Positions 1 through 64,000 of a DNA stretch of 64,000 bases are shown piece after piece. Source of the stretch: an uncultured Chlamydiae bacterium (GTDB lineage: Bacteria; Chlamydiota; Chlamydiia; Chlamydiales; SM23-39); contig CAWHDP010000002.1 of assembly GCA_963828125.1 (NCBI GenBank), positions 1,056,001-1,120,000 on the forward strand. Reading direction: 5' to 3'. The notes below the pieces were generated by a model. The model was not told the origin of the DNA. It searched no databases and saw only the letters and a program-made list of their open reading frames with translations. Each line of letters starts with the position of its first letter. Positions within the stretch are counted from its first letter, which is position 1. Made by a program: the position numbers and the translations under genes.

Positions 1-1084
1 TTTGCATTGGACGCTTGATTTGACTGAGAGGTGTGGCGGCAGGATTTGGAGCGGCAGCGAGCGGAGATGAGAAGAAAGCCCCTCTAAAATCTATCGCTGG
101 AGGATGGGATATTAAAGAGTTCCGATAACGGTGCATGGCCTGAACCGGATCGATGGGAGAAGAGGCTTTTCGGCATTGATCTAAAATGGGGCGGGTATTT
201 GGATACCTTTGCGTGAATCGGAAAAATTCCTCATCGCTCATTTTTTGCAAGACATTCAATTTCTCCCCGACCACCTTCCCCACAAAAGCAGATTCCCGCT
301 CCTGTTTTTGGCTTAAAAGGATCGGTTTATGTCTTCTGATTTCCCGACTAAAAACAGACTGCATCGGCTCTTTTTTAATGAAATCGATCGCTTGCGAACC
401 TAGCTGCATAGCGCAAAAGACCCCATTCCAAAACCGTTTGGTCCAGTCGCTCATTCCACCATCAGGTTTACCCTGCGCCGCTCTGATTTTTTCCACCTTT
501 CTTTGGTAAATCAATTTTTTAGACAAATCGAGTTTAGAGCGGATTGGGGGAAATTTGGCTAAAGAAGAGATGAGGGAGCGGGCCTGATTGAAGAACTGAT
601 CCCGTAAATGATTTTTTTGCTGCTCCACGGAAGGGAAAAGAGTCTGAATGGGATGGCGGATCGTATCGATGAATTCCTGGATAAGTCCCGGACTTTGGAA
701 TTCCTCTAATGAAGGAAGCTCCCCAACCCACTTCAGAAATTTTTTAATTTCGTGGCCACTTTTGCCGTGTGACTGGATAATCGCTCTAGCTAGGGGCAAG
801 TAAGTGTCTAAAGCATCTCTAATCGCAATGAGATCGAGCAGATAGCCATGGAGCTCCTCGGCAGTGACCGCTTTTTTTTTGGCCTCCTGGATCGCCTTCA
901 CAACATGGGAGAAAAGGGGCTTGAGCTTTGTAGCGTCTAATGCAGATATGTCCCCCATTTTCAACGACTTGATTTGTTTGTGGAGCCCCAGAAGATCCCT
1001 CTCGCAGCTCTCCCTTATAGGGACAAGCGGACCTGCTGAATTAGCTCGATGCAAACAATATATTTTAGATAAATCAACCGTCAT
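1..1084 (-). CDS. Hypothetical protein, 3'-partial (runs off window start)
   Basis: Manual translation from ATG at 1084 (MTVDLSKIYCLHRANSAG...) stays open to position 1; missing from the ORF track because there is no stop in the window. Confidence 0.65.
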   Translation of the reverse strand, partial: MTVDLSKIYCLHRANSAGPLVPIRESCERDLLGLHKQIKSLKMGDISALDATKLKPLFSHVVKAIQEAKKKAVTAEELHGYLLDLIAIRDALDTYLPLARAIIQSHGKSGHEIKKFLKWVGELPSLEEFQSPGLIQEFIDTIRHPIQTLFPSVEQQKNHLRDQFFNQARSLISSLAKFPPIRSKLDLSKKLIYQRKVEKIRAAQGKPDGGMSDWTKRFWNGVFCAMQLGSQAIDFIKKEPMQSVFSREIRRHKPILLSQKQERESAFVGKVVGEKLNVLQKMSDEEFFRFTQRYPNTRPILDQCRKASSPIDPVQAMHRYRNSLISHPPAIDFRGAFFSSPLAAAPNPAATPLSQIKRPMQ

Positions 1085-1151
1085 AACATTAAAACTTAAT
1101 TTTACGGTAGATTGTATCTACTAACTAATTATAAGTACACTTTTTTTAGAT

Positions 1152-2063
1152 TTAATTTCTTCGCGCTCCCTTATCTCTTAAAAACTGTTGAAGGCGGGTC
1201 ACTTTTTCAAACCAATAAGGGATGTAAATTTTACTGAAATTCCAGTCGCCCTTCTTGAACTCTCCCATCTTCTTTCGCAACAACTCCTCCGTCGCCTCTT
1301 CCCAAGCGCGTACAACGACCACCGGCAACCCCTCATAAAGAGGATTGAGCGTTGAATGAAGAACAATGGGATAACATCCCATATAAAGCGCTTCCCAAGT
1401 GCGATGACAGTCAAGACCACTGCCTGGAGGGCTGACAACGAAACTGGATCTAGACAGATCAACGAGATATTCCTCAAAAGTTTTTGGGACGGAATGCTCC
1501 GCCCAAGGCATTTTAGAAAAATAATCTAAACAAGGCTCTCTTTGTTTTGGATTCGTATCGATATTGAAATTCACATATGCCAATATATCGCGATCCCTCG
1601 GCTGGGCTTTAAGTGGACCCGAAGTCCAAAAGGTATTCGACAAGCCGATCGGTATCGGAATGAGCCGCTCTGTGGCTTGACAATCGATATTTTGCATGAA
1701 CCATGCCGCTAATTTTTTATACTCAAGTAATTTTGTAAAATTACCTGGAAGAGGGCCATCGGAATAATTTTCCACATTAGGCGTGATCAAAATAAAAGGG
1801 TGCTGAATCTCATGGGCTATTTCCTGAAATTGTTTCAACAATTGGTATTCGACAAAGATCGTATCGCCTCTTTGGATTTGCTCCGGACCGAATCCTTCGT
1901 CTTCAGTCAAGCGCCAATCACAAAAAAAACGCCACGTATCGCCTGTTATATAAGGATAGCTCGAGCGCCTTTCTACACTAAAACGGGAAAAACAGAGAAA
2001 AAAAAAGGGGGTCATTTCTTTATGCCGATTTGGGATACAAATCAAATGCGAATTCTTTTTCAT
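1152..2063 (-). CDS. Exostosin-family (GT47-like) glycosyltransferase
   Basis: Motif SFVVSPPGSGLDCHRTWEALYMGCYPIV typical of exostosin-like GTs. Confidence 0.75.
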   Translation of the reverse strand: MKKNSHLICIPNRHKEMTPFFFLCFSRFSVERRSSYPYITGDTWRFFCDWRLTEDEGFGPEQIQRGDTIFVEYQLLKQFQEIAHEIQHPFILITPNVENYSDGPLPGNFTKLLEYKKLAAWFMQNIDCQATERLIPIPIGLSNTFWTSGPLKAQPRDRDILAYVNFNIDTNPKQREPCLDYFSKMPWAEHSVPKTFEEYLVDLSRSSFVVSPPGSGLDCHRTWEALYMGCYPIVLHSTLNPLYEGLPVVVVRAWEEATEELLRKKMGEFKKGDWNFSKIYIPYWFEKVTRLQQFLRDKGARRN

Positions 2064-2133
2064 TTTGGTTGACGTCCTATACTCGAGGCTCTCATAGCGG
2101 TGTATAATATTTTTGAGTTGAGATGTCCAGAGT

Positions 2134-4386
2134 TCAAAAATCGATTCCGCAGAATAAGCTGACGAAATAGGACTGATAGGAGGAGTTCGCCATAACCTCC
2201 CCTGAAAAACCGCCGTAGGGATAGGCGCTGTTTCTCGGGAAGAAAGAGAGGCTTAAATTTGCGGCGGCCAAATTTTCAAGCTTCGTACTTCCCACTAGAA
2301 CGGAGAAATGAGACGCCGAGCCGACAAATGCAGTGGTCGCGCTGTCAAGATGAAAAGGGGCCTGGTTGACGTAGCTCAATTTTTCTTCGACACAGAAGTT
2401 TCCCCATCCATATTGAATCCGCTCATAAAAGCGGAGCCCCGCCTCCGATTGCAATAGAGACCCGTACAAATTTCCTATCTGCAGATTAAAACCGGAGGCT
2501 CCAGATTCGGTGTAAGAGTACTGCCAGCCGTTCACCCAATCGAATGAAAAAAACGGCTCAACGGCACAAGTCCCCTTTGGGTCGATAGCCCAAGGGATGG
2601 CAAGTTCGAGGTGGGGCGATAAAATCCAACCGTGGGTTTTCCCCCTCGATGTAAGGATCGGAAGGGTGTGGCGGGTATTCGAAAATTGGTATAACCCTCC
2701 CCAAAGGGCCGCATTGAGTTTAAAATGATTGGCGTAATAGGCGCCATAAAAACAGAGCATCTCTTCTCGGATGTTTCCATGACCCAACCTCTCCGCATAG
2801 TGAATGGCGTTATAGGCGTATCCCAAAGACGCTCCGACCATGTAGTTGGAGCTCTGATGATCGTAGGCCAAGAGGACTCCGCCGATCTGATTTTTGTAGC
2901 TCGGCGCCGCCCCTTGAGCCGAAATGTGGACGTAGTCGCCGAACGGAGCGATCCAAATCGAATTTTTTCGAAAGGGCAAGGGATCTTTTGTGTTGTTAAG
3001 GGCAGCGCTGGGACTCGAGGAGGGATCTCGTTCATTGCAAACCAGATTGCCTCCATCTTGCGAAAAGCTGACCAAGGCAGTTTCCTCCGCACTCCTTTGC
3101 TTCCAAATTCTATTTTGTGCGATGAATCTAGCGCCTAAAGCGTAACTGGCTGCCAGCTGTGTATAGAACGTACTGGAAAAAGGGCCGACTGCCCGAGGCG
3201 TGGCCGCGGTTGCAAATCCAGAGGCCAGAGCCGCGCTATTGATCATATTTTCACCCGACACGTCCAAAAGAGTAAGAGTCCCATTCGGAGCTACGAGGGC
3301 CGCATAACCGGCAGAGCCTTGAATCCCTCCGATCAGTCCAACCCCCGCTGCATTGATCGAAACAACATTGATCGCACCCGCTATAGATTCCGAGAAGAGG
3401 GCGCTTATATTGCCATCGGGTTGAACGAGGGCCGCGTAGAGATCGAATCCGTTTTGTCCACCGATCAAACCCATTCCTGCATCGTTTAGCGCAGTGCTGT
3501 TGACGACTCCTGAAAAAGGGCTCTCAAAAAGGGGGGTCACGATCCCATCCGATGCGGCGTATCCAGCATAAACATTCCCAGCGCCGTCTGCCCCGCCAAT
3601 TAACCCCGCGCCTGAGTTATTCATCGCAACCCCCAGAATATATGCGCTAGCGGGCAAGGGGCTAAGAACCAAAGACGGACTCCCATTGGCCGCGACAAAT
3701 GCCGCATATGGAGCCGATTCGCCGTGATATCCTCCGACAATTCCATTGCCCTGATTATTGATTGCAACGCTGGCTATATTGCCTGGAAAATCTGAAGGGA
3801 TATCGGAAATTTGAGTGACCGTTCCATCGGAGGCCACATAAGCCGCATACGCATTCGCGCCGCCCCCTGCTCCCCCAATTAAGCCGATTTCATCATGATT
3901 CAGTGCGACACAAACCACTGAATCAGGAGAGGCTGGGAGAGAGAGAGGAGTCACCGTTCCATCTGGAGCCACGAGTGCGGCATAGGCGCCAAATTCATTG
4001 CTTCCGCTGATCAGACCATTGCCTGTTTGATTAATGGCTGTATCCGCAATAGAACCGCCTAAAAAAGAGGCCGAAAGAGGGATGAGCCCTCCAGTAGGCA
4101 GCACGATGACAGCATAGCCGTTTCCATCGCCCTGGCCTCCGATCAAAGCCCAAGCGGAGTCGTTGATCGCAACCGCCTCAATGACAGCGCCTTCTGGCAA
4201 GCCGGAAATGGGAAAGAGATGGCCGTTGGAAAAGACAAATGCCGCATATGCGGCCCCAGTCATCGTACCTCCCCCGACAATCCCTATAGGGAGATCAGCG
4301 TGAAGGGCTACCCCGCTTCCGATCAAACCAGCCGCAATGAGAAGCGTCATGGTCTTGGCTTGACTCAGGAAATAGCGCCTTTTCAT
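2134..4386 (-). CDS. Autotransporter with tandem-repeat (probable beta-propeller) passenger
   Basis: Signal peptide; about 7-8 repeats of AxNxxGxGLIGG...YAAxVxxxG; C-terminal ~280-aa autotransporter barrel ending in F. Start 4386 preferred over 4491. Confidence 0.8.
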   Translation of the reverse strand: MKRRYFLSQAKTMTLLIAAGLIGSGVALHADLPIGIVGGGTMTGAAYAAFVFSNGHLFPISGLPEGAVIEAVAINDSAWALIGGQGDGNGYAVIVLPTGGLIPLSASFLGGSIADTAINQTGNGLISGSNEFGAYAALVAPDGTVTPLSLPASPDSVVCVALNHDEIGLIGGAGGGANAYAAYVASDGTVTQISDIPSDFPGNIASVAINNQGNGIVGGYHGESAPYAAFVAANGSPSLVLSPLPASAYILGVAMNNSGAGLIGGADGAGNVYAGYAASDGIVTPLFESPFSGVVNSTALNDAGMGLIGGQNGFDLYAALVQPDGNISALFSESIAGAINVVSINAAGVGLIGGIQGSAGYAALVAPNGTLTLLDVSGENMINSAALASGFATAATPRAVGPFSSTFYTQLAASYALGARFIAQNRIWKQRSAEETALVSFSQDGGNLVCNERDPSSSPSAALNNTKDPLPFRKNSIWIAPFGDYVHISAQGAAPSYKNQIGGVLLAYDHQSSNYMVGASLGYAYNAIHYAERLGHGNIREEMLCFYGAYYANHFKLNAALWGGLYQFSNTRHTLPILTSRGKTHGWILSPHLELAIPWAIDPKGTCAVEPFFSFDWVNGWQYSYTESGASGFNLQIGNLYGSLLQSEAGLRFYERIQYGWGNFCVEEKLSYVNQAPFHLDSATTAFVGSASHFSVLVGSTKLENLAAANLSLSFFPRNSAYPYGGFSGEVMANSSYQSYFVSLFCGIDF

Positions 4387-4496
4387 AACTACGATCCTAA
4401 CGAAATAAGGCTGATGGTATGCAAACACCTTTTGCAAACACGAAGAGAGGGTAAAAATGCATACAACACACCACTTCACCGAAGTCCGCATCCAGG

Positions 4497-5627
4497 TTAG
4501 AAATCAAATTGTCCCTTCATTGTAAGCCCCTGTAGCCCCAGATTTCCATCTTCTCTCACTTCAGAAACAAACGTGCTGCCGCTGCCATCTCCAATGATGG
4601 AGATCAGCGTCTGAGACGTTTCATTTTGTTGAAACCATTCCATGAATTCATATCCGGCGCTGAAGTTTAAGGCATATTCATTGTTTTTGAAGAAGGCGTG
4701 CCATTCAAGTCCAAGAAAAGTTTGTAGGTTAGCGCGAATCCTATTCATCTCCTTCTCTTTGAAATTGCTATACGATAAAGGGGTCCCGTTTTCAGACGTT
4801 TGTTGATATCCTTGAATGGTTTGACCGACATCAAACTTGCCATAGAGGAGAGCCGCCGAAATTTGGCCCAAAACACTCCACTGGCTGGCAAAATGCCAGT
4901 GGAGATCGCTGCCAGCCATCAGTCCAATACCTTTGAAATCGTTGTCTGCTTTAAAACGAGTAGGCAATTGCGCAAAGCCGCTGACAAGAGGCCAAACTCC
5001 CATGTAATTTGCATGAATATCTTGATTGATCCACGCAGCCTTCAATCCTGCAAAAGGACGGACAGAAAATTTTTTTGTGGCGAAGCACTGCCTTCCAAGC
5101 TGCAAGTCGATCGTATTGTAATGGAGCCACCAATGTTCGGCGGCAGCCGACGTCCTCGCTCCCAAAAACGGATGCCATATAGGTGCATAATAGCGATTGG
5201 GATCAAAGGCATCGCTAAAATGGCCATGTGAATGATCCGATTTGCTATAGAAATAGGTCCAATTCAGGTAGAGATCCCATCGATCCATATTGCCAAAGAG
5301 ATATCCGATCCCGGCGCGCGCGCCGGAACTCCACGTTCCATTGACCGAAAAGGTCTTCGAGAGAGAAGAGGAAGAGGGGATGAATCCCCCTCCATGCGTG
5401 CTCACGACGTCAACCTCTCTGGCATATTCCAACCCATCCTCATAAGCGCTCCAGAAAAGATAGTCAGCCGACACGAAAAAACCGCCCCCTCTTTTTGCTA
5501 AAAGATTCGGGGGCTTTTCCTGCGCAGTATTTTTTCGGCATGTACGCGCTGGATCTTCGTAAGCCTCAAAGCAGTTGCAGCTCAAGATGAGCGCAACCAT
5601 CACTAACAGCTTGGAGATTTGTTTCAT
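4497..5627 (-). CDS. MOMP-like / Lpg1974-family outer membrane beta-barrel porin
   Basis: Signal peptide, FFVSADYLFW, YNTIDLQLGR, RPFAGLKAAWINQ, terminal GLTMKGQFDF. Confidence 0.8.
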   Translation of the reverse strand: MKQISKLLVMVALILSCNCFEAYEDPARTCRKNTAQEKPPNLLAKRGGGFFVSADYLFWSAYEDGLEYAREVDVVSTHGGGFIPSSSSLSKTFSVNGTWSSGARAGIGYLFGNMDRWDLYLNWTYFYSKSDHSHGHFSDAFDPNRYYAPIWHPFLGARTSAAAEHWWLHYNTIDLQLGRQCFATKKFSVRPFAGLKAAWINQDIHANYMGVWPLVSGFAQLPTRFKADNDFKGIGLMAGSDLHWHFASQWSVLGQISAALLYGKFDVGQTIQGYQQTSENGTPLSYSNFKEKEMNRIRANLQTFLGLEWHAFFKNNEYALNFSAGYEFMEWFQQNETSQTLISIIGDGSGSTFVSEVREDGNLGLQGLTMKGQFDF

Positions 5628-5743
5628 CGTTTTAACGGAGAAGATCCGTCTCCCTTGCACACATTGTTTTTAGACACTATAACCGGACTTCGATCCAGTG
5701 TAAATGAATTCCTTAAAACAGGGAAGTATAAAAATACTACGAA

Positions 5744-5920
5744 ATGGGCTCAGGCAACGTATTTGCTGATTTGGGCCTTGCAAATCCCGAAGAAGCTCTA
5801 GCAAAAACACAGCTTGTTTGGAAAATTGCTAAGATCATCAAGAAGCGTAAACTGACTCAAAAACGCGTTGCCGCAATCCTCAAATCTGAAAGAATTCCAC
5901 ATATTTCTGTTTCATCTTGA
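5744..5920 (+). pseudogene. Truncated XRE/HigA-like antitoxin remnant
   Basis: Translates to MGSGNVFADLGLANPEEALAK...IKKRKLTQ, a paralog of 27006-27392, then stops early. Confidence 0.7.
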
Positions 5921-6373
5921 GGCTTATACTCTGATCCGTGTTGCAGTATCCTTCCCTTTTTATTCCACTTTCGACGTCCTTTATCAGGCAATGCAACCCC
6001 TACAACAAGAGCGAGCTTCCAGCTTTTCGCGGGTGAAGGAGGGTAAATGAAGGATCTAGATTCATCTACTAGCCAATACATTAATGCGTCTCATTGGACT
6101 CATTAAAATCAATCTGCAAACATGCAAATGCATGTTTACGGCCATTTTTTAGGCATATCAAAACCGGCTGCAAATCAACTTTTCCCGATTTACGGCCTAA
6201 TTTTTAAGGGGAATAATGATCTGAAAATGTCTTTTTACGGACACCTCCTCTCAAGCAAAACTATATTTGGGGAAACAGCTGCTCCCATATTTTCAACATT
6301 GCAATTTAAAAAAATCTGATTGATATTTAGATGGTTGGAATTGAAACTAGGACAAGGGGTTAAGGAGTAAATC

Positions 6374-7084
6374 GTGATGCAGAAATTGAAAACAGTGATT
6401 ATTGGAGGGAGCTCAGGAATGGGTCTCGCCTCTGCAAAAATGTTGCATTCCATTGGGCATGAAATAGTTATTGCTAGTCGATCGAAAGAGAAGCTGGAAA
6501 AAGCAGTCAAAGCAATAGGTAGGGCAGAGAGCCATGTGCTGGATGTCACAAAAGAAAAAGATGTTGCTCAATTTTTTGAAAAAGTTGGCCCTTTTGATCA
6601 TCTGGTAACGTCCGCAGCAAGTTTTGCAATGGGGCCCTTTTTAAAAATGCCTCTCAGTGACGCCAAATACTTTTTTGATAGCAAATTTTGGGGACAATAC
6701 ATGGCGGCAAAGATTGGCGCACCCCATATACGCAGGGGAGGTTCAGTTACATTTTTTTGCGGGGTTGCTGGTCAAAAGCCTTTCATGAATTTTGCTGCCG
6801 GAAGTGCCATTAACGCCGCCATTGAAGGTTTAACCCGTGCGCTGGCTCTTGAATTATCTCCTCTTCGAGTGAATGCGATCTCCCCTGGCACAGTTGTCAC
6901 ACCGGTTTGGGATGAGCTTCCTGAAAAAGAACGTCTAGCAGAATTTGAGGAGACAGCTAAACGTTTGCCGGCTAAAAGAATAGGACAACCAGAAGACATT
7001 GCTGAAGCGGTGCGTTATTTAATTCAGTGCGGATATGCGACCGGGTCTATTGTTTACGTCGATGGGGGAACTCGTATTGTATGA
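6374..7084 (+). CDS. Short-chain dehydrogenase/reductase (SDR)
   Basis: IIGGSSGMG Rossmann motif; RVNAISPG; TGSIVYVDGG. Confidence 0.9.
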   Translation: MMQKLKTVIIGGSSGMGLASAKMLHSIGHEIVIASRSKEKLEKAVKAIGRAESHVLDVTKEKDVAQFFEKVGPFDHLVTSAASFAMGPFLKMPLSDAKYFFDSKFWGQYMAAKIGAPHIRRGGSVTFFCGVAGQKPFMNFAAGSAINAAIEGLTRALALELSPLRVNAISPGTVVTPVWDELPEKERLAEFEETAKRLPAKRIGQPEDIAEAVRYLIQCGYATGSIVYVDGGTRIV

Positions 7085-7119
7085 TTTTACCGCCATTTTC
7101 TGCCCCAGCAGGGTTTAAA

Positions 7120-7223
7120 GGATCGGGAACTGCAAAAACGATTTTCATGCTGAACATGGAGGACGTAAGATTCCCGTGTTCAATATCAATTGGAATATTT
7201 GCATCACTAACGAGCAGCTGCAT
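7120..7223 (-). pseudogene. Truncated PIN-domain (DUF3368-like) gene coupled to the XRE-ImmA gene
   Basis: MQLLVSDANIPIDIEHGNLTSSMFSMKIVFAVPD resembles a PIN N-terminus; overlaps the ImmA stop; similarity ends near 7120. Confidence 0.55.
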
Positions 7224-8280
7224 GACGCGTTTCGTCCATTAAACGGAAATTTCTAAAGGCTTCGATAGAGTAGTCTAGTAGTTCAGCCGCTTTTGATTCA
7301 CCAATATATTCCTCGCCTAATGCATGAAAAACCATCTGCTTGAAAATATGAGTTTTTTCAGAAGGAGTTTGGTTGCCGGGCTCTTGTTTATTCCAACCCT
7401 TCTGATTGAAGACAAAAACCAAATTATTGAAATAAGACTCTTTTATAATTCCAACGTCTTTCAAACGATAACAAATTGAGTACATACTTAATTTAAACTC
7501 TTCTTTTAACAGAAACAATTCTCTCCATTCAATCGAAGTTCGAATCTTACCCATTTCTTGAATGATAGTTTCCTTTGGCAGCAGAAAAGCTCCAGCAAAA
7601 CGATTGCATGCTTTTTCCTCATTCAGCTCCTTGGATAATCTGTTCTGAAGAATAAAATGACCCAACTCGTGGGCTAGAGTAAAACGCTGTCGATCTCCAG
7701 GCCATTTTGAGCTTATTACAACAATAGGTTGGTCATTAATTAGGGTAGAAAGTCCATCGAACATTTTTTCTTCGTAATCAACAATAAATACCCTTATTCC
7801 GTGACTTTCAAGAACATCTATAAGATCCTGAATTGGCGCCCTCCCTAATTTCCAGAGATTTCTTATTTTATTGGCAATGTCTTCAATTTGGTTATATTCA
7901 TCAATTCGATCTGATAATGAGTCTGGGATTTTGAATAATTGAATCGGAGGATTTGGATAAAGATTTTCTAATTCCAAACGACGTTCAATTTGATCGGCAA
8001 TCTGAGCTTTAATAGACTCTTCAACTTTTTTTCTTAAACGCTGTCTTTTTCGAAATTTGATTTCTCCGAGCTTGACAGTCTCTGGGCGAAAGAAAAATTC
8101 CACGGAGACCTCTAAAGCTTTAGCCAGTTTTAAAAGGACATCTGAAGAAGGAGTTAATGAGCCTTTTTCATACTTGCTTATTGCCATATGGCTCAAACCC
8201 ACAAGCTCCGCCAGCTTGCGAAGTCCGAAGCCTGAAGCTTTTCTTGCTCTTTCAAGGCGTTTTCCTAAATTTTTTGACAT
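7207..8280 (-). CDS. XRE HTH + ImmA/IrrE Zn-metallopeptidase
   Basis: N-terminal HTH (LAELVGLSHMAISKYEKG); RQRFTLAHELGH; EKACNRFAGAFLLP. Confidence 0.9.
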   Translation of the reverse strand: MSKNLGKRLERARKASGFGLRKLAELVGLSHMAISKYEKGSLTPSSDVLLKLAKALEVSVEFFFRPETVKLGEIKFRKRQRLRKKVEESIKAQIADQIERRLELENLYPNPPIQLFKIPDSLSDRIDEYNQIEDIANKIRNLWKLGRAPIQDLIDVLESHGIRVFIVDYEEKMFDGLSTLINDQPIVVISSKWPGDRQRFTLAHELGHFILQNRLSKELNEEKACNRFAGAFLLPKETIIQEMGKIRTSIEWRELFLLKEEFKLSMYSICYRLKDVGIIKESYFNNLVFVFNQKGWNKQEPGNQTPSEKTHIFKQMVFHALGEEYIGESKAAELLDYSIEAFRNFRLMDETRHAAAR

Positions 8281-8527
8281 GCTTCCGACTCTCCTCTTTT
8301 GTTTACATTTTATCATTTTTTTAATCGTTTTGTAAACAACAAAACAGCATGTCATTTATTATTAATCACTTGCGAATCCAGCAGTCATCCGATGCCGTAT
8401 GTTCTATCTCCTATTCGGCACACCTTGTAAAGATATGCGAAGCATTTTACACTTTTTTTAAAAAAATTAGTGATTCAATAAATGGAAGTTACAGTCGACA
8501 TAAACCAATATTTAACTAATTGATGAT

Positions 8528-9708
8528 TTGGAGGCGATGGCCATGACTTTTCTCCTTGCATTCGACACAGGAGTTAAAACCCGATTTGCCATTATTGGCG
8601 ACGAGGGACTAGACGAGGCGCAGGAAAGGTGGAACTGGTTGGTTGGGGAGTGTGATCGGCTCATCCCTGGGTTTAGTGGTGATTACACAACGGTTGATAG
8701 TCCCTTCGGATTCCTTGAGCAAATCTACCTCGGGAAACTGATACAAGACCTCCAGCAGGAGCGTAAAGATCGCATGGTTGGATATTTCCCAAAGCCTGAG
8801 GTTTTGTTTCATGTCCTCGATAGATTTTACAAGGAGGCGTCTCAGTCCAATTCAGTTGATTCTGGCGGAGTCTTGGGCGGGGTTGTTGACTTCTTGACAA
8901 GGGAAATCCTAGTTACAATGGATGCTCTTCAGTATTTTTTCTTGGACATTGTTGATCGAAAAGAGCTCATTGAAAAATCTATTGCTTGGCGTGAAGAACA
9001 TCGCTGCCATTCGCATGCCATCAGTGTTTGCGGCATGCTGGAAGACTGGGAAAAAGCTTTAAGGGAAGGGGACAAGGGGGCTGGCTTTCAAATTTTAGTG
9101 AGGCACTTGGCTTGGCATGTCCTGATGTCCCATGAGTGGTTAATAAATACGGGCCTGGAAAATGTCCCTTATGCCACTATTTGCCAGTTCGAGCAAAACA
9201 TAGCACTTCGGCTTCTGTATAGTTACCTATGCAAATCAAAGGGGGGGCAAATCTTTCAGGAGCGCGCCTTTTTGCCAGATTGGAGAGGCTCGGGTCGTAT
9301 AATAAATTTGCCCAATCGGAGAAACTTTGGAATTTGCGCCTCAATCTCTTTAAAGAGAAGGATAGGGAGCTATTAGATGGGGATCTTACAGAGTTTCTTG
9401 TAACAGGCTATATGTACAGGGAGGAACGCCACTCACTTATAGGACTTACTTGCGATGGGAAAAAGCTAAGGGAACGGCTCAAAGCGACCATCAGAGGCGT
9501 AAGATACGTAAACAAAATTTTAGGTGATAGGGAGCGAAAAGTGGAGTTGCCTTTTAGGACTCCTGATCGCATACCGATTCATCCTGGCATTATGATAGTG
9601 GTCGATCAGCACCGTAAAAATCCGACAGAAAAGATAGATGTGCGGCAGCTCATAGCTGAGATTGATGCAGAAAATGACGGAAATCCAACGGAGTTGTCAA
9701 TTGAATAA
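8528..9708 (+). pseudogene. Hypothetical protein, probably one gene split at a G7 run
   Basis: ORFs 8528-9376 and 9229-9708 overlap across GGGGGGG at 9241-9247. Confidence 0.45.
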
Positions 9709-10050
9709 AGGTCCATGTTCAAAAAACCAGAGGATCACTGCGCCAACAATGAGCCATGCCAATTTGCTCCACCGCTCCCAAAGGCTGTTTTTCTTATGAG
9801 AAACGATTTCACTTTGGGCTAGCTGTTTAAAGCTAGATAAAAAGCACCCGTTCTCGAAAAGCCGTCCGGATAATTTTGTCAGACTATCATGATTTTCAAG
9901 GGTAGCAATCACCTCTTTGCGAGCCTGAAGGCGAAAATCCTCGCTTTCGGACCATCTTTGGAGTTCTTGTAAAATATGGTCTTGACGTTTTTTAAACTCC
10001 ACATCAAATCTTTCTTCATTCGAATATTTAACCTGTTCATTTTTAGCCAC
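9697..10050 (-). CDS. Hypothetical protein with C-terminal transmembrane helix
   Basis: 117-aa ORF ending LAWLIVGAVILWFF; overlaps the ImmA gene stop. Confidence 0.6.
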   Translation of the reverse strand: MAKNEQVKYSNEERFDVEFKKRQDHILQELQRWSESEDFRLQARKEVIATLENHDSLTKLSGRLFENGCFLSSFKQLAQSEIVSHKKNSLWERWSKLAWLIVGAVILWFFEHGPLFN

Positions 10051-10633
10051 GTAAGTTCATCTTTCTGAATCCGATGAGCGACTGTGAAACGTTAAATAAT
10101 CGAACTAGCTCAATGTCAGACTTTTCTTGGTACTCCTTGAGCATTCTTTCGGGAACAAGGAGATAGGCAGCAAAAGCATTTGCTTCAATTTCAAGCGGTT
10201 CAGTTTCTCCACCAATTGGCTTGCGATAGAAAATTCGAATATTATTTTTATCGGCTTTGACCTCATCCGGGTGCATTAGCCAGTGACCTAGCTCGTGGGC
10301 TATAGAGAAATTTTGGCGCCGTATCGAGTCTTCTTTATTTACTACAATCCACTTTTTGTCGAAGTCAATGTATCCGGCAATGTCTTTGTCATCAAAAGAA
10401 GCCCTAAACACGGTAAGCCCGTAATTTTCAACTAGTTCATGAATGACAACTGGGGGCGACTCAATGAAATTATCCTTGAGGGTCTTTTCGGCTTCAATCC
10501 TTCCCTTTGCAATATGAGACTCTTTATTTAGCACCATATGGGTTATTTCCCTTCTCTCCTCTTTCTTTATGTCTAGATGAATCGAGGAAGGCGCCATTTT
10601 ATGCTCTTCCGCCTCAAAAGTCCACCATAACAT
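10043..10633 (-). CDS. Stand-alone ImmA/IrrE-family metallopeptidase
   Basis: RRQNFSIAHELGH; EIEANAFAAYLLVP; true start uncertain. Confidence 0.88.
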   Translation of the reverse strand: MLWWTFEAEEHKMAPSSIHLDIKKEERREITHMVLNKESHIAKGRIEAEKTLKDNFIESPPVVIHELVENYGLTVFRASFDDKDIAGYIDFDKKWIVVNKEDSIRRQNFSIAHELGHWLMHPDEVKADKNNIRIFYRKPIGGETEPLEIEANAFAAYLLVPERMLKEYQEKSDIELVRLFNVSQSLIGFRKMNLRG

Positions 10634-10894
10634 AATTTTTTAACATATTTTTTAGGTTTGCTCGATAGAAACGATCCGTCAAGTTCAAAAAAGGGGGTGG
10701 CAGGGATTGGATGGGCTATTTTGAATATAGAACAAAATCGGAAATCCAACGGAGTTGCCAATTTCTTGGCCTTGACTTGGATTGATCTTGGTCGCCAATA
10801 ACTCCTGACAAAAATCCAGATCTCCCTATATACTGCTGCAAGCTAAGGTGATTTAGGGTCAGGCAAGGCGCTTGGCGACAAGGGCTTTCCAAGT

Positions 10895-10936
10895 CTGAAA
10901 ATCCTTGTGTCGCTGGTTCGATTCCAGTTCTGGCCA
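10895..10936 (+). pseudogene. 3' half of tRNA-Phe(GAA), att-site remnant
   Basis: CTGAAAATCCTTGTGTCGCTGGTTCGATTCCAGTTCTGGCCA: anticodon loop, T-arm and acceptor 3' strand, with no D-arm upstream. Confidence 0.8.
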
Positions 10937-10995
10937 CATCACCGGAGACATTTTCAGAAATGGCAATGTCTTCGGCTTTTTCATTTTCTAACCCA

Positions 10996-11368
10996 TTATT
11001 TTTCTGTTTCCTCCCTTATAAATGCAAGTGATTTGAAAATAAGAGGATGGTGAGAATAGCTATGATTGCCAATTTCATGGCCTTCCTCATGAATTTGCCG
11101 CGCGAGGGCTGGGAACCGCTCAGCATTTTGTCCTAGCAAAAAGAAGGTCGCGGGTATTCCCTTCGAATGAAGAATTTTTAAACTCTTCTGTGTGCTGGGA
11201 AGGACCATCGTCAAAAGTTAAGGCAACCACTTTCATCGGAGTATTTACACGATGAATGCATTTTCCTAAAATTTGTGAAGACCGATGGCTCTTGAACCAT
11301 GCGAAGGAAGCATAAGAAAACGCCATTAATACGACAACCAGACCAGTCCAAAATATTTTTCTCTTCAT
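10996..11368 (-). pseudogene. Polysaccharide deacetylase (NodB/CE4), frameshifted and truncated
   Basis: VALTFDDGP in one frame; ATFFLLG and HEIGNHSYSH in another. Confidence 0.85.
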
Positions 11369-11430
11369 GATTATACCATTGTAAAAAAACGAGAGTTTTA
11401 TTGGAAATTTAAAGGGATTAGGCCTAAGAT

Positions 11431-11898
11431 TTGCGATACATAGAGCCAAACAAAGACAAGATTGCCAAAGGCCTCTTGGAGTCAAAATCCTTAATGCACA
11501 TGCCTGGCTGGGAATCCGTGATGGGTCTACAATTTGAAAACCTTGTCGTAAACAACCTAAAAAGTCTCTGCAAGATTCTTCGCATCGATCTAATTGAGAT
11601 TGCCAACGCAGGCCCATTCTTTCAAAGAGCCACAAAACGCCAGAAAGGCTGCCAAATCGATCTAATGATTCAGACTAGGCACAATGCCCTCTATGTGTGC
11701 GAAATCAAATTCAGCACCTCGGAAATCAAAAGCCTCGTGATTGAAGAAATGGAGAGAAAAGTCGAAAGTCTATCTACTCCAAAAGGATTCTCAATTAGGC
11801 CGGTCCTCATCCACGTTAACGGAGTATCTCAAGCTATAAAGGATAGTGAAGTTTTTAATGATATAATCGACTTTTCCCAATTTTTTAGCCAAACATAG
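11431..11898 (+). pseudogene. C-terminal fragment of an AAA-ATPase/PD-(D/E)XK (DUF234-like) protein
   Basis: GLQFENLV...QIDLMIQ...YVCEIKFS; the ATPase domain is missing. Confidence 0.7.
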
Positions 11899-11901
11899 CA
11901 T

Positions 11902-12228
11902 CTATTCATCACAAGAAAGGTGCATCATGGCATGGATATCCCAATCCACCGCTTCATATTTTAGATGCAACTTGCGTGACTCCGGTGTATTCAAGTGCTT
12001 CGTCAAATAATCTTCAAGATTCGTCTTCAACATGTGCTTTACAACAGAATCCGGCCATTCCCAAATATGCAGGTTACGATGAATACCATAAATAAAGTGA
12101 TAGCACTCCCTCTTGATGTCATCATACGCAACAATATCAACGAGCTGGTTATCACGATCTGGAAAAGCATTCAGTTGGTCAGCCACACCAAAAACAAGAA
12201 TTATTGCTAACAGCCTGGAAACACTCAT
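11902..12228 (-). CDS. Small hypothetical exported protein
   Basis: Signal-peptide-like N-terminus; 4-nt overlap with the upstream par partner gene. Confidence 0.55.
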   Translation of the reverse strand: MSVSRLLAIILVFGVADQLNAFPDRDNQLVDIVAYDDIKRECYHFIYGIHRNLHIWEWPDSVVKHMLKTNLEDYLTKHLNTPESRKLHLKYEAVDWDIHAMMHLSCDE

Positions 12229-12647
12229 ATAGCACTCGTGTTATTGCTATCAAGCTTGCTGTAAAACTTACTCAACTCTTTCTTAAACTTAAAGTCTTTG
12301 ATCGCTTCCTCGATCGCCTGTTCAACGATATCGGTCTTAGAGATTTTCTTATCTCCCCTAAGCTTTCGGATTTCAATCCAGCAGTCCTCAAGTTCACCAA
12401 GAACTGCCTTAGAAAGATTAAAGGTAGCCTTTTCCTTTTCGACCAGAACCTCGCCGAACCCTTCAGGCGGCTCCATCCCATCAAAATGAGCTTGCTTTAT
12501 TGTTTTATTGCTAACTTGTTTGATTTCTTTCTTGGAAGACAGCTTTATTGCTTGCGTGCTTTCTTGCTCTACAGCAACCTGGCTTTCTGGTTTTATTGTT
12601 TCTCCCATCAAGGCTCCAAGAATATCTGGAGTCGCTTTTCTGTTCAT
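12225..12647 (-). CDS. Putative ParA partner (centromere-binding, RHH-like C-terminus)
   Basis: Coupled to parA; low-complexity N-terminus, then KATFNLS...ISKTDIVEQAIEEAI. Confidence 0.6.
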   Translation of the reverse strand: MNRKATPDILGALMGETIKPESQVAVEQESTQAIKLSSKKEIKQVSNKTIKQAHFDGMEPPEGFGEVLVEKEKATFNLSKAVLGELEDCWIEIRKLRGDKKISKTDIVEQAIEEAIKDFKFKKELSKFYSKLDSNNTSAI

Positions 12648-13384
12648 GATGCCATTACCTTTTGAACTGTGGATTTGTAATCTTGCGCGCCGGTTGATCG
12701 GGGAGCGTACTCAAAAATAGTCTGACCAAACCCACTTGCCTCAGAAATGCGCGAGCAGTAGCGAATAGGAGCGCAAAGGATCGGTTTGTAGTGCTTCTCA
12801 AGCAAAGCCATGATCTCTTTAGATTTCTTTACGCGCCCATCAGCAAAGGCAGGCAAAAGGTAGCTATGCTTGAGTCCTGGGTTAAACTTTCGCACCCCTT
12901 CTAGTCGTTGGGTGAATTCGGCAAGACTATTCAAGCTGAGGGCCTCCAATGACACAGGAACGAGAATCTCGGTGCAGTAGAAAAGGGCATTGATGGTCAA
13001 GCTGTCCCAAGATGGGGCAGTATCAACCAGGACGAAGTCGAACTTGCCCTCAATGGTGGAGAGGGCATCAGAAAGCGTCTTCTCGGCCCCAAAATCTTTC
13101 CGGCCAATCGACCGCTTAACCCCAGACAAAGCTTTCCCTCCAGCTAAAATAAAAAGGTTCGGCCTGGCCTCATGCATCGCCTCAAGAGGGGAGACCTCCT
13201 CATTCAAGACATCCGCAAGCCCGTGCTTTGGGCTAACCCCAAGAAGGTAGCTATCCTGCCCTTGGTCGTCGGAATCGATCAGAAGAACTTTTTTGCCAGC
13301 CATCGCGAGCCCATGAGCAAGCGATACCGCTGAAGTTGACTTGGCGACACCGCCCTTGCTTAGTGATATGCAAATCTTTCTCAT
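12644..13384 (-). CDS. parA: ParA/Soj-family partition ATPase
   Basis: KGGVAKS deviant Walker A, VLLIDSDDQG, FVLVDTAP. Confidence 0.92.
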   Translation of the reverse strand: MRKICISLSKGGVAKSTSAVSLAHGLAMAGKKVLLIDSDDQGQDSYLLGVSPKHGLADVLNEEVSPLEAMHEARPNLFILAGGKALSGVKRSIGRKDFGAEKTLSDALSTIEGKFDFVLVDTAPSWDSLTINALFYCTEILVPVSLEALSLNSLAEFTQRLEGVRKFNPGLKHSYLLPAFADGRVKKSKEIMALLEKHYKPILCAPIRYCSRISEASGFGQTIFEYAPRSTGAQDYKSTVQKVMAS

Positions 13385-13391
13385 GTTTGCT

Positions 13392-13580
13392 TTATGGTTT
13401 TATTGCTTTATTGTTTTCTTCCATTCTCTTCACGATCCACCCCTCTAAAGCAGTGCGCTCGAATTTCCATGCACGCCCCATCCGAAAGGCGGGGATTTCC
13501 CCAGATTTCACAAGTTTGTAGAGGGTAATCCGCTTGGTTTTCAGCAGAGAGCAGGCCTCTTTCGTTGTCAAAATCTCCAT
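13392..13580 (-). CDS. Excisionase-like HTH_17 DNA-binding protein
   Basis: LTTKEACSLLK...TLYKLVKSGEIPAFRMGRAWKF. Confidence 0.85.
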   Translation of the reverse strand: MEILTTKEACSLLKTKRITLYKLVKSGEIPAFRMGRAWKFERTALEGWIVKRMEENNKAIKP

Positions 13581-14006
13581 CTAAAACTCCCTCTTTTGAT
13601 CTAAGTCATACATTAAAGAACTGATTTATACAATACAGAAATCAGCGCCTACTCTATGATTTCATAGACAAAACGGGGGAACTGTGCTGAACCGATTATT
13701 TTTATTTCTTCAGGCGATCACGATGCTTTCCTTATGCGGCTTCCTGGGCTTCTCCGGCTTTTTTTGTGAGAAGGAGAGAACGCCAGGAAGGAAAAAAAAT
13801 AGGAGAATCCACAACAATCATTTACAGCTATCAATTTAAAAATTAGGCGGTTACAGCCAAGGATCTGTTGATTGTCTTGAATGATTCTAGGCTAAAATAA
13901 ATCATTGCTGTCCCATTCGTGTCCCACGGATCTCTCTTCATTTATCAGCAACCTAACTACAGTAACGGTTCAAAAGGTCCCAAAGCCCCCTTTTTAAAAC
14001 AAGGGA

Positions 14007-14054
14007 ACCCGGAAGCACTTGACTTCCGGGTAGCTTCCGGGTTATCTTCCGGGT
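14007..14054 (+). promoter_or_regulatory. Repeat operator/promoter of the AlbA_2 gene
   Basis: CTTCCGGGT x3 direct (14023, 14034, 14046) plus an inverted copy (14007), overlapping TTGACT-N18-TATCTT. Confidence 0.6.
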
Positions 14055-14074
14055 ACTTATTTTGAGAAAAGGCC

Positions 14075-15421
14075 ATGATAGAGGAATTACTCCAACAAGA
14101 AGAAGGAAAAACCTTAGAGTTCAAAGAAAACAGCAAGAGCTTGGATAGGATTATCCATACAATCATCGCCTTCGCGAATACCGCGGGAGGAAAGGTTCTG
14201 ATTGGGGTCAAGGATAAGACGAAAGAGATCGTTGGACTACAAGACCCCGTCGAAGAAGAGATGCGGCTTGCAAATGCCATTGCGGACTCTATAGAGCCTC
14301 TTTTCAATCCAGACATTCACGTAGTATCATGGAGAAATAAAGAGTTTTTGCTCATTCAAGTGCCCCATAGCGTAGGCCCCTACTATGCGAAGGTAAAAGG
14401 ATTGAAAAAGGGAACTTACATTCGACTTGGATCTACAAATCGCTTGGCCGATGCGGCCATTTTAGCAGAGTTAGAGAGACTGGGAGAGAACGAATGCTTC
14501 GATGAGATGCCGACCACTGGTTGCTCTATCCAAGCTCTTGATCTTGAGGCCATCAAGGCGTGCTTTAAAAAAGTGGGTAAGAAATTCGAGGAATCCACGG
14601 CCTTCTCCCTTCATCTGTATCTGAAAAAGCAGTCTAAATCGATTCCAAGCAAGGGGGCTATCCTATTGTTTGGCAAAAACCGAAAGGAACTCTTCCCTCA
14701 TGCGACTATTCGCTGCGTTCGCTTTTCGGGGATAGCCAGAGATGAAGTCTTGGATCATCAGGATATCGACGACTATCTACCACTGGCCTTGGATAAAATT
14801 ATCTCATTTGTGCAACGCAATACCAAGTTGGGCGCCGAGATTGGCCCATCGATCCGAAAAAATATCGCAGAATATCCACCCGTCGTAGTGAAAGAGGCCG
14901 TTACCAATGCTTTAATCCATACAGACTACAGCGCCGCCGGGAGCCAAACTCAAGTGGCTATCTTTGATGACCGGATCGAGATCACAAATCCAGGGGCCCT
15001 GCCCTTTGGGCTCAATTTAGAAGACGCCCTCCAAGGAGTCTCTCAACTGAGAAACAGAGTCATCGGCCGTTGCTTCCGAGAACTGGAACTAATCGAGCTT
15101 TGGGGATCTGGCTTGAAGCGAATGATTTCTCAATGTCAAAAATCGGGGATAGCGATTCCGAAGTTTGAAGAATTAGGCCATTTTTTCCGTGTTACCCTAT
15201 TTAATCGCAGGGAAGCAGTCCTCGTGATTCGTGGATGGAGAAAAGATCTAATGGATCTGATTGCAAAACGCAAGGAGGTCACTACAAAGGATGCTGCAAC
15301 CTTTTGGAAGATCTCGGATCGCGCAGCAAGAGTTCGCCTCAAAAAAATGGTCGAAGAGGGTCTTATTGCTGCAATATCCACCCACGCCTTTGATCCTCAA
15401 AAGAAATTCGTTCTCAAGTGA
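14075..15421 (+). CDS. AlbA_2 (Schlafen-like) + HATPase_c_4 + winged-HTH protein
   Basis: EGKTLEFK, IAFANTAGGKVLIGV, EAVTNALIHTDY, IEITNPG, LRNRVI, ELWGSG. Confidence 0.88.
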   Translation: MIEELLQQEEGKTLEFKENSKSLDRIIHTIIAFANTAGGKVLIGVKDKTKEIVGLQDPVEEEMRLANAIADSIEPLFNPDIHVVSWRNKEFLLIQVPHSVGPYYAKVKGLKKGTYIRLGSTNRLADAAILAELERLGENECFDEMPTTGCSIQALDLEAIKACFKKVGKKFEESTAFSLHLYLKKQSKSIPSKGAILLFGKNRKELFPHATIRCVRFSGIARDEVLDHQDIDDYLPLALDKIISFVQRNTKLGAEIGPSIRKNIAEYPPVVVKEAVTNALIHTDYSAAGSQTQVAIFDDRIEITNPGALPFGLNLEDALQGVSQLRNRVIGRCFRELELIELWGSGLKRMISQCQKSGIAIPKFEELGHFFRVTLFNRREAVLVIRGWRKDLMDLIAKRKEVTTKDAATFWKISDRAARVRLKKMVEEGLIAAISTHAFDPQKKFVLK

Positions 15422-15467
15422 ATTAAAATTCTATTCGTTATCCAAGACAGAGGTGAATGTCGAGCTT

Positions 15468-15824
15468 TTAAAAAAGCTTCCCACCAATTTTTGCTTCAGC
15501 AAAAGGGGTAATGAAAGTGGCCTCCCCGCTTTCTGCTTTCGGATATTGCGCTCCTAAAGTCAAAACTTCTGAAAGAACGTCCCCGATTTGTCTTGGAGGA
15601 AAATTTAAGATACCAAAAACAAGTTTACCTTTGATTTCCTCAGGCTTGTGTTGAGTAAATCTTCCTACACTGGTCTTGATCCCAAATTTTCCGAAATCGA
15701 TTTTCAGTTTGTAGGCTTTCTTAGGTGCTGTAGGTTCTTCTTCAACACTGATCACCCGCCCTAGACGGATTTCCAGTTTATCGAAAGTTTCCTCTTTTGA
15801 AACGATCTCTTTTTCTTCTGTCAT
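15468..15824 (-). CDS. csaA: CsaA/Trbp111-like tRNA-binding OB-fold protein
   Basis: FDKLEIRLGRV, AYKLKIDFG, NFPPRQIGDVLSEVLTLG. Confidence 0.8.
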   Translation of the reverse strand: MTEEKEIVSKEETFDKLEIRLGRVISVEEEPTAPKKAYKLKIDFGKFGIKTSVGRFTQHKPEEIKGKLVFGILNFPPRQIGDVLSEVLTLGAQYPKAESGEATFITPFAEAKIGGKLF

Positions 15825-15834
15825 AAAACACTCC

Positions 15835-16371
15835 TTACGTATTTAATTTTCGATACATGATGCACCCATCTTGATAGCTTCCATCCGGATTCCGAACAGC
15901 CTGAGAGAGTGTGCCAACTATGTTGAATCCAAGTTTTTCATAGAGCTTTAGTGCGATGATATTTTGGCTAAGTACCATATTGAATTGCATGGCCTGAAAT
16001 CCGAGATTTTTAGCGATCTCTAGCGAGGCGGCAGCTAAAAGGGTCCCCACGCCTTGGCCTCGATGTGTTCCTCTGATCATATAGGCTGCATTGGCAATGT
16101 GGCTCGATCTCCCGGAAAAATTCGGTCTGATGTAAAAGCCGCCAACCACTTCGTTGTTCGAGGAATGACAAACATAGACATGTGAAAGGGGGGCAAAAAA
16201 TTGACGATGAAATTCCTGAAGGGAGCTGCTCTCGTAAGGAAATTGGGTACCAGAATCGACCACTTCCTGAAATACTTCGTAGAGGCCGCCTTCATCTTCT
16301 TGGCTAAATGATTTTAGAGAATAACCCAACCGAGCCAATCGTTCGTGGATCTGTGATAAAGACTCTTTCAT
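15835..16371 (-). CDS. GNAT N-acetyltransferase
   Basis: RGQGVG acetyl-CoA motif; AMQFNMVLSQNIIALKLYEKLGF. Confidence 0.9.
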   Translation of the reverse strand: MKESLSQIHERLARLGYSLKSFSQEDEGGLYEVFQEVVDSGTQFPYESSSLQEFHRQFFAPLSHVYVCHSSNNEVVGGFYIRPNFSGRSSHIANAAYMIRGTHRGQGVGTLLAAASLEIAKNLGFQAMQFNMVLSQNIIALKLYEKLGFNIVGTLSQAVRNPDGSYQDGCIMYRKLNT

Positions 16372-16859
16372 TTAGCGGTTCCGACAGCATCTTGCAGGAT
16401 CACGGAGGAATTCTTTCCTAATCGCGAGTTTTTAAGCCCTTTTGCATAAAGAGAGACTCCCTGATAAACAATCTCGATCTCCTCAGCAGTTAAAGTCAAA
16501 AGAGCCTCTTTGGTCTGATTAAATGCGATCGGTTCAAAGGCATTGAGGGTCTGTTTACCGATCTCTGTCAGTTGAAGAAACCGTTTTCTTTTGTCTTTTT
16601 CATCCAACGCGCATTTGACATACCCCTTTTTCACCGCTTTAGCAATCAATCGACTCGCAGTCGATTTATCTATCAGTAACCGATCAGCGATTTCTCCTGC
16701 CGTAGGACGCTCAAGGGAGGTTAATTCTATGAGAAGGTGACGCTCGGCCAGAGTCACGCCGATCTCGAAATAAGCATCGTTAAGAAGGCCAAGCTCACGT
16801 ACGACACTCCTTGCGTTGTGCCTCAACAGATCGACCTCTTCATTCAAAAGATTTTTCAT
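16368..16859 (-). CDS. MarR-family transcriptional regulator
   Basis: EIADRLLIDKSTASRLI...DKRKRFLQLTEIG. Confidence 0.88.
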   Translation of the reverse strand: MKNLLNEEVDLLRHNARSVVRELGLLNDAYFEIGVTLAERHLLIELTSLERPTAGEIADRLLIDKSTASRLIAKAVKKGYVKCALDEKDKRKRFLQLTEIGKQTLNAFEPIAFNQTKEALLTLTAEEIEIVYQGVSLYAKGLKNSRLGKNSSVILQDAVGTAK

Positions 16860-16869
16860 AACATACCAG

Positions 16870-16890
16870 ATAGTTGTATATTGCAACTAT
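16870..16890. promoter_or_regulatory. Palindromic putative MarR operator
   Basis: ATAGTTG-N7-CAACTAT just upstream of the marR start. Confidence 0.55.
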
Positions 16891-17764
16891 TGTGCAAGAC
16901 TCGATCTTTTATAGCAAGAGATACGACTGAATCCTCCTACCCCAACATTTGAAGAATGGCCACGGCTCAAAAGGTTCAAAATGAAAGAGAGTCCCCGCCT
17001 TTTTTCTCTTCAATGGCAGGGTTCAAAAGGTTCAAAAAGAGAAGAGCAGGAGCTTTGTTCACTAGCCTGACTTTACAAGTTAACTGAAAAAAAATCCATT
17101 TCTCGAGGAGCAAAGGAGTGTGTACTGAAAAAACAGTTGTGAATTAATTCGTAGTTTTGGTAGGCTGCCAAACCGACAGCAGCCGTTGTTCCTCCTTCGG
17201 GAAGGAAAACGAAACAGTAGAAGCAAACTAGTTTTGCCTAAAAAGTTGTCCGGTCGATTGGGTTCACCTCAGCTCTTTTTCTAAAATTGCGACAGAACCC
17301 TCAGTAACTTCAGAAGATTTCTGGGAAATGCCGTAAGATGCATCTCCGCGATCTCTATAGTAGAGGAATCAACCATGCATTTCAAAATTCAAGGCAAATG
17401 TGTTGGCTGCAAAGAAAGATATACTCCAGCCAAGGGAAAGACTCATTTACTCAAGTGTGCAGATGCTCTACGATTCTTGAAAAGCTTCGTCCTCATCGAT
17501 GGTTTGCTGCACTTTTTGAGCGACAATGAGATCCCCCAACTCCCTCGTAAGTGCCTGCACCTCCTGCTCCAGTTTTTCTAGATTTTGCTCATTATGAATC
17601 TTGTCGCTCCTGGCGATGATTTCCGAAATTTGCTCATTTATCGCTTGAATTTTGGCGATGAGGCCTTTAGAATTCTGGGTTATGTCTAATTGCATTGATC
17701 TTCTCCTTGTCTTTTGCGATTCAAAGAGTATCAGTGCTTTAGGCACTTTTTTTAAAGAAAAATT

Positions 17765-18007
17765 TTAATTTATGCGGCTACCCAGAAAATGGGAATGCGC
17801 CCCAGAATACTTAGAACAATAATCGTCCATTGCCTTTGTCTCTGTATCTTTTTCTTTGCAACCTACGCTTAAATAGTGACGCTTTAGTGAGTCGAAGACT
17901 TTTTGATGTCTAGCCGCAAGCTCAGGATCCCATGAACACTTAAATTCAACCCCGAGTAATGAAAAACCTAAAAAACATGGCAACAATAAACAAATTATCT
18001 TTTTCAT
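17765..18007 (-). CDS. Small hypothetical exported protein
   Basis: MKKIICLLLPCFLGFSLLG signal peptide. Confidence 0.5.
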   Translation of the reverse strand: MKKIICLLLPCFLGFSLLGVEFKCSWDPELAARHQKVFDSLKRHYLSVGCKEKDTETKAMDDYCSKYSGAHSHFLGSRIN

Positions 18008-18061
18008 AGCTTCACTTAAATTATATTGTTATAAAATACAAACAAATATCTAACGTCCTTA

Positions 18062-18334
18062 TCACTTCTTGAAAAGATCTGAATGCGTCCCCGTTCGCTC
18101 GAAGACTATTTCTTTTGGCGTAAGTCGGTAGATCAATAGCCAATCCGGCTCAACGTGGCATTCCCTGTGGTCTTTGTAGTCCCCTGTTAGCTTATGATCC
18201 CGATGCTTCTGTTCGAGTTGGGTTTCCTCGGCGAGTTTAGCCATTATGTCCTTCAGCTTCGACATGGGTCTGCCACGTTTTACAGCAAGCTTGACGTCGC
18301 GCTTGAATTGCGAGGTTCGAATCGGCGTGAGCAT
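18062..18334 (-). CDS. yafQ: YafQ-family mRNA interferase toxin
   Basis: FKRDVK, RDHKLTG, RECHVEPDWLLIY, RTGTHSDLF. Confidence 0.92.
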   Translation of the reverse strand: MLTPIRTSQFKRDVKLAVKRGRPMSKLKDIMAKLAEETQLEQKHRDHKLTGDYKDHRECHVEPDWLLIYRLTPKEIVFERTGTHSDLFKK

Positions 18335-18573
18335 TATATCCCGAGGTCTTCAAACAGGTCGTCAATGGTCTCAAATTTTTTTAAGTTTTTTCTTGATTCA
18401 GACTGCTTTAGAGCCTTAATAGTCACCTTATTCGGCTTCCTGTGCATGAACTCTTCAACACTCATCAAAACCAGTTCTTTCATTGAGATATCCATCATTG
18501 AAGCTACCATTTTTAGCCTCTTATGGGCCGAATGTGGCAAGTCAATCGTTAATCTGGATGCTTTGGCTGTCAT
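18334..18573 (-). CDS. RHH antitoxin (DinJ/RelB-like)
   Basis: Upstream of and overlapping yafQ; PNKVTIKAL...FETIDDLFEDL. Confidence 0.8.
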   Translation of the reverse strand: MTAKASRLTIDLPHSAHKRLKMVASMMDISMKELVLMSVEEFMHRKPNKVTIKALKQSESRKNLKKFETIDDLFEDLGI

Positions 18574-18935
18574 GGGTTTTCCATTTTTTACTCATTGTAC
18601 CACAAAATACAGAAATACAGAAATGAGAAAAAAATAATTTTCCGCGTTTTTCGTCAAAATTGGTAGAAATTACTTTGCATGTTTTGCGAAAATTTAAGCA
18701 TTCCAACGCTTTCTGGTATTGAGTATCCCACTGATGATCATGGAGGCCATTCCGCGCGTTAGCTCATCGATCCCATCCTTGAACCCGCATGACCGAATAA
18801 TCGACTTCTGCCCTCCGGTGATTGGCAAGTTTCGCCATTCTGCCTCAAGGTCAGATACTGCAAATAGTTTCCTATTTGCTCGTGCAAAGTCTTCAGCGGC
18901 CGCAAAAGAATAGCTCAAGTCTAACCCAACTTGGA

Positions 18936-18982
18936 CTTTCCTAGCCCCCGTTGCAATTGCTAAAAAAACCACAGGATAAATG
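18936..18982 (-). pseudogene. 47-bp integrase remnant identical to 44417-44463
   Basis: Exact nucleotide match; encodes IYPVVFLAIATGARK. Confidence 0.85.
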
Positions 18983-19148
18983 GCAACTGCTCATAAAACT
19001 GAGGTAATCACCCCGAAGCGGGGCCCCGATTACCTCGATTTCATGGGCACTGTTTTTCACCGTCTAATCTGTGTTCGTTGAATAAAAAATTTAGGTGATT
19101 GTTTTCTAAACATTTGCTATTGTATCCAGCCATACAAGGCATGCACAA

Positions 19149-21005
19149 ATGCAAGATTCCTCAAAAGTTCAAATTTCCTCTTCTCTTATCGATCAGCTTT
19201 CTAACGAAAACTTCCAACTCCGTCAACAAATTGATACAATGACCAATGCCTTGGCTGCACAAAAAGAACTGATCCAGCAACTCAAAGATGAAATTGCTCG
19301 CCTCAAAGGACAGAAGCCAAAACCGGACATTCCCCCCAATAACCTGGAAGGGAAAAAGAACAAGCCCGATCTATATAAACGAATTAGCCTCATCGATGTC
19401 CACGAGATGCGCGTTTTGTTCATTTCACCCGCGCAATTCACAACGAGTTTTGATGTTTCATTGTCGTCTCGCGATTTTTTCATAATCACTTCACCTTTGT
19501 TGCAAGAACGAACAGTTGAACTTTCTCGATTAGCTAGACTGATGATCAAAAATATTAGGAGAATTGGAAAACCTGGGCAACCAAGAGGCAAGAAACGTAA
19601 AAAGAAAAAAACAGTACTAGAAATCCACACCAAATTGGAAATTCAGCCTGAAAATATTCCGGATGGCGCTAAATTCAAAGGTTATTGCCATTATACAGTG
19701 CAAGACATCCTCCTTAAACCACACAATATCCAATACAAATTGGCTCGATGGGAACTACCTGATGGCACTTACGTAACAGGGCAACTCCCTAAAGATATCC
19801 ATGGGCACTATGGCCCAGAATTGGTGACTTACATCCTTCACCAATACCATGCTTGCCGTGTTACAGAGCATCTTCTATTAGACCAGCTACGCGCTATCGG
19901 TATTTTGATTTCCGCAGGCCAACTGAACAATATTTTAATTGAGAACAAGAACCCTTTCATTGAAGAAGCTGCAGAGCTAATGCTTGCTGCCACAAGTGTA
20001 GAAAACCAGGTGCAAGTGGACGATACAGGCGGTCGGCATAATGGGCAAAATCAGTACACAACGGTCATAGGGAATCGTTGGTTCAGTATTTTTACAACGA
20101 CAGAAAGTAAGAGCCGGAAAAATTTTCTCCAATTGCTTCAAAATGGAAAAGAAGAATATGTGATCAATCAAGATACCCTGGAATATCTGTCACATGTGAA
20201 CGTTGCTGAGTATCTGCCTGGCTATGTCTCTCTGTCCTTAAATAGCAAATTTGCAACACTCGCAGAATGGGAGCAATTTTTAAGGGAACGTAATGTTACG
20301 AAGGAATCAGAAGTTCGTTTTCTCACAGAAGCAGCTTTGTATGCATCTGTGATACAAAATGGAATCTCACGCGAACTGGGTGTGCATAGTGATGATGCAG
20401 GGCAGTTTTATGTATTTCAACATTCGCTATGCTGGATTCATGAAGATAGGCACTATAGAAAGCTCCTCATGACAACTGACAAGTCTCGATCTGAATTGGA
20501 ACAAGTCAGAGAGCAAATATGGGATATCTATCAAGACCTTAAAACCTATAAAGAATCACCCTCTCAAGAAGTTGCAGAGAGCATAAGCAAAAAATTTGAT
20601 GCCATTTTTCAGCAGAAAACGTCCAGTCCTACCTTGAATCACCAACTGGAGAAAACTCGTGACAAAAAGCAAGAACTACTTATGGTTCTGCGGAGGCCGG
20701 AGACGCCTTTGCATAATAACAGTTCGGAAACATGTGCCCGTGCGGCAAAAATAAAGCTGAAAATTTCTGGGGGAACTCGTAGTGAAATGGGGCAGAAAGT
20801 TAGAGACACCTTTTTAAGTCTAAAACAGACATGCCGAAAACTCGAGATCAATTTTTTGTCCTTTTTACAGGACAGAGTACGTGGGAAATATGCGATTCCT
20901 CGTTTAGCAACCGTGATTTTTGACCGAGCGCTAGCGGCTGCTGCAGACCCACCCGCACGAAACTCAAATGAAGCTGTAGAACATTGTTTGCCTCTCGTTG
21001 GGTAA
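19149..21005 (+). CDS. IS66-family DDE transposase
   Basis: Coiled-coil N-terminus, VDDTG, SDDAGQF, LCWIHEDR, PLHNNSSE, GGTRS, QTCRKL. Confidence 0.88.
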   Translation: MQDSSKVQISSSLIDQLSNENFQLRQQIDTMTNALAAQKELIQQLKDEIARLKGQKPKPDIPPNNLEGKKNKPDLYKRISLIDVHEMRVLFISPAQFTTSFDVSLSSRDFFIITSPLLQERTVELSRLARLMIKNIRRIGKPGQPRGKKRKKKKTVLEIHTKLEIQPENIPDGAKFKGYCHYTVQDILLKPHNIQYKLARWELPDGTYVTGQLPKDIHGHYGPELVTYILHQYHACRVTEHLLLDQLRAIGILISAGQLNNILIENKNPFIEEAAELMLAATSVENQVQVDDTGGRHNGQNQYTTVIGNRWFSIFTTTESKSRKNFLQLLQNGKEEYVINQDTLEYLSHVNVAEYLPGYVSLSLNSKFATLAEWEQFLRERNVTKESEVRFLTEAALYASVIQNGISRELGVHSDDAGQFYVFQHSLCWIHEDRHYRKLLMTTDKSRSELEQVREQIWDIYQDLKTYKESPSQEVAESISKKFDAIFQQKTSSPTLNHQLEKTRDKKQELLMVLRRPETPLHNNSSETCARAAKIKLKISGGTRSEMGQKVRDTFLSLKQTCRKLEINFLSFLQDRVRGKYAIPRLATVIFDRALAAAADPPARNSNEAVEHCLPLVG

Positions 21006-21095
21006 TTCGCTGCCAGGAGAAATCACATTGCAAGATGCTTGCCTCCTGGGCTAGAATAATCCAGTTTTAGCAAGCTTTCAGAAGCGAATTAGAAA

Positions 21096-21572
21096 ATGTG
21101 TAAATGTAAAACAAGTTGTTCCACATATCGATGCGATTGTCTAAAAAACGGTCAAGGATGTACTGAGAAATGTCGTTGTGTTAATTGCCATAACCCTCTG
21201 AATGGACAAGACACGGAACATCTGGCATTGTGTGCTATACAAAATATTCGTATCGTCAAAGACCTTAAAGATAAAGAATTATCCAAAGAAATACTACTGC
21301 CGTGTGAATGCGAAAGCGTTCCCTTGAAATCCTTGCTGGGAGAATATGACTGTTCTAAATGCCAAGAAACTTATTGGTTTTCTTTTTGCTGGAACGATGT
21401 AGCTGCAGACAATTGTAGTTGGCATTGTGAGATTTGCAAAACATGTAGAGATTGGAGAGAGTGGCATTGTGACAAATGCAATAGGTGTACTTATGGTGTG
21501 TCACTTCCTTGTGAACATTGCGGCAAAAGGGTCCATATGCAGATTGGTAACCGAGTCCCATTTCTGGAGTGA
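21096..21572 (+). CDS. Cys-rich putative multi-Zn-binding passenger protein (CXC-like N-terminus)
   Basis: CKCKTSC...CDC...C...CRCVNCHN and repeated (H)CxxCxxC units; TGA stop overlaps the right TIR. Confidence 0.7.
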
Positions 21573-21583
21573 TTACCTCAATT

Positions 21584-22369
21584 TTATGAGCACTTGCAAT
21601 CGTTAATACTCCCGATTGGCCAGGTAAATTCATTAGCCATAGGATAAATGCCTAAAGGAATGAGGTAACAATAGATATCTTGCATGTTGGATGGCAATTT
21701 TACACTCATAGGAACGGGGAACAGCTCGGCGGGGTGCCTAAATTGCAACTCTCCTTCTACAGCGTTATCGCCATTGTTTCTGATTTGGACAACCAAGTAG
21801 GCTTTCTGCCCCATCAACTCTCCAATGCTCAGCTGAGTAAGATGCTGAAAAGAATTCGAAAATAAAAGAGACGCCTGACTTTCCGCTAAAATGAAAGATC
21901 TCATAAAAATGTTATTGGCATAATCCTCATCTTCTCTCTTTATTTTCTTATAAGAAAAAGTCATGATCTGACAGCCTGCATCACAATTTATTTGAGAAGG
22001 ATTGGGGATTTCGTACCCTTTGAAAATGATCTCGTTGCCTGGAGGAGTTGTGGAAATACTAATCTCCGAACATTGAAGAGCATCCACATTTTTGCAAATA
22101 ATATTTACGACAGGAAGATTCCACTGCTCTTGAATTTTCCGCTCAAAACGGGCTAAAAATTCAGGATGCTTGAACAGAAATTCAATTTCATCTGCATCTA
22201 AAAGAATGGTGACTGTTTGATCCTCATCATTGCGCTGCACGCTATCCGTGTCCACATGAATGATCGATCCAGGAGCCAGTTCAATCGGAATTTCAAAGGC
22301 GCAAAGAGGTAAAATCTCTACGATTAGAAATGATAGGGTAAGAAAAAAACTTCGACGGCATGACAACAT
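21584..22369 (-). pseudogene. Paralog of the 37055-37912 exported protein, 3'-truncated by IS66
   Basis: Near-identical up to ...SINDC, then reads into the IS end. Confidence 0.85.
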
Positions 22370-22381
22370 TTATCTACTCCT

Positions 22382-24398
22382 TTATTTCGGTGCTACGGGA
22401 CGCTCAAACTCGTCATAGACGATTTCTCTAATCGAGCCGTTTGGCAACGTGATTTTAGTCAATCCGCCAAAAGCGCTGTATTCATAAAAGCTTATCCCTC
22501 CCAAAGCATCTACAACCTGTATCAAATGATCTTTGTCATCATAATCAAAAACAGAGGTTAGCCCTAGAGGGTCAATTTTCGACAATACGTTCCCGTTGTC
22601 GTCATATGAATACACCGTTTCACCAAAAGGAGAAGAGATTTTTGTCACTCGATCTCGTTCATCATAAGAATACCGTATGGTTTTGCCCGATTCAGAAACT
22701 TCAATAAGACGCGCGCGATCATCGTAGGCTCTTTTCGAAATGAATCCGTTGGGATAGCAAATTTCTAGAGGAAGTCCCCTTTCATCCAACTGGAAATTTT
22801 TCCTGCCGCCGCCAGGGAAATCAACAGAAAGAAGACTTCCCGTTTGAGAATCGTACTGAAAAGAGGTTGCAAATCTCTCATCTCCTTTCTTAGTTACTTT
22901 TCCATTTTCTATACTCAAAAAATTAAGACGAAATGGTTTATACATCTTTATCAATCTTCCGTATGTATCATATCGATATGCCGTAGTTATTCCGAGCCCA
23001 TCGGTTTCTTCAAGAAGATTGCCTGACTCGTCAAATTCAAATTTCCTTTCCCCTCGATAGGCATCGCTTATTTTTATGGGTCGGCCTAAGACGTCGTATT
23101 TGTAGGAAACTTCCAGCCCATTGTTATCAATAAGAATTTCCAGCATTGCTTGGCTGATCCATGGAGCCAAAAGGAGTGTAGGCATAGCGCTCTATTTCCT
23201 GCTGGTTTTTATCGACTAACAGCGAAACATTTTTTCCTGGCTGGTCATATAGATAGAATTGAGTGCCGGAAATCCCAGTCCCAAGAACCCGTGAATATCC
23301 ATACACATACCGTTTGTTGGTCTTCCCTTGGCTGTTTTTCTCTAGTAGAACCCTGCTAAGGGGAGCCGTTGGATCGTTAATAAAGAACGTTTTTTCCCCA
23401 TTGACACTTTTAGAAACTCGCCGTCCTTCTCCATCGTAGCCAAAAATGACTTTGTCATTTCCATTATCAAATGAAACTAATCGTCCTGCTGGGTCATATA
23501 CGAAGCTGATACTTTTTCCTGAGGACGTCTTTTTGACTAGATTTCCCGAAGCATCATAGTAAAAACGAGTCGTCCCCGCCCTTATTAATCGATTGCGATT
23601 ATCATATTCATAGTCCACAGTCCCTTTTGACGTAATCTTAGCCAAACGATTGCCAGCGCCGTCATAGGTATACTTTTCAAAGGAATGGTCAGAGCAGAGA
23701 ACCTCGACAAGTCTCTTTAATTTGTCATAAGAATAGATCGTGATTTTAGTCCCTGAGAGAGTACGTTCCTTGACTGATGTGCAATTGTTATTGCTGTCAT
23801 AGGCAAATTGATATTCAACAAGAAGTTCCCCATCTGATTTCTTGTGAGACACAGCTGTGATTCTGGGAAAGGAATCATAGCTGTATTCCGTAATAATCCC
23901 GTTAGGCAGCCGTTCCTTTACAACGAGATTTGTTTGATCGTCATATTCGTAAACAGTATTCCCAGCCTGATCAAAAACTCCAGTTAATCGACCTCGATGA
24001 TCATATTCGTACCTGACCTCTTCCCGATCAGGATAGGTAATTTTTACGATTCTATCCGCTAAATCGTAATCATAAACGATAGCACTATCTTCTGAAAATT
24101 GCGCTTTCACCAAACGGTTCGAGGAATCATAAGAATAAGAAGTAGCTTCAGAGCCTTTAGCTACTTTTGTAAGATTGCTGTTGTAATCATAGGTGTACTT
24201 AATGCTTTCGCCATTCGGATAGCGAGTTTCAGCAAGTCTGTTTATTGGATCATATGAATAAGTAATGTCTCCTGCATGAGGAGGAGTGCATTTGGAAATA
24301 TTTCCATTCGCATCATAGGCTATCGATTTTTCTGGATAATCTACTGAGAAGCAAAAATTAGAAAAGAGAAGATAAAAGCAAACAAAAAACTTTTTCAT
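22382..24398 (-). pseudogene. Internally deleted, frameshifted copy of the permuted RHS gene
   Basis: 23127-24398 matches the N-terminal YD block and 22382-23130 the C-terminal YD block of 37925-42532; about 2.59 kb of the middle is missing. Confidence 0.88.
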
Positions 24399-24402
24399 CG
24401 CA

Positions 24403-24861
24403 CTACATCGTATACAAACTCTTCCATTCACAATTAACAGCAGGAATCTCATCGTTATTAGGGATAATTCCACCGTACATATGCAGGACAGAATCATAGA
24501 AAGATTTCATATACCCTGGCATCATCATTATTTCGATTGATATGGGATCTCCTCGATTCGAAAGCTTACAGTTTAAAGTGCCAAAAGATCTGTATTCGCC
24601 AAAATTTTTACAACGAACTAAAAGAAAAATCTCTCGACCATGAAGCTCTTTATTCGATTTTTGATTAATTTCTACATTCTCTTCGCTAAACAGTTTTGCT
24701 AGTTGATCTTTTGTAACCAAATAAGCTTTTACTTCGATATTCTTTGCGTATTTTTTATCGGAAAGATAGGCGCGAGAAACAAGATTCAAATCATCAGCTT
24801 TTGCAGAACAAAAGCAACAAGAACAGAACAGACATAAAAAACTCTTCCAAAAACGTGACAT
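24403..24861 (-). CDS. Small exported protein of the RHS-operon family (copy C)
   Basis: Signal peptide MSRFWKSFLCLFCSCCFCSAKA; paralog of the 42541 and 43096 genes; GAGGGG RBS. Confidence 0.8.
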   Translation of the reverse strand: MSRFWKSFLCLFCSCCFCSAKADDLNLVSRAYLSDKKYAKNIEVKAYLVTKDQLAKLFSEENVEINQKSNKELHGREIFLLVRCKNFGEYRSFGTLNCKLSNRGDPISIEIMMMPGYMKSFYDSVLHMYGGIIPNNDEIPAVNCEWKSLYTM

Positions 24862-25111
24862 ACACCCCTCTCTTGTCATACGCCAGCAAGGGCGTACTAT
24901 TTTCAAAACGACCTAGCAACCGCAGAGAAATTTCTTACGATCTAAGAGAGAGGATGATACCGAAATAATCTTTCTTGATGAAGACAATTATAGCGCAAAT
25001 GTTCGCAGAGGTTCTCAGAAATGCCGCCACATTCCAATTCAATTTTAGGTGCAAATGGACTCAAAATGGCAAAAACTCTAAAAACAGCTAGGAAAAAACA
25101 TGCCGCTTCTC

Positions 25112-26056
25112 TCATTCATGCCAATACTCCCGGCTGAAAGGATTAAATATAAAATTTCTCCCTTCAGTCAAGCATTTGAACATTTCTCTATCACTCTGAG
25201 TTGCACCCTTATAGATTACATAAGGCGGCGGCATGATCGATGAGAAATCATTCTCCTCTTCTTCTCTACCCACCATCTCCATTCTCACATTTTCTTTTGT
25301 TCCAGGGTACTTTAGGAAGACGGTGTCAGCCGTTTTCATAGTGGTATGATCTGAGGTCATTCCCATCATGAAAAATCCATTTAAGGTGGTGTCGCCATGA
25401 ATACATTCTTCCTCGATAATTAACGTATGACCGTACGGGATTTGAACTCCGATCAATTCGAGTTCATCAGTCCCTTCGCCGAGTCTAGCAAGAGCAACAA
25501 AACCTCCGGAATAGGGGGTAAGAGGGGTAATCGTCTGAGAAAAACAATGTTTCTCTAAAAAAAGACCACTTCCACTTTGAATTTGCCAATCAGCATACAT
25601 AGGTTCGTACAAATAGGTAACGAGCCGATATTCATCTTTTGAAGGGAGCTTTTTATTTGTAATCTGAAAAGGGACGTTGTTATCGACAAGCCGAGCCTTA
25701 AAGGAGCTTAGATCTACTCCTCGCGGATCGAAATACGCCAGCCTAATGAGATTTCTATCGATTTCCAGCAAACCTGGATTCAGAAAAAGGGATTGTCGCA
25801 GGTGTTTTTGAGTGACATTATATTCCCATTTTTTTTCTTCGATTGAATCATCTTCCACACCACCAATCCAATGAGCTTTGACAACCGTTACCATACTACT
25901 ATCAAATTCTTTGAGATTTAAATCCTGCAATCCACTTTCATCCTCTATAAGTCTCCTATGAAATACCGGAGGAAAATCGTTACAGATGGTGTATAAATCC
26001 CACATTCCGCACCCTGCTCCGCAGGGTGCGGAATGTGGGGAAGATAATATTCGCAT
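25112..26056 (-). CDS. Hypothetical protein with ureidoglycolate-lyase-like cupin motifs
   Basis: FLEKHCFSQTITPL and IPYGHTLIIEEECIHGD; start uncertain. Confidence 0.5.
   Translation of the reverse strand: MRILSSPHSAPCGAGCGMWDLYTICNDFPPVFHRRLIEDESGLQDLNLKEFDSSMVTVVKAHWIGGVEDDSIEEKKWEYNVTQKHLRQSLFLNPGLLEIDRNLIRLAYFDPRGVDLSSFKARLVDNNVPFQITNKKLPSKDEYRLVTYLYEPMYADWQIQSGSGLFLEKHCFSQTITPLTPYSGGFVALARLGEGTDELELIGVQIPYGHTLIIEEECIHGDTTLNGFFMMGMTSDHTTMKTADTVFLKYPGTKENVRMEMVGREEEENDFSSIMPPPYVIYKGATQSDREMFKCLTEGRNFIFNPFSREYWHE
25999..26039. repeat. Perfect 19-bp hairpin (REP-like)
   Basis: CCCACATTCCGCACCCTGC-TCC-GCAGGGTGCGGAATGTGGG. Confidence 0.85.
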
Positions 26057-26374
26057 CGGAAATTTGGTCTAAAATATCGGCTCTTGGGACGGCCTCCAGA
26101 GCGTTCCGCGACCCACATATTAAAAACATCGATATTTATATGAATTGGCTTATCGCTTTGGGAAAAATTTTGAACCCCCAAGGGGATCACATATGGAAAG
26201 TGTAAAGACTTTTTGATGAAAAGCCCCTGACTATCCACCACCCTCACCAGTGGATACTGCCATTGTATCATCGCAAGCTGTCACAACAGAAAAATTGGAC
26301 AGGGGTTGGACAAAACCAAACTTATGAAAAATGATCATGGATTTAGTTTTTATTTAACTTACTGATTATTAACA

Positions 26375-26428
26375 TGCTCGGAGTGGGACTCGAACCCCCA
26401 CGGCATTGCTGCCAGGGGATTTTAAGTC
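26375..26428 (-). pseudogene. Displaced 3' half of tRNA-Leu(TAA) (att site)
   Basis: 54-bp homolog of 45156-45209; similarity stops just past the anticodon loop. Confidence 0.92.
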
Positions 26429-26649
26429 AGACCCAATCCAACCATCCTCAACCCATCTTAACCACTATCAAACTAATAATCAATAGGTTGATGGCCACTT
26501 CAGGTGATTAGATATTATTTTAGATTGGCAGCTTTTGAGTCTTGCTGTCCCACCTGTGTCCCCTACCTTATAAAAACGACCTTATAGAAATCGATAGCCC
26601 ATTTATTACCGAACAGGTATAATCAAGACAAAGAGTTTAGGACTGGTCT

Positions 26650-27009
26650 GTGAAGAAGTTAGTTTGGGTGGGGTCGAGCTACAAGGCTCTTAAAGAATTT
26701 CCTCCGCCTGTTCGTCAGGCTATAGGGTACGCCCTATTCTTCGCTCAGAACGGAAAAATCCATGAGCACGCGAAGGTACTCAGTGGTATGGGCAGCGCAG
26801 GCATCCAAGAGGTCCGCGAAAACGATAAGAGCGGAACCTATAGGGTGATTTATACCGTGGAAACGGCCGAATATGTATTTGTGTTGCATGCCTTTCAAAA
26901 GAAATCTAAATCCGGTATTGCTACACCAAAGCAAGAAATGGAGCTATTAAAAAGCCGCCTGAAAGAAGCCAAGGCTCTCTATAAGAGAATGATTGAGGAA
27001 ACCAAATGA
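26650..27009 (+). CDS. RelE/ParE-superfamily (Gp49-like) toxin
   Basis: GTYRVIYTV...VLHAFQKKSKSGIATPK. Confidence 0.88.
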   Translation: MKKLVWVGSSYKALKEFPPPVRQAIGYALFFAQNGKIHEHAKVLSGMGSAGIQEVRENDKSGTYRVIYTVETAEYVFVLHAFQKKSKSGIATPKQEMELLKSRLKEAKALYKRMIEETK

Positions 27010-27392
27010 AAACAAAAAAATTAAGAAAAAAACGTTTAGGAAATATCGAATATATTGAAAGTTCCGGGAATGTTTTTGCTGACCTTGGAATCCCCAATCC
27101 TGAAGAAGCGCTAGCTAAAGCCGAAATCGCCATGAAAATCCATGACGTTATCAAGAAAAAGAAACTCACTCAGGCAAAGGCCGCGAAAATCCTCAAAATT
27201 AGCCAACCCAAGATTTCTTTGCTTCTTCGTGGTTATTTGACTGACTTTTCTCTAGAACGGATGCTCCGTTTTTTAAATGATCTCGGTCAGGATGTCTATA
27301 TCTCAATCGTGCCTTCTTCACATTCGGGACACGGCAGCACTATGATTGGCGATTCCCCTTCCAATGCTAGGATTGCAGCCCTTGGCAAATAA
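27006..27392 (+). CDS. XRE/HigA-like antitoxin
   Basis: SSGNVFADLG, LTQAKAAKILKISQPKISLL, FSLERMLRFL. Confidence 0.88.
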   Translation: MKTKKLRKKRLGNIEYIESSGNVFADLGIPNPEEALAKAEIAMKIHDVIKKKKLTQAKAAKILKISQPKISLLLRGYLTDFSLERMLRFLNDLGQDVYISIVPSSHSGHGSTMIGDSPSNARIAALGK

Positions 27393-27449
27393 AAATATAC
27401 TCCTTGAATTCCAAAAAACTCAGCTTACCAAAGGTCCAAAAGGTTCAAA

Positions 27450-27716
27450 TTAACGGAGAGGTGCTTGGAATTAAAGATGTCGTTACTTTTCAAGGCACGA
27501 CTGTCGATGAGATTGAGAAGGTTTTTAAGGACTCAATTGATGATTATCTGGCTTTTTGTGCCGAGAGAGGAGAAGAGCCAGATAGACCCTTCTCCGAAAA
27601 AGTTCAATCTACGTATACCACCTGAATTGCATGCCAAACTGTCTATAGCAGCACACCTCCATGGAGAGAGCCTTAACAATTATATCGCGAAGATGTTGCT
27701 GAGGTTAGTAGCTTAA
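27450..27716 (+). pseudogene. hicB: HicB antitoxin, 5'-truncated and frameshifted
   Basis: GEVLGIKDVVTFQG...DDYLAFC...PDRPFS, then KFNLRIPPELHAKL in another frame (shift near 27597). Confidence 0.85.
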
Positions 27717-27731
27717 TCGATTGCCGCTCGA

Positions 27732-28304
27732 TTATCCGCGTTCCGGCACAAGCTGATTGTTCTGATTACAAATTTGTTTAATAATTCTTCCTAAATGTTG
27801 CTTAGAAGGAATTAAATAACTTTTGGCTGTCGTTGCTGGGTCGCTCAATAAGATGTTGTATAGTATGGGATCCTTCGTAATAATCGCTGTTAATCCACCT
27901 TTGACCATAGCATCATGTAACCAATCACCTTCAGCTTCCACATAAGCAATGGAGGGCTTTTCTCTGCCACAAAACCACCCAATTTCCCATGCACAATTTC
28001 GGCCATATGGAGGTAAGACTAATAATATGTCAGATTGATTCATTCCCTTGAAATCCGCTCGATAGATAGCATAATCCATCTCACTTGCTGAAACACCATC
28101 TAAATGTACGTCTTGTGGTCGAAAGAGAGTGAACCCTACACCTAATTCTTCTGATATTATGTCGTTCCATTGCTTTGCTGACTGAGTTAACCGAGAGCAC
28201 AAATAAATGTGTAACGTTTCTTCTTGGCATGACAACTCTAGCGAATACATAGAAACCCAAAGAAATAATAAGTTAGCGAGAATTCTTTTCATAAAGAGAC
28301 TCAC
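27732..28304 (-). CDS. Nucleoside 2-deoxyribosyltransferase-like protein with hydrophobic N-terminus
   Basis: IYLCS, LFRPQD, IYRADFKGMNQSD, CAWEIGW...KP. Confidence 0.65.
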   Translation of the reverse strand: MSLFMKRILANLLFLWVSMYSLELSCQEETLHIYLCSRLTQSAKQWNDIISEELGVGFTLFRPQDVHLDGVSASEMDYAIYRADFKGMNQSDILLVLPPYGRNCAWEIGWFCGREKPSIAYVEAEGDWLHDAMVKGGLTAIITKDPILYNILLSDPATTAKSYLIPSKQHLGRIIKQICNQNNQLVPERG

Positions 28305-28421
28305 AATACTGAAATCCGGAGAGTGATGTTAGCATATTAGGGTGTCGGATTGCCAGAATAATTTACAGATCAAACCCAATTGTCTTTTCGTTTATCTCGG
28401 TATCAATCGCAATAGGCAATG

Positions 28422-28661
28422 CTAATGAATGACCCAACCGCATAGCCTGAAGCCTTTGAAGCTCAGATCCCAACCAAGAATGTGTGGCAATGGACCATAG
28501 AAGTCCTTATAGCGTCCCTGGCGTACTTTTGCATCAAATGGGCTTACACCAGCACTACGCACTCGTACTAAGACCTCGTCTGCATTGATCGTTGGGGTAT
28601 CGGTATCCTCGTATCGAAGAACTTCAGGTCCCCCATAAGCGTGAAAACGGATCACTTTCAT
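28422..28661 (-). pseudogene. Truncated NADPH:quinone oxidoreductase (MDR family)
   Basis: MKVIRFHAYGGPEVL...EVLVRVRSAGV...LPHILGWD, then ends. Confidence 0.85.
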
Positions 28662-28966
28662 TCTTTTTTCTCTCTCTGCTGTGTCGATAATAGTGGATCA
28701 TGAAGGCCTGGGACAAATTCTATGATCTGGTATTCACTCACCTTTGCTTGAGTGAATGGGTCATCTCTTAAAAATTGCTCAAATTTATCTCGAGAAATAT
28801 TTTTGGCAATGATCACGCCTCCTGTACGGGGTTGCAATTTCCCAGAAATAAGCAACTTCCCTTCTTCGAGAAATTTCAGTAGATGTTCGCGGTGTTTCTG
28901 TAGCAGCGCATCTATTTCAGCAATAGGTCTTACGTATTTTAGTATTGCGATGAACATATTTTGCAT
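28658..28966 (-). CDS. YciI-family protein
   Basis: KHREHL, LLISG, PRTGGVIIA, DDPF. Confidence 0.85.
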   Translation of the reverse strand: MQNMFIAILKYVRPIAEIDALLQKHREHLLKFLEEGKLLISGKLQPRTGGVIIAKNISRDKFEQFLRDDPFTQAKVSEYQIIEFVPGLHDPLLSTQQREKKE

Positions 28967-29002
28967 AGGCTATTTGTGATTATCTCCTTGGGTCAATCAT
29001 AA

Positions 29003-29803
29003 TCAAGTCTTGAAAAGATCTTGGTGAGATCCTCCGCTCTTATAGATGTGATGTACTGAAGCTTGTGCTGTAGGAAAAATAACCATCTCTGAAATATCCA
29101 CATGCAGAGGCCTGGTAGCGCAGTAAACAATAGCGTCGGCAATGTCTTCTGCAGCTAAAGGGGTAAATCCAGCATACATTTCCTTAGCGCGTGCGCTATC
29201 CTGCCAACGGACCTCGCTGAACTCTGTTTCGGTCATTCCTGGAGCAATATCGGTAACACGCAAAGATGTACCTATTAGGTCGAGACGCAGGGATTTGCTG
29301 ATGGCCTTCACTGCATGTTTGGTAGCACAATAGACATTCCCTCTCGGATAGTAGTCATACCCCGCTGTGGAGCTTACATTGATGATGTGGCCGCGGTCAC
29401 GAGCTATCATCCCAGGCAAGATAGCGTGGGTTACATACAGAAGACCACACAGGTTGATCTGAATCATTTTGTCCCAATTCTCGGGGTCAGCGTCCTGGAA
29501 TTTGTCACTTGTTAAGGCCACGCCAGCATTATTTAGCAAAATGTCGATGGGTTGCCATGATTCGGTGAGTTCTTTGATAAGAGTGTCAATCTGCTTTCGG
29601 TCCTGAACATCAAGAGAAAGAGGCAGCACATCCACATGATAACGCTCATGCAATGCGCGTGCTAGCGTTTCCAAACGCTCCTTCCTCCGTGCAGTAATAA
29701 TGAGACGGGCACCTGCTGCGGCAAACTGTTCCGCGGAAGCCTTCCCCATTCCACTTGAGGCTCCCGTAATGAAGACGATCTTATTCTTTAACGACATAGC
29801 CAT
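29003..29803 (-). CDS. SDR oxidoreductase (YdfG-like)
   Basis: TGASSGMG, NNAG, YCATK, PGMTETEFSEVR. Confidence 0.9.
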   Translation of the reverse strand: MAMSLKNKIVFITGASSGMGKASAEQFAAAGARLIITARRKERLETLARALHERYHVDVLPLSLDVQDRKQIDTLIKELTESWQPIDILLNNAGVALTSDKFQDADPENWDKMIQINLCGLLYVTHAILPGMIARDRGHIINVSSTAGYDYYPRGNVYCATKHAVKAISKSLRLDLIGTSLRVTDIAPGMTETEFSEVRWQDSARAKEMYAGFTPLAAEDIADAIVYCATRPLHVDISEMVIFPTAQASVHHIYKSGGSHQDLFKT

Positions 29804-29947
29804 AGATTAATTTCGATTTAGCATAAACCACATTTATGTTCCTAGCCGTTATAGAACAATCTATAAAATATCCCCAGTAGGGAGGGAGTCATGCGCGCGC
29901 ATTTGAGCGTGCTTTATTTGATTTTGTCCGGAGATCTCTAAAGAAGA

Positions 29948-30184
29948 TTAGCTCATTTGGAGCCCGAGAATTTTTTTGGAAACTTCTTTCATTTCTTTCA
30001 AAATCGACCTTTCTCTTCTTCTCTTCTCTAGAGCCCTCAAGGTGGTACCCCCGTGCTTTTCCCTCTTGTAGTATACCCCTCCATGCATTCTACACCGTCC
30101 ATTCTTCATGCCAGGTTGATCGCATGGATTTCCCCCCTTGGTTCTGCACTTTGCCCCACACGTCTTAACTCCTCGAATCGGCAT
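29948..30184 (-). CDS. HGGxSTG-like Cys/His small protein
   Basis: CGAKCRTKGGNPC...NGRCRMHGG. Confidence 0.75.
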   Translation of the reverse strand: MPIRGVKTCGAKCRTKGGNPCDQPGMKNGRCRMHGGVYYKREKHGGTTLRALEKRRRERSILKEMKEVSKKILGLQMS

Positions 30185-30659
30185 CTTTGCCTCCCTTGTC
30201 TGGGATTATGGTTTCCATGAGTGCATTGCCTTGTCCGCTGTAGTTATAATTGACTGTGATATTCTGGGCACCCCCACTCCGCTTCTTTTCTAGTTGTTGC
30301 ATCGCCTCATTGGAAAAGCGGAGTAGGTTCAGTCCCAGTTTTTGATCGTCCATGTAGGGCTCAGCCAACTTCCGCATGCCCAACATATGGCAAGCCACAA
30401 TCTGGGCTGCATACAGCGTTTCCAAGCCATCTCTTGGGTTCATCCCCTTCATCAGGGCCCAGAGCCCATCTAATTCGTCTTTCGATATAGATCGAGCCCC
30501 AAACTCACTCTTTCCGTAAATCGTGTTGGCAGCTTCTTGAATCAACACCTTTGCAGCCTTATCCGAATCCACGTGAAAAGCCTGCATAATAGGAACTAGA
30601 GAGCTTGGTGCCTGAATCGACCTGTCGGGGGGAGGTTCGCTTTTTTGTTGTTTAGCCAT
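30165..30659 (-). CDS. Island-associated hypothetical protein (PxDxxE...AQ family), copy 2
   Basis: MNPRDGLETLYAAQIVACH...LEKKRSGGAQNITV. Confidence 0.7.
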   Translation of the reverse strand: MAKQQKSEPPPDRSIQAPSSLVPIMQAFHVDSDKAAKVLIQEAANTIYGKSEFGARSISKDELDGLWALMKGMNPRDGLETLYAAQIVACHMLGMRKLAEPYMDDQKLGLNLLRFSNEAMQQLEKKRSGGAQNITVNYNYSGQGNALMETIIPDKGGKDADSRS

Positions 30660-30663
30660 GCCT

Positions 30664-30870
30664 TTAGGTCCAATAGTATCCGCTTTGACTGGCACGTCGC
30701 TTCAACTCTCGGTCTTCAGCTTCATGCTTTTTAATGGCTTCTAGAGCCTTTGGATCACCCTGTTTTGCCTTCAAGAAAAGCTTAAGCCATTTTCTGGCTC
30801 GACTTTCTTGCAACTTCTCTAGCTTTTCATGGTCGTAAAAGTCGATAAGTTCTATCGCTGGAATTTTCAT
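30664..30870 (-). CDS. Small hypothetical protein
   Basis: 68-aa ORF with ATGA overlap inside the operon. Confidence 0.55.
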   Translation of the reverse strand: MKIPAIELIDFYDHEKLEKLQESRARKWLKLFLKAKQGDPKALEAIKKHEAEDRELKRRASQSGYYWT

Positions 30871-31406
30871 GCACTTACTCCATCCAGAGTTACGGGCTGA
30901 TCCTCTGATTTAACAGTTTTGATATTGACCACCTGCCCCTGATTGACGTTGTATTGAACGCTAATCTGCTGAGCCCCTTTACTACGGTATTTCTGGAGAG
31001 CTTCAAGGACCTTGTGACCAAATTCAAACAGATCGATTGGAACGCTATATTCCTCAGCTGCCTCCATCCCACGAATATAAGTGATGGCAAACTGACTCGC
31101 AAGCGCGGCTTCGATCGCATCTGCTGGCTGGAGCGATTCGATCAGATGCATCACCATCTCAACCTGATCACTCGTCGCCACCGCTTTGGGTTTTATATAG
31201 TTTTCGTGATAGTCCCACTGGGGAGGATCTTTCAAACGGTAAGCCGACTTTATAGTCCCACGAATAATCTGCCTGATTACTCCTTGATTAGTCGGCGGCC
31301 TATCTGTCCTGATTGGATTGAAGTCCTCGGGGACGGGGTAGTAAATATCCTCAGGGCTTTTTTTTTGTTTCGCTACCAATTTGCTTTTTCGTCTTGTAGG
31401 GCTCAT
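30867..31406 (-). CDS. Island-associated hypothetical protein (PxDxxE...AQ family), copy 1
   Basis: LQPADAIEAALASQ...LQKYRSKGAQQISV; ATGA overlap with the primase stop. Confidence 0.7.
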   Translation of the reverse strand: MSPTRRKSKLVAKQKKSPEDIYYPVPEDFNPIRTDRPPTNQGVIRQIIRGTIKSAYRLKDPPQWDYHENYIKPKAVATSDQVEMVMHLIESLQPADAIEAALASQFAITYIRGMEAAEEYSVPIDLFEFGHKVLEALQKYRSKGAQQISVQYNVNQGQVVNIKTVKSEDQPVTLDGVSA

Positions 31407-33850
31407 TGATTGCCTCGCAATTGAGGGTGAATGGAAACTTTGGTGGAAGGGCGACCGATTGTCTTCGTGGTTTCTGTTCTGACCCAACCGAATTCTTCCA
31501 ACAGTTTAATCGCATTGGCTACTTGTTCAGCCGTGTCCAATTTCGACCAGTGTTTTGCATGATACACATCGCGAGGAGAGAACCCATCGGATAGGTCTCC
31601 CCGCTTAATCCGCTCTAAAAGGGCTCTGGCCGATTCCATGCTGGGATCTTCGCCAGATGCATAAAGCCGCTTTGCATGGGTTTCCAGATATTCACACCAC
31701 AGAATTGCTTGACGAGCTGCTTGGAGATCGACTTCGACTGGCTGAATGCCTCTTCCTACCGTTTCAATGAGATAAAAGATAAGCGCCAGGCTTGGCATCA
31801 AGGAACGGTACTTTGCCAAATGACTTTCTAAGGCCGGGCCCAGTTCCCCATTGCGCAATCTCTGCTCAAGGTGAGTACGCCATTCATCGAACAAGTGTTG
31901 AGCTTGGGGTGCAAAACGGAGCTTGTAAGTTTCAAAAGCCCCACTCAACGAGGGTTCAAAAGGTGCAAAAGCATCGAGTTGCCTAAAAACCTCAAATGCT
32001 TGCTCTCTGGCAGCCAAATTGGGAGTGCGATCTATATTTTTCCATACCTTGGGAGCATCAGGCCACACCAACATTTGGAAGCGCTGCAAGAGACCGTCAT
32101 CGCCACCTCCTCCAGTTGTGGCTTGATGAACGTACGATCCTAGAGGACCCGGCTGAATACCCCCTACAATCGAAAGACAGAGGGCAGGGATATGTAAAGT
32201 GCCCCTGCCTATGCGATCGACGGTATAAGGACCATTTCCGTTCCAGGACTCAAGGAAAAAGGCTCGATCCCCTTCGCGGCCATATTTATCCAGCCCTTTA
32301 AGCCATCCAACCAGTTCGTCGCGATGAATGAGGATGCCTTGAGGATTTTCGAGTAAAATCTCCCCGATTTTCTCAACCGTGCCATCTTCAGTCTTATATC
32401 TTTTTTGGATTGGCTTAGAGATCGCTTCAACCTGATCGAATTGAGGCATTTTGGGAGTCGCCGACTTGTTTCGTGCAGCCTTTTTCATTTCCTCTTTCTG
32501 AGCTAATTTCTGAACTTCAGCCCACATTTCCTTCTGCTCATGAAGTTGAAGATCTTCCCGATGTTTGTGGATGGCTTTAGCGGCCAACTCATCAAGAGGC
32601 TTCATCATTTCAGCAACAGCAGGCGATTTTAACAAAGAAGGTCTGCCAACCACAGCGCCCCAAAGGTTTGGAATGACCAACCAATCATCATGCGCCTTCG
32701 GAAAGATGCCGGTTTTTCGGCCTACCAAAGACCCCACGACTACGATACAAGTTGCAGCAAGAAAGTCAGGAGGAACCTGCATCCGTTCCGCGTTGTCCAT
32801 GATCCAGGGGCGAAGGGTTTCGGGAAGCATTTCCTCGCGAAAAGATACAACCGGATACAGCTCTTCCTTAAGGGGAAGAGGGGTACCCCACTCCTCTTTT
32901 AGACCCAGAAAGATACGTAGGTCTTCGATCCCTTTCCCTTCACAATGGGAATGCTGACATTTGAAGCCCGATCCCTTGTACCCATTAGTATGAGCTTCGA
33001 AATAAGCAGTACCTTGATCGCCAGTTGTATGGAGATCCGCAAAAGGACAGAGAATGTCCCAAGCGCCAATCTTATTAGGCAACTGCCGCCTAACCATACC
33101 TCTTTGATTCAATTCCTGAAGAATAGGATCTTGAGACTCTCCCAACTTTGGACCTTTGGATGGCACAGGCCCTGTCAGGTCAATTTGAAACGCCTGTAAG
33201 AAGCTGGCGGCCCTGTATGGTAAAGCCTCGTTGCGCTCAATAACCCGAACTAAGGTAGGATCTCCTTTCCGATGAAAAAATCCAGGCAGCCGCATGACCC
33301 GAGGAAGATCATGGACTGCTCGATCAGCATCAAAACGCTCAATCAAATCCTTTTGAACCAATGAAAACTGCTCCAGAGGCAGCCCTTCCATTAGCCAATA
33401 GGCATGAAATCGTTTTGGACTCGATTCCACAACGACATGAGGTGGTAGAGGAGCCAAAAGTATGGGCTCAAGAGGGGCCCCGTCCAAATCAACAAAAACT
33501 GCCCGTACTTTTGTAATATTTTTTGTTTCTCTGCCTTTGAGGTCTGTCTCATTAACAGTGAAAAACACCCCGGCTCCACGCCCGTTCAATTCTGTGAGCA
33601 ACGGCAAATGCTGGTCCAGAGTCCCATGAAGAACATGTACGAGGTGACGAGCATGCCGCCCTTTCACATCATCAAACGTCTGAAAGGTGATCTGCTCTCC
33701 TTCAGCGATTAGATTCAAAAATTGAGCCGCTTCTAGATTGCCGATTTTGGGAGATAGCGGTATACTCGGGGTATAAAGACTTTCGTTTTTTGTGAAAGGA
33801 GCTGATGCCGGCCAAGGAGCAGCTCCTTCATTTTTTGCGCTCACACTCAT
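31403..33850 (-). CDS. Primase-helicase: RepB-type primase + Cys/His linker + DUF3987/YfjI P-loop domain
   Basis: AVFVDLD, ESSPKRFHAYW, RVMRLPGF; CPF..H...CQHSHC; VVGRPSLLKSP, HRDEL, DDGLLQRF. Confidence 0.85.
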   Translation of the reverse strand: MSVSAKNEGAAPWPASAPFTKNESLYTPSIPLSPKIGNLEAAQFLNLIAEGEQITFQTFDDVKGRHARHLVHVLHGTLDQHLPLLTELNGRGAGVFFTVNETDLKGRETKNITKVRAVFVDLDGAPLEPILLAPLPPHVVVESSPKRFHAYWLMEGLPLEQFSLVQKDLIERFDADRAVHDLPRVMRLPGFFHRKGDPTLVRVIERNEALPYRAASFLQAFQIDLTGPVPSKGPKLGESQDPILQELNQRGMVRRQLPNKIGAWDILCPFADLHTTGDQGTAYFEAHTNGYKGSGFKCQHSHCEGKGIEDLRIFLGLKEEWGTPLPLKEELYPVVSFREEMLPETLRPWIMDNAERMQVPPDFLAATCIVVVGSLVGRKTGIFPKAHDDWLVIPNLWGAVVGRPSLLKSPAVAEMMKPLDELAAKAIHKHREDLQLHEQKEMWAEVQKLAQKEEMKKAARNKSATPKMPQFDQVEAISKPIQKRYKTEDGTVEKIGEILLENPQGILIHRDELVGWLKGLDKYGREGDRAFFLESWNGNGPYTVDRIGRGTLHIPALCLSIVGGIQPGPLGSYVHQATTGGGGDDGLLQRFQMLVWPDAPKVWKNIDRTPNLAAREQAFEVFRQLDAFAPFEPSLSGAFETYKLRFAPQAQHLFDEWRTHLEQRLRNGELGPALESHLAKYRSLMPSLALIFYLIETVGRGIQPVEVDLQAARQAILWCEYLETHAKRLYASGEDPSMESARALLERIKRGDLSDGFSPRDVYHAKHWSKLDTAEQVANAIKLLEEFGWVRTETTKTIGRPSTKVSIHPQLRGNQ

Positions 33851-34065
33851 CGGACGTCTCCTCTTTTATTTGACTCAAGCCAGTTAAGAAACAAGTGAGG
33901 AGAAACGAGCAATTTGCGCTTGCCAAGTCGCCGAACAAAGCAATCGGCTCCATTGAATTTTGAATTGAATAGAATCCAACGCAGGCTTCCTACACTGATG
34001 ATGGAGGAGTATTGCTTGCAAAAATCCTTGATGGTTAAGTAGTCATTTAAATCTTGATGAATCAT
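33847..34065 (-). CDS. Excisionase/AlpA-like small DNA-binding protein
   Basis: YLTIKDFC...GSLRW...RRLGKRKLLVS...FLNWLE; lies directly before the primase. Confidence 0.7.
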   Translation of the reverse strand: MIHQDLNDYLTIKDFCKQYSSIISVGSLRWILFNSKFNGADCFVRRLGKRKLLVSPHLFLNWLESNKRGDVR

Positions 34066-34245
34066 GCTGTTTCCTTATGGGTTATGCATGGGTTTTGAGC
34101 GGGCGGCAACCGTTGCCAATATCCCTTTTCTCTAGCCCCCACCTTACAACATAACCATCTCATTCTCAATACAGTTCAAGTACTGAACACAAACTAAACT
34201 TCCCTCTCTATAGAAGTGCTCGAAAACCTGAAAATTGTCGTCGAA

Positions 34246-35361
34246 TTAGATTTCGATTTCTTCGTTGCGCAATGCAATAATTTGGTCGAGAATCCCCGAT
34301 TTTTTCCATCTTCTCTTCTGGGATTCCACAGCCCCATAAGGAGGAAAGTGTGCGGGTAGTTTCCGAATAGGGCGGCGTGTCTGAAGTAAATAGAACATCG
34401 CATTTAGCAGGTCTAATGGATTATGAGTCGCCTTCCGTCCTTTTCTCTCTAAAATCCCTGGAATCCGCTTACAAATCACTTTCCATTCTTTTATAGAAAC
34501 AGGCTCAAAGTAGGGCTTGACCGAAGCATCATGATGGTATTTTTTCGCCGACTTCTCGGCCCGCTTCTTATCAAAGGGAGGTCTCAGTGAAGCAGAGGTA
34601 ATCGCCTCTTTGAATCCGGCTATTCTAGCAGCTTTTTTCAAACAAGCATCGACTTGAACGGGAAGAAGAGGCCCTCCGTTTCTAGTGGAAAATACAAAGA
34701 CGGAATCGTCCTCGATTTGTTCGCAAACAGCCCTCCACAAACGGGGAGGAAGATAGTGAACAACCATATGGCACTTGGTCCCTGAGCGAAATAATGTGAT
34801 GCAATTAGAACGATTGGGCTCATCAGGATCAATATCCTTCACCTGAAGACGAACAACCTCTTCAAGAGTCACAAAATCACCCCCTTTTCCCAGGATCTGA
34901 TTGAGATACCAAACGATCTCTACAATTACAGCGACTTGTTCGTTCAATTTGAAAAGTTCCTTGCGAATCTTCCTATATTCCTTAGAGGTAAGAGAGGGAA
35001 ATTTGCGTTTTTCTCGTCGATTCGCATCACTTTCTTTACGCCGTGCTTTTCTAGGAAAGCGATCTGTCACCCAGTTCAACGGAATATCGTTTTGCCTACA
35101 TAATTCCTTGAGAGCTTTCTCTGACCACAACCAAGGGACGATAGTTTCTCTAACTGAAGCCGCATTTTTTTCTAGGGCTTTATTCTCTCGCTTCGGTAAT
35201 GGCTCAATTTTTTGACCATCAAGAGGCGTAAACTTGAATCGAGCCAACTCACCAGTCTCTGTGATTGCACCATCAGGAAGATGAAAAAACGGCACACTAA
35301 CCCATCGCTTTTTCCAGTAAGCCATACCGAAAAACAGTTCTCGACCATTTTCGCGTTTCAT
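34246..35361 (-). CDS. Chimera: degenerate tyrosine-recombinase domain + IS5-type (DUF4096-like) HTH domain
   Basis: TLEEVVRLQVKDID...FVFSTRNGGPL...ITSASLR, then EWKVI...LNAMFYLLQT..PIRKLP..FPPYGAV...RRWKKSGILDQI. Confidence 0.65.
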   Translation of the reverse strand: MKRENGRELFFGMAYWKKRWVSVPFFHLPDGAITETGELARFKFTPLDGQKIEPLPKRENKALEKNAASVRETIVPWLWSEKALKELCRQNDIPLNWVTDRFPRKARRKESDANRREKRKFPSLTSKEYRKIRKELFKLNEQVAVIVEIVWYLNQILGKGGDFVTLEEVVRLQVKDIDPDEPNRSNCITLFRSGTKCHMVVHYLPPRLWRAVCEQIEDDSVFVFSTRNGGPLLPVQVDACLKKAARIAGFKEAITSASLRPPFDKKRAEKSAKKYHHDASVKPYFEPVSIKEWKVICKRIPGILERKGRKATHNPLDLLNAMFYLLQTRRPIRKLPAHFPPYGAVESQKRRWKKSGILDQIIALRNEEIEI

Positions 35362-36494
35362 GCTTCAGCTCCAAGAAAATGTTTGTTCATCCGATCAACC
35401 ACAGTGTGTTTATGAGAGTCGCTCAAATGGGCATACCTTTTCACCATAGCAAGAGTTTTGTGGCCTAAAATATCGGCGATTTCAGCAAGGGAGGCCCCAC
35501 TCATGGCAAGGTAGCTGGCCGCACAGTGCCGAAGGTCATGGAAGCGAAAATCTCTAAGCCCTGCTTTTTTCATTGCTGCAACCCAAGCACCTCTCAATTC
35601 AGCGGGTTTTTGAACCTTTTGAACCCTCCTTAGATCTACTTGTTCAAATGTTAGATCCGAAGACGACACCACCTCTGTTATTGACCGCACTTTAGGAAAA
35701 AGAAGGTTCGTATCAATTCGCCTGCTCTTTTCCAAACGAGCAAGAACGTCCAAGGCCCCTCCCGCAATCGGCACGGCGCGCCGCTCCCCATTTTTTGTTT
35801 CCTGTAGAATAATTCGTTTACGGGGGATGTCCACATCGGCCCAGGTTAAATTGATGATCTCGCCATGTCTCATTCCCGTCGATAAGGCGAGCAAGACAAC
35901 AGGATAGAGATGTGGGTTAGCGCTTTCCCTACAAGCCCTCAAAAGCCGCTCCCTCTCTTCATCATCTAAAAATCGAACCCGCCCTCGGGCTTCTTTTAGT
36001 TTTGAGACCTTTCTCATGGGAGAATCTTCGATCCATCCCCATTCCTTCACTGCGACCGTAAGCGCATGACTCAATGCACTGAGATATCGAACCACGGTTG
36101 CAGGAGATCTTTGAGTACCCCGAAAGGTCATTCCTCGAAATAGTTCATCTCTCTTTTCAGCGATCAAGGCAGGGGTGACGTCCGCAAGCAGATGGGTACC
36201 TATCCGCTCCTTCCACCAAAGAAGCTGAGCCGTCTGTTTTTTCTCGCTCTTTTTCTTTTGTGGAAGAACATCACGGATGTACCGATCGACTAGCTCGCCC
36301 AAGGTATGCTTTTTTGCTTCACTGGTTTTGAAATGCCGCCCTTCAAGAATGGCAGCCTCGGTTTCCCGGGCCCATCTTTTGGCGTCGCCAAGCCGCTGAT
36401 GGGTTTCTGTTTGCGGCGGATATCCCTTCAAACGGATCTTTACTCGGTAACGAGTGACCCCATCTTTCGTTTTTCTCTCTTCAATCACAGCCAT
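35358..36494 (-). CDS. Tyrosine recombinase/integrase (intact)
   Basis: TGMRHGE, TKNG, FHDLRH, LGHK, RYAH catalytic set; adjacent to att. Confidence 0.95.
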   Translation of the reverse strand: MAVIEERKTKDGVTRYRVKIRLKGYPPQTETHQRLGDAKRWARETEAAILEGRHFKTSEAKKHTLGELVDRYIRDVLPQKKKSEKKQTAQLLWWKERIGTHLLADVTPALIAEKRDELFRGMTFRGTQRSPATVVRYLSALSHALTVAVKEWGWIEDSPMRKVSKLKEARGRVRFLDDEERERLLRACRESANPHLYPVVLLALSTGMRHGEIINLTWADVDIPRKRIILQETKNGERRAVPIAGGALDVLARLEKSRRIDTNLLFPKVRSITEVVSSSDLTFEQVDLRRVQKVQKPAELRGAWVAAMKKAGLRDFRFHDLRHCAASYLAMSGASLAEIADILGHKTLAMVKRYAHLSDSHKHTVVDRMNKHFLGAEA

Positions 36495-36818
36495 AACAAG
36501 CTCCAAATCTAAAGCATGAGACCATACCAAGACTTCTCAATAACTAGCAACCATGGGATTACCTTTCCCTCGAAATACAATCGCAAACAGTTCATATCAA
36601 ATCGATTATGTATTTACGAATCGAAAAAGGGACTCTGGTGGGACACTAAAAGAAAAAATCGCATGGATTTTGAGAGGAAAGACTGTTCGGATCAGGTTTG
36701 TTCTATAGGAATGTTTAAAACGGATGTGTTGAGAATTGCTGTCCCACTAGCGTCCCATAAAGGGACGAGAAGGACAGTTTGGGATCGAATATTTTGAGGT
36801 ATTTTCTCTCTATGAAAT

Positions 36819-36872
36819 TGCTCGGAGCGGGACTCGAACCCGCACGGTATTGCTACCAGGGGATTTTAAGTC
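36819..36872 (-). pseudogene. Displaced 3' half of tRNA-Leu(TAA) (att site)
   Basis: 54-bp homolog of 45156-45209 with compensatory stem changes. Confidence 0.92.
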
Positions 36873-37054
36873 TCGCTCGTGTTCCTAACAGCGCATAACG
36901 CGCCCTAACAACTGCATAGAGAAGTTACCACATTTCGCCCTTCCGATCTACGCAATTGTTAGCAAAAGCTAGCGAAAGTTGCGTGGGGTTCTGACCCACA
37001 TTTGACCCACAGATCGACCCTGAAAATAGAAAGTTTTAAGAAGAGGCTGTCTGG

Positions 37055-37912
37055 CTAGTCATCTTCTCCATCATCGCATTCTGGCTCCGATTGGTAGGAA
37101 ACCACTTGGAGCATTTCCCATTTTAAATTGATGTCGGGACAATCGTTAATGCTCTTAATTGGCCAGGTAAACTCATTGGCCATGGGATAGATACCTAAGG
37201 GAATGAGGTAACAATAGATATCTTGCATGTTGGACGGTAATTTTACACTCATGGGAACAGGGAACAGCTCGGTGGGATGCCTAAACTGCAACTCTCCCTC
37301 CACATCATTATTGCCGTCGTTTCTTATTTGGACGACCAAGTAGGATTTTTGCCCCATCAATTCTCCAATGCTCAGCTGAGTAAAGTACTGAAAAGAATTT
37401 GGAAACAAAAGCGACACTTGATTCTCCGTTAAAATGAAAGACCTCATAAAAATATTACTAGCATAACTTTCATCTTCTCTCTTTATTTTCTTATAAGAAA
37501 AAGTCCTGATCTGGCAGCCTACATCGCAATTTATTTGAGAAGGATTGGGGATTTCGTAACCTTTGAAAATGATCTCATTGCCTGGAGGAGTTGTGGAAAT
37601 ACTAATCTCTGAACATTGAAGAGCATCCGCATCTTTGCAAATAATATTTATAACAGGAAGATTCCACTGCTCTTGGATTTTCCGCTCAAACCGGGCTAAC
37701 AATTCAGGGCGCTTGAACAAAAATTCAATTTCATCTGCATCTAAAAGAATGGTGACTGTTTGATCCTCATCATTGCGCTGCATGCTATCCGCGTCCACAT
37801 GAATGATCGATCCAGGAGCCACTTCAATCGGAATTTCAAAAGCGCAAAGAGGTAAAATCTCTACGATTAGAAATGATAAGGTAAGAAAAAAATTTCGATG
37901 GCATGACAACAT
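37055..37912 (-). CDS. Hypothetical exported protein, last gene of the RHS operon
   Basis: Signal peptide ending LPLCA; 12 nt downstream of the RHS stop; duplicated at 21584-22369. Confidence 0.75.
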   Translation of the reverse strand: MLSCHRNFFLTLSFLIVEILPLCAFEIPIEVAPGSIIHVDADSMQRNDEDQTVTILLDADEIEFLFKRPELLARFERKIQEQWNLPVINIICKDADALQCSEISISTTPPGNEIIFKGYEIPNPSQINCDVGCQIRTFSYKKIKREDESYASNIFMRSFILTENQVSLLFPNSFQYFTQLSIGELMGQKSYLVVQIRNDGNNDVEGELQFRHPTELFPVPMSVKLPSNMQDIYCYLIPLGIYPMANEFTWPIKSINDCPDINLKWEMLQVVSYQSEPECDDGEDD

Positions 37913-37924
37913 TTATCCACTCCT

Positions 37925-40900
37925 TTATTTCAGTACTACGGGACGCTGAAACTCATCATAGAGAATTTCTCTAATCGAGCCGTTCGGCAGCGTGATTTTA
38001 GTTAATCCGCCAAAGGCGCTGTATTCATAAGAGCTTATCCCTCCCAAAGCATCTACAACCTGCACCAAATGATCTTTGTCATCATAATCAAAAACAGAGG
38101 TTAGGCCTAAAGGGTCAATTTTCGACAATACGTTCCCGTTGTCGTCATATGAATACACCGTTTCACCCAAAGGAGAAGAGATTTTTGTCACTCGATCTCG
38201 TTCATCATATGAATACCGTATGGTTTTGCCCGATTCAGAAACTTCAATCAGACGTGCACGATCATCGTAGGCTCTTTTCGAAATGAATCCGTTGGGACAG
38301 CAAACTTCTAAAGGAAGCCCCTTTTCATCCAGCTGAAAGCTTTTTCCGCCGCCGCCTGGGAAATCGACGGAAAGAAGACTTCCTGTTTGAGGGTCATACT
38401 GAAAAGAAGTCGCAAATCGCTCATCTCCTTTCTTAGTTACTTTCCCATTTTCTATACTCAAAAAATTAAGACGAAATGGTTTATACATCTTTATCAACCT
38501 TCCGTATGCGTCATATCGATATGCCGTAGTGATTCCAAGCCCATCGGTTTCTTCAAGAAGATTGCCTGATTCGTCAAATTCAAATTTCCTTTCCCCTCGA
38601 TAGGCATCGCTTATTTTAATAGGTCGGCCTAAGACGTCATATTTGTAGGAAACCTCGAGCCCATTATTATCAACAGTCTTTTCAGGCCCGAAAGTCCCCG
38701 AATAACTCAGTTCTAACCCCCTTCCTAGTGAATCTACAATTCGTTGAGGCCGATATTTTTCGTCAAACTGTTCTTCCAAGAAAAAATTGTTGGGACCCTC
38801 TACTCGAGCCCTTCGCTCAGACAAACTGAACTCCTGCTTAAGCTGCATTCCCTGAATATTTTTCTCTTCCGCACGATTGTAAATATCGTAGCTTGCCTCA
38901 AAAATTTTACTCCCTTTTGCATCAAAAATAGCCGTGAGATGTAAATCTTTATCGTAGACATAACTCATGAGAGCGCCCGCCTTATCTCGAACTTCCCTAA
39001 GCTGACCTTCGGGACCATAGAAATAAGAGATAGTTTTACCTCCAGCTCCCACAGCGCGGATGATCTTGGACCCTTCATATTCAAGCTGAATGACCGGAGT
39101 CCCCTGAGAAGAAATGGAAACCAATCTCTCTGCCTCATACCCATAGTCAATTGACATTCCGCTTTTATCGCTGATCTTGACAAGTTTACCGTCGGAATCG
39201 AAGAAAAGATGCTCCTGTTTTTGGGAAAGGACAAAGATTCCATCTCCATTTTCAATCAAAAAACCAGCCTTGCTTTCGGCGCGATAAATCGGTTGTTTCC
39301 CAACATCAAGTCCTATGAGTTTATAAAGCGTCTCTTGGCTTTTAATCCCTACAAAAATCTCGGAGTACACTTGCAGCTCCGTTCCATCTTGAAAACGACG
39401 CCATCTTTTTTCAGAAGCGAAGCGCAATTTTGCAGGAAGAATTTCCCAACCTACCCCCAGTGCCGATCTTTGCTCATTGAAAGAGCTGTAGGTTCGAACA
39501 AGAGCCAAAGGCACACTGCCCGGAACGGAAAAGTTCATGTCGACAAAAGTTTTCTTTACGTTACCAACCTTAAGCGATCTGGCAAACGTTTGAGCAACAG
39601 CCGTATAGCCTCTGCCAAAATCCCAAGTTAACTCTTCCTCTCCCGATCTGCCTCGCAATACCTCATCTTTGATGTCATTAGCCTGCCATCCATCTGAAGT
39701 AGAAAAGTTGCTCTCATCCAGATGATAGGTTACACCCCCGCTAATCACCATTCGATATTCGGCATCTCCTATTTGAGGGGTGTAGATCGGCGTACTAACA
39801 GATTGAGGCGCATAACTTCTAAAAAATGAAAGGTCAAAGGGTATGTTTTGATCTTTGATCCATTTAACAACACCCGTAATTTTACCAAGTCTTTTTAAGT
39901 CTTGAAGGACAGGAAATTCATTTGCAAACGCATCATAATTTTGCGTGAAATGGGAAGCGAAAGTTTCCGCTGCATGATCGCGGTAATTACTTCCTTTAAA
40001 TTGCGATTCAGTGAGGACCTGCATACGGACCTCGTCGAACACCATAGAAGTCCCATCCTCCGACTGCACAAGGCTAATCTTCTGAGGAACAAACCACATG
40101 CGCCATGTGAAGTAGGGAGGCAAGTGTTTCTCTCGGCCATAAAGTTCTAGAAGATCGCGGTAGCCGCCAACATGGGCTTTAAAATTCCTGCCTGTGCAAT
40201 TATCCTTTCCCAAAACAAGATTTTTTAAAAGACAATCAGCCTCGAACATCACCTGCCCAAAACGAGTGTCTTTCGTCTCACCAAAATAAGAGACAACCAT
40301 TCTATGCTGAGGTTTTTTCTTCTTTTTCGGAGGATTAGGATCTGGGTCCATAGAAATACCAGGATCTTGCGCCGCTTTTTCTCCCAATCCATACACAGAA
40401 CGAACCGCCACGGCCAAATCATCAAGGTGCATTTGAGGCAACGGTAAATCTTTCGTCCCATAAAGGATCATTTGACCCGTTTTTTGATCAAAAACTGCCC
40501 CCGCAATATCGGAAATGTTCGTCATCATCTCAGCTGTTTTTGAGAGAGAAATCCCTCCGTAATTCGGCTGAAATAATAAGCTGTGGTCTTGATTTCCAAT
40601 TTGGAATTGAAAATGGTCAAAATCATAAGACAAACCAAGTCCTTCTTTATCCGGCAAAAATCTTGGATCGATATGCTTGCTCTCTTCCAGCATCCAATTG
40701 CAAAATTTTCTGGGTGCTGAAATTCCGCTAGGAAATGGCTTGAAACTCGGATGAGGATACCCTACTGCATCCATCGATTTAACCGCATGATCGATACAAT
40801 TATCGTATGGCGTCCAATGCTGATAATTTCCGACCTGTCTTGCAAGCAATTGCTGCTCTGGAGTAACCCATATCGTCAAGCTGACAGTTTCTTTGCATAG

Positions 40901-42532
40901 AGAAAATTCATGCTCGTTATTTTTTATTTTATGGCCAGGCCACGCGCCTTGAGTAAATTGATTGCCCTCCGCATCTATCCCGCCTATCCAACCATGACCT
41001 ACATTAGATTTGCCACCGGGCGTTTGAGTCCCAGGATAATTCCCATAAAAAGTCAAAGGGACTTTAACAGCATACAATCCTGATGGGTCGATTAAATTGA
41101 CAGGATTATTCCTGACATAAACATAAGGGTTAAGAGTTTGGGGATCGCCTAATACGCCTAAGACAGAATCAGGCGAAATAAATCTCCCAATTTCAGGATC
41201 ATAGTAGCGATTCCGAAGATAGATAAGACCAGTCTCTTCATCATACTCCTCTCCCGCGTATGCATAGGGATTTCCAAAGCTGCTTGATTGATCCCTGAAG
41301 CCAAAAGAGGAATATGCATACCTCTCCAGCACCCTTTGATTTTTATCAACTAACAGCGAAACGCTTTTCCCAGGCTGGTCATAAAGGAAGAATTGCGTGC
41401 CGGAAACCCCAGAGCCCAGAATACGGGAACATCCATACACATACCGTTTTTTGGTCTTGCCCTTGCCGTCTTTTTCTAATAAAACTCTGCTAAGGGAAGC
41501 TGCCGGATCGTTGATAAAAGACGTTTTTTCCCCATTGACAATCTTCGAAACCCGCCTCCCTTGTCCATCGTAGCCAAAAGCGATCTTATCGTTTCCATTA
41601 TCAAATGAAGTAAGACGCCCGGCTGAGTCATACCCAAGGCTGATGTTTTCCTTTTCGGAAGTTTTTTTGACCAAGCATCCCGAAGCATCATAATAAAAAC
41701 GAGTCCCTCCTGCCCGTATTAATCGATTGCGACTATCATATTCATATTCAATGGTTCCATTCGGCGTAATCTTGGCCAAACGATTCCCAGCGCCATCGTA
41801 GGTGTACTGTTCAAATGAATGATCAGAGTAACGAACCTCAACAAGCCTTTTTAATTGGTCGTAAGAGTAGCCCGTGGTTTTAGTCTCTGAGAGCGTTCGT
41901 TCTTCAACTGACGTACAATTATTATTGCTGTCATAGGTAAATTCGTACTGCGTAATAAGCCCGCCGTCTGACTTCTTGTGCGACACTCCAGTAATTCTAG
42001 GAAAGGCATCATAACTGTACTCAACGACAATGCCGTTAGACAGCCACTCCTTTACAACGAGGTTTGTTTGATCGTTATATTCATATTCGGTACTGCCGGT
42101 CTGATCAAAAACCTTAGTTAGCCGGCCTCGATGATCATATTCGTACTTAACTTCTTCCCGATCAGGATAAGTAATTTTAACGACCCTATCTGCTAAATCG
42201 TATTCGTAGACAAGAGAAGTATCTCCTGGAAACTGCGCTTTCACCAAACGGTTTGAAGAATCATAAGAATAAGAAGTGGTTTCGGCACCTTTAACTACTT
42301 GAGTGAGATTGCTGTTGCAATCATAGGTATATTTGATGCTTTCGCCATTAGGATAGCGAGTTTCAACAAGCCTGTTGATCGGGTCATATGAATAAGCAGT
42401 CGATCCCATGGGAGAAATTGTGCATTTGGAAATATTGCCATTTGCATCATAAGATATGGATTTTTCTATATAATCCGCTGAGAGGCAAAAAATAGAAAAA
42501 AGGGAAAAGAAACAAACAGAAAATAAATTCAT
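37925..42532 (-). CDS. RHS/YD-repeat protein with permuted domain order
   Basis: Signal peptide; YD repeats; core YAGEEYDEETGLIYLRNRYYDPEIGRFISPD...NPYVYVRNNPVNLIDPSG (aa 482-485); DUF6531-like motif at aa 990-1029; YD repeats to the end. Confidence 0.92.
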   Translation of the reverse strand: MNLFSVCFFSLFSIFCLSADYIEKSISYDANGNISKCTISPMGSTAYSYDPINRLVETRYPNGESIKYTYDCNSNLTQVVKGAETTSYSYDSSNRLVKAQFPGDTSLVYEYDLADRVVKITYPDREEVKYEYDHRGRLTKVFDQTGSTEYEYNDQTNLVVKEWLSNGIVVEYSYDAFPRITGVSHKKSDGGLITQYEFTYDSNNNCTSVEERTLSETKTTGYSYDQLKRLVEVRYSDHSFEQYTYDGAGNRLAKITPNGTIEYEYDSRNRLIRAGGTRFYYDASGCLVKKTSEKENISLGYDSAGRLTSFDNGNDKIAFGYDGQGRRVSKIVNGEKTSFINDPAASLSRVLLEKDGKGKTKKRYVYGCSRILGSGVSGTQFFLYDQPGKSVSLLVDKNQRVLERYAYSSFGFRDQSSSFGNPYAYAGEEYDEETGLIYLRNRYYDPEIGRFISPDSVLGVLGDPQTLNPYVYVRNNPVNLIDPSGLYAVKVPLTFYGNYPGTQTPGGKSNVGHGWIGGIDAEGNQFTQGAWPGHKIKNNEHEFSLCKETVSLTIWVTPEQQLLARQVGNYQHWTPYDNCIDHAVKSMDAVGYPHPSFKPFPSGISAPRKFCNWMLEESKHIDPRFLPDKEGLGLSYDFDHFQFQIGNQDHSLLFQPNYGGISLSKTAEMMTNISDIAGAVFDQKTGQMILYGTKDLPLPQMHLDDLAVAVRSVYGLGEKAAQDPGISMDPDPNPPKKKKKPQHRMVVSYFGETKDTRFGQVMFEADCLLKNLVLGKDNCTGRNFKAHVGGYRDLLELYGREKHLPPYFTWRMWFVPQKISLVQSEDGTSMVFDEVRMQVLTESQFKGSNYRDHAAETFASHFTQNYDAFANEFPVLQDLKRLGKITGVVKWIKDQNIPFDLSFFRSYAPQSVSTPIYTPQIGDAEYRMVISGGVTYHLDESNFSTSDGWQANDIKDEVLRGRSGEEELTWDFGRGYTAVAQTFARSLKVGNVKKTFVDMNFSVPGSVPLALVRTYSSFNEQRSALGVGWEILPAKLRFASEKRWRRFQDGTELQVYSEIFVGIKSQETLYKLIGLDVGKQPIYRAESKAGFLIENGDGIFVLSQKQEHLFFDSDGKLVKISDKSGMSIDYGYEAERLVSISSQGTPVIQLEYEGSKIIRAVGAGGKTISYFYGPEGQLREVRDKAGALMSYVYDKDLHLTAIFDAKGSKIFEASYDIYNRAEEKNIQGMQLKQEFSLSERRARVEGPNNFFLEEQFDEKYRPQRIVDSLGRGLELSYSGTFGPEKTVDNNGLEVSYKYDVLGRPIKISDAYRGERKFEFDESGNLLEETDGLGITTAYRYDAYGRLIKMYKPFRLNFLSIENGKVTKKGDERFATSFQYDPQTGSLLSVDFPGGGGKSFQLDEKGLPLEVCCPNGFISKRAYDDRARLIEVSESGKTIRYSYDERDRVTKISSPLGETVYSYDDNGNVLSKIDPLGLTSVFDYDDKDHLVQVVDALGGISSYEYSAFGGLTKITLPNGSIREILYDEFQRPVVLK

Positions 42533-42540
42533 TTTTCAAA

Positions 42541-43094
42541 CTATATGGTATATAAACTTTTCCATTCGCAAGTTATAAGAGGTGTATTTTCATGCAAGTG
42601 CTCATAAAATTGAGGTAATCGGGGCCCCGCTTCGGGGTGATTACCTCAGTTTTATGAGCACTTGCATTTTCATTATCAGGAACAGTTCCTCTATACATAG
42701 GAAGAACAGCATCACCAAAAAATTTCATGTAGCTCGGCATCATCATTATTTCAATCGATATGGGAATACCTCCCCCTGGAAACTTGCAATTTAAAGTACC
42801 AAAAGACCTGTAATTGCCAAAATTTTTACATCGAACCAAAAGGAATATTTCCTGGCCATAAAGTTCCTTGTTCGATTTTTGAGTAATTTCTGTATTGCTT
42901 TCACTAAATATTTTTGCGACTTGATCTTTCGTAACCAAGTACGCTTTTACTTCAATATTTTTCGCATATTTCTTATTCGAAAGATAAATACGAGAAACAA
43001 AATCTAAATTATTAGCCCTCACAGAACAGCAACCACAAATGCAAAACAATAACAGAATCGTTCTCCAAAATAACAACACAAAGTCCCTCTTCAT
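42541..43094 (-). pseudogene. Small exported RHS-operon protein (copy B), C-terminus disrupted by a MITE
   Basis: Removing the 80-bp insertion restores ...DNENTPLITCEWKSLYTI*, matching the paralogs. Confidence 0.85.
42594..42665 (-). mobile_element. 72-bp MITE derived from the IS66 element
   Basis: 27-bp TIRs matching the IS66 ends; 8-bp TSD ATTTTCAT at 42586-42593 and 42666-42673. Confidence 0.92.
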
Positions 43095-43095
43095 T

Positions 43096-43554
43096 TCACA
43101 TTGTATACAAGCTCTTCCACTCCCAATTAATTACAGAAGCATTATTATCATTTGGAATAAATCCATTTCCTATATACAGGACAGAATCGTGAAAGGAGTT
43201 CATTAAACCGGGCATCATTTCGATATCAAATGTTATTGGTACTCCACGATTTGGAATTGTACAATTTAAAAGACCGAAAGACATGGATTCCCCATGATTC
43301 TTCACACGAACAAGCAAAAATACTTCTTTGCCATAGAGTTCTTTGTTGATTTTTTGAGTAATTTCTCGATTTTCTTCACTAAATAATCTCGCAACTTGAT
43401 CTCTTGTAACTAAATACGCTTTTACTTCAACATTTTTCGCATATTTTTTATTCGAAAGATAAGCTCGTGAAAGCAAATCCAAATCATCAGCTTTTGCAGA
43501 ACAAAAGCAACAAGAACAGAACAGACACAAAAAACTTTTCCAGAACCGTGACAT
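43096..43554 (-). CDS. Small exported RHS-operon protein (copy A)
   Basis: GGAGG RBS; signal peptide; ends EWKSLYTM. Confidence 0.8.
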   Translation of the reverse strand: MSRFWKSFLCLFCSCCFCSAKADDLDLLSRAYLSNKKYAKNVEVKAYLVTRDQVARLFSEENREITQKINKELYGKEVFLLVRVKNHGESMSFGLLNCTIPNRGVPITFDIEMMPGLMNSFHDSVLYIGNGFIPNDNNASVINWEWKSLYTM

Positions 43555-43884
43555 AAAGCCTCCATTTGTCAGACGCTCATAAGAGCGTGCTATTTTCAAA
43601 ATGACCTAACAATCGCAAAGAAATTTCTTACGATCTAAGAGAGAGGATGATACCGAATCAATCTTTCTTGATGAAGACAATTGTAGCGCAAATGTTCGCA
43701 AAGGTTGTCAGAAATCCCACAGCATTCCAATTCAAGCTTGAGGGAAATGGATACAGAATACAAAAAGGCTTCAGAAACAGCCCTAAAATCGCTCAAAAGG
43801 AAGGAACCCGCCGCTCAACTCTCTTCATCTCGCAATTCTCGATCTTAGAACCTCCGGCAAGGTAACTTCACGCCATCCCCTTTA

Positions 43885-44322
43885 TCAATAATTCATTCTG
43901 TCCAGAATTCCATTAATGGCCTCGATCACTTCTGTTATTTGATTAGGAAGCCGAGCTAAAGCTGCTGACGTCTTATGATAGCGCCCCCAGTATTGCTGCA
44001 ACGCTTCGAGCCCTGAAGAGTCAAACTGCATCGGCAACCGAATAGGCGTTTTCCGGTGCCCGAATACCAAACGAATTGCTTTTGCAGTATCCTTCTCATT
44101 CAGCATTTTTCCAGAGCTGACAATAGTATAGAGATCGTGAAAATCCTTCATTCGGCTGTTCTCGGCCCCTCGTGAAGATTGCCGTCTCAAGCTTCTCTGC
44201 AAACACAAATTCTATCGGATAGCAATTCAATGTTAGCGATGACTCAAACAGCGGCCCCTTGGAATTTGAGAGAAGCAAAAGCTCCTTCTCTTGAGTCTGG
44301 ACTAGATCGCCGAAACCTAAAA
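43885..44322 (-). pseudogene. AbiEii/AbiGii-like nucleotidyltransferase toxin, C-terminal fragment
   Basis: LGFGDLV...YPIEFVFAEKLE and NSRMKDFHDLY split over two frames. Confidence 0.75.
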
Positions 44323-45047
44323 TGAATTGACCGAGATTTCCCATTCTTAGTATCACGAAAAGTCAGTCTTGCTCTAGTAAAATCGATATCTTTCCATTTA
44401 AGAGCAAGAAGCTCTCCTTTCCTAGCCCCCGTTGCAATTGCTAAAAAAACCACAGGATAAATGTAAGGGCTTTTTATTTTTAAACACTCGTTTAGCAATA
44501 CCTCAATCTCATGCTTTTCAAGAAATCGTTCTCTTGCTTTGTTCTCTTTAGGACGCCTTACTTTCAGGACAGGGTTTTCATTAACCCATCCCCAATCCTT
44601 CATAGCAACTGTGTAAGCATGGCTTAGAGCTGCGAGATAGCGGTTCGTGGTAGAAGAGGTCCGTTTGGTGCCTTTTGGAAGTTTTTCCGAAAGAAGCTTA
44701 TCTCTAAGCTCGGAAATCATAGAATTGGTAACGTAGACCAAAAAATAGTCGCCTAGCTGCTGTTTCCACCAAAGAAGCTGCATGCGCTGCTTCTTATAGC
44801 TTTTAGGTTTTTTAGGCAGCTCTAAATCAATGTACTTATCTATGAACGCAGCAAAAGTCTGCTCTTCATTTTCTTTTCGAGGAAAATGGCGTTTATCGCA
44901 AACTTCCCCTTCCATTTTCCGGCCTCAAGCTTGTGCTTTGGATTTGCAGGGAAACGTTTCTGATTTGTCGGGCATCCCTTTCCGTCTAATGCGGACACAA
45001 TAGGTTTTCGACCCATCAGGATGCTTTCTTGTCTCTATGTATGCCAT
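44323..45047 (-). pseudogene. Integrase pseudogene (paralog of 35358-36494)
   Basis: In-frame TGA at 44925-44927 where the paralog has Trp; truncated after TKNG, so HxxR and Tyr are lost. Confidence 0.9.
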
Positions 45048-45155
45048 GTGTAAAACCCCTAACTTTGGCCCGCACTGACCCACATTTGGCCCAGAGCAGT
45101 TTGCTTTAGTTGTTAGGAGGTTATGCAACATCACATAACTCATTCATTATAAGGA

Positions 45156-45238
45156 TGCTCGGAGTGGGACTCGAACCCACACGGGATTGCTCCCAAGGGA
45201 TTTTAAGTCCCTAGTGTCTACCATTTCACCATCCAAGC
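45156..45238 (-). tRNA. tRNA-Leu(TAA)
   Basis: Full cloverleaf: GCTTGGA/TCCGAGC acceptor, AGGGA-CTTAAAA-TCCCT anticodon arm, long variable arm, GTTCGAGT T-loop. Confidence 0.97.
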
Positions 45239-45306
45239 AAGAGAAGACAGTATATGCAAAATCTCCCGAAAGACGCAAGCCCGCTGAACGCGGGCTCGCT
45301 AGATCG

Positions 45307-46050
45307 TCACTCTTCGTTCTCGTCTTCCAACTCTTCGTCCGCAGGAGTCGGATATTCGAAAACCGTCTCCTCAATCGTAATCTCCTCTTCCGGCTCCGTC
45401 GGCTTATACCGACTTAGGGTCTCTTTGATGAGGGTCGAAGGCGGCGGAAAAAGTTTAGAAATAAAGGAAGGAGCCTTTTCCCCAGCTTCCCCTTCTCGTC
45501 TGACTCCATCGGCAGGCCCGCCGTTTTGATGTACCTCCGGGGGCTGAGTCGTTTCCTCTCTCATCTCTTCCCGAGACTCGCGCGATGGCTCCCCCCTCAT
45601 CTCCGGTTCGCCACCCCGATCACGGTCACGCCCACGCCGACCTCGCCGCCTCTTGTTATCCCGCTTCCGATCCATCTGACGCGGATCTTGCGGGGGACGC
45701 TCGGGAGGAGGACGCGATTCCGCCAACGCTGCATCTTGCAAAGGCTCTTCTCGAGGACGAGGCGGCGTTTCCCGACCACCGCTAATCTTGATCGCTCGAT
45801 CGCTCGAAACGTTCTTCAGCACCATTCGAGCCTCTTTCAGCTCCAATATCTCATAGTCGCTCACAGGCACAAGAAATGACTTGGGCCTCTCTTGCGATCG
45901 AAAAAAGAAAGAGTGCCCAAAAGACACCACTTCCACTGCATCGACATAATAGTCTTCCTGGCTCACACACTTACTGCTCCGGACAGCTAACTTGCATCCT
46001 TCGCGCGGCGTAATCACCGTTTCAACAATAGGTTCACGTGTAAAATTCAC
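45307..46050 (-). CDS. grgA: Chlamydial transcription factor GrgA (CT504 homolog)
   Basis: N-terminus FTREPIVETVITPREG.KL.VR.SK and SDYE.LE; located after gapA as in Chlamydia. Confidence 0.88.
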   Translation of the reverse strand: MNFTREPIVETVITPREGCKLAVRSSKCVSQEDYYVDAVEVVSFGHSFFFRSQERPKSFLVPVSDYEILELKEARMVLKNVSSDRAIKISGGRETPPRPREEPLQDAALAESRPPPERPPQDPRQMDRKRDNKRRRGRRGRDRDRGGEPEMRGEPSRESREEMREETTQPPEVHQNGGPADGVRREGEAGEKAPSFISKLFPPPSTLIKETLSRYKPTEPEEEITIEETVFEYPTPADEELEDENEE

Positions 46051-46094
46051 TAAATATTCCGTACTTTAAAGGTTCATCAAATCGGAGCCCAATA

Positions 46095-47102
46095 TCATTC
46101 TTTAGATCCCATGTACTCCAAAAGGTCGACAACGCGGCAAGAATAGCCCATTTCATTGTCATACCATGCTATTAATTTGTAAAAACGGCGGCTCAATGCA
46201 ATTCCCGCTTTCTTATCGTAAATGCAAGAATAAGGACTGCCAATAAAATCAGATGAAACTAACTCTTCGTCTGTCACAGCAAGAATCCCTTTGAGAGAGG
46301 TGCTCGCCGCACGATCCATCGCGTCGCTGATCTCTTCATAAGTCGTATCTTTCGATAGACGAACAGTCAAATCGACCACAGATACGTCCAGTGTCGGAAC
46401 CCGAAAAGCCATACCCGTTAGCTTCCCCTTCAGCTCCGGTAAACAGAGAACAACCGCCTTCGCAGCCCCAGTCGACGCCGGTATAATATTCGAGCCAGCG
46501 GCTCGCCCTCCGCGCCAATCCTTGTGAGAGGCCCCATCCACTGTCGGCTGGCTGGCCGTAAGCGAATGAACCGTCGTCATCAACCCTTCTTCAACCCCAA
46601 AATCATCGAGAAGAACTTTGCAAAGCGGCGCTAAACAATTCGTCGTACACGATGCATTGCAAATCACATCATCTTTTTGGGGATCATAACGGGTATGGTT
46701 CACCCCCATTACGTAGGTCGGCATCTCGTCTTTCCCAGGCGCAGTGATCAAAACGCGCTTAGCCCCCGCCTGAAGATGCCTCTTCGCATCGTCTAAATGC
46801 GTAAATCTCCCCGTCGACTCAACTACATAATCTACTTCGTATTCCCTCCAAGCCAGCCGACTAGGATCCCGCTCCGCCGAAACAAAAATCTCCTTCCCAT
46901 CAATGATCAGATGGTTCGAATCCGACGTTACACTCTTCGGATAGGTTCCATACACAGTGTCATGCTTGAAAAGATAGGCCAAATTGTCAGAGGGAGTGAG
47001 ATCGTTGACAGCTACCACTTCCAGATGGGGACTCTGCAAAGCAAGCCGCAATACCAACCGCCCTATCCGCCCACAACCATTGATCGCTATCCGTTTGACC
47101 AT
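46095..47102 (-). CDS. gapA: Glyceraldehyde-3-phosphate dehydrogenase
   Basis: [22 protein letters not shown]. Confidence 0.98.
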
Positions 47103-47223
47103 AGATCACTTCCTCACTTCGAGAAGGCTCAGCATAAAGGATTTTTCGAAAAAAGTAAAGGCGGAAGCACTGCCAGCCGAGGGAAACTCAATAACCCTCG
47201 GCGACAAACAATTCAAAAGATCG

Positions 47224-47646
47224 TTATTTGAGATATTCAATATAGCACGTTGGAGCGCTGTCGCCAATCCGGTCTCCCTTGCGGATGATCCGAGTATATC
47301 CACCTTCTCGACCTGAATACCGACCCGCTAACTCATATAATTTTTCAATCACCAAACGGTCGCGGCTAAAGGCCCCTTTGTCGCCCCCCTTAGCGTCTCT
47401 TGCTTCCTTCGTAGAAAGGGGATTGTAGGCCACCTTGAGGGTCGCAATCGCTTGCCTCTTCGACGCAAGCGTGTTCTTCTTCGCCAGCGTAATCATCTTC
47501 TCCGCATGGCGACGAAGCTCTTTCGCCTTGACAACCGTCGTCACAATCCGCTCATTTTCAATGAGAGATTTCATCATATTGGAGAGCATCGCCCTCCTAT
47601 GGGAACCTGTTCGCCCGACCTTAAAGGTGTTTTTTCTGTGTCTCAT
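47224..47646 (-). CDS. rplQ: 50S ribosomal protein L17
   Basis: MRHRK...GGYTRII. Confidence 0.98.
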
Positions 47647-48743
47647 ACAACAGTTTCTCCCGCCTTGTCCGCTAAATATTTTTGTATCACTTCTTTAATA
47701 TTGTCGGTATTGATGTCATATTTTTCGAGATTCATCCCCAAAGAGAGCCCCAACTCGTCCAACTTCTGCTTAATCTCAGTCAACGATTTCTTGCCAAAAT
47801 TTCTAAAGCGAAGCATCGCAGATTCAGGCATCACAACCAATTCCCCAATCGTATCGATATTTGCATTCATTAAACAATTGGTAGAACGGACCGAGAGCTC
47901 AATTTCATCAATTTTTAACGAAAGTTTAGAGAGAATTTCATCCAAATCCCGATTCGTTTTCATCTCACCTTTGTCGCATACGATAGAATGGGTCTTCAGG
48001 GTGTCAAACACCTCAAAGTGCATAATCCCAATCTGAGCGGCAAATGTAAGCGCTTCGACAGGTGTGACCCGCCCATCGGTGGTCACTTCCAAAATCAGCC
48101 GGTCAAAGTCTGTATCTTGACCTACCCGGGTATTCTCAACATAGTAATTCACAAGGCGGACAGGCGAAAAAGCCGAGTCGATGACAATCTCATCGACCTG
48201 CCGCTCGAAATCCGTATGTCTTTCAGAGGGAACATAACCGCGACCAGAAGAAATTTTTAAGTCCACTCGCCTGTTCATCGGCTTGGTCACCGTAAAAACC
48301 ATGTGTTCTGGATTGATAATGTCAAAATCAGACTGGCTCAATAAGTCGCTCAGAGTGACTTTATACGAGCCGCCCGCCTTCTCAATCATCTCATCCGTCA
48401 CCTCGAGCATCTTCGTCACAGTATGGATATCGCGCGGATGGGAATTCTCTCCCACAGTCAGCAGACGAAGCACAGCCCCCTTCAAATTCAAGACAATATG
48501 CGTCATGTCTTCGATCACACCCTCGATCGCCATATATTCATGCGGAACCCCCGCGATTCTCACAGAAAGAATGGCCGGCGCCTCGAGCGAGGCTAACATG
48601 ATCCTTCTCAGCGCATTGCCAACAGTATGGCCAAATCCACGTTCAAAGGGCTCCACTATGAAACGAGCAAATGTCGAAGTTTGACTGGCCTCATCGATCT
48701 TTATTTTTTCTGGCATTTCAAATTTGCCATACTTTACAGGCAT
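47643..48743 (-). CDS. rpoA: RNA polymerase alpha subunit
   Basis: [35 protein letters not shown]. Confidence 0.98.
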
Positions 48744-48757
48744 GTTAGTTTCTCCTC

Positions 48758-49174
48758 TTATACACGTCTACGTTTGCGGGCTCTGCACCCATTGTGGCGA
48801 ACAGGCGTCTTGTCTCGAATAATACTCACAGAAAGCCCGGCGCTCATCAAGCCCCGAACAGCCGACTCGCGGCCTGCGCCAGGTCCTTTCAAATTCACTT
48901 CGCACTCCCTCATCCCCAGGGCCATCGCGTCCTTGGCTGCATTCTGCGCCGCCACTGTCGCCGCAAATGCCGATGATTTTCTCGATCCGGAAAAATTCGA
49001 TTTCCCAGCCGATGACCAGGAGATCACGTTTCCCGCCAAGTCGGTGATCGCTACAGTCGTATTGTTAAAGGTCGCTTTGACGTGCGCTATACCTGACGGA
49101 ACCGTACGGGCCGTCTTCTTTTTAACTCGGACTCCCACCTTCTTTGGTGGCGCTTTCTGTTCTTGCTTAGCCAA
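48758..49174 (-). CDS. rpsK: 30S ribosomal protein S11
   Basis: ATFNNT, GPGAGRESA, HNGCR. Confidence 0.98.
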   Translation of the reverse strand: MAKQEQKAPPKKVGVRVKKKTARTVPSGIAHVKATFNNTTVAITDLAGNVISWSSAGKSNFSGSRKSSAFAATVAAQNAAKDAMALGMRECEVNLKGPGAGRESAVRGLMSAGLSVSIIRDKTPVRHNGCRARKRRRV

Positions 49175-49187
49175 GGTTTTCTCCTAA

Positions 49188-49556
49188 TTAGATTTTCTTA
49201 TTGGCAACGGTTTTCCGCTTGCCTTTACGGGTACGGGCGTTCGTACGGGTTCTTTGTCCACGTACCGGCAGTCCAAGTCTATGGCGGATTCCACGATAAC
49301 AATGGATCCCAATCAGACGCTTAATGTTGTTCTGGACTTGACGCCGCAGATCCCCTTCAACAATATACTCCGATTGGAGAATCGCATTGAGGCGAGCGAT
49401 ATGGTCTTCATTCAGCTCTCGCGCACGCATATCCTTGTTAAGTCCCAGTTTTTCAATAATCTGATTCGACAGCTTGCGGCCTACTCCGTAGATGTAGGTC
49501 AAACTCACTTCCAAGCGCTTATTGTCTGGAATATCTATTCCGATGACTCTAGGCAT
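49188..49556 (-). CDS. rpsM: 30S ribosomal protein S13
   Basis: [17 protein letters not shown]. Confidence 0.98.
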
Positions 49557-49609
49557 ATCCTAATTCCTTCCGTCTAAAATAACATGGTTACTTGTTAAAA
49601 CACAATGGG

Positions 49610-50981
49610 TTATCGGCCCCTGAGCCGCCCCTTGGTCATAAAACCTTCATATCTCTTCATAAGTAGGTGAGATTCAATCTGCTTCGTGGTATCTAAAATA
49701 ACTCCTACTAAAATAAGGAGAGAGGTCCCGCCAAAAAACTGGCTAATATTCGCATCTACACCCATAAAACGGCCCACAATCGTCGGCAAAATGGCAATAA
49801 TGGCCAGGAACACAGCCCCAGCCAAGGTAATTCGACTCATAGTCGATTCTAAAAAATCTTGCGTGGGACGACCCTGCCGAATGCCAGGTATAAAAGCTCC
49901 GTTTTTTTTCATGTCGGAGGCGATCTGTTCAGGCTTGAATTGGGTCGCCGTCCAAAAATAGGTAAAAAACAAGATCAGCAGCACATAAAAACTCATATAA
50001 ACCCAGGTGCCCGGCAATAGATAATTCGAGAGCTGGCCTAACCAGGTCCCTTTCCCCAAAAACTGGCCGATTGTCGCCGGAAACATCAGGAGAGACGAGG
50101 CAAAAATCACTGGAATCACGCCGGCATAGTTGACTTTGAGCGGAATATGTGAATTCCCCCCTTGAACCTCGTGCCGCCCTACGATGCGGCGGGCGTACTG
50201 AAGAGGAATCCGCCTTTGGCCTTGAATGACCAAAATCGTCCCAATCGTGATGAACACAAAGAGGAAACATAAAACGATCAGCATGGGAAAGGTGAGCTGA
50301 CCCGCCTCTTGCGATGTTAAATTCAATTGACTCAGGATTGAGCCGATCGTGCTGGGGAACGAGGCCAAGATGCCGACCGCGATGATTAAACTAATTCCAT
50401 TGCCGACCCCTTTCTCACTGATCTGTTCGCCGATCCACATCAAAAAGAGAGTGCCCGCCGTCATCGTGACCATCACTGTGAGATAAAAAAGCCACGGAAG
50501 TCCAAATAACTGCACATCGAGCATCTCTGAGACGATGATCCCAGGGCTTGAGAGGTTGACTCTCACCACGTATTTAGTGAATAACAAGGCTTGGAAAAGC
50601 GCTATCCCCAAGGTAGCCAGGCGGGTCCATTTAGAAAGTTTCCGCCGCCCCTGGTCAGGACTTTCTTTAATTTCCCTTTGCAAACCGAGGGAAAATCGCA
50701 ATCATGACCTGCATAATAATCGTAGCCTGAATATAAGGCATCACCCCAAGGGCTAGAATCGTCATTTTGGCAAAAGCGCCGCCGGAAAAAATATCGACAA
50801 GTTGGAAGAGGTTTTGCCCTCCTCCAGTCGCAAATTTAAACAGGCTAATCGCGACATCAGCGTTGACGCCTGGTACGGGAATATAAGTCCCTATCCGGCA
50901 AACACCCAAGAGGATCAAGGTATAAAAAATCTTGACTCTCAGTTCGGGGATGCCAAAGATACGCTGTATCGCTTGAATCAT
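49610..50981 (-). CDS. secY: Preprotein translocase SecY (apparent 1-bp frameshift near 50687)
   Basis: ALGVMPYI in ORF 50667-50981; [16 protein letters not shown] and GGTSLLI in ORF 49610-50701. Confidence 0.95.
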
Positions 50982-50984
50982 GCT

Positions 50985-51434
50985 TTAAACCTTTGTAAAA
51001 GAAATACCCTTGTCTTTTAACTTCTGCTCGGCTGCAGCAGAGATGTGATGCGCTTCAATACTCACTTTTTTAGTCAGTTCGCCATCTAGAATTTTGATCC
51101 CGCCAGGAACGCGGCGCGGAATCAACCCCTTGGCTCGCAAGGTCTCAGCGTTCACAGTCTCCCCAGCACTGAAATGCTCTTCCACAGCATCTAAAGAAAT
51201 CGCAGCCGACGGTTTGACAAACCTGCCGCGGGTAAACCCACGGATCGGCAATTTTCTATAGAGAGGCACTTGTCCCCCTTCATAGCCATAGCGCTTGCTA
51301 TAACCTTGGCGATGACTGTCCCCTTTTCCCCCTCTCCCTGCATGTCCGCCCCTTTTAGAGCCGACGCCTCTTCCGATACGCCGCGATTTTTTCGCTGGAC
51401 GCGATGTATTGACTAAGTTCGATAGATTATGCAT
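50985..51434 (-). CDS. rplO: 50S ribosomal protein L15
   Basis: GYEGGQVPLYRKLP.RGF. Confidence 0.97.
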   Translation of the reverse strand: MHNLSNLVNTSRPAKKSRRIGRGVGSKRGGHAGRGGKGDSHRQGYSKRYGYEGGQVPLYRKLPIRGFTRGRFVKPSAAISLDAVEEHFSAGETVNAETLRAKGLIPRRVPGGIKILDGELTKKVSIEAHHISAAAEQKLKDKGISFTKV

Positions 51435-51939
51435 GAGTTCGAACTCCTTTCCGTGCAGATAAAGTTGTTTCACGGTTTTTCAGCATCCGTAGACCCTTAA
51501 AGGTCGCTTTCACTTGGTTCAGCGGGTTGGTGGAACCGAGATTTTTTGCCACTACATCTTTCACTCCGCCCAGCTCGAGTACAGAACGGACTTTCGATCC
51601 AGCAATCACCCCAGTTCCAGGAGAAGCAGGTTTCAAAAGAATAATCGCGCCATCCCACTCCACATAAACTTCGTGGGGAATCGTCGCCCCTTCCATCTCA
51701 ATTGTATAGATATTCTTTCGGGCCGACTCAGACCCTTTCCGAATCGCATCTGATACTTCGTTGGCTTTTGCAAATCCATAGCCAACATGGCCTTGCCCAT
51801 CCCCAACGAGGATGAGAGCGGAAAAACTGAATTTCCGGCCCCCTTTGACTACTTTAGAGCAGCGGTTAATATAGAGAACCTTCTCTTCAAATTCGGTCCC
51901 GAAGTCTTCCTGCCGTCTTCTCTCATGTTTCTTTGCCAT
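51427..51939 (-). CDS. rpsE: 30S ribosomal protein S5
   Basis: KVVKGGRKFSF, PGTGVIAG. Confidence 0.98.
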   Translation of the reverse strand: MAKKHERRRQEDFGTEFEEKVLYINRCSKVVKGGRKFSFSALILVGDGQGHVGYGFAKANEVSDAIRKGSESARKNIYTIEMEGATIPHEVYVEWDGAIILLKPASPGTGVIAGSKVRSVLELGGVKDVVAKNLGSTNPLNQVKATFKGLRMLKNRETTLSARKGVRTHA

Positions 51940-51957
51940 ATCGATCCATTTCCTATA

Positions 51958-52320
51958 TTAAAACTGCAATCCGGCTTCGCGAGCGCCATTGGCAAGCTCA
52001 GCGACGATCCCGTGGAATTTATAGCGTCCTCGATCAAAAATAACCGAGTGGATGTTTCTCTGCTTCGCGAGATCAGCTATTTGTTTTCCAATTTCTCTCG
52101 CAGTCTCTTTCGTTTTGCGCTTTTCGCTGCATGCCTTAGATAAAGTTCCAAAACCTGCCAAAGTAACGCCCGCGTCATCATCGATGAGCTGCGCATAGAT
52201 GTGGCAATTGGTTTTAGATACTGATAGTCTAGGCCTTTCTCCATTCCCGTGCAACTTTTTACGCACCCGCATCACACGAGACTTGCGCGCCCGATTTCTG
52301 TTTTTTTTGGATTTATCCAT
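51958..52320 (-). CDS. rplR: 50S ribosomal protein L18
   Basis: RPRLSV, FDRGRYKFHG. Confidence 0.98.
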   Translation of the reverse strand: MDKSKKNRNRARKSRVMRVRKKLHGNGERPRLSVSKTNCHIYAQLIDDDAGVTLAGFGTLSKACSEKRKTKETAREIGKQIADLAKQRNIHSVIFDRGRYKFHGIVAELANGAREAGLQF

Positions 52321-52868
52321 TATGCTTTACCTTTAGCTGCCTTGCCCTCTTTCTTCCGGACATATTCATTTTCATATCGAATCCCTTTGCCTTTATAGGG
52401 TTCGGGAGGTTTCATCCCCCGCACCTGGGCAGCAAACTGACCCACCTCTTTTTTATCGACGCCCTTGATGCTGATGGAGGTCCCCTTGTCTACCGTAATT
52501 TGGAGAGACTTTGGGATTTCCACCCAAGTGGGATGGGAAAAACCGAGTTGAAGGTCGAGCTTGTTCCCCTGAACATTCGCACGGTACCCGACCCCGATCA
52601 GGGTCAATTTGACTTCATAGCCCTCGGCAACGCCGACCACATTGTTTTTCAACAATGAACGGTAGAGCCCATAGAACGCCTTCTGCGGCAAGCGCGCTTC
52701 ATCGCACTCTAAAAGGACGATCTGGCCCTCGATTTTCACACTGAGGCCAGCCGGAAGCTGCATCTCCAAATGCCCCTTGGGGCCTTTAATCGAGAGGGCT
52801 CCGTCCTTCCCCGCTTTGAGTTCAACGCCTTTAGGGAGAGCGATAGGTATTTTTCCAAGTCTTGACAT
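52320..52868 (-). CDS. rplF: 50S ribosomal protein L6
   Basis: PPEPYKGKGIRY. Confidence 0.98.
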   Translation of the reverse strand: MSRLGKIPIALPKGVELKAGKDGALSIKGPKGHLEMQLPAGLSVKIEGQIVLLECDEARLPQKAFYGLYRSLLKNNVVGVAEGYEVKLTLIGVGYRANVQGNKLDLQLGFSHPTWVEIPKSLQITVDKGTSISIKGVDKKEVGQFAAQVRGMKPPEPYKGKGIRYENEYVRKKEGKAAKGKA

Positions 52869-52887
52869 GGTTTCTTCCTTTAACCTT

Positions 52888-53280
52888 TTACCAAACTGTG
52901 CAAAGCAACTCGCCGCCCACTTTCAGATTCCGAGCTGTTTCTCCATCTACAACCCCTTTTGGCGTAGACAGAATCGCGATTCCCATCCCATTGAATACTT
53001 TGGGAATGTCCTCATAACCAATGTAGCGCCGCAAGCCGCTTTTTGAAATGCGCGTCAAACCATTGATGACCGATTCACGCTCCTTCGTATAACGGAGGAA
53101 AACGCGGAGCTTATGCTTCTCTTCATTGACCAAGAAGTTCTCAATAAATCCTTGCCCCTTGAGGATATCCAAAATTTTGACCTTGAGTTTGCTGTGGCTC
53201 AAATCGACGTATCGATGCTGAGCTCCTTTCGCATTGCGTATCTTGGTCAACAATTCTGCAATGGGATCATTAAATGCCAT
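52888..53280 (-). CDS. rpsH: 30S ribosomal protein S8
   Basis: DPIAELLTKIRN, ILSTPKG, GGELLC. Confidence 0.98.
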   Translation of the reverse strand: MAFNDPIAELLTKIRNAKGAQHRYVDLSHSKLKVKILDILKGQGFIENFLVNEEKHKLRVFLRYTKERESVINGLTRISKSGLRRYIGYEDIPKVFNGMGIAILSTPKGVVDGETARNLKVGGELLCTVW

Positions 53281-53291
53281 ATTTCTCTCTC

Positions 53292-53825
53292 TTACTTAAA
53301 TGGAAAGCCCAAAAGGGTCAGTAATTCAATACAATCATCATCATTGTGTGCAGTCGTGACGAATGTGACATTCATCCCCTGCGTTCTTTTCACTTTATCG
53401 AGGTTGATTTCAGGGAAAATCTGCTGATCGTCAATCCCGAAACTATAATTTCCCCTTCCGTCGCACTTCTTACTAAAACCGCGAAAGTCCCGTATCCGGG
53501 GGGCGACTATATTACAGAACCGGTCAAAAAAATCGTACATCCTTTTTCCTCGCAGCGTCACCATCAGCCCAACAGGCTGATCTTCGCGCAGCTTGAAATT
53601 AGAAATCGCCTTCTTCGTCTTAGTCACAATGGGTTTTTGGCCCGAGAGGAGCATGAGTTCCTCGCTGTGTTCCGACAAGGCGTTTTTATCTTTCAACGCA
53701 TCGCCCAACCCCATACTAATGACGATTTTTTTCAGAACGGGCATCTCCATGAGAGACCGGTCTGGATGGCGCGAGCTATGCTCAGCCGCCAACTCTTCTT
53801 TAAACTTTTTATATAATCTAGACAT
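53292..53825 (-). CDS. rplE: 50S ribosomal protein L5
   Basis: [14 protein letters not shown]. Confidence 0.98.
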
Positions 53826-54156
53826 GTTTCACCTTCTTGATCGAACGATGAACAGTCCCTCGGCCACCCGTTTTGTGGACGAGATCCCGCGCTCCGGTTT
53901 CTTTCTCATGTTTGAGCATGACTTTCAGCCTTCTTCCCTCTTTATCGCAAAGGGCGACATTGGAAACATGGATGGGCGCCTCCATCTCGACAATCCGTCC
54001 ACCCGTCTGCTGAGTCCTCTTCAAATGCTTTTTTCTCACATTGACGCCCTGGATGAGGACACGATCTTCGCTCCGGGAGAGAACTTCCCCGGTTTTTCCT
54101 CTATCATTTCCTGCGATCACCAAAACGCGCTCGCCTTTCCGAATCCATTTGCTCAT
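53818..54156 (-). CDS. rplX: 50S ribosomal protein L24
   Basis: [20 protein letters not shown]. Confidence 0.97.
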
Positions 54157-54157
54157 A

Positions 54158-54526
54158 TTAAATTACCTCTGGTGCTAAGGAACTGATTTTGACAAATCCG
54201 CCATCGCGCACTTCGCGGGCCACAGGTCCAAAAATACGGGTTCCGCGAGGATTGTTCTTATCATCTATGATCACACAGCTGTTGTCATAAAAACGGAGAA
54301 GCGAACCGTCGTCCCGCCGAATATAACTTTTTGTCCGGACAATGACAGCTTTGACGACTTCCCCTTTTTTTACAGTCCCTTTAGGATCCGCTTCTTTCAC
54401 CGCACATACGATGATATCGCCGACTCCAGCGTACCGTCTGCGCGTTCCGCCGAGCACTTTAAAACATCGAACCCGTTTTGCGCCGGTATTGTCTGCAACT
54501 TCTAAATCGGTTTCTTGTTGAATCAT
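54158..54526 (-). CDS. rplN: 50S ribosomal protein L14
   Basis: [21 protein letters not shown]. Confidence 0.98.
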
Positions 54527-54771
54527 ACTACCTCAACTACGCGCCATCTCTTCAGTTTTGAAAGAGGCCGGGTTTCCATAATACGGACCTTTTGCCCAAC
54601 TTGCAAAGCATCGGTGTCATCATGGGCATAATATTTCTTAGCGCGCTCGATGACTTTCCCGTATTTTTCATGTCTCATTTTACGAGTGACTTGCACTGTG
54701 ACGGTCTTATCCATCTTATTGGAGATGACAATCCCAATGTTCTCTTTTCGTCTGCCTCTGTCAGCGCTCAT
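54523..54771 (-). CDS. rpsQ: 30S ribosomal protein S17
   Basis: KMDKTV, ETRPLSK. Confidence 0.97.
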
Positions 54772-54983
54772 AGTGCCTCATTCTGATGGTGTTTTTGGGA
54801 TATGATCGTGAGAATACGCGCCTTCTCTTTCCGTTTTGCTTTAATCAGATGGGGTTTTTCCAACCTCCTCTGGGTCGCGAGTTCATTGCGCAATCCAAAA
54901 ATTTCCCGATCTAGATCATGGGCATGGATTTTCAATTCCTGCACCGACTGATCTCTCCACTCTTTCTTTTTCGTTTTAGCCAT
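54768..54983 (-). CDS. rpmC: 50S ribosomal protein L29
   Basis: Operon position; PHLIK...ARILTI. Confidence 0.93.
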
Positions 54984-55402
54984 TACACCCTCTCCAATCT
55001 ATCGACAAATTTGGTCCGGATCGGCAATTTCGCGGCAGCCAAGCGGAGCGCCTCTTGCGCCTCTTCGCGTGAAACTCCCCCAACTTCGATTAAAATTCGA
55101 CCTGGACGAACAACAGCCACATAATGGTCTGGCGCCCCTTTTCCCTTACCCATCCGCGTCTCGGCCGGTTTTTTTGAAACTGGCTTATCAGGAAACACGC
55201 GGATCCAAACCTGTCCTTTTCGGCTGAAGGCACGCGAAATCGTGACGCGGCAAGCTTCGATTTGCTGAGCAGTGACCCAGCCCCGATCCAAAGATTGCAT
55301 TCCGAATTCGCCAAAGTCGACAAATGCTCCGCCTTTTGAAAGGCCGGTCATCTTCCCCTTCATCTGTTTTCTAAACTTGGTGCGCTTAGGGCTGAGTGCC
55401 AT
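54983..55402 (-). CDS. rplP: 50S ribosomal protein L16
   Basis: [12 protein letters not shown]. Confidence 0.98.
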
Positions 55403-55405
55403 AAA

Positions 55406-56068
55406 TTATGCCCCCATCGTATGCTGCTGCTTCGGAGCAGCTATGATTTCATCACCCTTATTGATCCAGACTTTAACGCCAATAGATCCATAAGTCGTTT
55501 CGGCTCTCCCTTGCGCATAATCGATGTCGGCGCGGAGCGTGTGTAACGGGACTCTCCCCTCTTTATACCACTCGACCCTAGCGATTTCGGCGCCGCCGAT
55601 TCGGCCGGAAACCTGGACTTTCACTCCAGCAGCTCCAGCATCCATCGACGTCTGCATCGCCTTCTTCAGGATCCGGCGGAAAGGAATTCTCCTCTCGAGT
55701 TGTTTCGCGATCCCGTCTGCAACCAATTTGGCGTCGAGATCGGGCCTTTTAATTTCCTCTACTTCAATCCAAACTTCTTTGCCGGTCAATTGGCGGAGTT
55801 CCTGTTTCAGGACGTCGATTTCCGCCCCTTTTTTGCCGATGACCAACCCGGGTCTGGAAGTGAAAATAGTCACTTCGATTTTTCCACTCATCCGCTTGAT
55901 TTGGAACTTGGAAGCTCCCTGGCAAGCAGGTTTAAGGGCGAGCAGATCGCGGATTTTTTTATCTTCGCCGATCTGATTGCCGAATTCTTGCTTGTTTGCA
56001 AACCAATTCGAAGTCCAACGCTTCCTTCTGACGAGTCGGAATCCAATTGGCGATACTTTTTGTCCCAT
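55406..56068 (-). CDS. rpsC: 30S ribosomal protein S3
   Basis: [24 protein letters not shown]. Confidence 0.98.
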
Positions 56069-56415
56069 TAGCTACCTCCAGTCTCGGTTGAAAGAACGAT
56101 GGTAAAATGACTCGTCCTTTTATTCACAGGAACAGACGACCCTCGGCTGCGCGGTTTAGCCCTTCTTAAAATGGGGCCTGCATCAACCCGCACTTCATGC
56201 ACTTTTAGATGTTCCCGACGGGCGTCCATTTGGGTCACTGCATTGGCCACTGCGCTGTCCAGTGTCTTCTTAATTAACCGGCCGCCTCTCAACTTCGATA
56301 AAAGAAGCTGCAAGCCAGCCTGTTCGACGTCCAATCCCCGAATCAAATCGGCTGCATAGCGCGCTTTACGCGGTGAAATACGGACATATTTAGTAACGGC
56401 TCTAGCGTACTGCAT
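56068..56415 (-). CDS. rplV: 50S ribosomal protein L22
   Basis: [19 protein letters not shown]. Confidence 0.98.
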
Positions 56416-56418
56416 AAA

Positions 56419-56715
56419 TTATCCCCCTCCTGCTGCCGGCGCAGCTGCCGCTGCCGACTTTTTGGGGTGGCCTTTAAAGGTCCGAGTGGGAGAAAATTCC
56501 CCTAATCGATGCCCAACCATGTTCTCTGAAACATAGACTGCGATAAATTTCTTCCCATTATGGACGTCAAACGTGTGGCCGACCATATCTGGCACGATCA
56601 TCGAACGCCTCGACCATGTTTTAATAACTTTTTTCGCACCCTCTTTGTTGTTCTTATCGACCTTAGCCATTAAGTGGTGGTCGACAAAGGGGCCTTTTTT
56701 CAGCGATCTTCCCAT
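56419..56715 (-). CDS. rpsS: 30S ribosomal protein S19
   Basis: [17 protein letters not shown]. Confidence 0.98.
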
Positions 56716-56719
56716 GCAA

Positions 56720-57541
56720 TTACCTTCGCTCTTTTACAATCCATTTTCTGGTTTTTCTCTTGGCTCGCGTTCGGAACCCCTTAGTAAACTGAGCCCAAGG
56801 AGATTGAGGATGGTTCCCTTTCGAGCGCCCTTCACCACCGCCATGAGGGTGATCGACAGGGTTCATTGCAACGCCGCGCACTGTAGGACGAATCCCCAGC
56901 CAGCGAGAACGCCCCGCTTTTCCGATCACACGCAAGTTGTGCTCTGCATTAGAGACGGCGCCGAAGGTGGCCCTGCAATTTTCATTGATCATCCGTACTT
57001 CACCGGAAGGCATCCGAATCGTTGCATAGCCGTTGCCGCGGGCTAAAAGCTGTGCGGAGAGTCCGGCTGAACGGACAGCCTGCGCCCCTTTGCCGGGCCT
57101 AAGCTCGATATTGTGGATCACCGAACCGAGCGGCATGAATTTCAACCTCATGCAGCACCCTACTTGAAAAGGGGGCTCATCGCTCGTCATAACGGTCGCA
57201 CCCACTTTAATGCCCTGCGGAGCGAGGATATAGCGCTTCTCGCCATCTTTATAGTAAAGGAGAGCAATCAAGGCGGACCTGTTCGGATCGTAATCCACGG
57301 AGGCGACAGTCGCAGGGATATTTTCTTTATCCCGTTTAAAATCGATCAATCTGAACATCCGCTTATGGGCGCCGCCCTTGTGCCGACACGTAATATGCCC
57401 GCTGTGGTTCCGTCCATTGGTGCGGCGCTTCGCTATCAAGAGCGATTTGGGCGCCGGTTTCTCGCCAGGCGAGAGCTCCAAGTAGACGGGAAGGACTAAT
57501 TTTCTCTGTCCAGGAGTTGTAGGTTTAAAAATTTTTGGCAT
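56720..57541 (-). CDS. rplB: 50S ribosomal protein L2
   Basis: [20 protein letters not shown]. Confidence 0.98.
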
Positions 57542-57543
57542 AT

Positions 57544-57876
57544 CTACACCTGCGCCTCATCTATCGTATCGCCGGGACGAAGCGTCACAACGGCTTTTTT
57601 ATACCCAGCCGTTTTTCCAGAAAACCCTCTCACTCGGCGCTGTTTGGGGCCTACGCTGATAGTGTTTACCTTCACGACTCTAATTTTTTTCTCTTTGTAA
57701 ATCTCTTCCACTGCATCGGCAATTTCCGTTTTATTTGCCTTCGGATCGACATTAAAAACGAGTTTTGGGCTTTGGCAGCGAGAGAGAGACCGGTTGCTTT
57801 TAGCGTTCACTAAATTTTCGAGGACACGCCCCTTTTCGGTAACGCGCCGGCTCTTAATCACTTGATATGGATTCAT
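57544..57876 (-). CDS. rplW: 50S ribosomal protein L23
   Basis: VTEK, ANKTEI, KKAVVTL. Confidence 0.97.
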
Positions 57877-58529
57877 GGTGCACCTAAAATCGAAAGGAAT
57901 TCATCTAGCGCGGAATCGAGAACGACGAGCGTCTGACAGCGAGCGAGTTCATAACCGTTGACTTGCCCTAGCCACGCGTACTCTTTCTTGGGGATGTTGC
58001 GCAGACTCTTAATCAAGTTGACATGGGGATTGCCCATCATCTCTTTGCTACTGTCGCACAAGACCAAAACACGCTTCTCGGCATTTGGAATCTGGCTAAA
58101 AAATTGGGCCATCGTCTTCGTCTTAGGGCCGCTCATCTCTCCTTTCTGGAGAACATGAACGAATCCGCCCTTAATTTTTTCTGCGATCAACGTCCGGACT
58201 GCGGCTCTCCGCTCCTTCCTGTTGATCCGCACATGGATATCGAATTTCGGCCTCGGACCGAAAACAATCCCCCCGCCTTTATACTGCGGAGCTGCCAGGT
58301 CCCCTTGACGGGAGCGTCCCTGCCCTTTTTGCGGGTGAGGCTTTCTGCCGGTACGGTTAATCTCTTTCCGGATTTTCGTATTCGCCGACCATTGGCGGGC
58401 GTTGTTGCGCAATGCGACGATGTAGTCTTTGATCGATTGGGGATGGGCCGCCCCTTCGAGGAGCTCATCATCAACCTGGACAATCCCAATCTCTTTGCCC
58501 TGCAAGTCGTATTTTTTCAGTGTAGCCAT
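57873..58529 (-). CDS. rplD: 50S ribosomal protein L4
   Basis: KPHPQKGQGRSRQG, GGGIVFGP. Confidence 0.98.
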   Translation of the reverse strand: MATLKKYDLQGKEIGIVQVDDELLEGAAHPQSIKDYIVALRNNARQWSANTKIRKEINRTGRKPHPQKGQGRSRQGDLAAPQYKGGGIVFGPRPKFDIHVRINRKERRAAVRTLIAEKIKGGFVHVLQKGEMSGPKTKTMAQFFSQIPNAEKRVLVLCDSSKEMMGNPHVNLIKSLRNIPKKEYAWLGQVNGYELARCQTLVVLDSALDEFLSILGAP

Positions 58530-58534
58530 GAGCC

Positions 58535-59170
58535 TTACCCTTTCTTCTTCGCTTTTCTGATGTAGACGATCCCGCTGGGCGCTCCTGGAACCGCCCCCTC
58601 GACGAGAAGAAGATTCCCTTTCACCGCAACAACCCTGAGATTCTGCACGGTTTTCCGATCTCCTCCCATCCTGGAAGCCCTTTTCCCACCTGGAAAGCAG
58701 CGACCCGGAGTAGACCTCATTCCGGTGGACCCCATATGGCGGTGGAATCCGGAACCGTGGGCTCCTGGACCGCCAGCCATATTGAAGAGCTTCATCACCC
58801 CTTGGAAACCCTTCCCTTTGGACTCCCCTTCGACATCGACGAACTTCACATCGGCAAACAAGCTCGCATCGAGCTTCTGGCCGATCTGATATTGATCCAC
58901 CTCATCCAGGCGCGACTCGTGAACGACTCGGCAAGGTTCGACTCCAGCTTTTGCAAAATGGCCTCGAATCGGCTTATTTGCACGGGCGGCTTGTGATTTA
59001 GTCATAGGAACGCCAGCCAATTGAATTCCATTATAGCCGTGCGTCTCCTTGCGCTTAATGTCTAATACCGTATTCGGTTCAGCAAGTATGACAGTGCAGA
59101 CGATGAGCTTACCCTCTTTGTCGAACACTTGCGCCATCCCTTTTTTCTGGCCAATCAATGTCAGCGGCAT
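58535..59170 (-). CDS. rplC: 50S ribosomal protein L3
   Basis: KKGMAQVF, SKGKGFQG, GAVPG. Confidence 0.98.
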   Translation of the reverse strand: MPLTLIGQKKGMAQVFDKEGKLIVCTVILAEPNTVLDIKRKETHGYNGIQLAGVPMTKSQAARANKPIRGHFAKAGVEPCRVVHESRLDEVDQYQIGQKLDASLFADVKFVDVEGESKGKGFQGVMKLFNMAGGPGAHGSGFHRHMGSTGMRSTPGRCFPGGKRASRMGGDRKTVQNLRVVAVKGNLLLVEGAVPGAPSGIVYIRKAKKKG

Positions 59171-59196
59171 AGGTTTTCCTTATATTTTTTAACATG

Positions 59197-59330
59197 CTGG
59201 CGCGAAGGAAAGAGGTCTAACGCCCCTCTTTTGATCTACCGCGCTTAACCCTATGGCCCGGAAATCCCGAGGTAGGGTGGCATGCGTGAACTAGTTTCGA
59301 CCGATGAGAACGATCTCATTAAATATCGGT
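59197..59330 (-). promoter_or_regulatory. Structured 5' leader of the rplC operon (candidate r-leader)
   Basis: Three consecutive potential hairpins between the SLBB gene and rplC. Confidence 0.45.
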
Positions 59331-59342
59331 ATGAGAGCATAG

Positions 59343-59864
59343 CTAATGTACCGAATTATCCTCAACAGTTTTCTTTGGCACCTCGATTTTGTCTCCGTTC
59401 CGCAAGATTTTTCTCCTCCGAAAAAAAGTTTTATCGGCCTCTTTTGTCAAGGCGACTTTTGATTTGAGATCGGAGATGCGGCTTTTTGGCGGCAAGCGCA
59501 AAAGGACCGGCTCTTCGACAGCCCCTGTGACAGTGACGGCAATCTCCTGAAGCTCTTCTACGCATAAACGGAGCGGGGCGTCGATGATTTCGTTCAAGGG
59601 AAGGGCCTTCAGGTTGGCGTCCGGCAAGGGGCGGGCTTTGCGGAGCGCTTGGCCAACGGTGGTTCCAGCTTCGACAAGATATTCTCCCGGCTTTTTGACA
59701 GCCCCTTCAATGGCAACTAAAATTTCTTCTCTCTCAAATGAGGCTGCAGCGAGAGCGGAAGCGGCTTTGCGTCCGTTGATTTTCGCGATGAGGAGGAAGC
59801 TGGCGATGAAGAGGAGAAGCGTAGCGGCTAAAAGCCACTCTGCAGAACCCAACGAATTTTTCAT
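59343..59864 (-). CDS. Membrane-anchored tandem SLBB-domain protein
   Basis: N-terminal TM helix; VAIEGAVKKPGEY and VTVTGAVEEP...LRNGDKIEVP. Confidence 0.75.
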   Translation of the reverse strand: MKNSLGSAEWLLAATLLLFIASFLLIAKINGRKAASALAAASFEREEILVAIEGAVKKPGEYLVEAGTTVGQALRKARPLPDANLKALPLNEIIDAPLRLCVEELQEIAVTVTGAVEEPVLLRLPPKSRISDLKSKVALTKEADKTFFRRRKILRNGDKIEVPKKTVEDNSVH

Positions 59865-59906
59865 AGGAGTTTAGGAGGAGGGGCGCCCCCCTCCTTGTGT
59901 TTCTTG

Positions 59907-60725
59907 CTAATAAACTTTTGACTCTCGCGGTTTGAAGAACTCGACGATCTCGTAGGGTCTCGTCGCTTTAAAGAAGTAGGCCCACATCGAGGCGATCGTG
60001 GAGAGCAACGAGACGCCCAGGAGAGCTGCAGCGGGAAGGATAGGGCCGCCGAAGGCGAGAACTAAAAGTCCCAAAGCGGCTCCTGCCACAGAGGCGATCG
60101 CCTTGATCATCCGGATGAAAGCCTCCTTGCCTGTATCTGCCATGCGGCGGAAAAGGGCGGCGTTTTGCACTTTATCGATATGCGCCAAGTGGTCGGCTGC
60201 CAATCCGTAATCTTCAGCGGCCATGGAGAGGTCGGTGAAGTTCGCTACAGCATCAGGGATGTCGGCAGCTGTTTTAAGGGCCGAATTGGCAAAAAGAAGA
60301 GAGAGGGCGTAACCCCAGGAGGCCATGCAATCGGCCACGCTGTTGATTTTTTGGAGAATCGCTCTGCTGGCGCTTGCGACTGGGCCTGTCGAATTCACGT
60401 TCCAATCTGAGAGCGCCTGCCATGCGTCTTGAGTGACTAATGGGAGCCTTGGGATCACCAAAAAAGCCCAAGCAGCGTTCAACTTCTTGCTGACGCCGGC
60501 AAAAAAGAGCGACATCGCGTCTCCCATCTCTTCGAGAATGAGAGAGACAGCCTTGCACACCCGATCCAAAAGCTGGAGAATACGGAACGTTCCATTCGCC
60601 TCTTTTGTATATGCGATCAGATGGCCCACCCATGTTTTAGGTTTACCTTCTTTAGTGTGTAAAGCGGGATTTGGAAATGCTCCAAATGACGTGTTGAGTA
60701 TTGTCGTAGGCGCTGCTGCCGACAT
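59907..60725 (-). CDS. Putative inclusion-membrane/effector protein, Cap1(CT529)-syntenic
   Basis: Ala-rich helical protein with a C-terminal bilobed hydrophobic segment; lies between fmt and rplC. Confidence 0.55.
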   Translation of the reverse strand: MSAAAPTTILNTSFGAFPNPALHTKEGKPKTWVGHLIAYTKEANGTFRILQLLDRVCKAVSLILEEMGDAMSLFFAGVSKKLNAAWAFLVIPRLPLVTQDAWQALSDWNVNSTGPVASASRAILQKINSVADCMASWGYALSLLFANSALKTAADIPDAVANFTDLSMAAEDYGLAADHLAHIDKVQNAALFRRMADTGKEAFIRMIKAIASVAGAALGLLVLAFGGPILPAAALLGVSLLSTIASMWAYFFKATRPYEIVEFFKPRESKVY

Positions 60726-60804
60726 GATTGACCTCCGTGTTTTTAAGGCAAGGATCATATGGTAGCGATAAATTTAGTGTAAAGGATATTTATACTGCGG
60801 CCAC

Positions 60805-60859
60805 GTAAAAGTTCAGCCCACAGCCGGGAGTCTCTCCTGGCTGTGGGCTGAACTTTTAC
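60805..60859. repeat. 21-bp perfect inverted repeat (REP-like or terminator)
   Basis: GTAAAAGTTCAGCCCACAGCC-N13-GGCTGTGGGCTGAACTTTTAC. Confidence 0.85.
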
Positions 60860-60894
60860 TATTGATCAGCGCTGATAAACGGGCCAATGTCCGG

Positions 60895-61647
60895 TTAAAT
60901 AGTCACCGTAGAGGCGAAGGAAATGATCCGATGTTCTCCTTCGTCCTTGAACAGATCCTTCCGGATGGAGAGGAGCGTCGTGGAGAGAGAGAAGAGCGTC
61001 ATTGCGATCACTGGGAGCAGCTGAACGCCGGAGAGAAACATGATGAGGGCCGCAAACGCAGAGGCAATCGACATGAACGCTTTGACAACGCAAAGCCAGT
61101 AATAGTGTTTACTATGCGTGACCACTTTTTTGAGAGGGCCTGTCGTATCCTCTTCGAGCTTCACAGCTTTATTGTAATCGCCGTAGGCAACCGTCAAATC
61201 GGCCACATCATCGCCAAAATCGGTGATCTTTGTGAGCGTCCCGAGCATCGGATTGGCTGCGCCGACAAAATTGATCGTATTCCCTACTGCCGTGAGAGCG
61301 CCCATTGTTTCACCGACGGCTTTCGTGGTTTGTCTCTGCGTCAGATCATCGTCCTCTCCATGGCTCTCTTGGGCCGCCATCAACGCATCATAAGCTCTCC
61401 GAAGGGCGCTTGGAAGACGAACGATCCCAAAAACGCCTAATGCCTGTCCAGCGCCGGCAGCCACCCCTGTGGCGCCGATTGCGCTGGAGATCTGTCCGGT
61501 GAGTTTGATCCCATTGCTGATTCCGCCTGGCGTACCGGTATAATCGATGACTCGGCTTAGAAGAGGCTGCCCATATTTTTCATTTCTATTGGAATCCATC
61601 CAATTCTGATCGATGCGTGTAGCAGTATTTTGAACGCCTAAACTCAT
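60895..61647 (-). CDS. Putative inclusion-membrane/effector protein, paralog of 59907-60725
   Basis: Shares RLP, DL..A..DY and KA..S.A motifs and the C-terminal hydrophobic hairpin. Confidence 0.55.
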   Translation of the reverse strand: MSLGVQNTATRIDQNWMDSNRNEKYGQPLLSRVIDYTGTPGGISNGIKLTGQISSAIGATGVAAGAGQALGVFGIVRLPSALRRAYDALMAAQESHGEDDDLTQRQTTKAVGETMGALTAVGNTINFVGAANPMLGTLTKITDFGDDVADLTVAYGDYNKAVKLEEDTTGPLKKVVTHSKHYYWLCVVKAFMSIASAFAALIMFLSGVQLLPVIAMTLFSLSTTLLSIRKDLFKDEGEHRIISFASTVTI

Positions 61648-61717
61648 TCTTTCACCATGTTTAGTCTACCAACAATATTAAATGATGACGAATTTAAACA
61701 AAATAAAACAAAGAACT

Positions 61718-62641
61718 TTACAAATAAAACAAAATATTTTTTTGTCCGCGAAGCCAATCCAAGGCGCTCATCGCCTTTTTCCCTTCGGCCTGCACCTCGA
61801 GAAGTTCAATAGCCCCCTCGCCTGCGGCCACAACCCCCTCTTTGAGCCGCTCGCCCGGCGCCCCCTTTCCCTCCACAACCTTCGCGCGGAGCACCTTCAA
61901 TCTTTTTTTGTCAGTTCCGGCACAGATCCAGCACCAGGCGCCGGGCCGAGGGGAGAACGCTCGAATCAAATTATGAATTTCACCCGCCGGCTTTTTCCAA
62001 TCGATTTCCCCCTCTTCCAACTCAATTTTTGGGGCGAAGCTCACCCCTGTCTCATTTTGAGGCTCCCCCTCTGGAACGCCCCGCTCATATCTTTGGATCA
62101 CGTCCAATAGCAGAGGCTTTGCCAGCTCGATCAATCTCTCTTCAAGCTCTCCAAAAGTCATCTCAAACGGCACCTTTACCTTGGCTATGCCGATTACATC
62201 GCCGGCGTCCATTTGACGCACCATTTTTTGGATGGCGACGCCCGTCTCTTTTTCCCCCGCCATTAAACATCTCTGGATCGGGGCCGCCCCTCGATATTTC
62301 GGCAATAAACTCGCGTGGACATTGATACAGCCCAACGGAGGAATATCCAAAAGCCTCTGCGATAGAATCTGACCGTAGGCCACAACGACAAAAAGAGCCG
62401 CCTCCAACTGTCCGATCGCCTCCAAAAACTCTCCATTAGAGGCCTTTTCCGGTTGGAAAACAGGGATCCCATAGATACCCGCTAGTTCTTTCACTGGAGA
62501 CGGCACTCTCTGCGAAGACCTCCCCTTAGGACGATCCGGCTGCGTGACGACAGCCGCCACATCGACCCCCTTCTCAATGAGATATTTCAAACACTCGGCC
62601 GCAAAAAAAGGGGTTCCAAAAAATACGATTTTCAATGTCAA
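61718..62641 (-). CDS. fmt: Methionyl-tRNA formyltransferase
   Basis: [26 protein letters not shown]. Confidence 0.98.
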
Positions 62642-63462
62642 TCTTCGAAATATTGTTCTTCGTTCTGCGAGGCGTTCGCCACCCCTTCAAGACCTAAGAG
62701 CCCCCGCTTCGAGTTCTTGCAAAAATCGATCCAGTGCTTCACCTCTCTATGGGGCTCAAGCTGATGTTCGATCTGGGCGATCGCCTCTTCGAGGTGAAGG
62801 CCAGACCGGTAGGTGATTTTAAACGCTTTACTGAGAGCGACCCGAACCTCAAGGGGGAATTTATGCCGCTTTAGACCGATGATATTAATGCCGCCGAACT
62901 TGTAGGGGAAGCCGCCGCCGACCGTGTAGGGGGGGACGTCGCGCGGAACCCTGCTGAATCCTCCAACCATGGCGTAGCAGCCGATGCGGGAAAATTGGTG
63001 AACCGGAGTCATGCCGCCGATAATCGCGCAATCCTCGATGATCACATGACCTGCGAGCATAGCGCTGTTCGACATCACAACCCGATTGCCGATCTCGCAA
63101 TTGTGCGCCACATGGCAGTAAGCCATGATGAGGCACTCGTCGCCGATCCGGACCGTCGAGTTTTCTTGGCACGAGGAGTTGATAGTGACAAATTCGCGGA
63201 TCTCGCACCGCTTTCCAATCACCACGTAGGTTTTTTCGCCGCGGAACTTGAGATCTTGGGTTTTGGTTCCGATGCTGGCGCTCGGCCAAATGATCGTCCC
63301 CTCTCCAATCGTCGTATAACCGTCTATATAAGCATGCGATTTAATCACCACATTGTCTTCGAGAGTCACCGTACTTTTGACCACGGCAAAGGGTTCGATG
63401 ATGACATTTTTGCCGATTTTCGCTCCCGGCTCAACAATCGCTTGAGGGTGTATATTAGACAT
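62638..63462 (-). CDS. lpxA: UDP-N-acetylglucosamine acyltransferase
   Basis: Hexapeptide repeats, QDLKF, IREFVTI, HVAHNC, VHQF. Confidence 0.97.
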
Positions 63463-63485
63463 GAAAATCCATGTTTCCCAGTTCC

Positions 63486-63950
63486 TTACAGTTGGTCTTT
63501 ATCCACAAGGGCAAAACTCAGCTCCGCTTCCACAGCAACAACCGACCCAATCATGGCCTTCGCTTTGATTTTTCCGCCATTTCCGCTCACGTGGATCCCT
63601 TTTGCATACAATAGCAGCGCATCTCCAGGCAAAACAGGCTTTCTAAACTTCGCACCTGTTATGTTTAAAAGGACAGCAATTTTTGTCACATATCCTTTTT
63701 GATGGACTAAAATGCCGCCGGTTTGCGCGAGCGCCTCTAAAATCAAAACGCCGGGCATGATGGGCACTCCCGGAAAATGGCCTTGGAAAAAAGGCTCATT
63801 CACCGTCACGTTTTTCAATCCGAGAATCTCGTTCTGCTCTAAATCCATCTCTAGAATCCGATCCACCAGCACAAAAGGGTACCGGTGTGGTAAAATTTTT
63901 TCGATGTCCTTCGCGTTCAAAATATAAGGACGCTTTTGCGGATCTCCCAT
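63486..63950 (-). CDS. fabZ: 3-hydroxyacyl-ACP dehydratase
   Basis: [25 protein letters not shown]. Confidence 0.98.
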
Positions 63951-64000
63951 TAATGGCACTCCATATTAGCGATCATTTTTGCAAAGGCGATGTTGCTTGC
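63950..64000 (-). CDS. lpxC: 3' end of lpxC (partial)
   Basis: ASNIAFAKMIANMECH* with TAATG overlap into fabZ; chlamydial lpxC-fabZ-lpxA order. Confidence 0.6.
   Translation of the reverse strand, partial: ASNIAFAKMIANMECH

Follow-up and report, generated by a model that had tools for sequence, protein, structure and literature searches.

A dead plasmid-type recombinase fused to an IS5 DNA-binding domain is a candidate site-specific regulator of a chlamydial integrated element

The window analysed here, a 64,000-nucleotide stretch of DNA from an uncultured Chlamydiae bacterium, contains an ORF (34246..35361, minus strand) whose 371-aa product, hereafter the chimera, joins an N-terminal domain (N-domain), a dead and shortened tyrosine-recombinase catalytic domain, and the DUF4096 domain of an IS5 transposase, as delineated from the ORF, Pfam, an AF2 model and a fold search. 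On balance, the chimera is probably produced along with the integrase and regulates its own element by binding DNA at a specific sequence. Its proposed binding site, recognised from alignment of the DNA behind the genes and from comparison with IS5 ends, is a 13-bp motif, TAATTCGACGACA (34236..34248, minus strand), that overlaps the stop codon. A first-pass annotation of the ORF had called it a domesticated DNA-binding protein in a regulator-like slot. That reading is carried forward here with DNA binding itself as a prediction, and gains family age, purifying selection, a fixed slot and a candidate site in the 34066-34245 stretch; the N-domain, the loss of a core-binding domain and the DNA motif overlapping the stop codon are new relative to it. 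Relatives with DUF4096 are referred to as the chimera form and those without it as the sister form.

The ORF is uninterrupted in the frame first assigned to it, and its ATGA overlap with the integrase stop was confirmed at 35358-35361. Alignments place the N-domain at aa 8-100 (35062..35340, minus strand); it is a conserved unit of about 100 aa, with beta strands and two helices, common to the sister form. No row of the fold searches covers the N-domain, which was searched within larger models, and its Atlas score of 0.82 against integrase N-terminal regions is a lead only. It is followed by a basic linker (aa 101-121; 34999..35061, minus strand; 11 of 21 residues Lys or Arg) that sits where the sister form has a core-binding domain of about 90 aa. 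This helical domain (Z 7.8 to the lambda core-binding domain in the sister form) is absent from the chimera, deleted at aa 104/105. The dead catalytic domain, assigned from the fold search, alignment and a tree, spans aa 118-261 (34579..35010, minus strand) and terminates at box II. Finally, DUF4096, which we take to be a DNA-binding domain, occupies aa 282-365 (34267..34518, minus strand), with a putative recognition helix placed by alignment at aa 342-354 (34300-34338, minus strand). Pfam matches DUF4096 over aa 291-361 (E 1.4e-11, above the curated cut-off). Because the NCBIfam IS5 model (NF033580) is matched only at positions 7-79 of 258, the chimera has no DDE catalytic domain, and the gene stops 10 aa past DUF4096; the C-terminus is thus an IS5 DUF4096 domain without DDE, as initially annotated.

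In the AF2 model (pLDDT 76.8), residues 115-263 adopt the tyrosine-recombinase catalytic fold: 3nkh is matched at VIA Z 13.8 (133 residues aligned, rmsd 2.6), and tyrosine recombinases fill all of the top 12 rows of the fold search. The Pfam Phage_integrase match is only marginal (aa 168-261, E 0.19), while hhalign against an active Pgp8-type recombinase gives 95.4%. Profile matches thus exist, whereas their absence would have refuted the first-pass annotation. When the chimera is aligned to the active Pgp8-type recombinase, the box I Arg corresponds to T165, the Lys position falls at about G194, and the box II His corresponds to A257, with the box II Arg kept as R260. Everything past box II is missing, and with it the His/Trp and Tyr residues. 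The chimera consequently keeps only the box II Arg and the box I Glu from the R-K-H-R-H/W-Y set plus the box I Glu. Among 64 full-length relatives the box I Arg occurs in none and R260 in all; a box II His is possible in at most three, the other 61 being accounted for without one. The alignment and these relatives bear out the loss of the box I Arg, the box II His and the downstream His/Tyr that had been read from the single sequence. Judging from these residues, the chimera is incapable of DNA recombination.

The dead domain is evidently derived from chlamydial plasmid Pgp8-type recombinases and not from the adjacent integrase. A profile of the sister form, which shares the N-domain and the stop at box II but keeps the helical core-binding domain and has no DUF4096, finds 325-aa chlamydial recombinases, and scores 55-68 bits for Pgp7/Pgp8-type recombinases versus -4 to 15 for integrases. 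These 325-aa recombinases, L041 included, are 49-51% identical to Chlamydia plasmid integrases such as pGP8-D. Catalytic motifs and C-terminal helices are retained in nearly all aligned Pgp7/Pgp8-type recombinases, the closest active kin of the dead domain. In a quick, midpoint-rooted tree of 59 catalytic domains (five rows excluded as fragments or misaligned), the chimera and sister forms group with Pgp8-type recombinases, apart from integrases (support 100); the chimera form is one branch (96) nested in the sister form (87). Origin by duplication of the neighbouring integrase was considered and is ruled out by hhalign (0.2% between the dead domain and that integrase), the profile scores and the tree. 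The nesting implies that death and shortening came first, and loss of the core-binding domain and gain of DUF4096 later; this later exchange probably happened once (one branch, support 87). By the same evidence, the ancestor is best described as a dead, shortened Pgp8-type recombinase already behind an integrase and still with its core-binding domain. Five sister-form genes end in TAA or TAG directly past box II. In sister-form loci L037, L038, L039, L044 and L116 a conserved CGATAA-containing box lies 2-7 nt behind the stop, with one further near copy 2-4 kb upstream in three of them; this box is a candidate site of the core-binding form.

The chimera belongs to an old family in which purifying selection acts on each of the three domains. 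A word search retrieved 25 chimera-family proteins among 3114 candidates, from which 24 full-length sequences including the query were aligned after exclusion of two truncated matches. A 50%-identity representative library yielded 55 matches at E < 1e-30, and the 64 full-length relatives, 24-79% identical, are encoded by open frames 340-394 aa long. Of 401 genomes of the phylum, 7 (its own genome counted) have a full-length match. The named relatives are Chlamydiae, which points to an environmental chlamydia as the host; L043 is a divergent form without the N-domain. Viral contigs held no relatives, and plasmids gave IS5-type partial matches only, none of 121 records covering 80%. The dN/dS check among homologues proposed in the first-pass annotation was carried out: against the closest relative the ratio is 0.03 for the N-domain (versus L105), 0.19 for the recombinase part and 0.08 for DUF4096, and it stays at 0.03-0.30 in all unsaturated comparisons (nine pairs, every domain with measurable dS). 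The fusion is accordingly not the unique and decaying one that would have refuted that annotation. Broken relatives do exist (L032, L115, L117-L119), as would be expected had an integrase remnant and an IS remnant fused by chance and begun to decay, but the number of representatives, their open frames and their low dN/dS refute that reading, to which we give next to no probability.

The motif was first seen by aligning the DNA behind the genes, and the ends of chlamydial IS5 elements were read out independently. The IS5 of L009 has the terminal inverted repeat GAGACTGTCGTCGAATTAA, and window positions 34236-34248 equal positions 6-18 of it at 13 of 13 bases, in right-end orientation. The outer five repeat bases are lost in chimera loci, the first base being kept in 0 of 14, and no intact outer end is present. 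The motif stands at the stop in 14 of 15 chimera-form loci versus 1 of 25 elements with other slot genes. A match of at least 9/13 lies within 32 nt of the stop in 13 of the 15 (four of them at 13/13); L031 has an 11/13 match at -42, and the fifteenth locus, L032, is broken inside DUF4096, its contig ending 50 nt later. In 340-nt windows, matches of at least 10/13 occur in 12 of 14 chimera loci versus 1 of 25 elements with another slot gene. These 25 control elements carry other genes before the same Xis-like family (30 loci were fetched; three of chimera form and two without upstream DNA were set aside), and their best score near the stop is at most 8, except at L137 with 11. Four of five sister-form loci score 6-7/13 and one has 10/13 at +52. 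Together with the L137 copy, this last copy indicates that the motif can exist without a DUF4096 domain. The L137 copy lies 2 nt (+2) behind the stop of an unrelated slot gene, with a chance expectation of about 0.04, and may be a remnant of a replaced gene or chance.

Pairwise conservation is 0.79 in the motif and 0.30 in its flanks, the motif identities being inflated because they are taken on best matches. For this reason, and because the loci are kin, the Fisher p of 3e-7 overstates the association. Three of its bases are accounted for in 6 of 14 loci, where the stop codon is provided by the motif itself. Searching genomes a second time at family level returned no new loci (2 of 129), and hence no held-out loci on which to try the motif. 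The window has a single copy of the motif, which lies 2.6 kb away from the closest att and outside the arm repeats. Its distribution goes with DUF4096 and not with the Xis-like gene, the subgroups of which share just 13-28%. Two other interpretations of the DNA here were rejected: an RNA hairpin, as no structure signal was detected (z -1.5 to +1.7), and a left IS end at the recombinase/DUF4096 junction, where the codons vary.

Among 22 IS domains scored, 12 have a verified inverted repeat. The two IS elements with the best DUF4096 family-profile scores (that of L009, the top scorer, and that of L010) have repeats that match the motif at 13 and 12 of 13 positions, while the other ten match at 5-8; the score-to-match correlation drops to 0.56 (p 0.08) once L010 is removed. 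The helix AVDSQYRRW of those two elements is the chimera-family consensus (S in 44, Q in 46, R in 50 and W in 52 of 52), and Tyr is found in 31 of 43 other IS-like rows at the position that holds Glu, His or Asp in the chimera family. Trees of DUF4096 (84 columns) did not place the family beside the L009/L010 IS elements. The shared helix and shared site may reflect descent or convergence; either way, they would pair the domain with the sequence, and we infer that the DUF4096 of the chimera binds the 13-bp motif. Copies of the L009/L010-type IS are flanked by TTA/TAA, which, with the TAA or TAG ends of sister-form genes after box II, makes insertion of an IS into a stop codon a plausible route. 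As a separate observation, P0099, P0101, P0114, P0106 and P0107 contain two to five DUF4096 repeats with no Pfam DDE match, so that domestication of DUF4096 may not have been a single event.

The 3' part of tRNA-Leu(taa) is present three times, at 26375, 36819 and 45156, the last inside the whole tRNA, indicating two elements in tandem. The chimera element is about 10.4 kb long, in the order att, integrase, chimera gene, 180 nt, Xis-like gene, primase-helicase, four small genes, cargo and att. Repeat comparison defines a 54-nt att core on the integrase side (36819..36872) and a distal core identical to it at 50 of 54 positions (26375..26428). Arm-type GTCCC repeats, two direct and one inverted, lie inside the integrase end (36629..36760), with two further GTCCC repeats at the distal end (26543-26565). 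By Pfam and alignment, the tyrosine integrase (35358..36530, minus strand; likely start 36494) is intact with all catalytic motifs. Downstream of the chimera gene is a 72-aa Xis/AlpA-like gene (33847..34065, minus strand) identified by family search. Its family is seen in 121 of 401 genomes of the phylum, and the Xis label is weak, with HTH_17 matched by 4 of 31 members and Tn916 excisionase matched at E 0.33. It is followed by an 815-aa replication protein with Pfam RepB-type primase and DUF3987 helicase-like domains (31403..33850, minus strand) and by four small genes (29948..31487, minus strand): two related ORFs without a known family, a 68-aa ORF and an HGGxSTG-like ORF. The HGGxSTG-like match is below cut-off, and in a search for terS, ppi and rpp type genes the small ORFs match no PHROG. 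By our own scoring, with no shuffled control, the xis-primase operon has a weak candidate promoter of sigma70 type (TTGAGA, 17 nt, TAAGGT; 34141..34169, minus strand), its -35 beginning 66 nt behind the motif; this candidate is absent from the promoter scanner's list. In 5 of 14 loci the same uncontrolled scoring places the first base of a candidate -35 at 77-79 nt from where the site starts. Four contig sets contained no excision joint, a result that says nothing on the absence of excision. The cargo (26650-27716 and 27732-29803) includes a Gp49/RelE-like and HTH_37 toxin-antitoxin pair (Pfam), as well as nucleoside deoxyribosyltransferase-like, YCII and short-chain dehydrogenase genes; remnants within 26650-29803 are presumably HicB-like.

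The gene occupies a fixed slot. We compared 28 loci, 20 of chimera form (L045 and L111 being the same DNA) and eight of sister form. In 25 of them the neighbour immediately upstream is an integrase, and in 20 the one immediately downstream is the Xis-like gene; where the latter is missing, five contigs end first and three are broken sister-form loci. The gap to the integrase stop is -20 to +18 in 24 of 24 measured loci, and -4 in 13. This translational coupling is what would be expected of an architectural co-factor of excision or integration, that is, a dead subunit made 1:1 with the integrase that binds it or bends the intasome DNA, with the motif as an anchor or autoregulatory spot. Covariation of the chimera gene is also somewhat stronger with the integrase (Mantel 0.51) than with the Xis-like gene (0.36). 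Helices after box II make recombinase subunit contacts, and in the chimera these are deleted. Moreover, the motif is single and away from att and the arm repeats, the chimera is 34-63% identical across elements whose integrases are 66-83% identical to that of the window, it is found beside several integrase subgroups and at no fewer than five tRNA targets (including Leu, Tyr, Met, Asn and Phe), and unrelated proteins occupy the same slot in 25 other elements. In favour of a co-factor, the authors describing PICMIs propose an Int-IOLG-AlpA excision complex (PMC10803314, excerpt), and TnsF, with a partial dead catalytic domain, aids another recombination machine (PMC10293859, excerpt). Overall we consider a co-factor unlikely. 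The suggestion in the first-pass annotation of a directionality factor or recombination inhibitor acting at att is likewise disfavoured, because the motif lies away from att, the dead domain is unlike the integrase in sequence, and the element has its own Xis-like gene downstream.

The occupants of the slot in the 25 other elements are two groups of uncharacterised proteins (11 and 5 loci), dead recombinases with a core-binding domain (2), a short dead recombinase (1), a weakly recombinase-like group, D (5; hhalign 36.6%, E 2e-4), and a transposase (1). With at least five other protein groups filling it, the slot might be a variable one and the chimera an accessory sensor, defence or anti-IS gene, its motif the leftover of an IS insertion. 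Accessory genes do lie between int and stl in SaPIs (PMC6092414, excerpt), and L137 has the motif without a chimera gene. Nevertheless, PADLOC returned no match for nine proteins submitted, and the five IS5-like copies of the own genome have no inverted repeat resembling the motif (best upstream match 8-10/13). Further, a non-coding 12-mer held at 0.79 identity despite saturated synonymous sites needs selection, and we judge an accessory role quite unlikely. Dead tyrosine recombinases without the His/Tyr region lie directly before Xis-like genes at L152:239-1195, L153:302-1279 and L129:1832-2392, apparently as separate recruitments. One slot family of 190-450 aa that matches no Pfam family (L131, L136, L137, L140, L142, L144, L146, L147, L154, L155 and L132) ends in a W..DL.P motif and a basic tail, and Atlas finds large unnamed Pseudomonadota and phage clusters for it at 0.94. 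The own genome has twelve related integrase genes (for example G000:C2:564241-566904), several with a long ORF over the stop, two of these from group D; one group D member overlaps another integrase by four bases.

A role in replication, partition or packaging would make the site an origin, or a place where the excised circle is handled, in keeping with the plasmid ancestry of the dead domain. The site does lie just upstream of replication genes, and L031 has a second high-scoring copy 3.6 kb downstream. In other loci, however, no iterated sites are found, and the downstream replication genes are of several unrelated types while the chimera gene and its site persist. Such a role is therefore very unlikely.

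A site-specific regulator finds its closest functional parallel in MrpR (YopR) and SroF, dead recombinase-fold repressors of SPbeta-like prophages that bind as monomers to an asymmetric box. Both, at about 320 aa, have a core-binding domain and a complete catalytic domain forming a clamp, and MrpR keeps Tyr304 (PMC10516654; bioRxiv 2025.11.27.690993, excerpts). In each case a non-catalytic tyrosine-recombinase fold is reused in a mobile element, with DNA binding predicted for the chimera, and the chimera's fold search returned both 8a0a (Z 9.8, rmsd 3.9 over 126) and 9rd5 (Z 8.5). By analogy, the chimera is most like MrpR/SroF in how it would work but fails their architecture: it has no core-binding domain, ends at box II, adds the N-domain and an IS5 domain, stems from another recombinase family, and shares only 14-17% structural identity with them. 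Context also differs, an SPbeta-like prophage with an arbitrium/sro operon versus a 10.4-kb int/xis-like/primase-helicase element.

In layout, the element resembles PICMIs and Gram-negative PICIs: int, an ATGA-overlapping gene, alpA or an Xis-like gene (the label being weak here) and a primase in one direction, with site-specific att; the gene order of Gram-negative PICIs matches that of the chimera element (PMC6092414, excerpt). In PICMIs, iolg overlaps int by ATGA, precedes alpA, is needed for induced excision and falls into 13 functionally uncharacterised families, and the early regulon switched on by induction consists of alpA and prim; the role of the int-overlapping slot is named there as an open question (PMC10803314, excerpt). 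The word 'recombinase' occurs nowhere in eight supplements to that paper, one of them covered in part. Compared by layout, the interchangeable slot families number 13 in PICMIs and at least six groups here. The targets are tRNA genes here and fis in PICMIs, and the resemblance of the chimera element to these satellites is one of gene order and att sites. TnsF of Tn6022 uses a partial inactive tyrosine-recombinase catalytic domain without the tyrosine chamber for DNA binding (PMC10293859, excerpt). The chimera shares with TnsF the partial dead domain, but has none of its zinc fingers and two core-binding domains and no Tn7 or Tsy context; TnsF serves a Tn7 transposase, and the chimera adjoins an active tRNA-targeting integrase, with a candidate site inside the element. 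Despite its C-terminal DUF4096 and the inner terminal-repeat sequence, the gene is not an IS, the locus having no DDE, one inner half-repeat only, and no two intact repeats with target duplication. RIT elements also have an inactive recombinase gene overlapping an active one, but comprise three full-length recombinases and terminal repeats, whereas the chimera element has one active integrase, tRNA att sites and the chimera.

Reuse of dead tyrosine recombinases has so far comprised regulators in one phage group (MrpR/SroF) and Tn7 target selectors (TnsF); the chimera would be an independent case, from a plasmid-type recombinase. It adds a second layer of recycling, the apparent capture of a transposase domain along with its binding site, a route better known from eukaryotes. 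We found in print neither the Pgp8-type origin of the dead domain nor the IS5 repeat-derived motif at the stop. Full-text searches of PMC CC and bioRxiv, with subscription journals largely outside, returned no paper on the chimera fusion or on direct DUF4096-repeat binding, none on DUF4096 domestication among the matches listed, and no description of these tRNA-integrated, primase-encoding chlamydial elements.

We therefore propose the following mechanism for the regulator. An IS5 copy would have landed at the 3' end of the gene and lost its DDE part and outer end bases, leaving behind a protein domain already matched to its site, and this pair would have taken the place of the earlier recognition module. 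DUF4096 would read the 13-bp site. Adjacent DNA would be held, and perhaps bent, by the basic linker together with the half catalytic domain, and the N-domain would meet a partner, either RNA polymerase or an inducing signal. Bound at the border of the int operon and the xis-primase operon, the chimera would set transcription of xis and primase, and that transcription state would determine whether the element excises and replicates. The candidate site is one asymmetric half-site, and the candidate -35, itself a weak promoter call, begins about 66 nt downstream of it. The location of the site upstream of, and not over, the promoter and the PICMI phenotype argue slightly for activation, and an activator or licensing factor is possible rather than probable. 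The MrpR/SroF analogy and the position at the end of the int operon point to repression or a roadblock, and a repressor or read-through roadblock is almost as likely as an activator. As a tentative conjecture, capture of a transposase may have let the element rewire its master switch in a single step: the core-binding domain and its box would have given way to the DNA-binding domain and terminal repeat of an IS5, with the chimera licensing the xis-primase operon. More broadly, the integrase-overlapping genes of satellite-like islands would then be interchangeable regulators, each binding one site just behind its own stop codon, repeatedly recruited from dead recombinases (up to five groups here). 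With a predicted 13-bp site, the role of the slot behind int, the question named in the PICMI paper, becomes directly testable.

The second element of the tandem (36873-45152) uses the same tRNA-Leu and is decayed, its integrase being in two pieces (44244-44915 and 44925-45143). It contains AbiEii-like fragments (43885-44356) and a 1535-aa YD/RHS-like repeat ORF (37925-42532) with two related small ORFs downstream; a related repeat fragment and small ORF recur at 23127-24906, and reads contain variant copies around 37200-38500. At 26000-26038 there is a perfect 18-nt inverted repeat whose arm is the end of an element of about 1.8 kb repeated at four other places in the genome, and this may be an empty or collapsed IS site.
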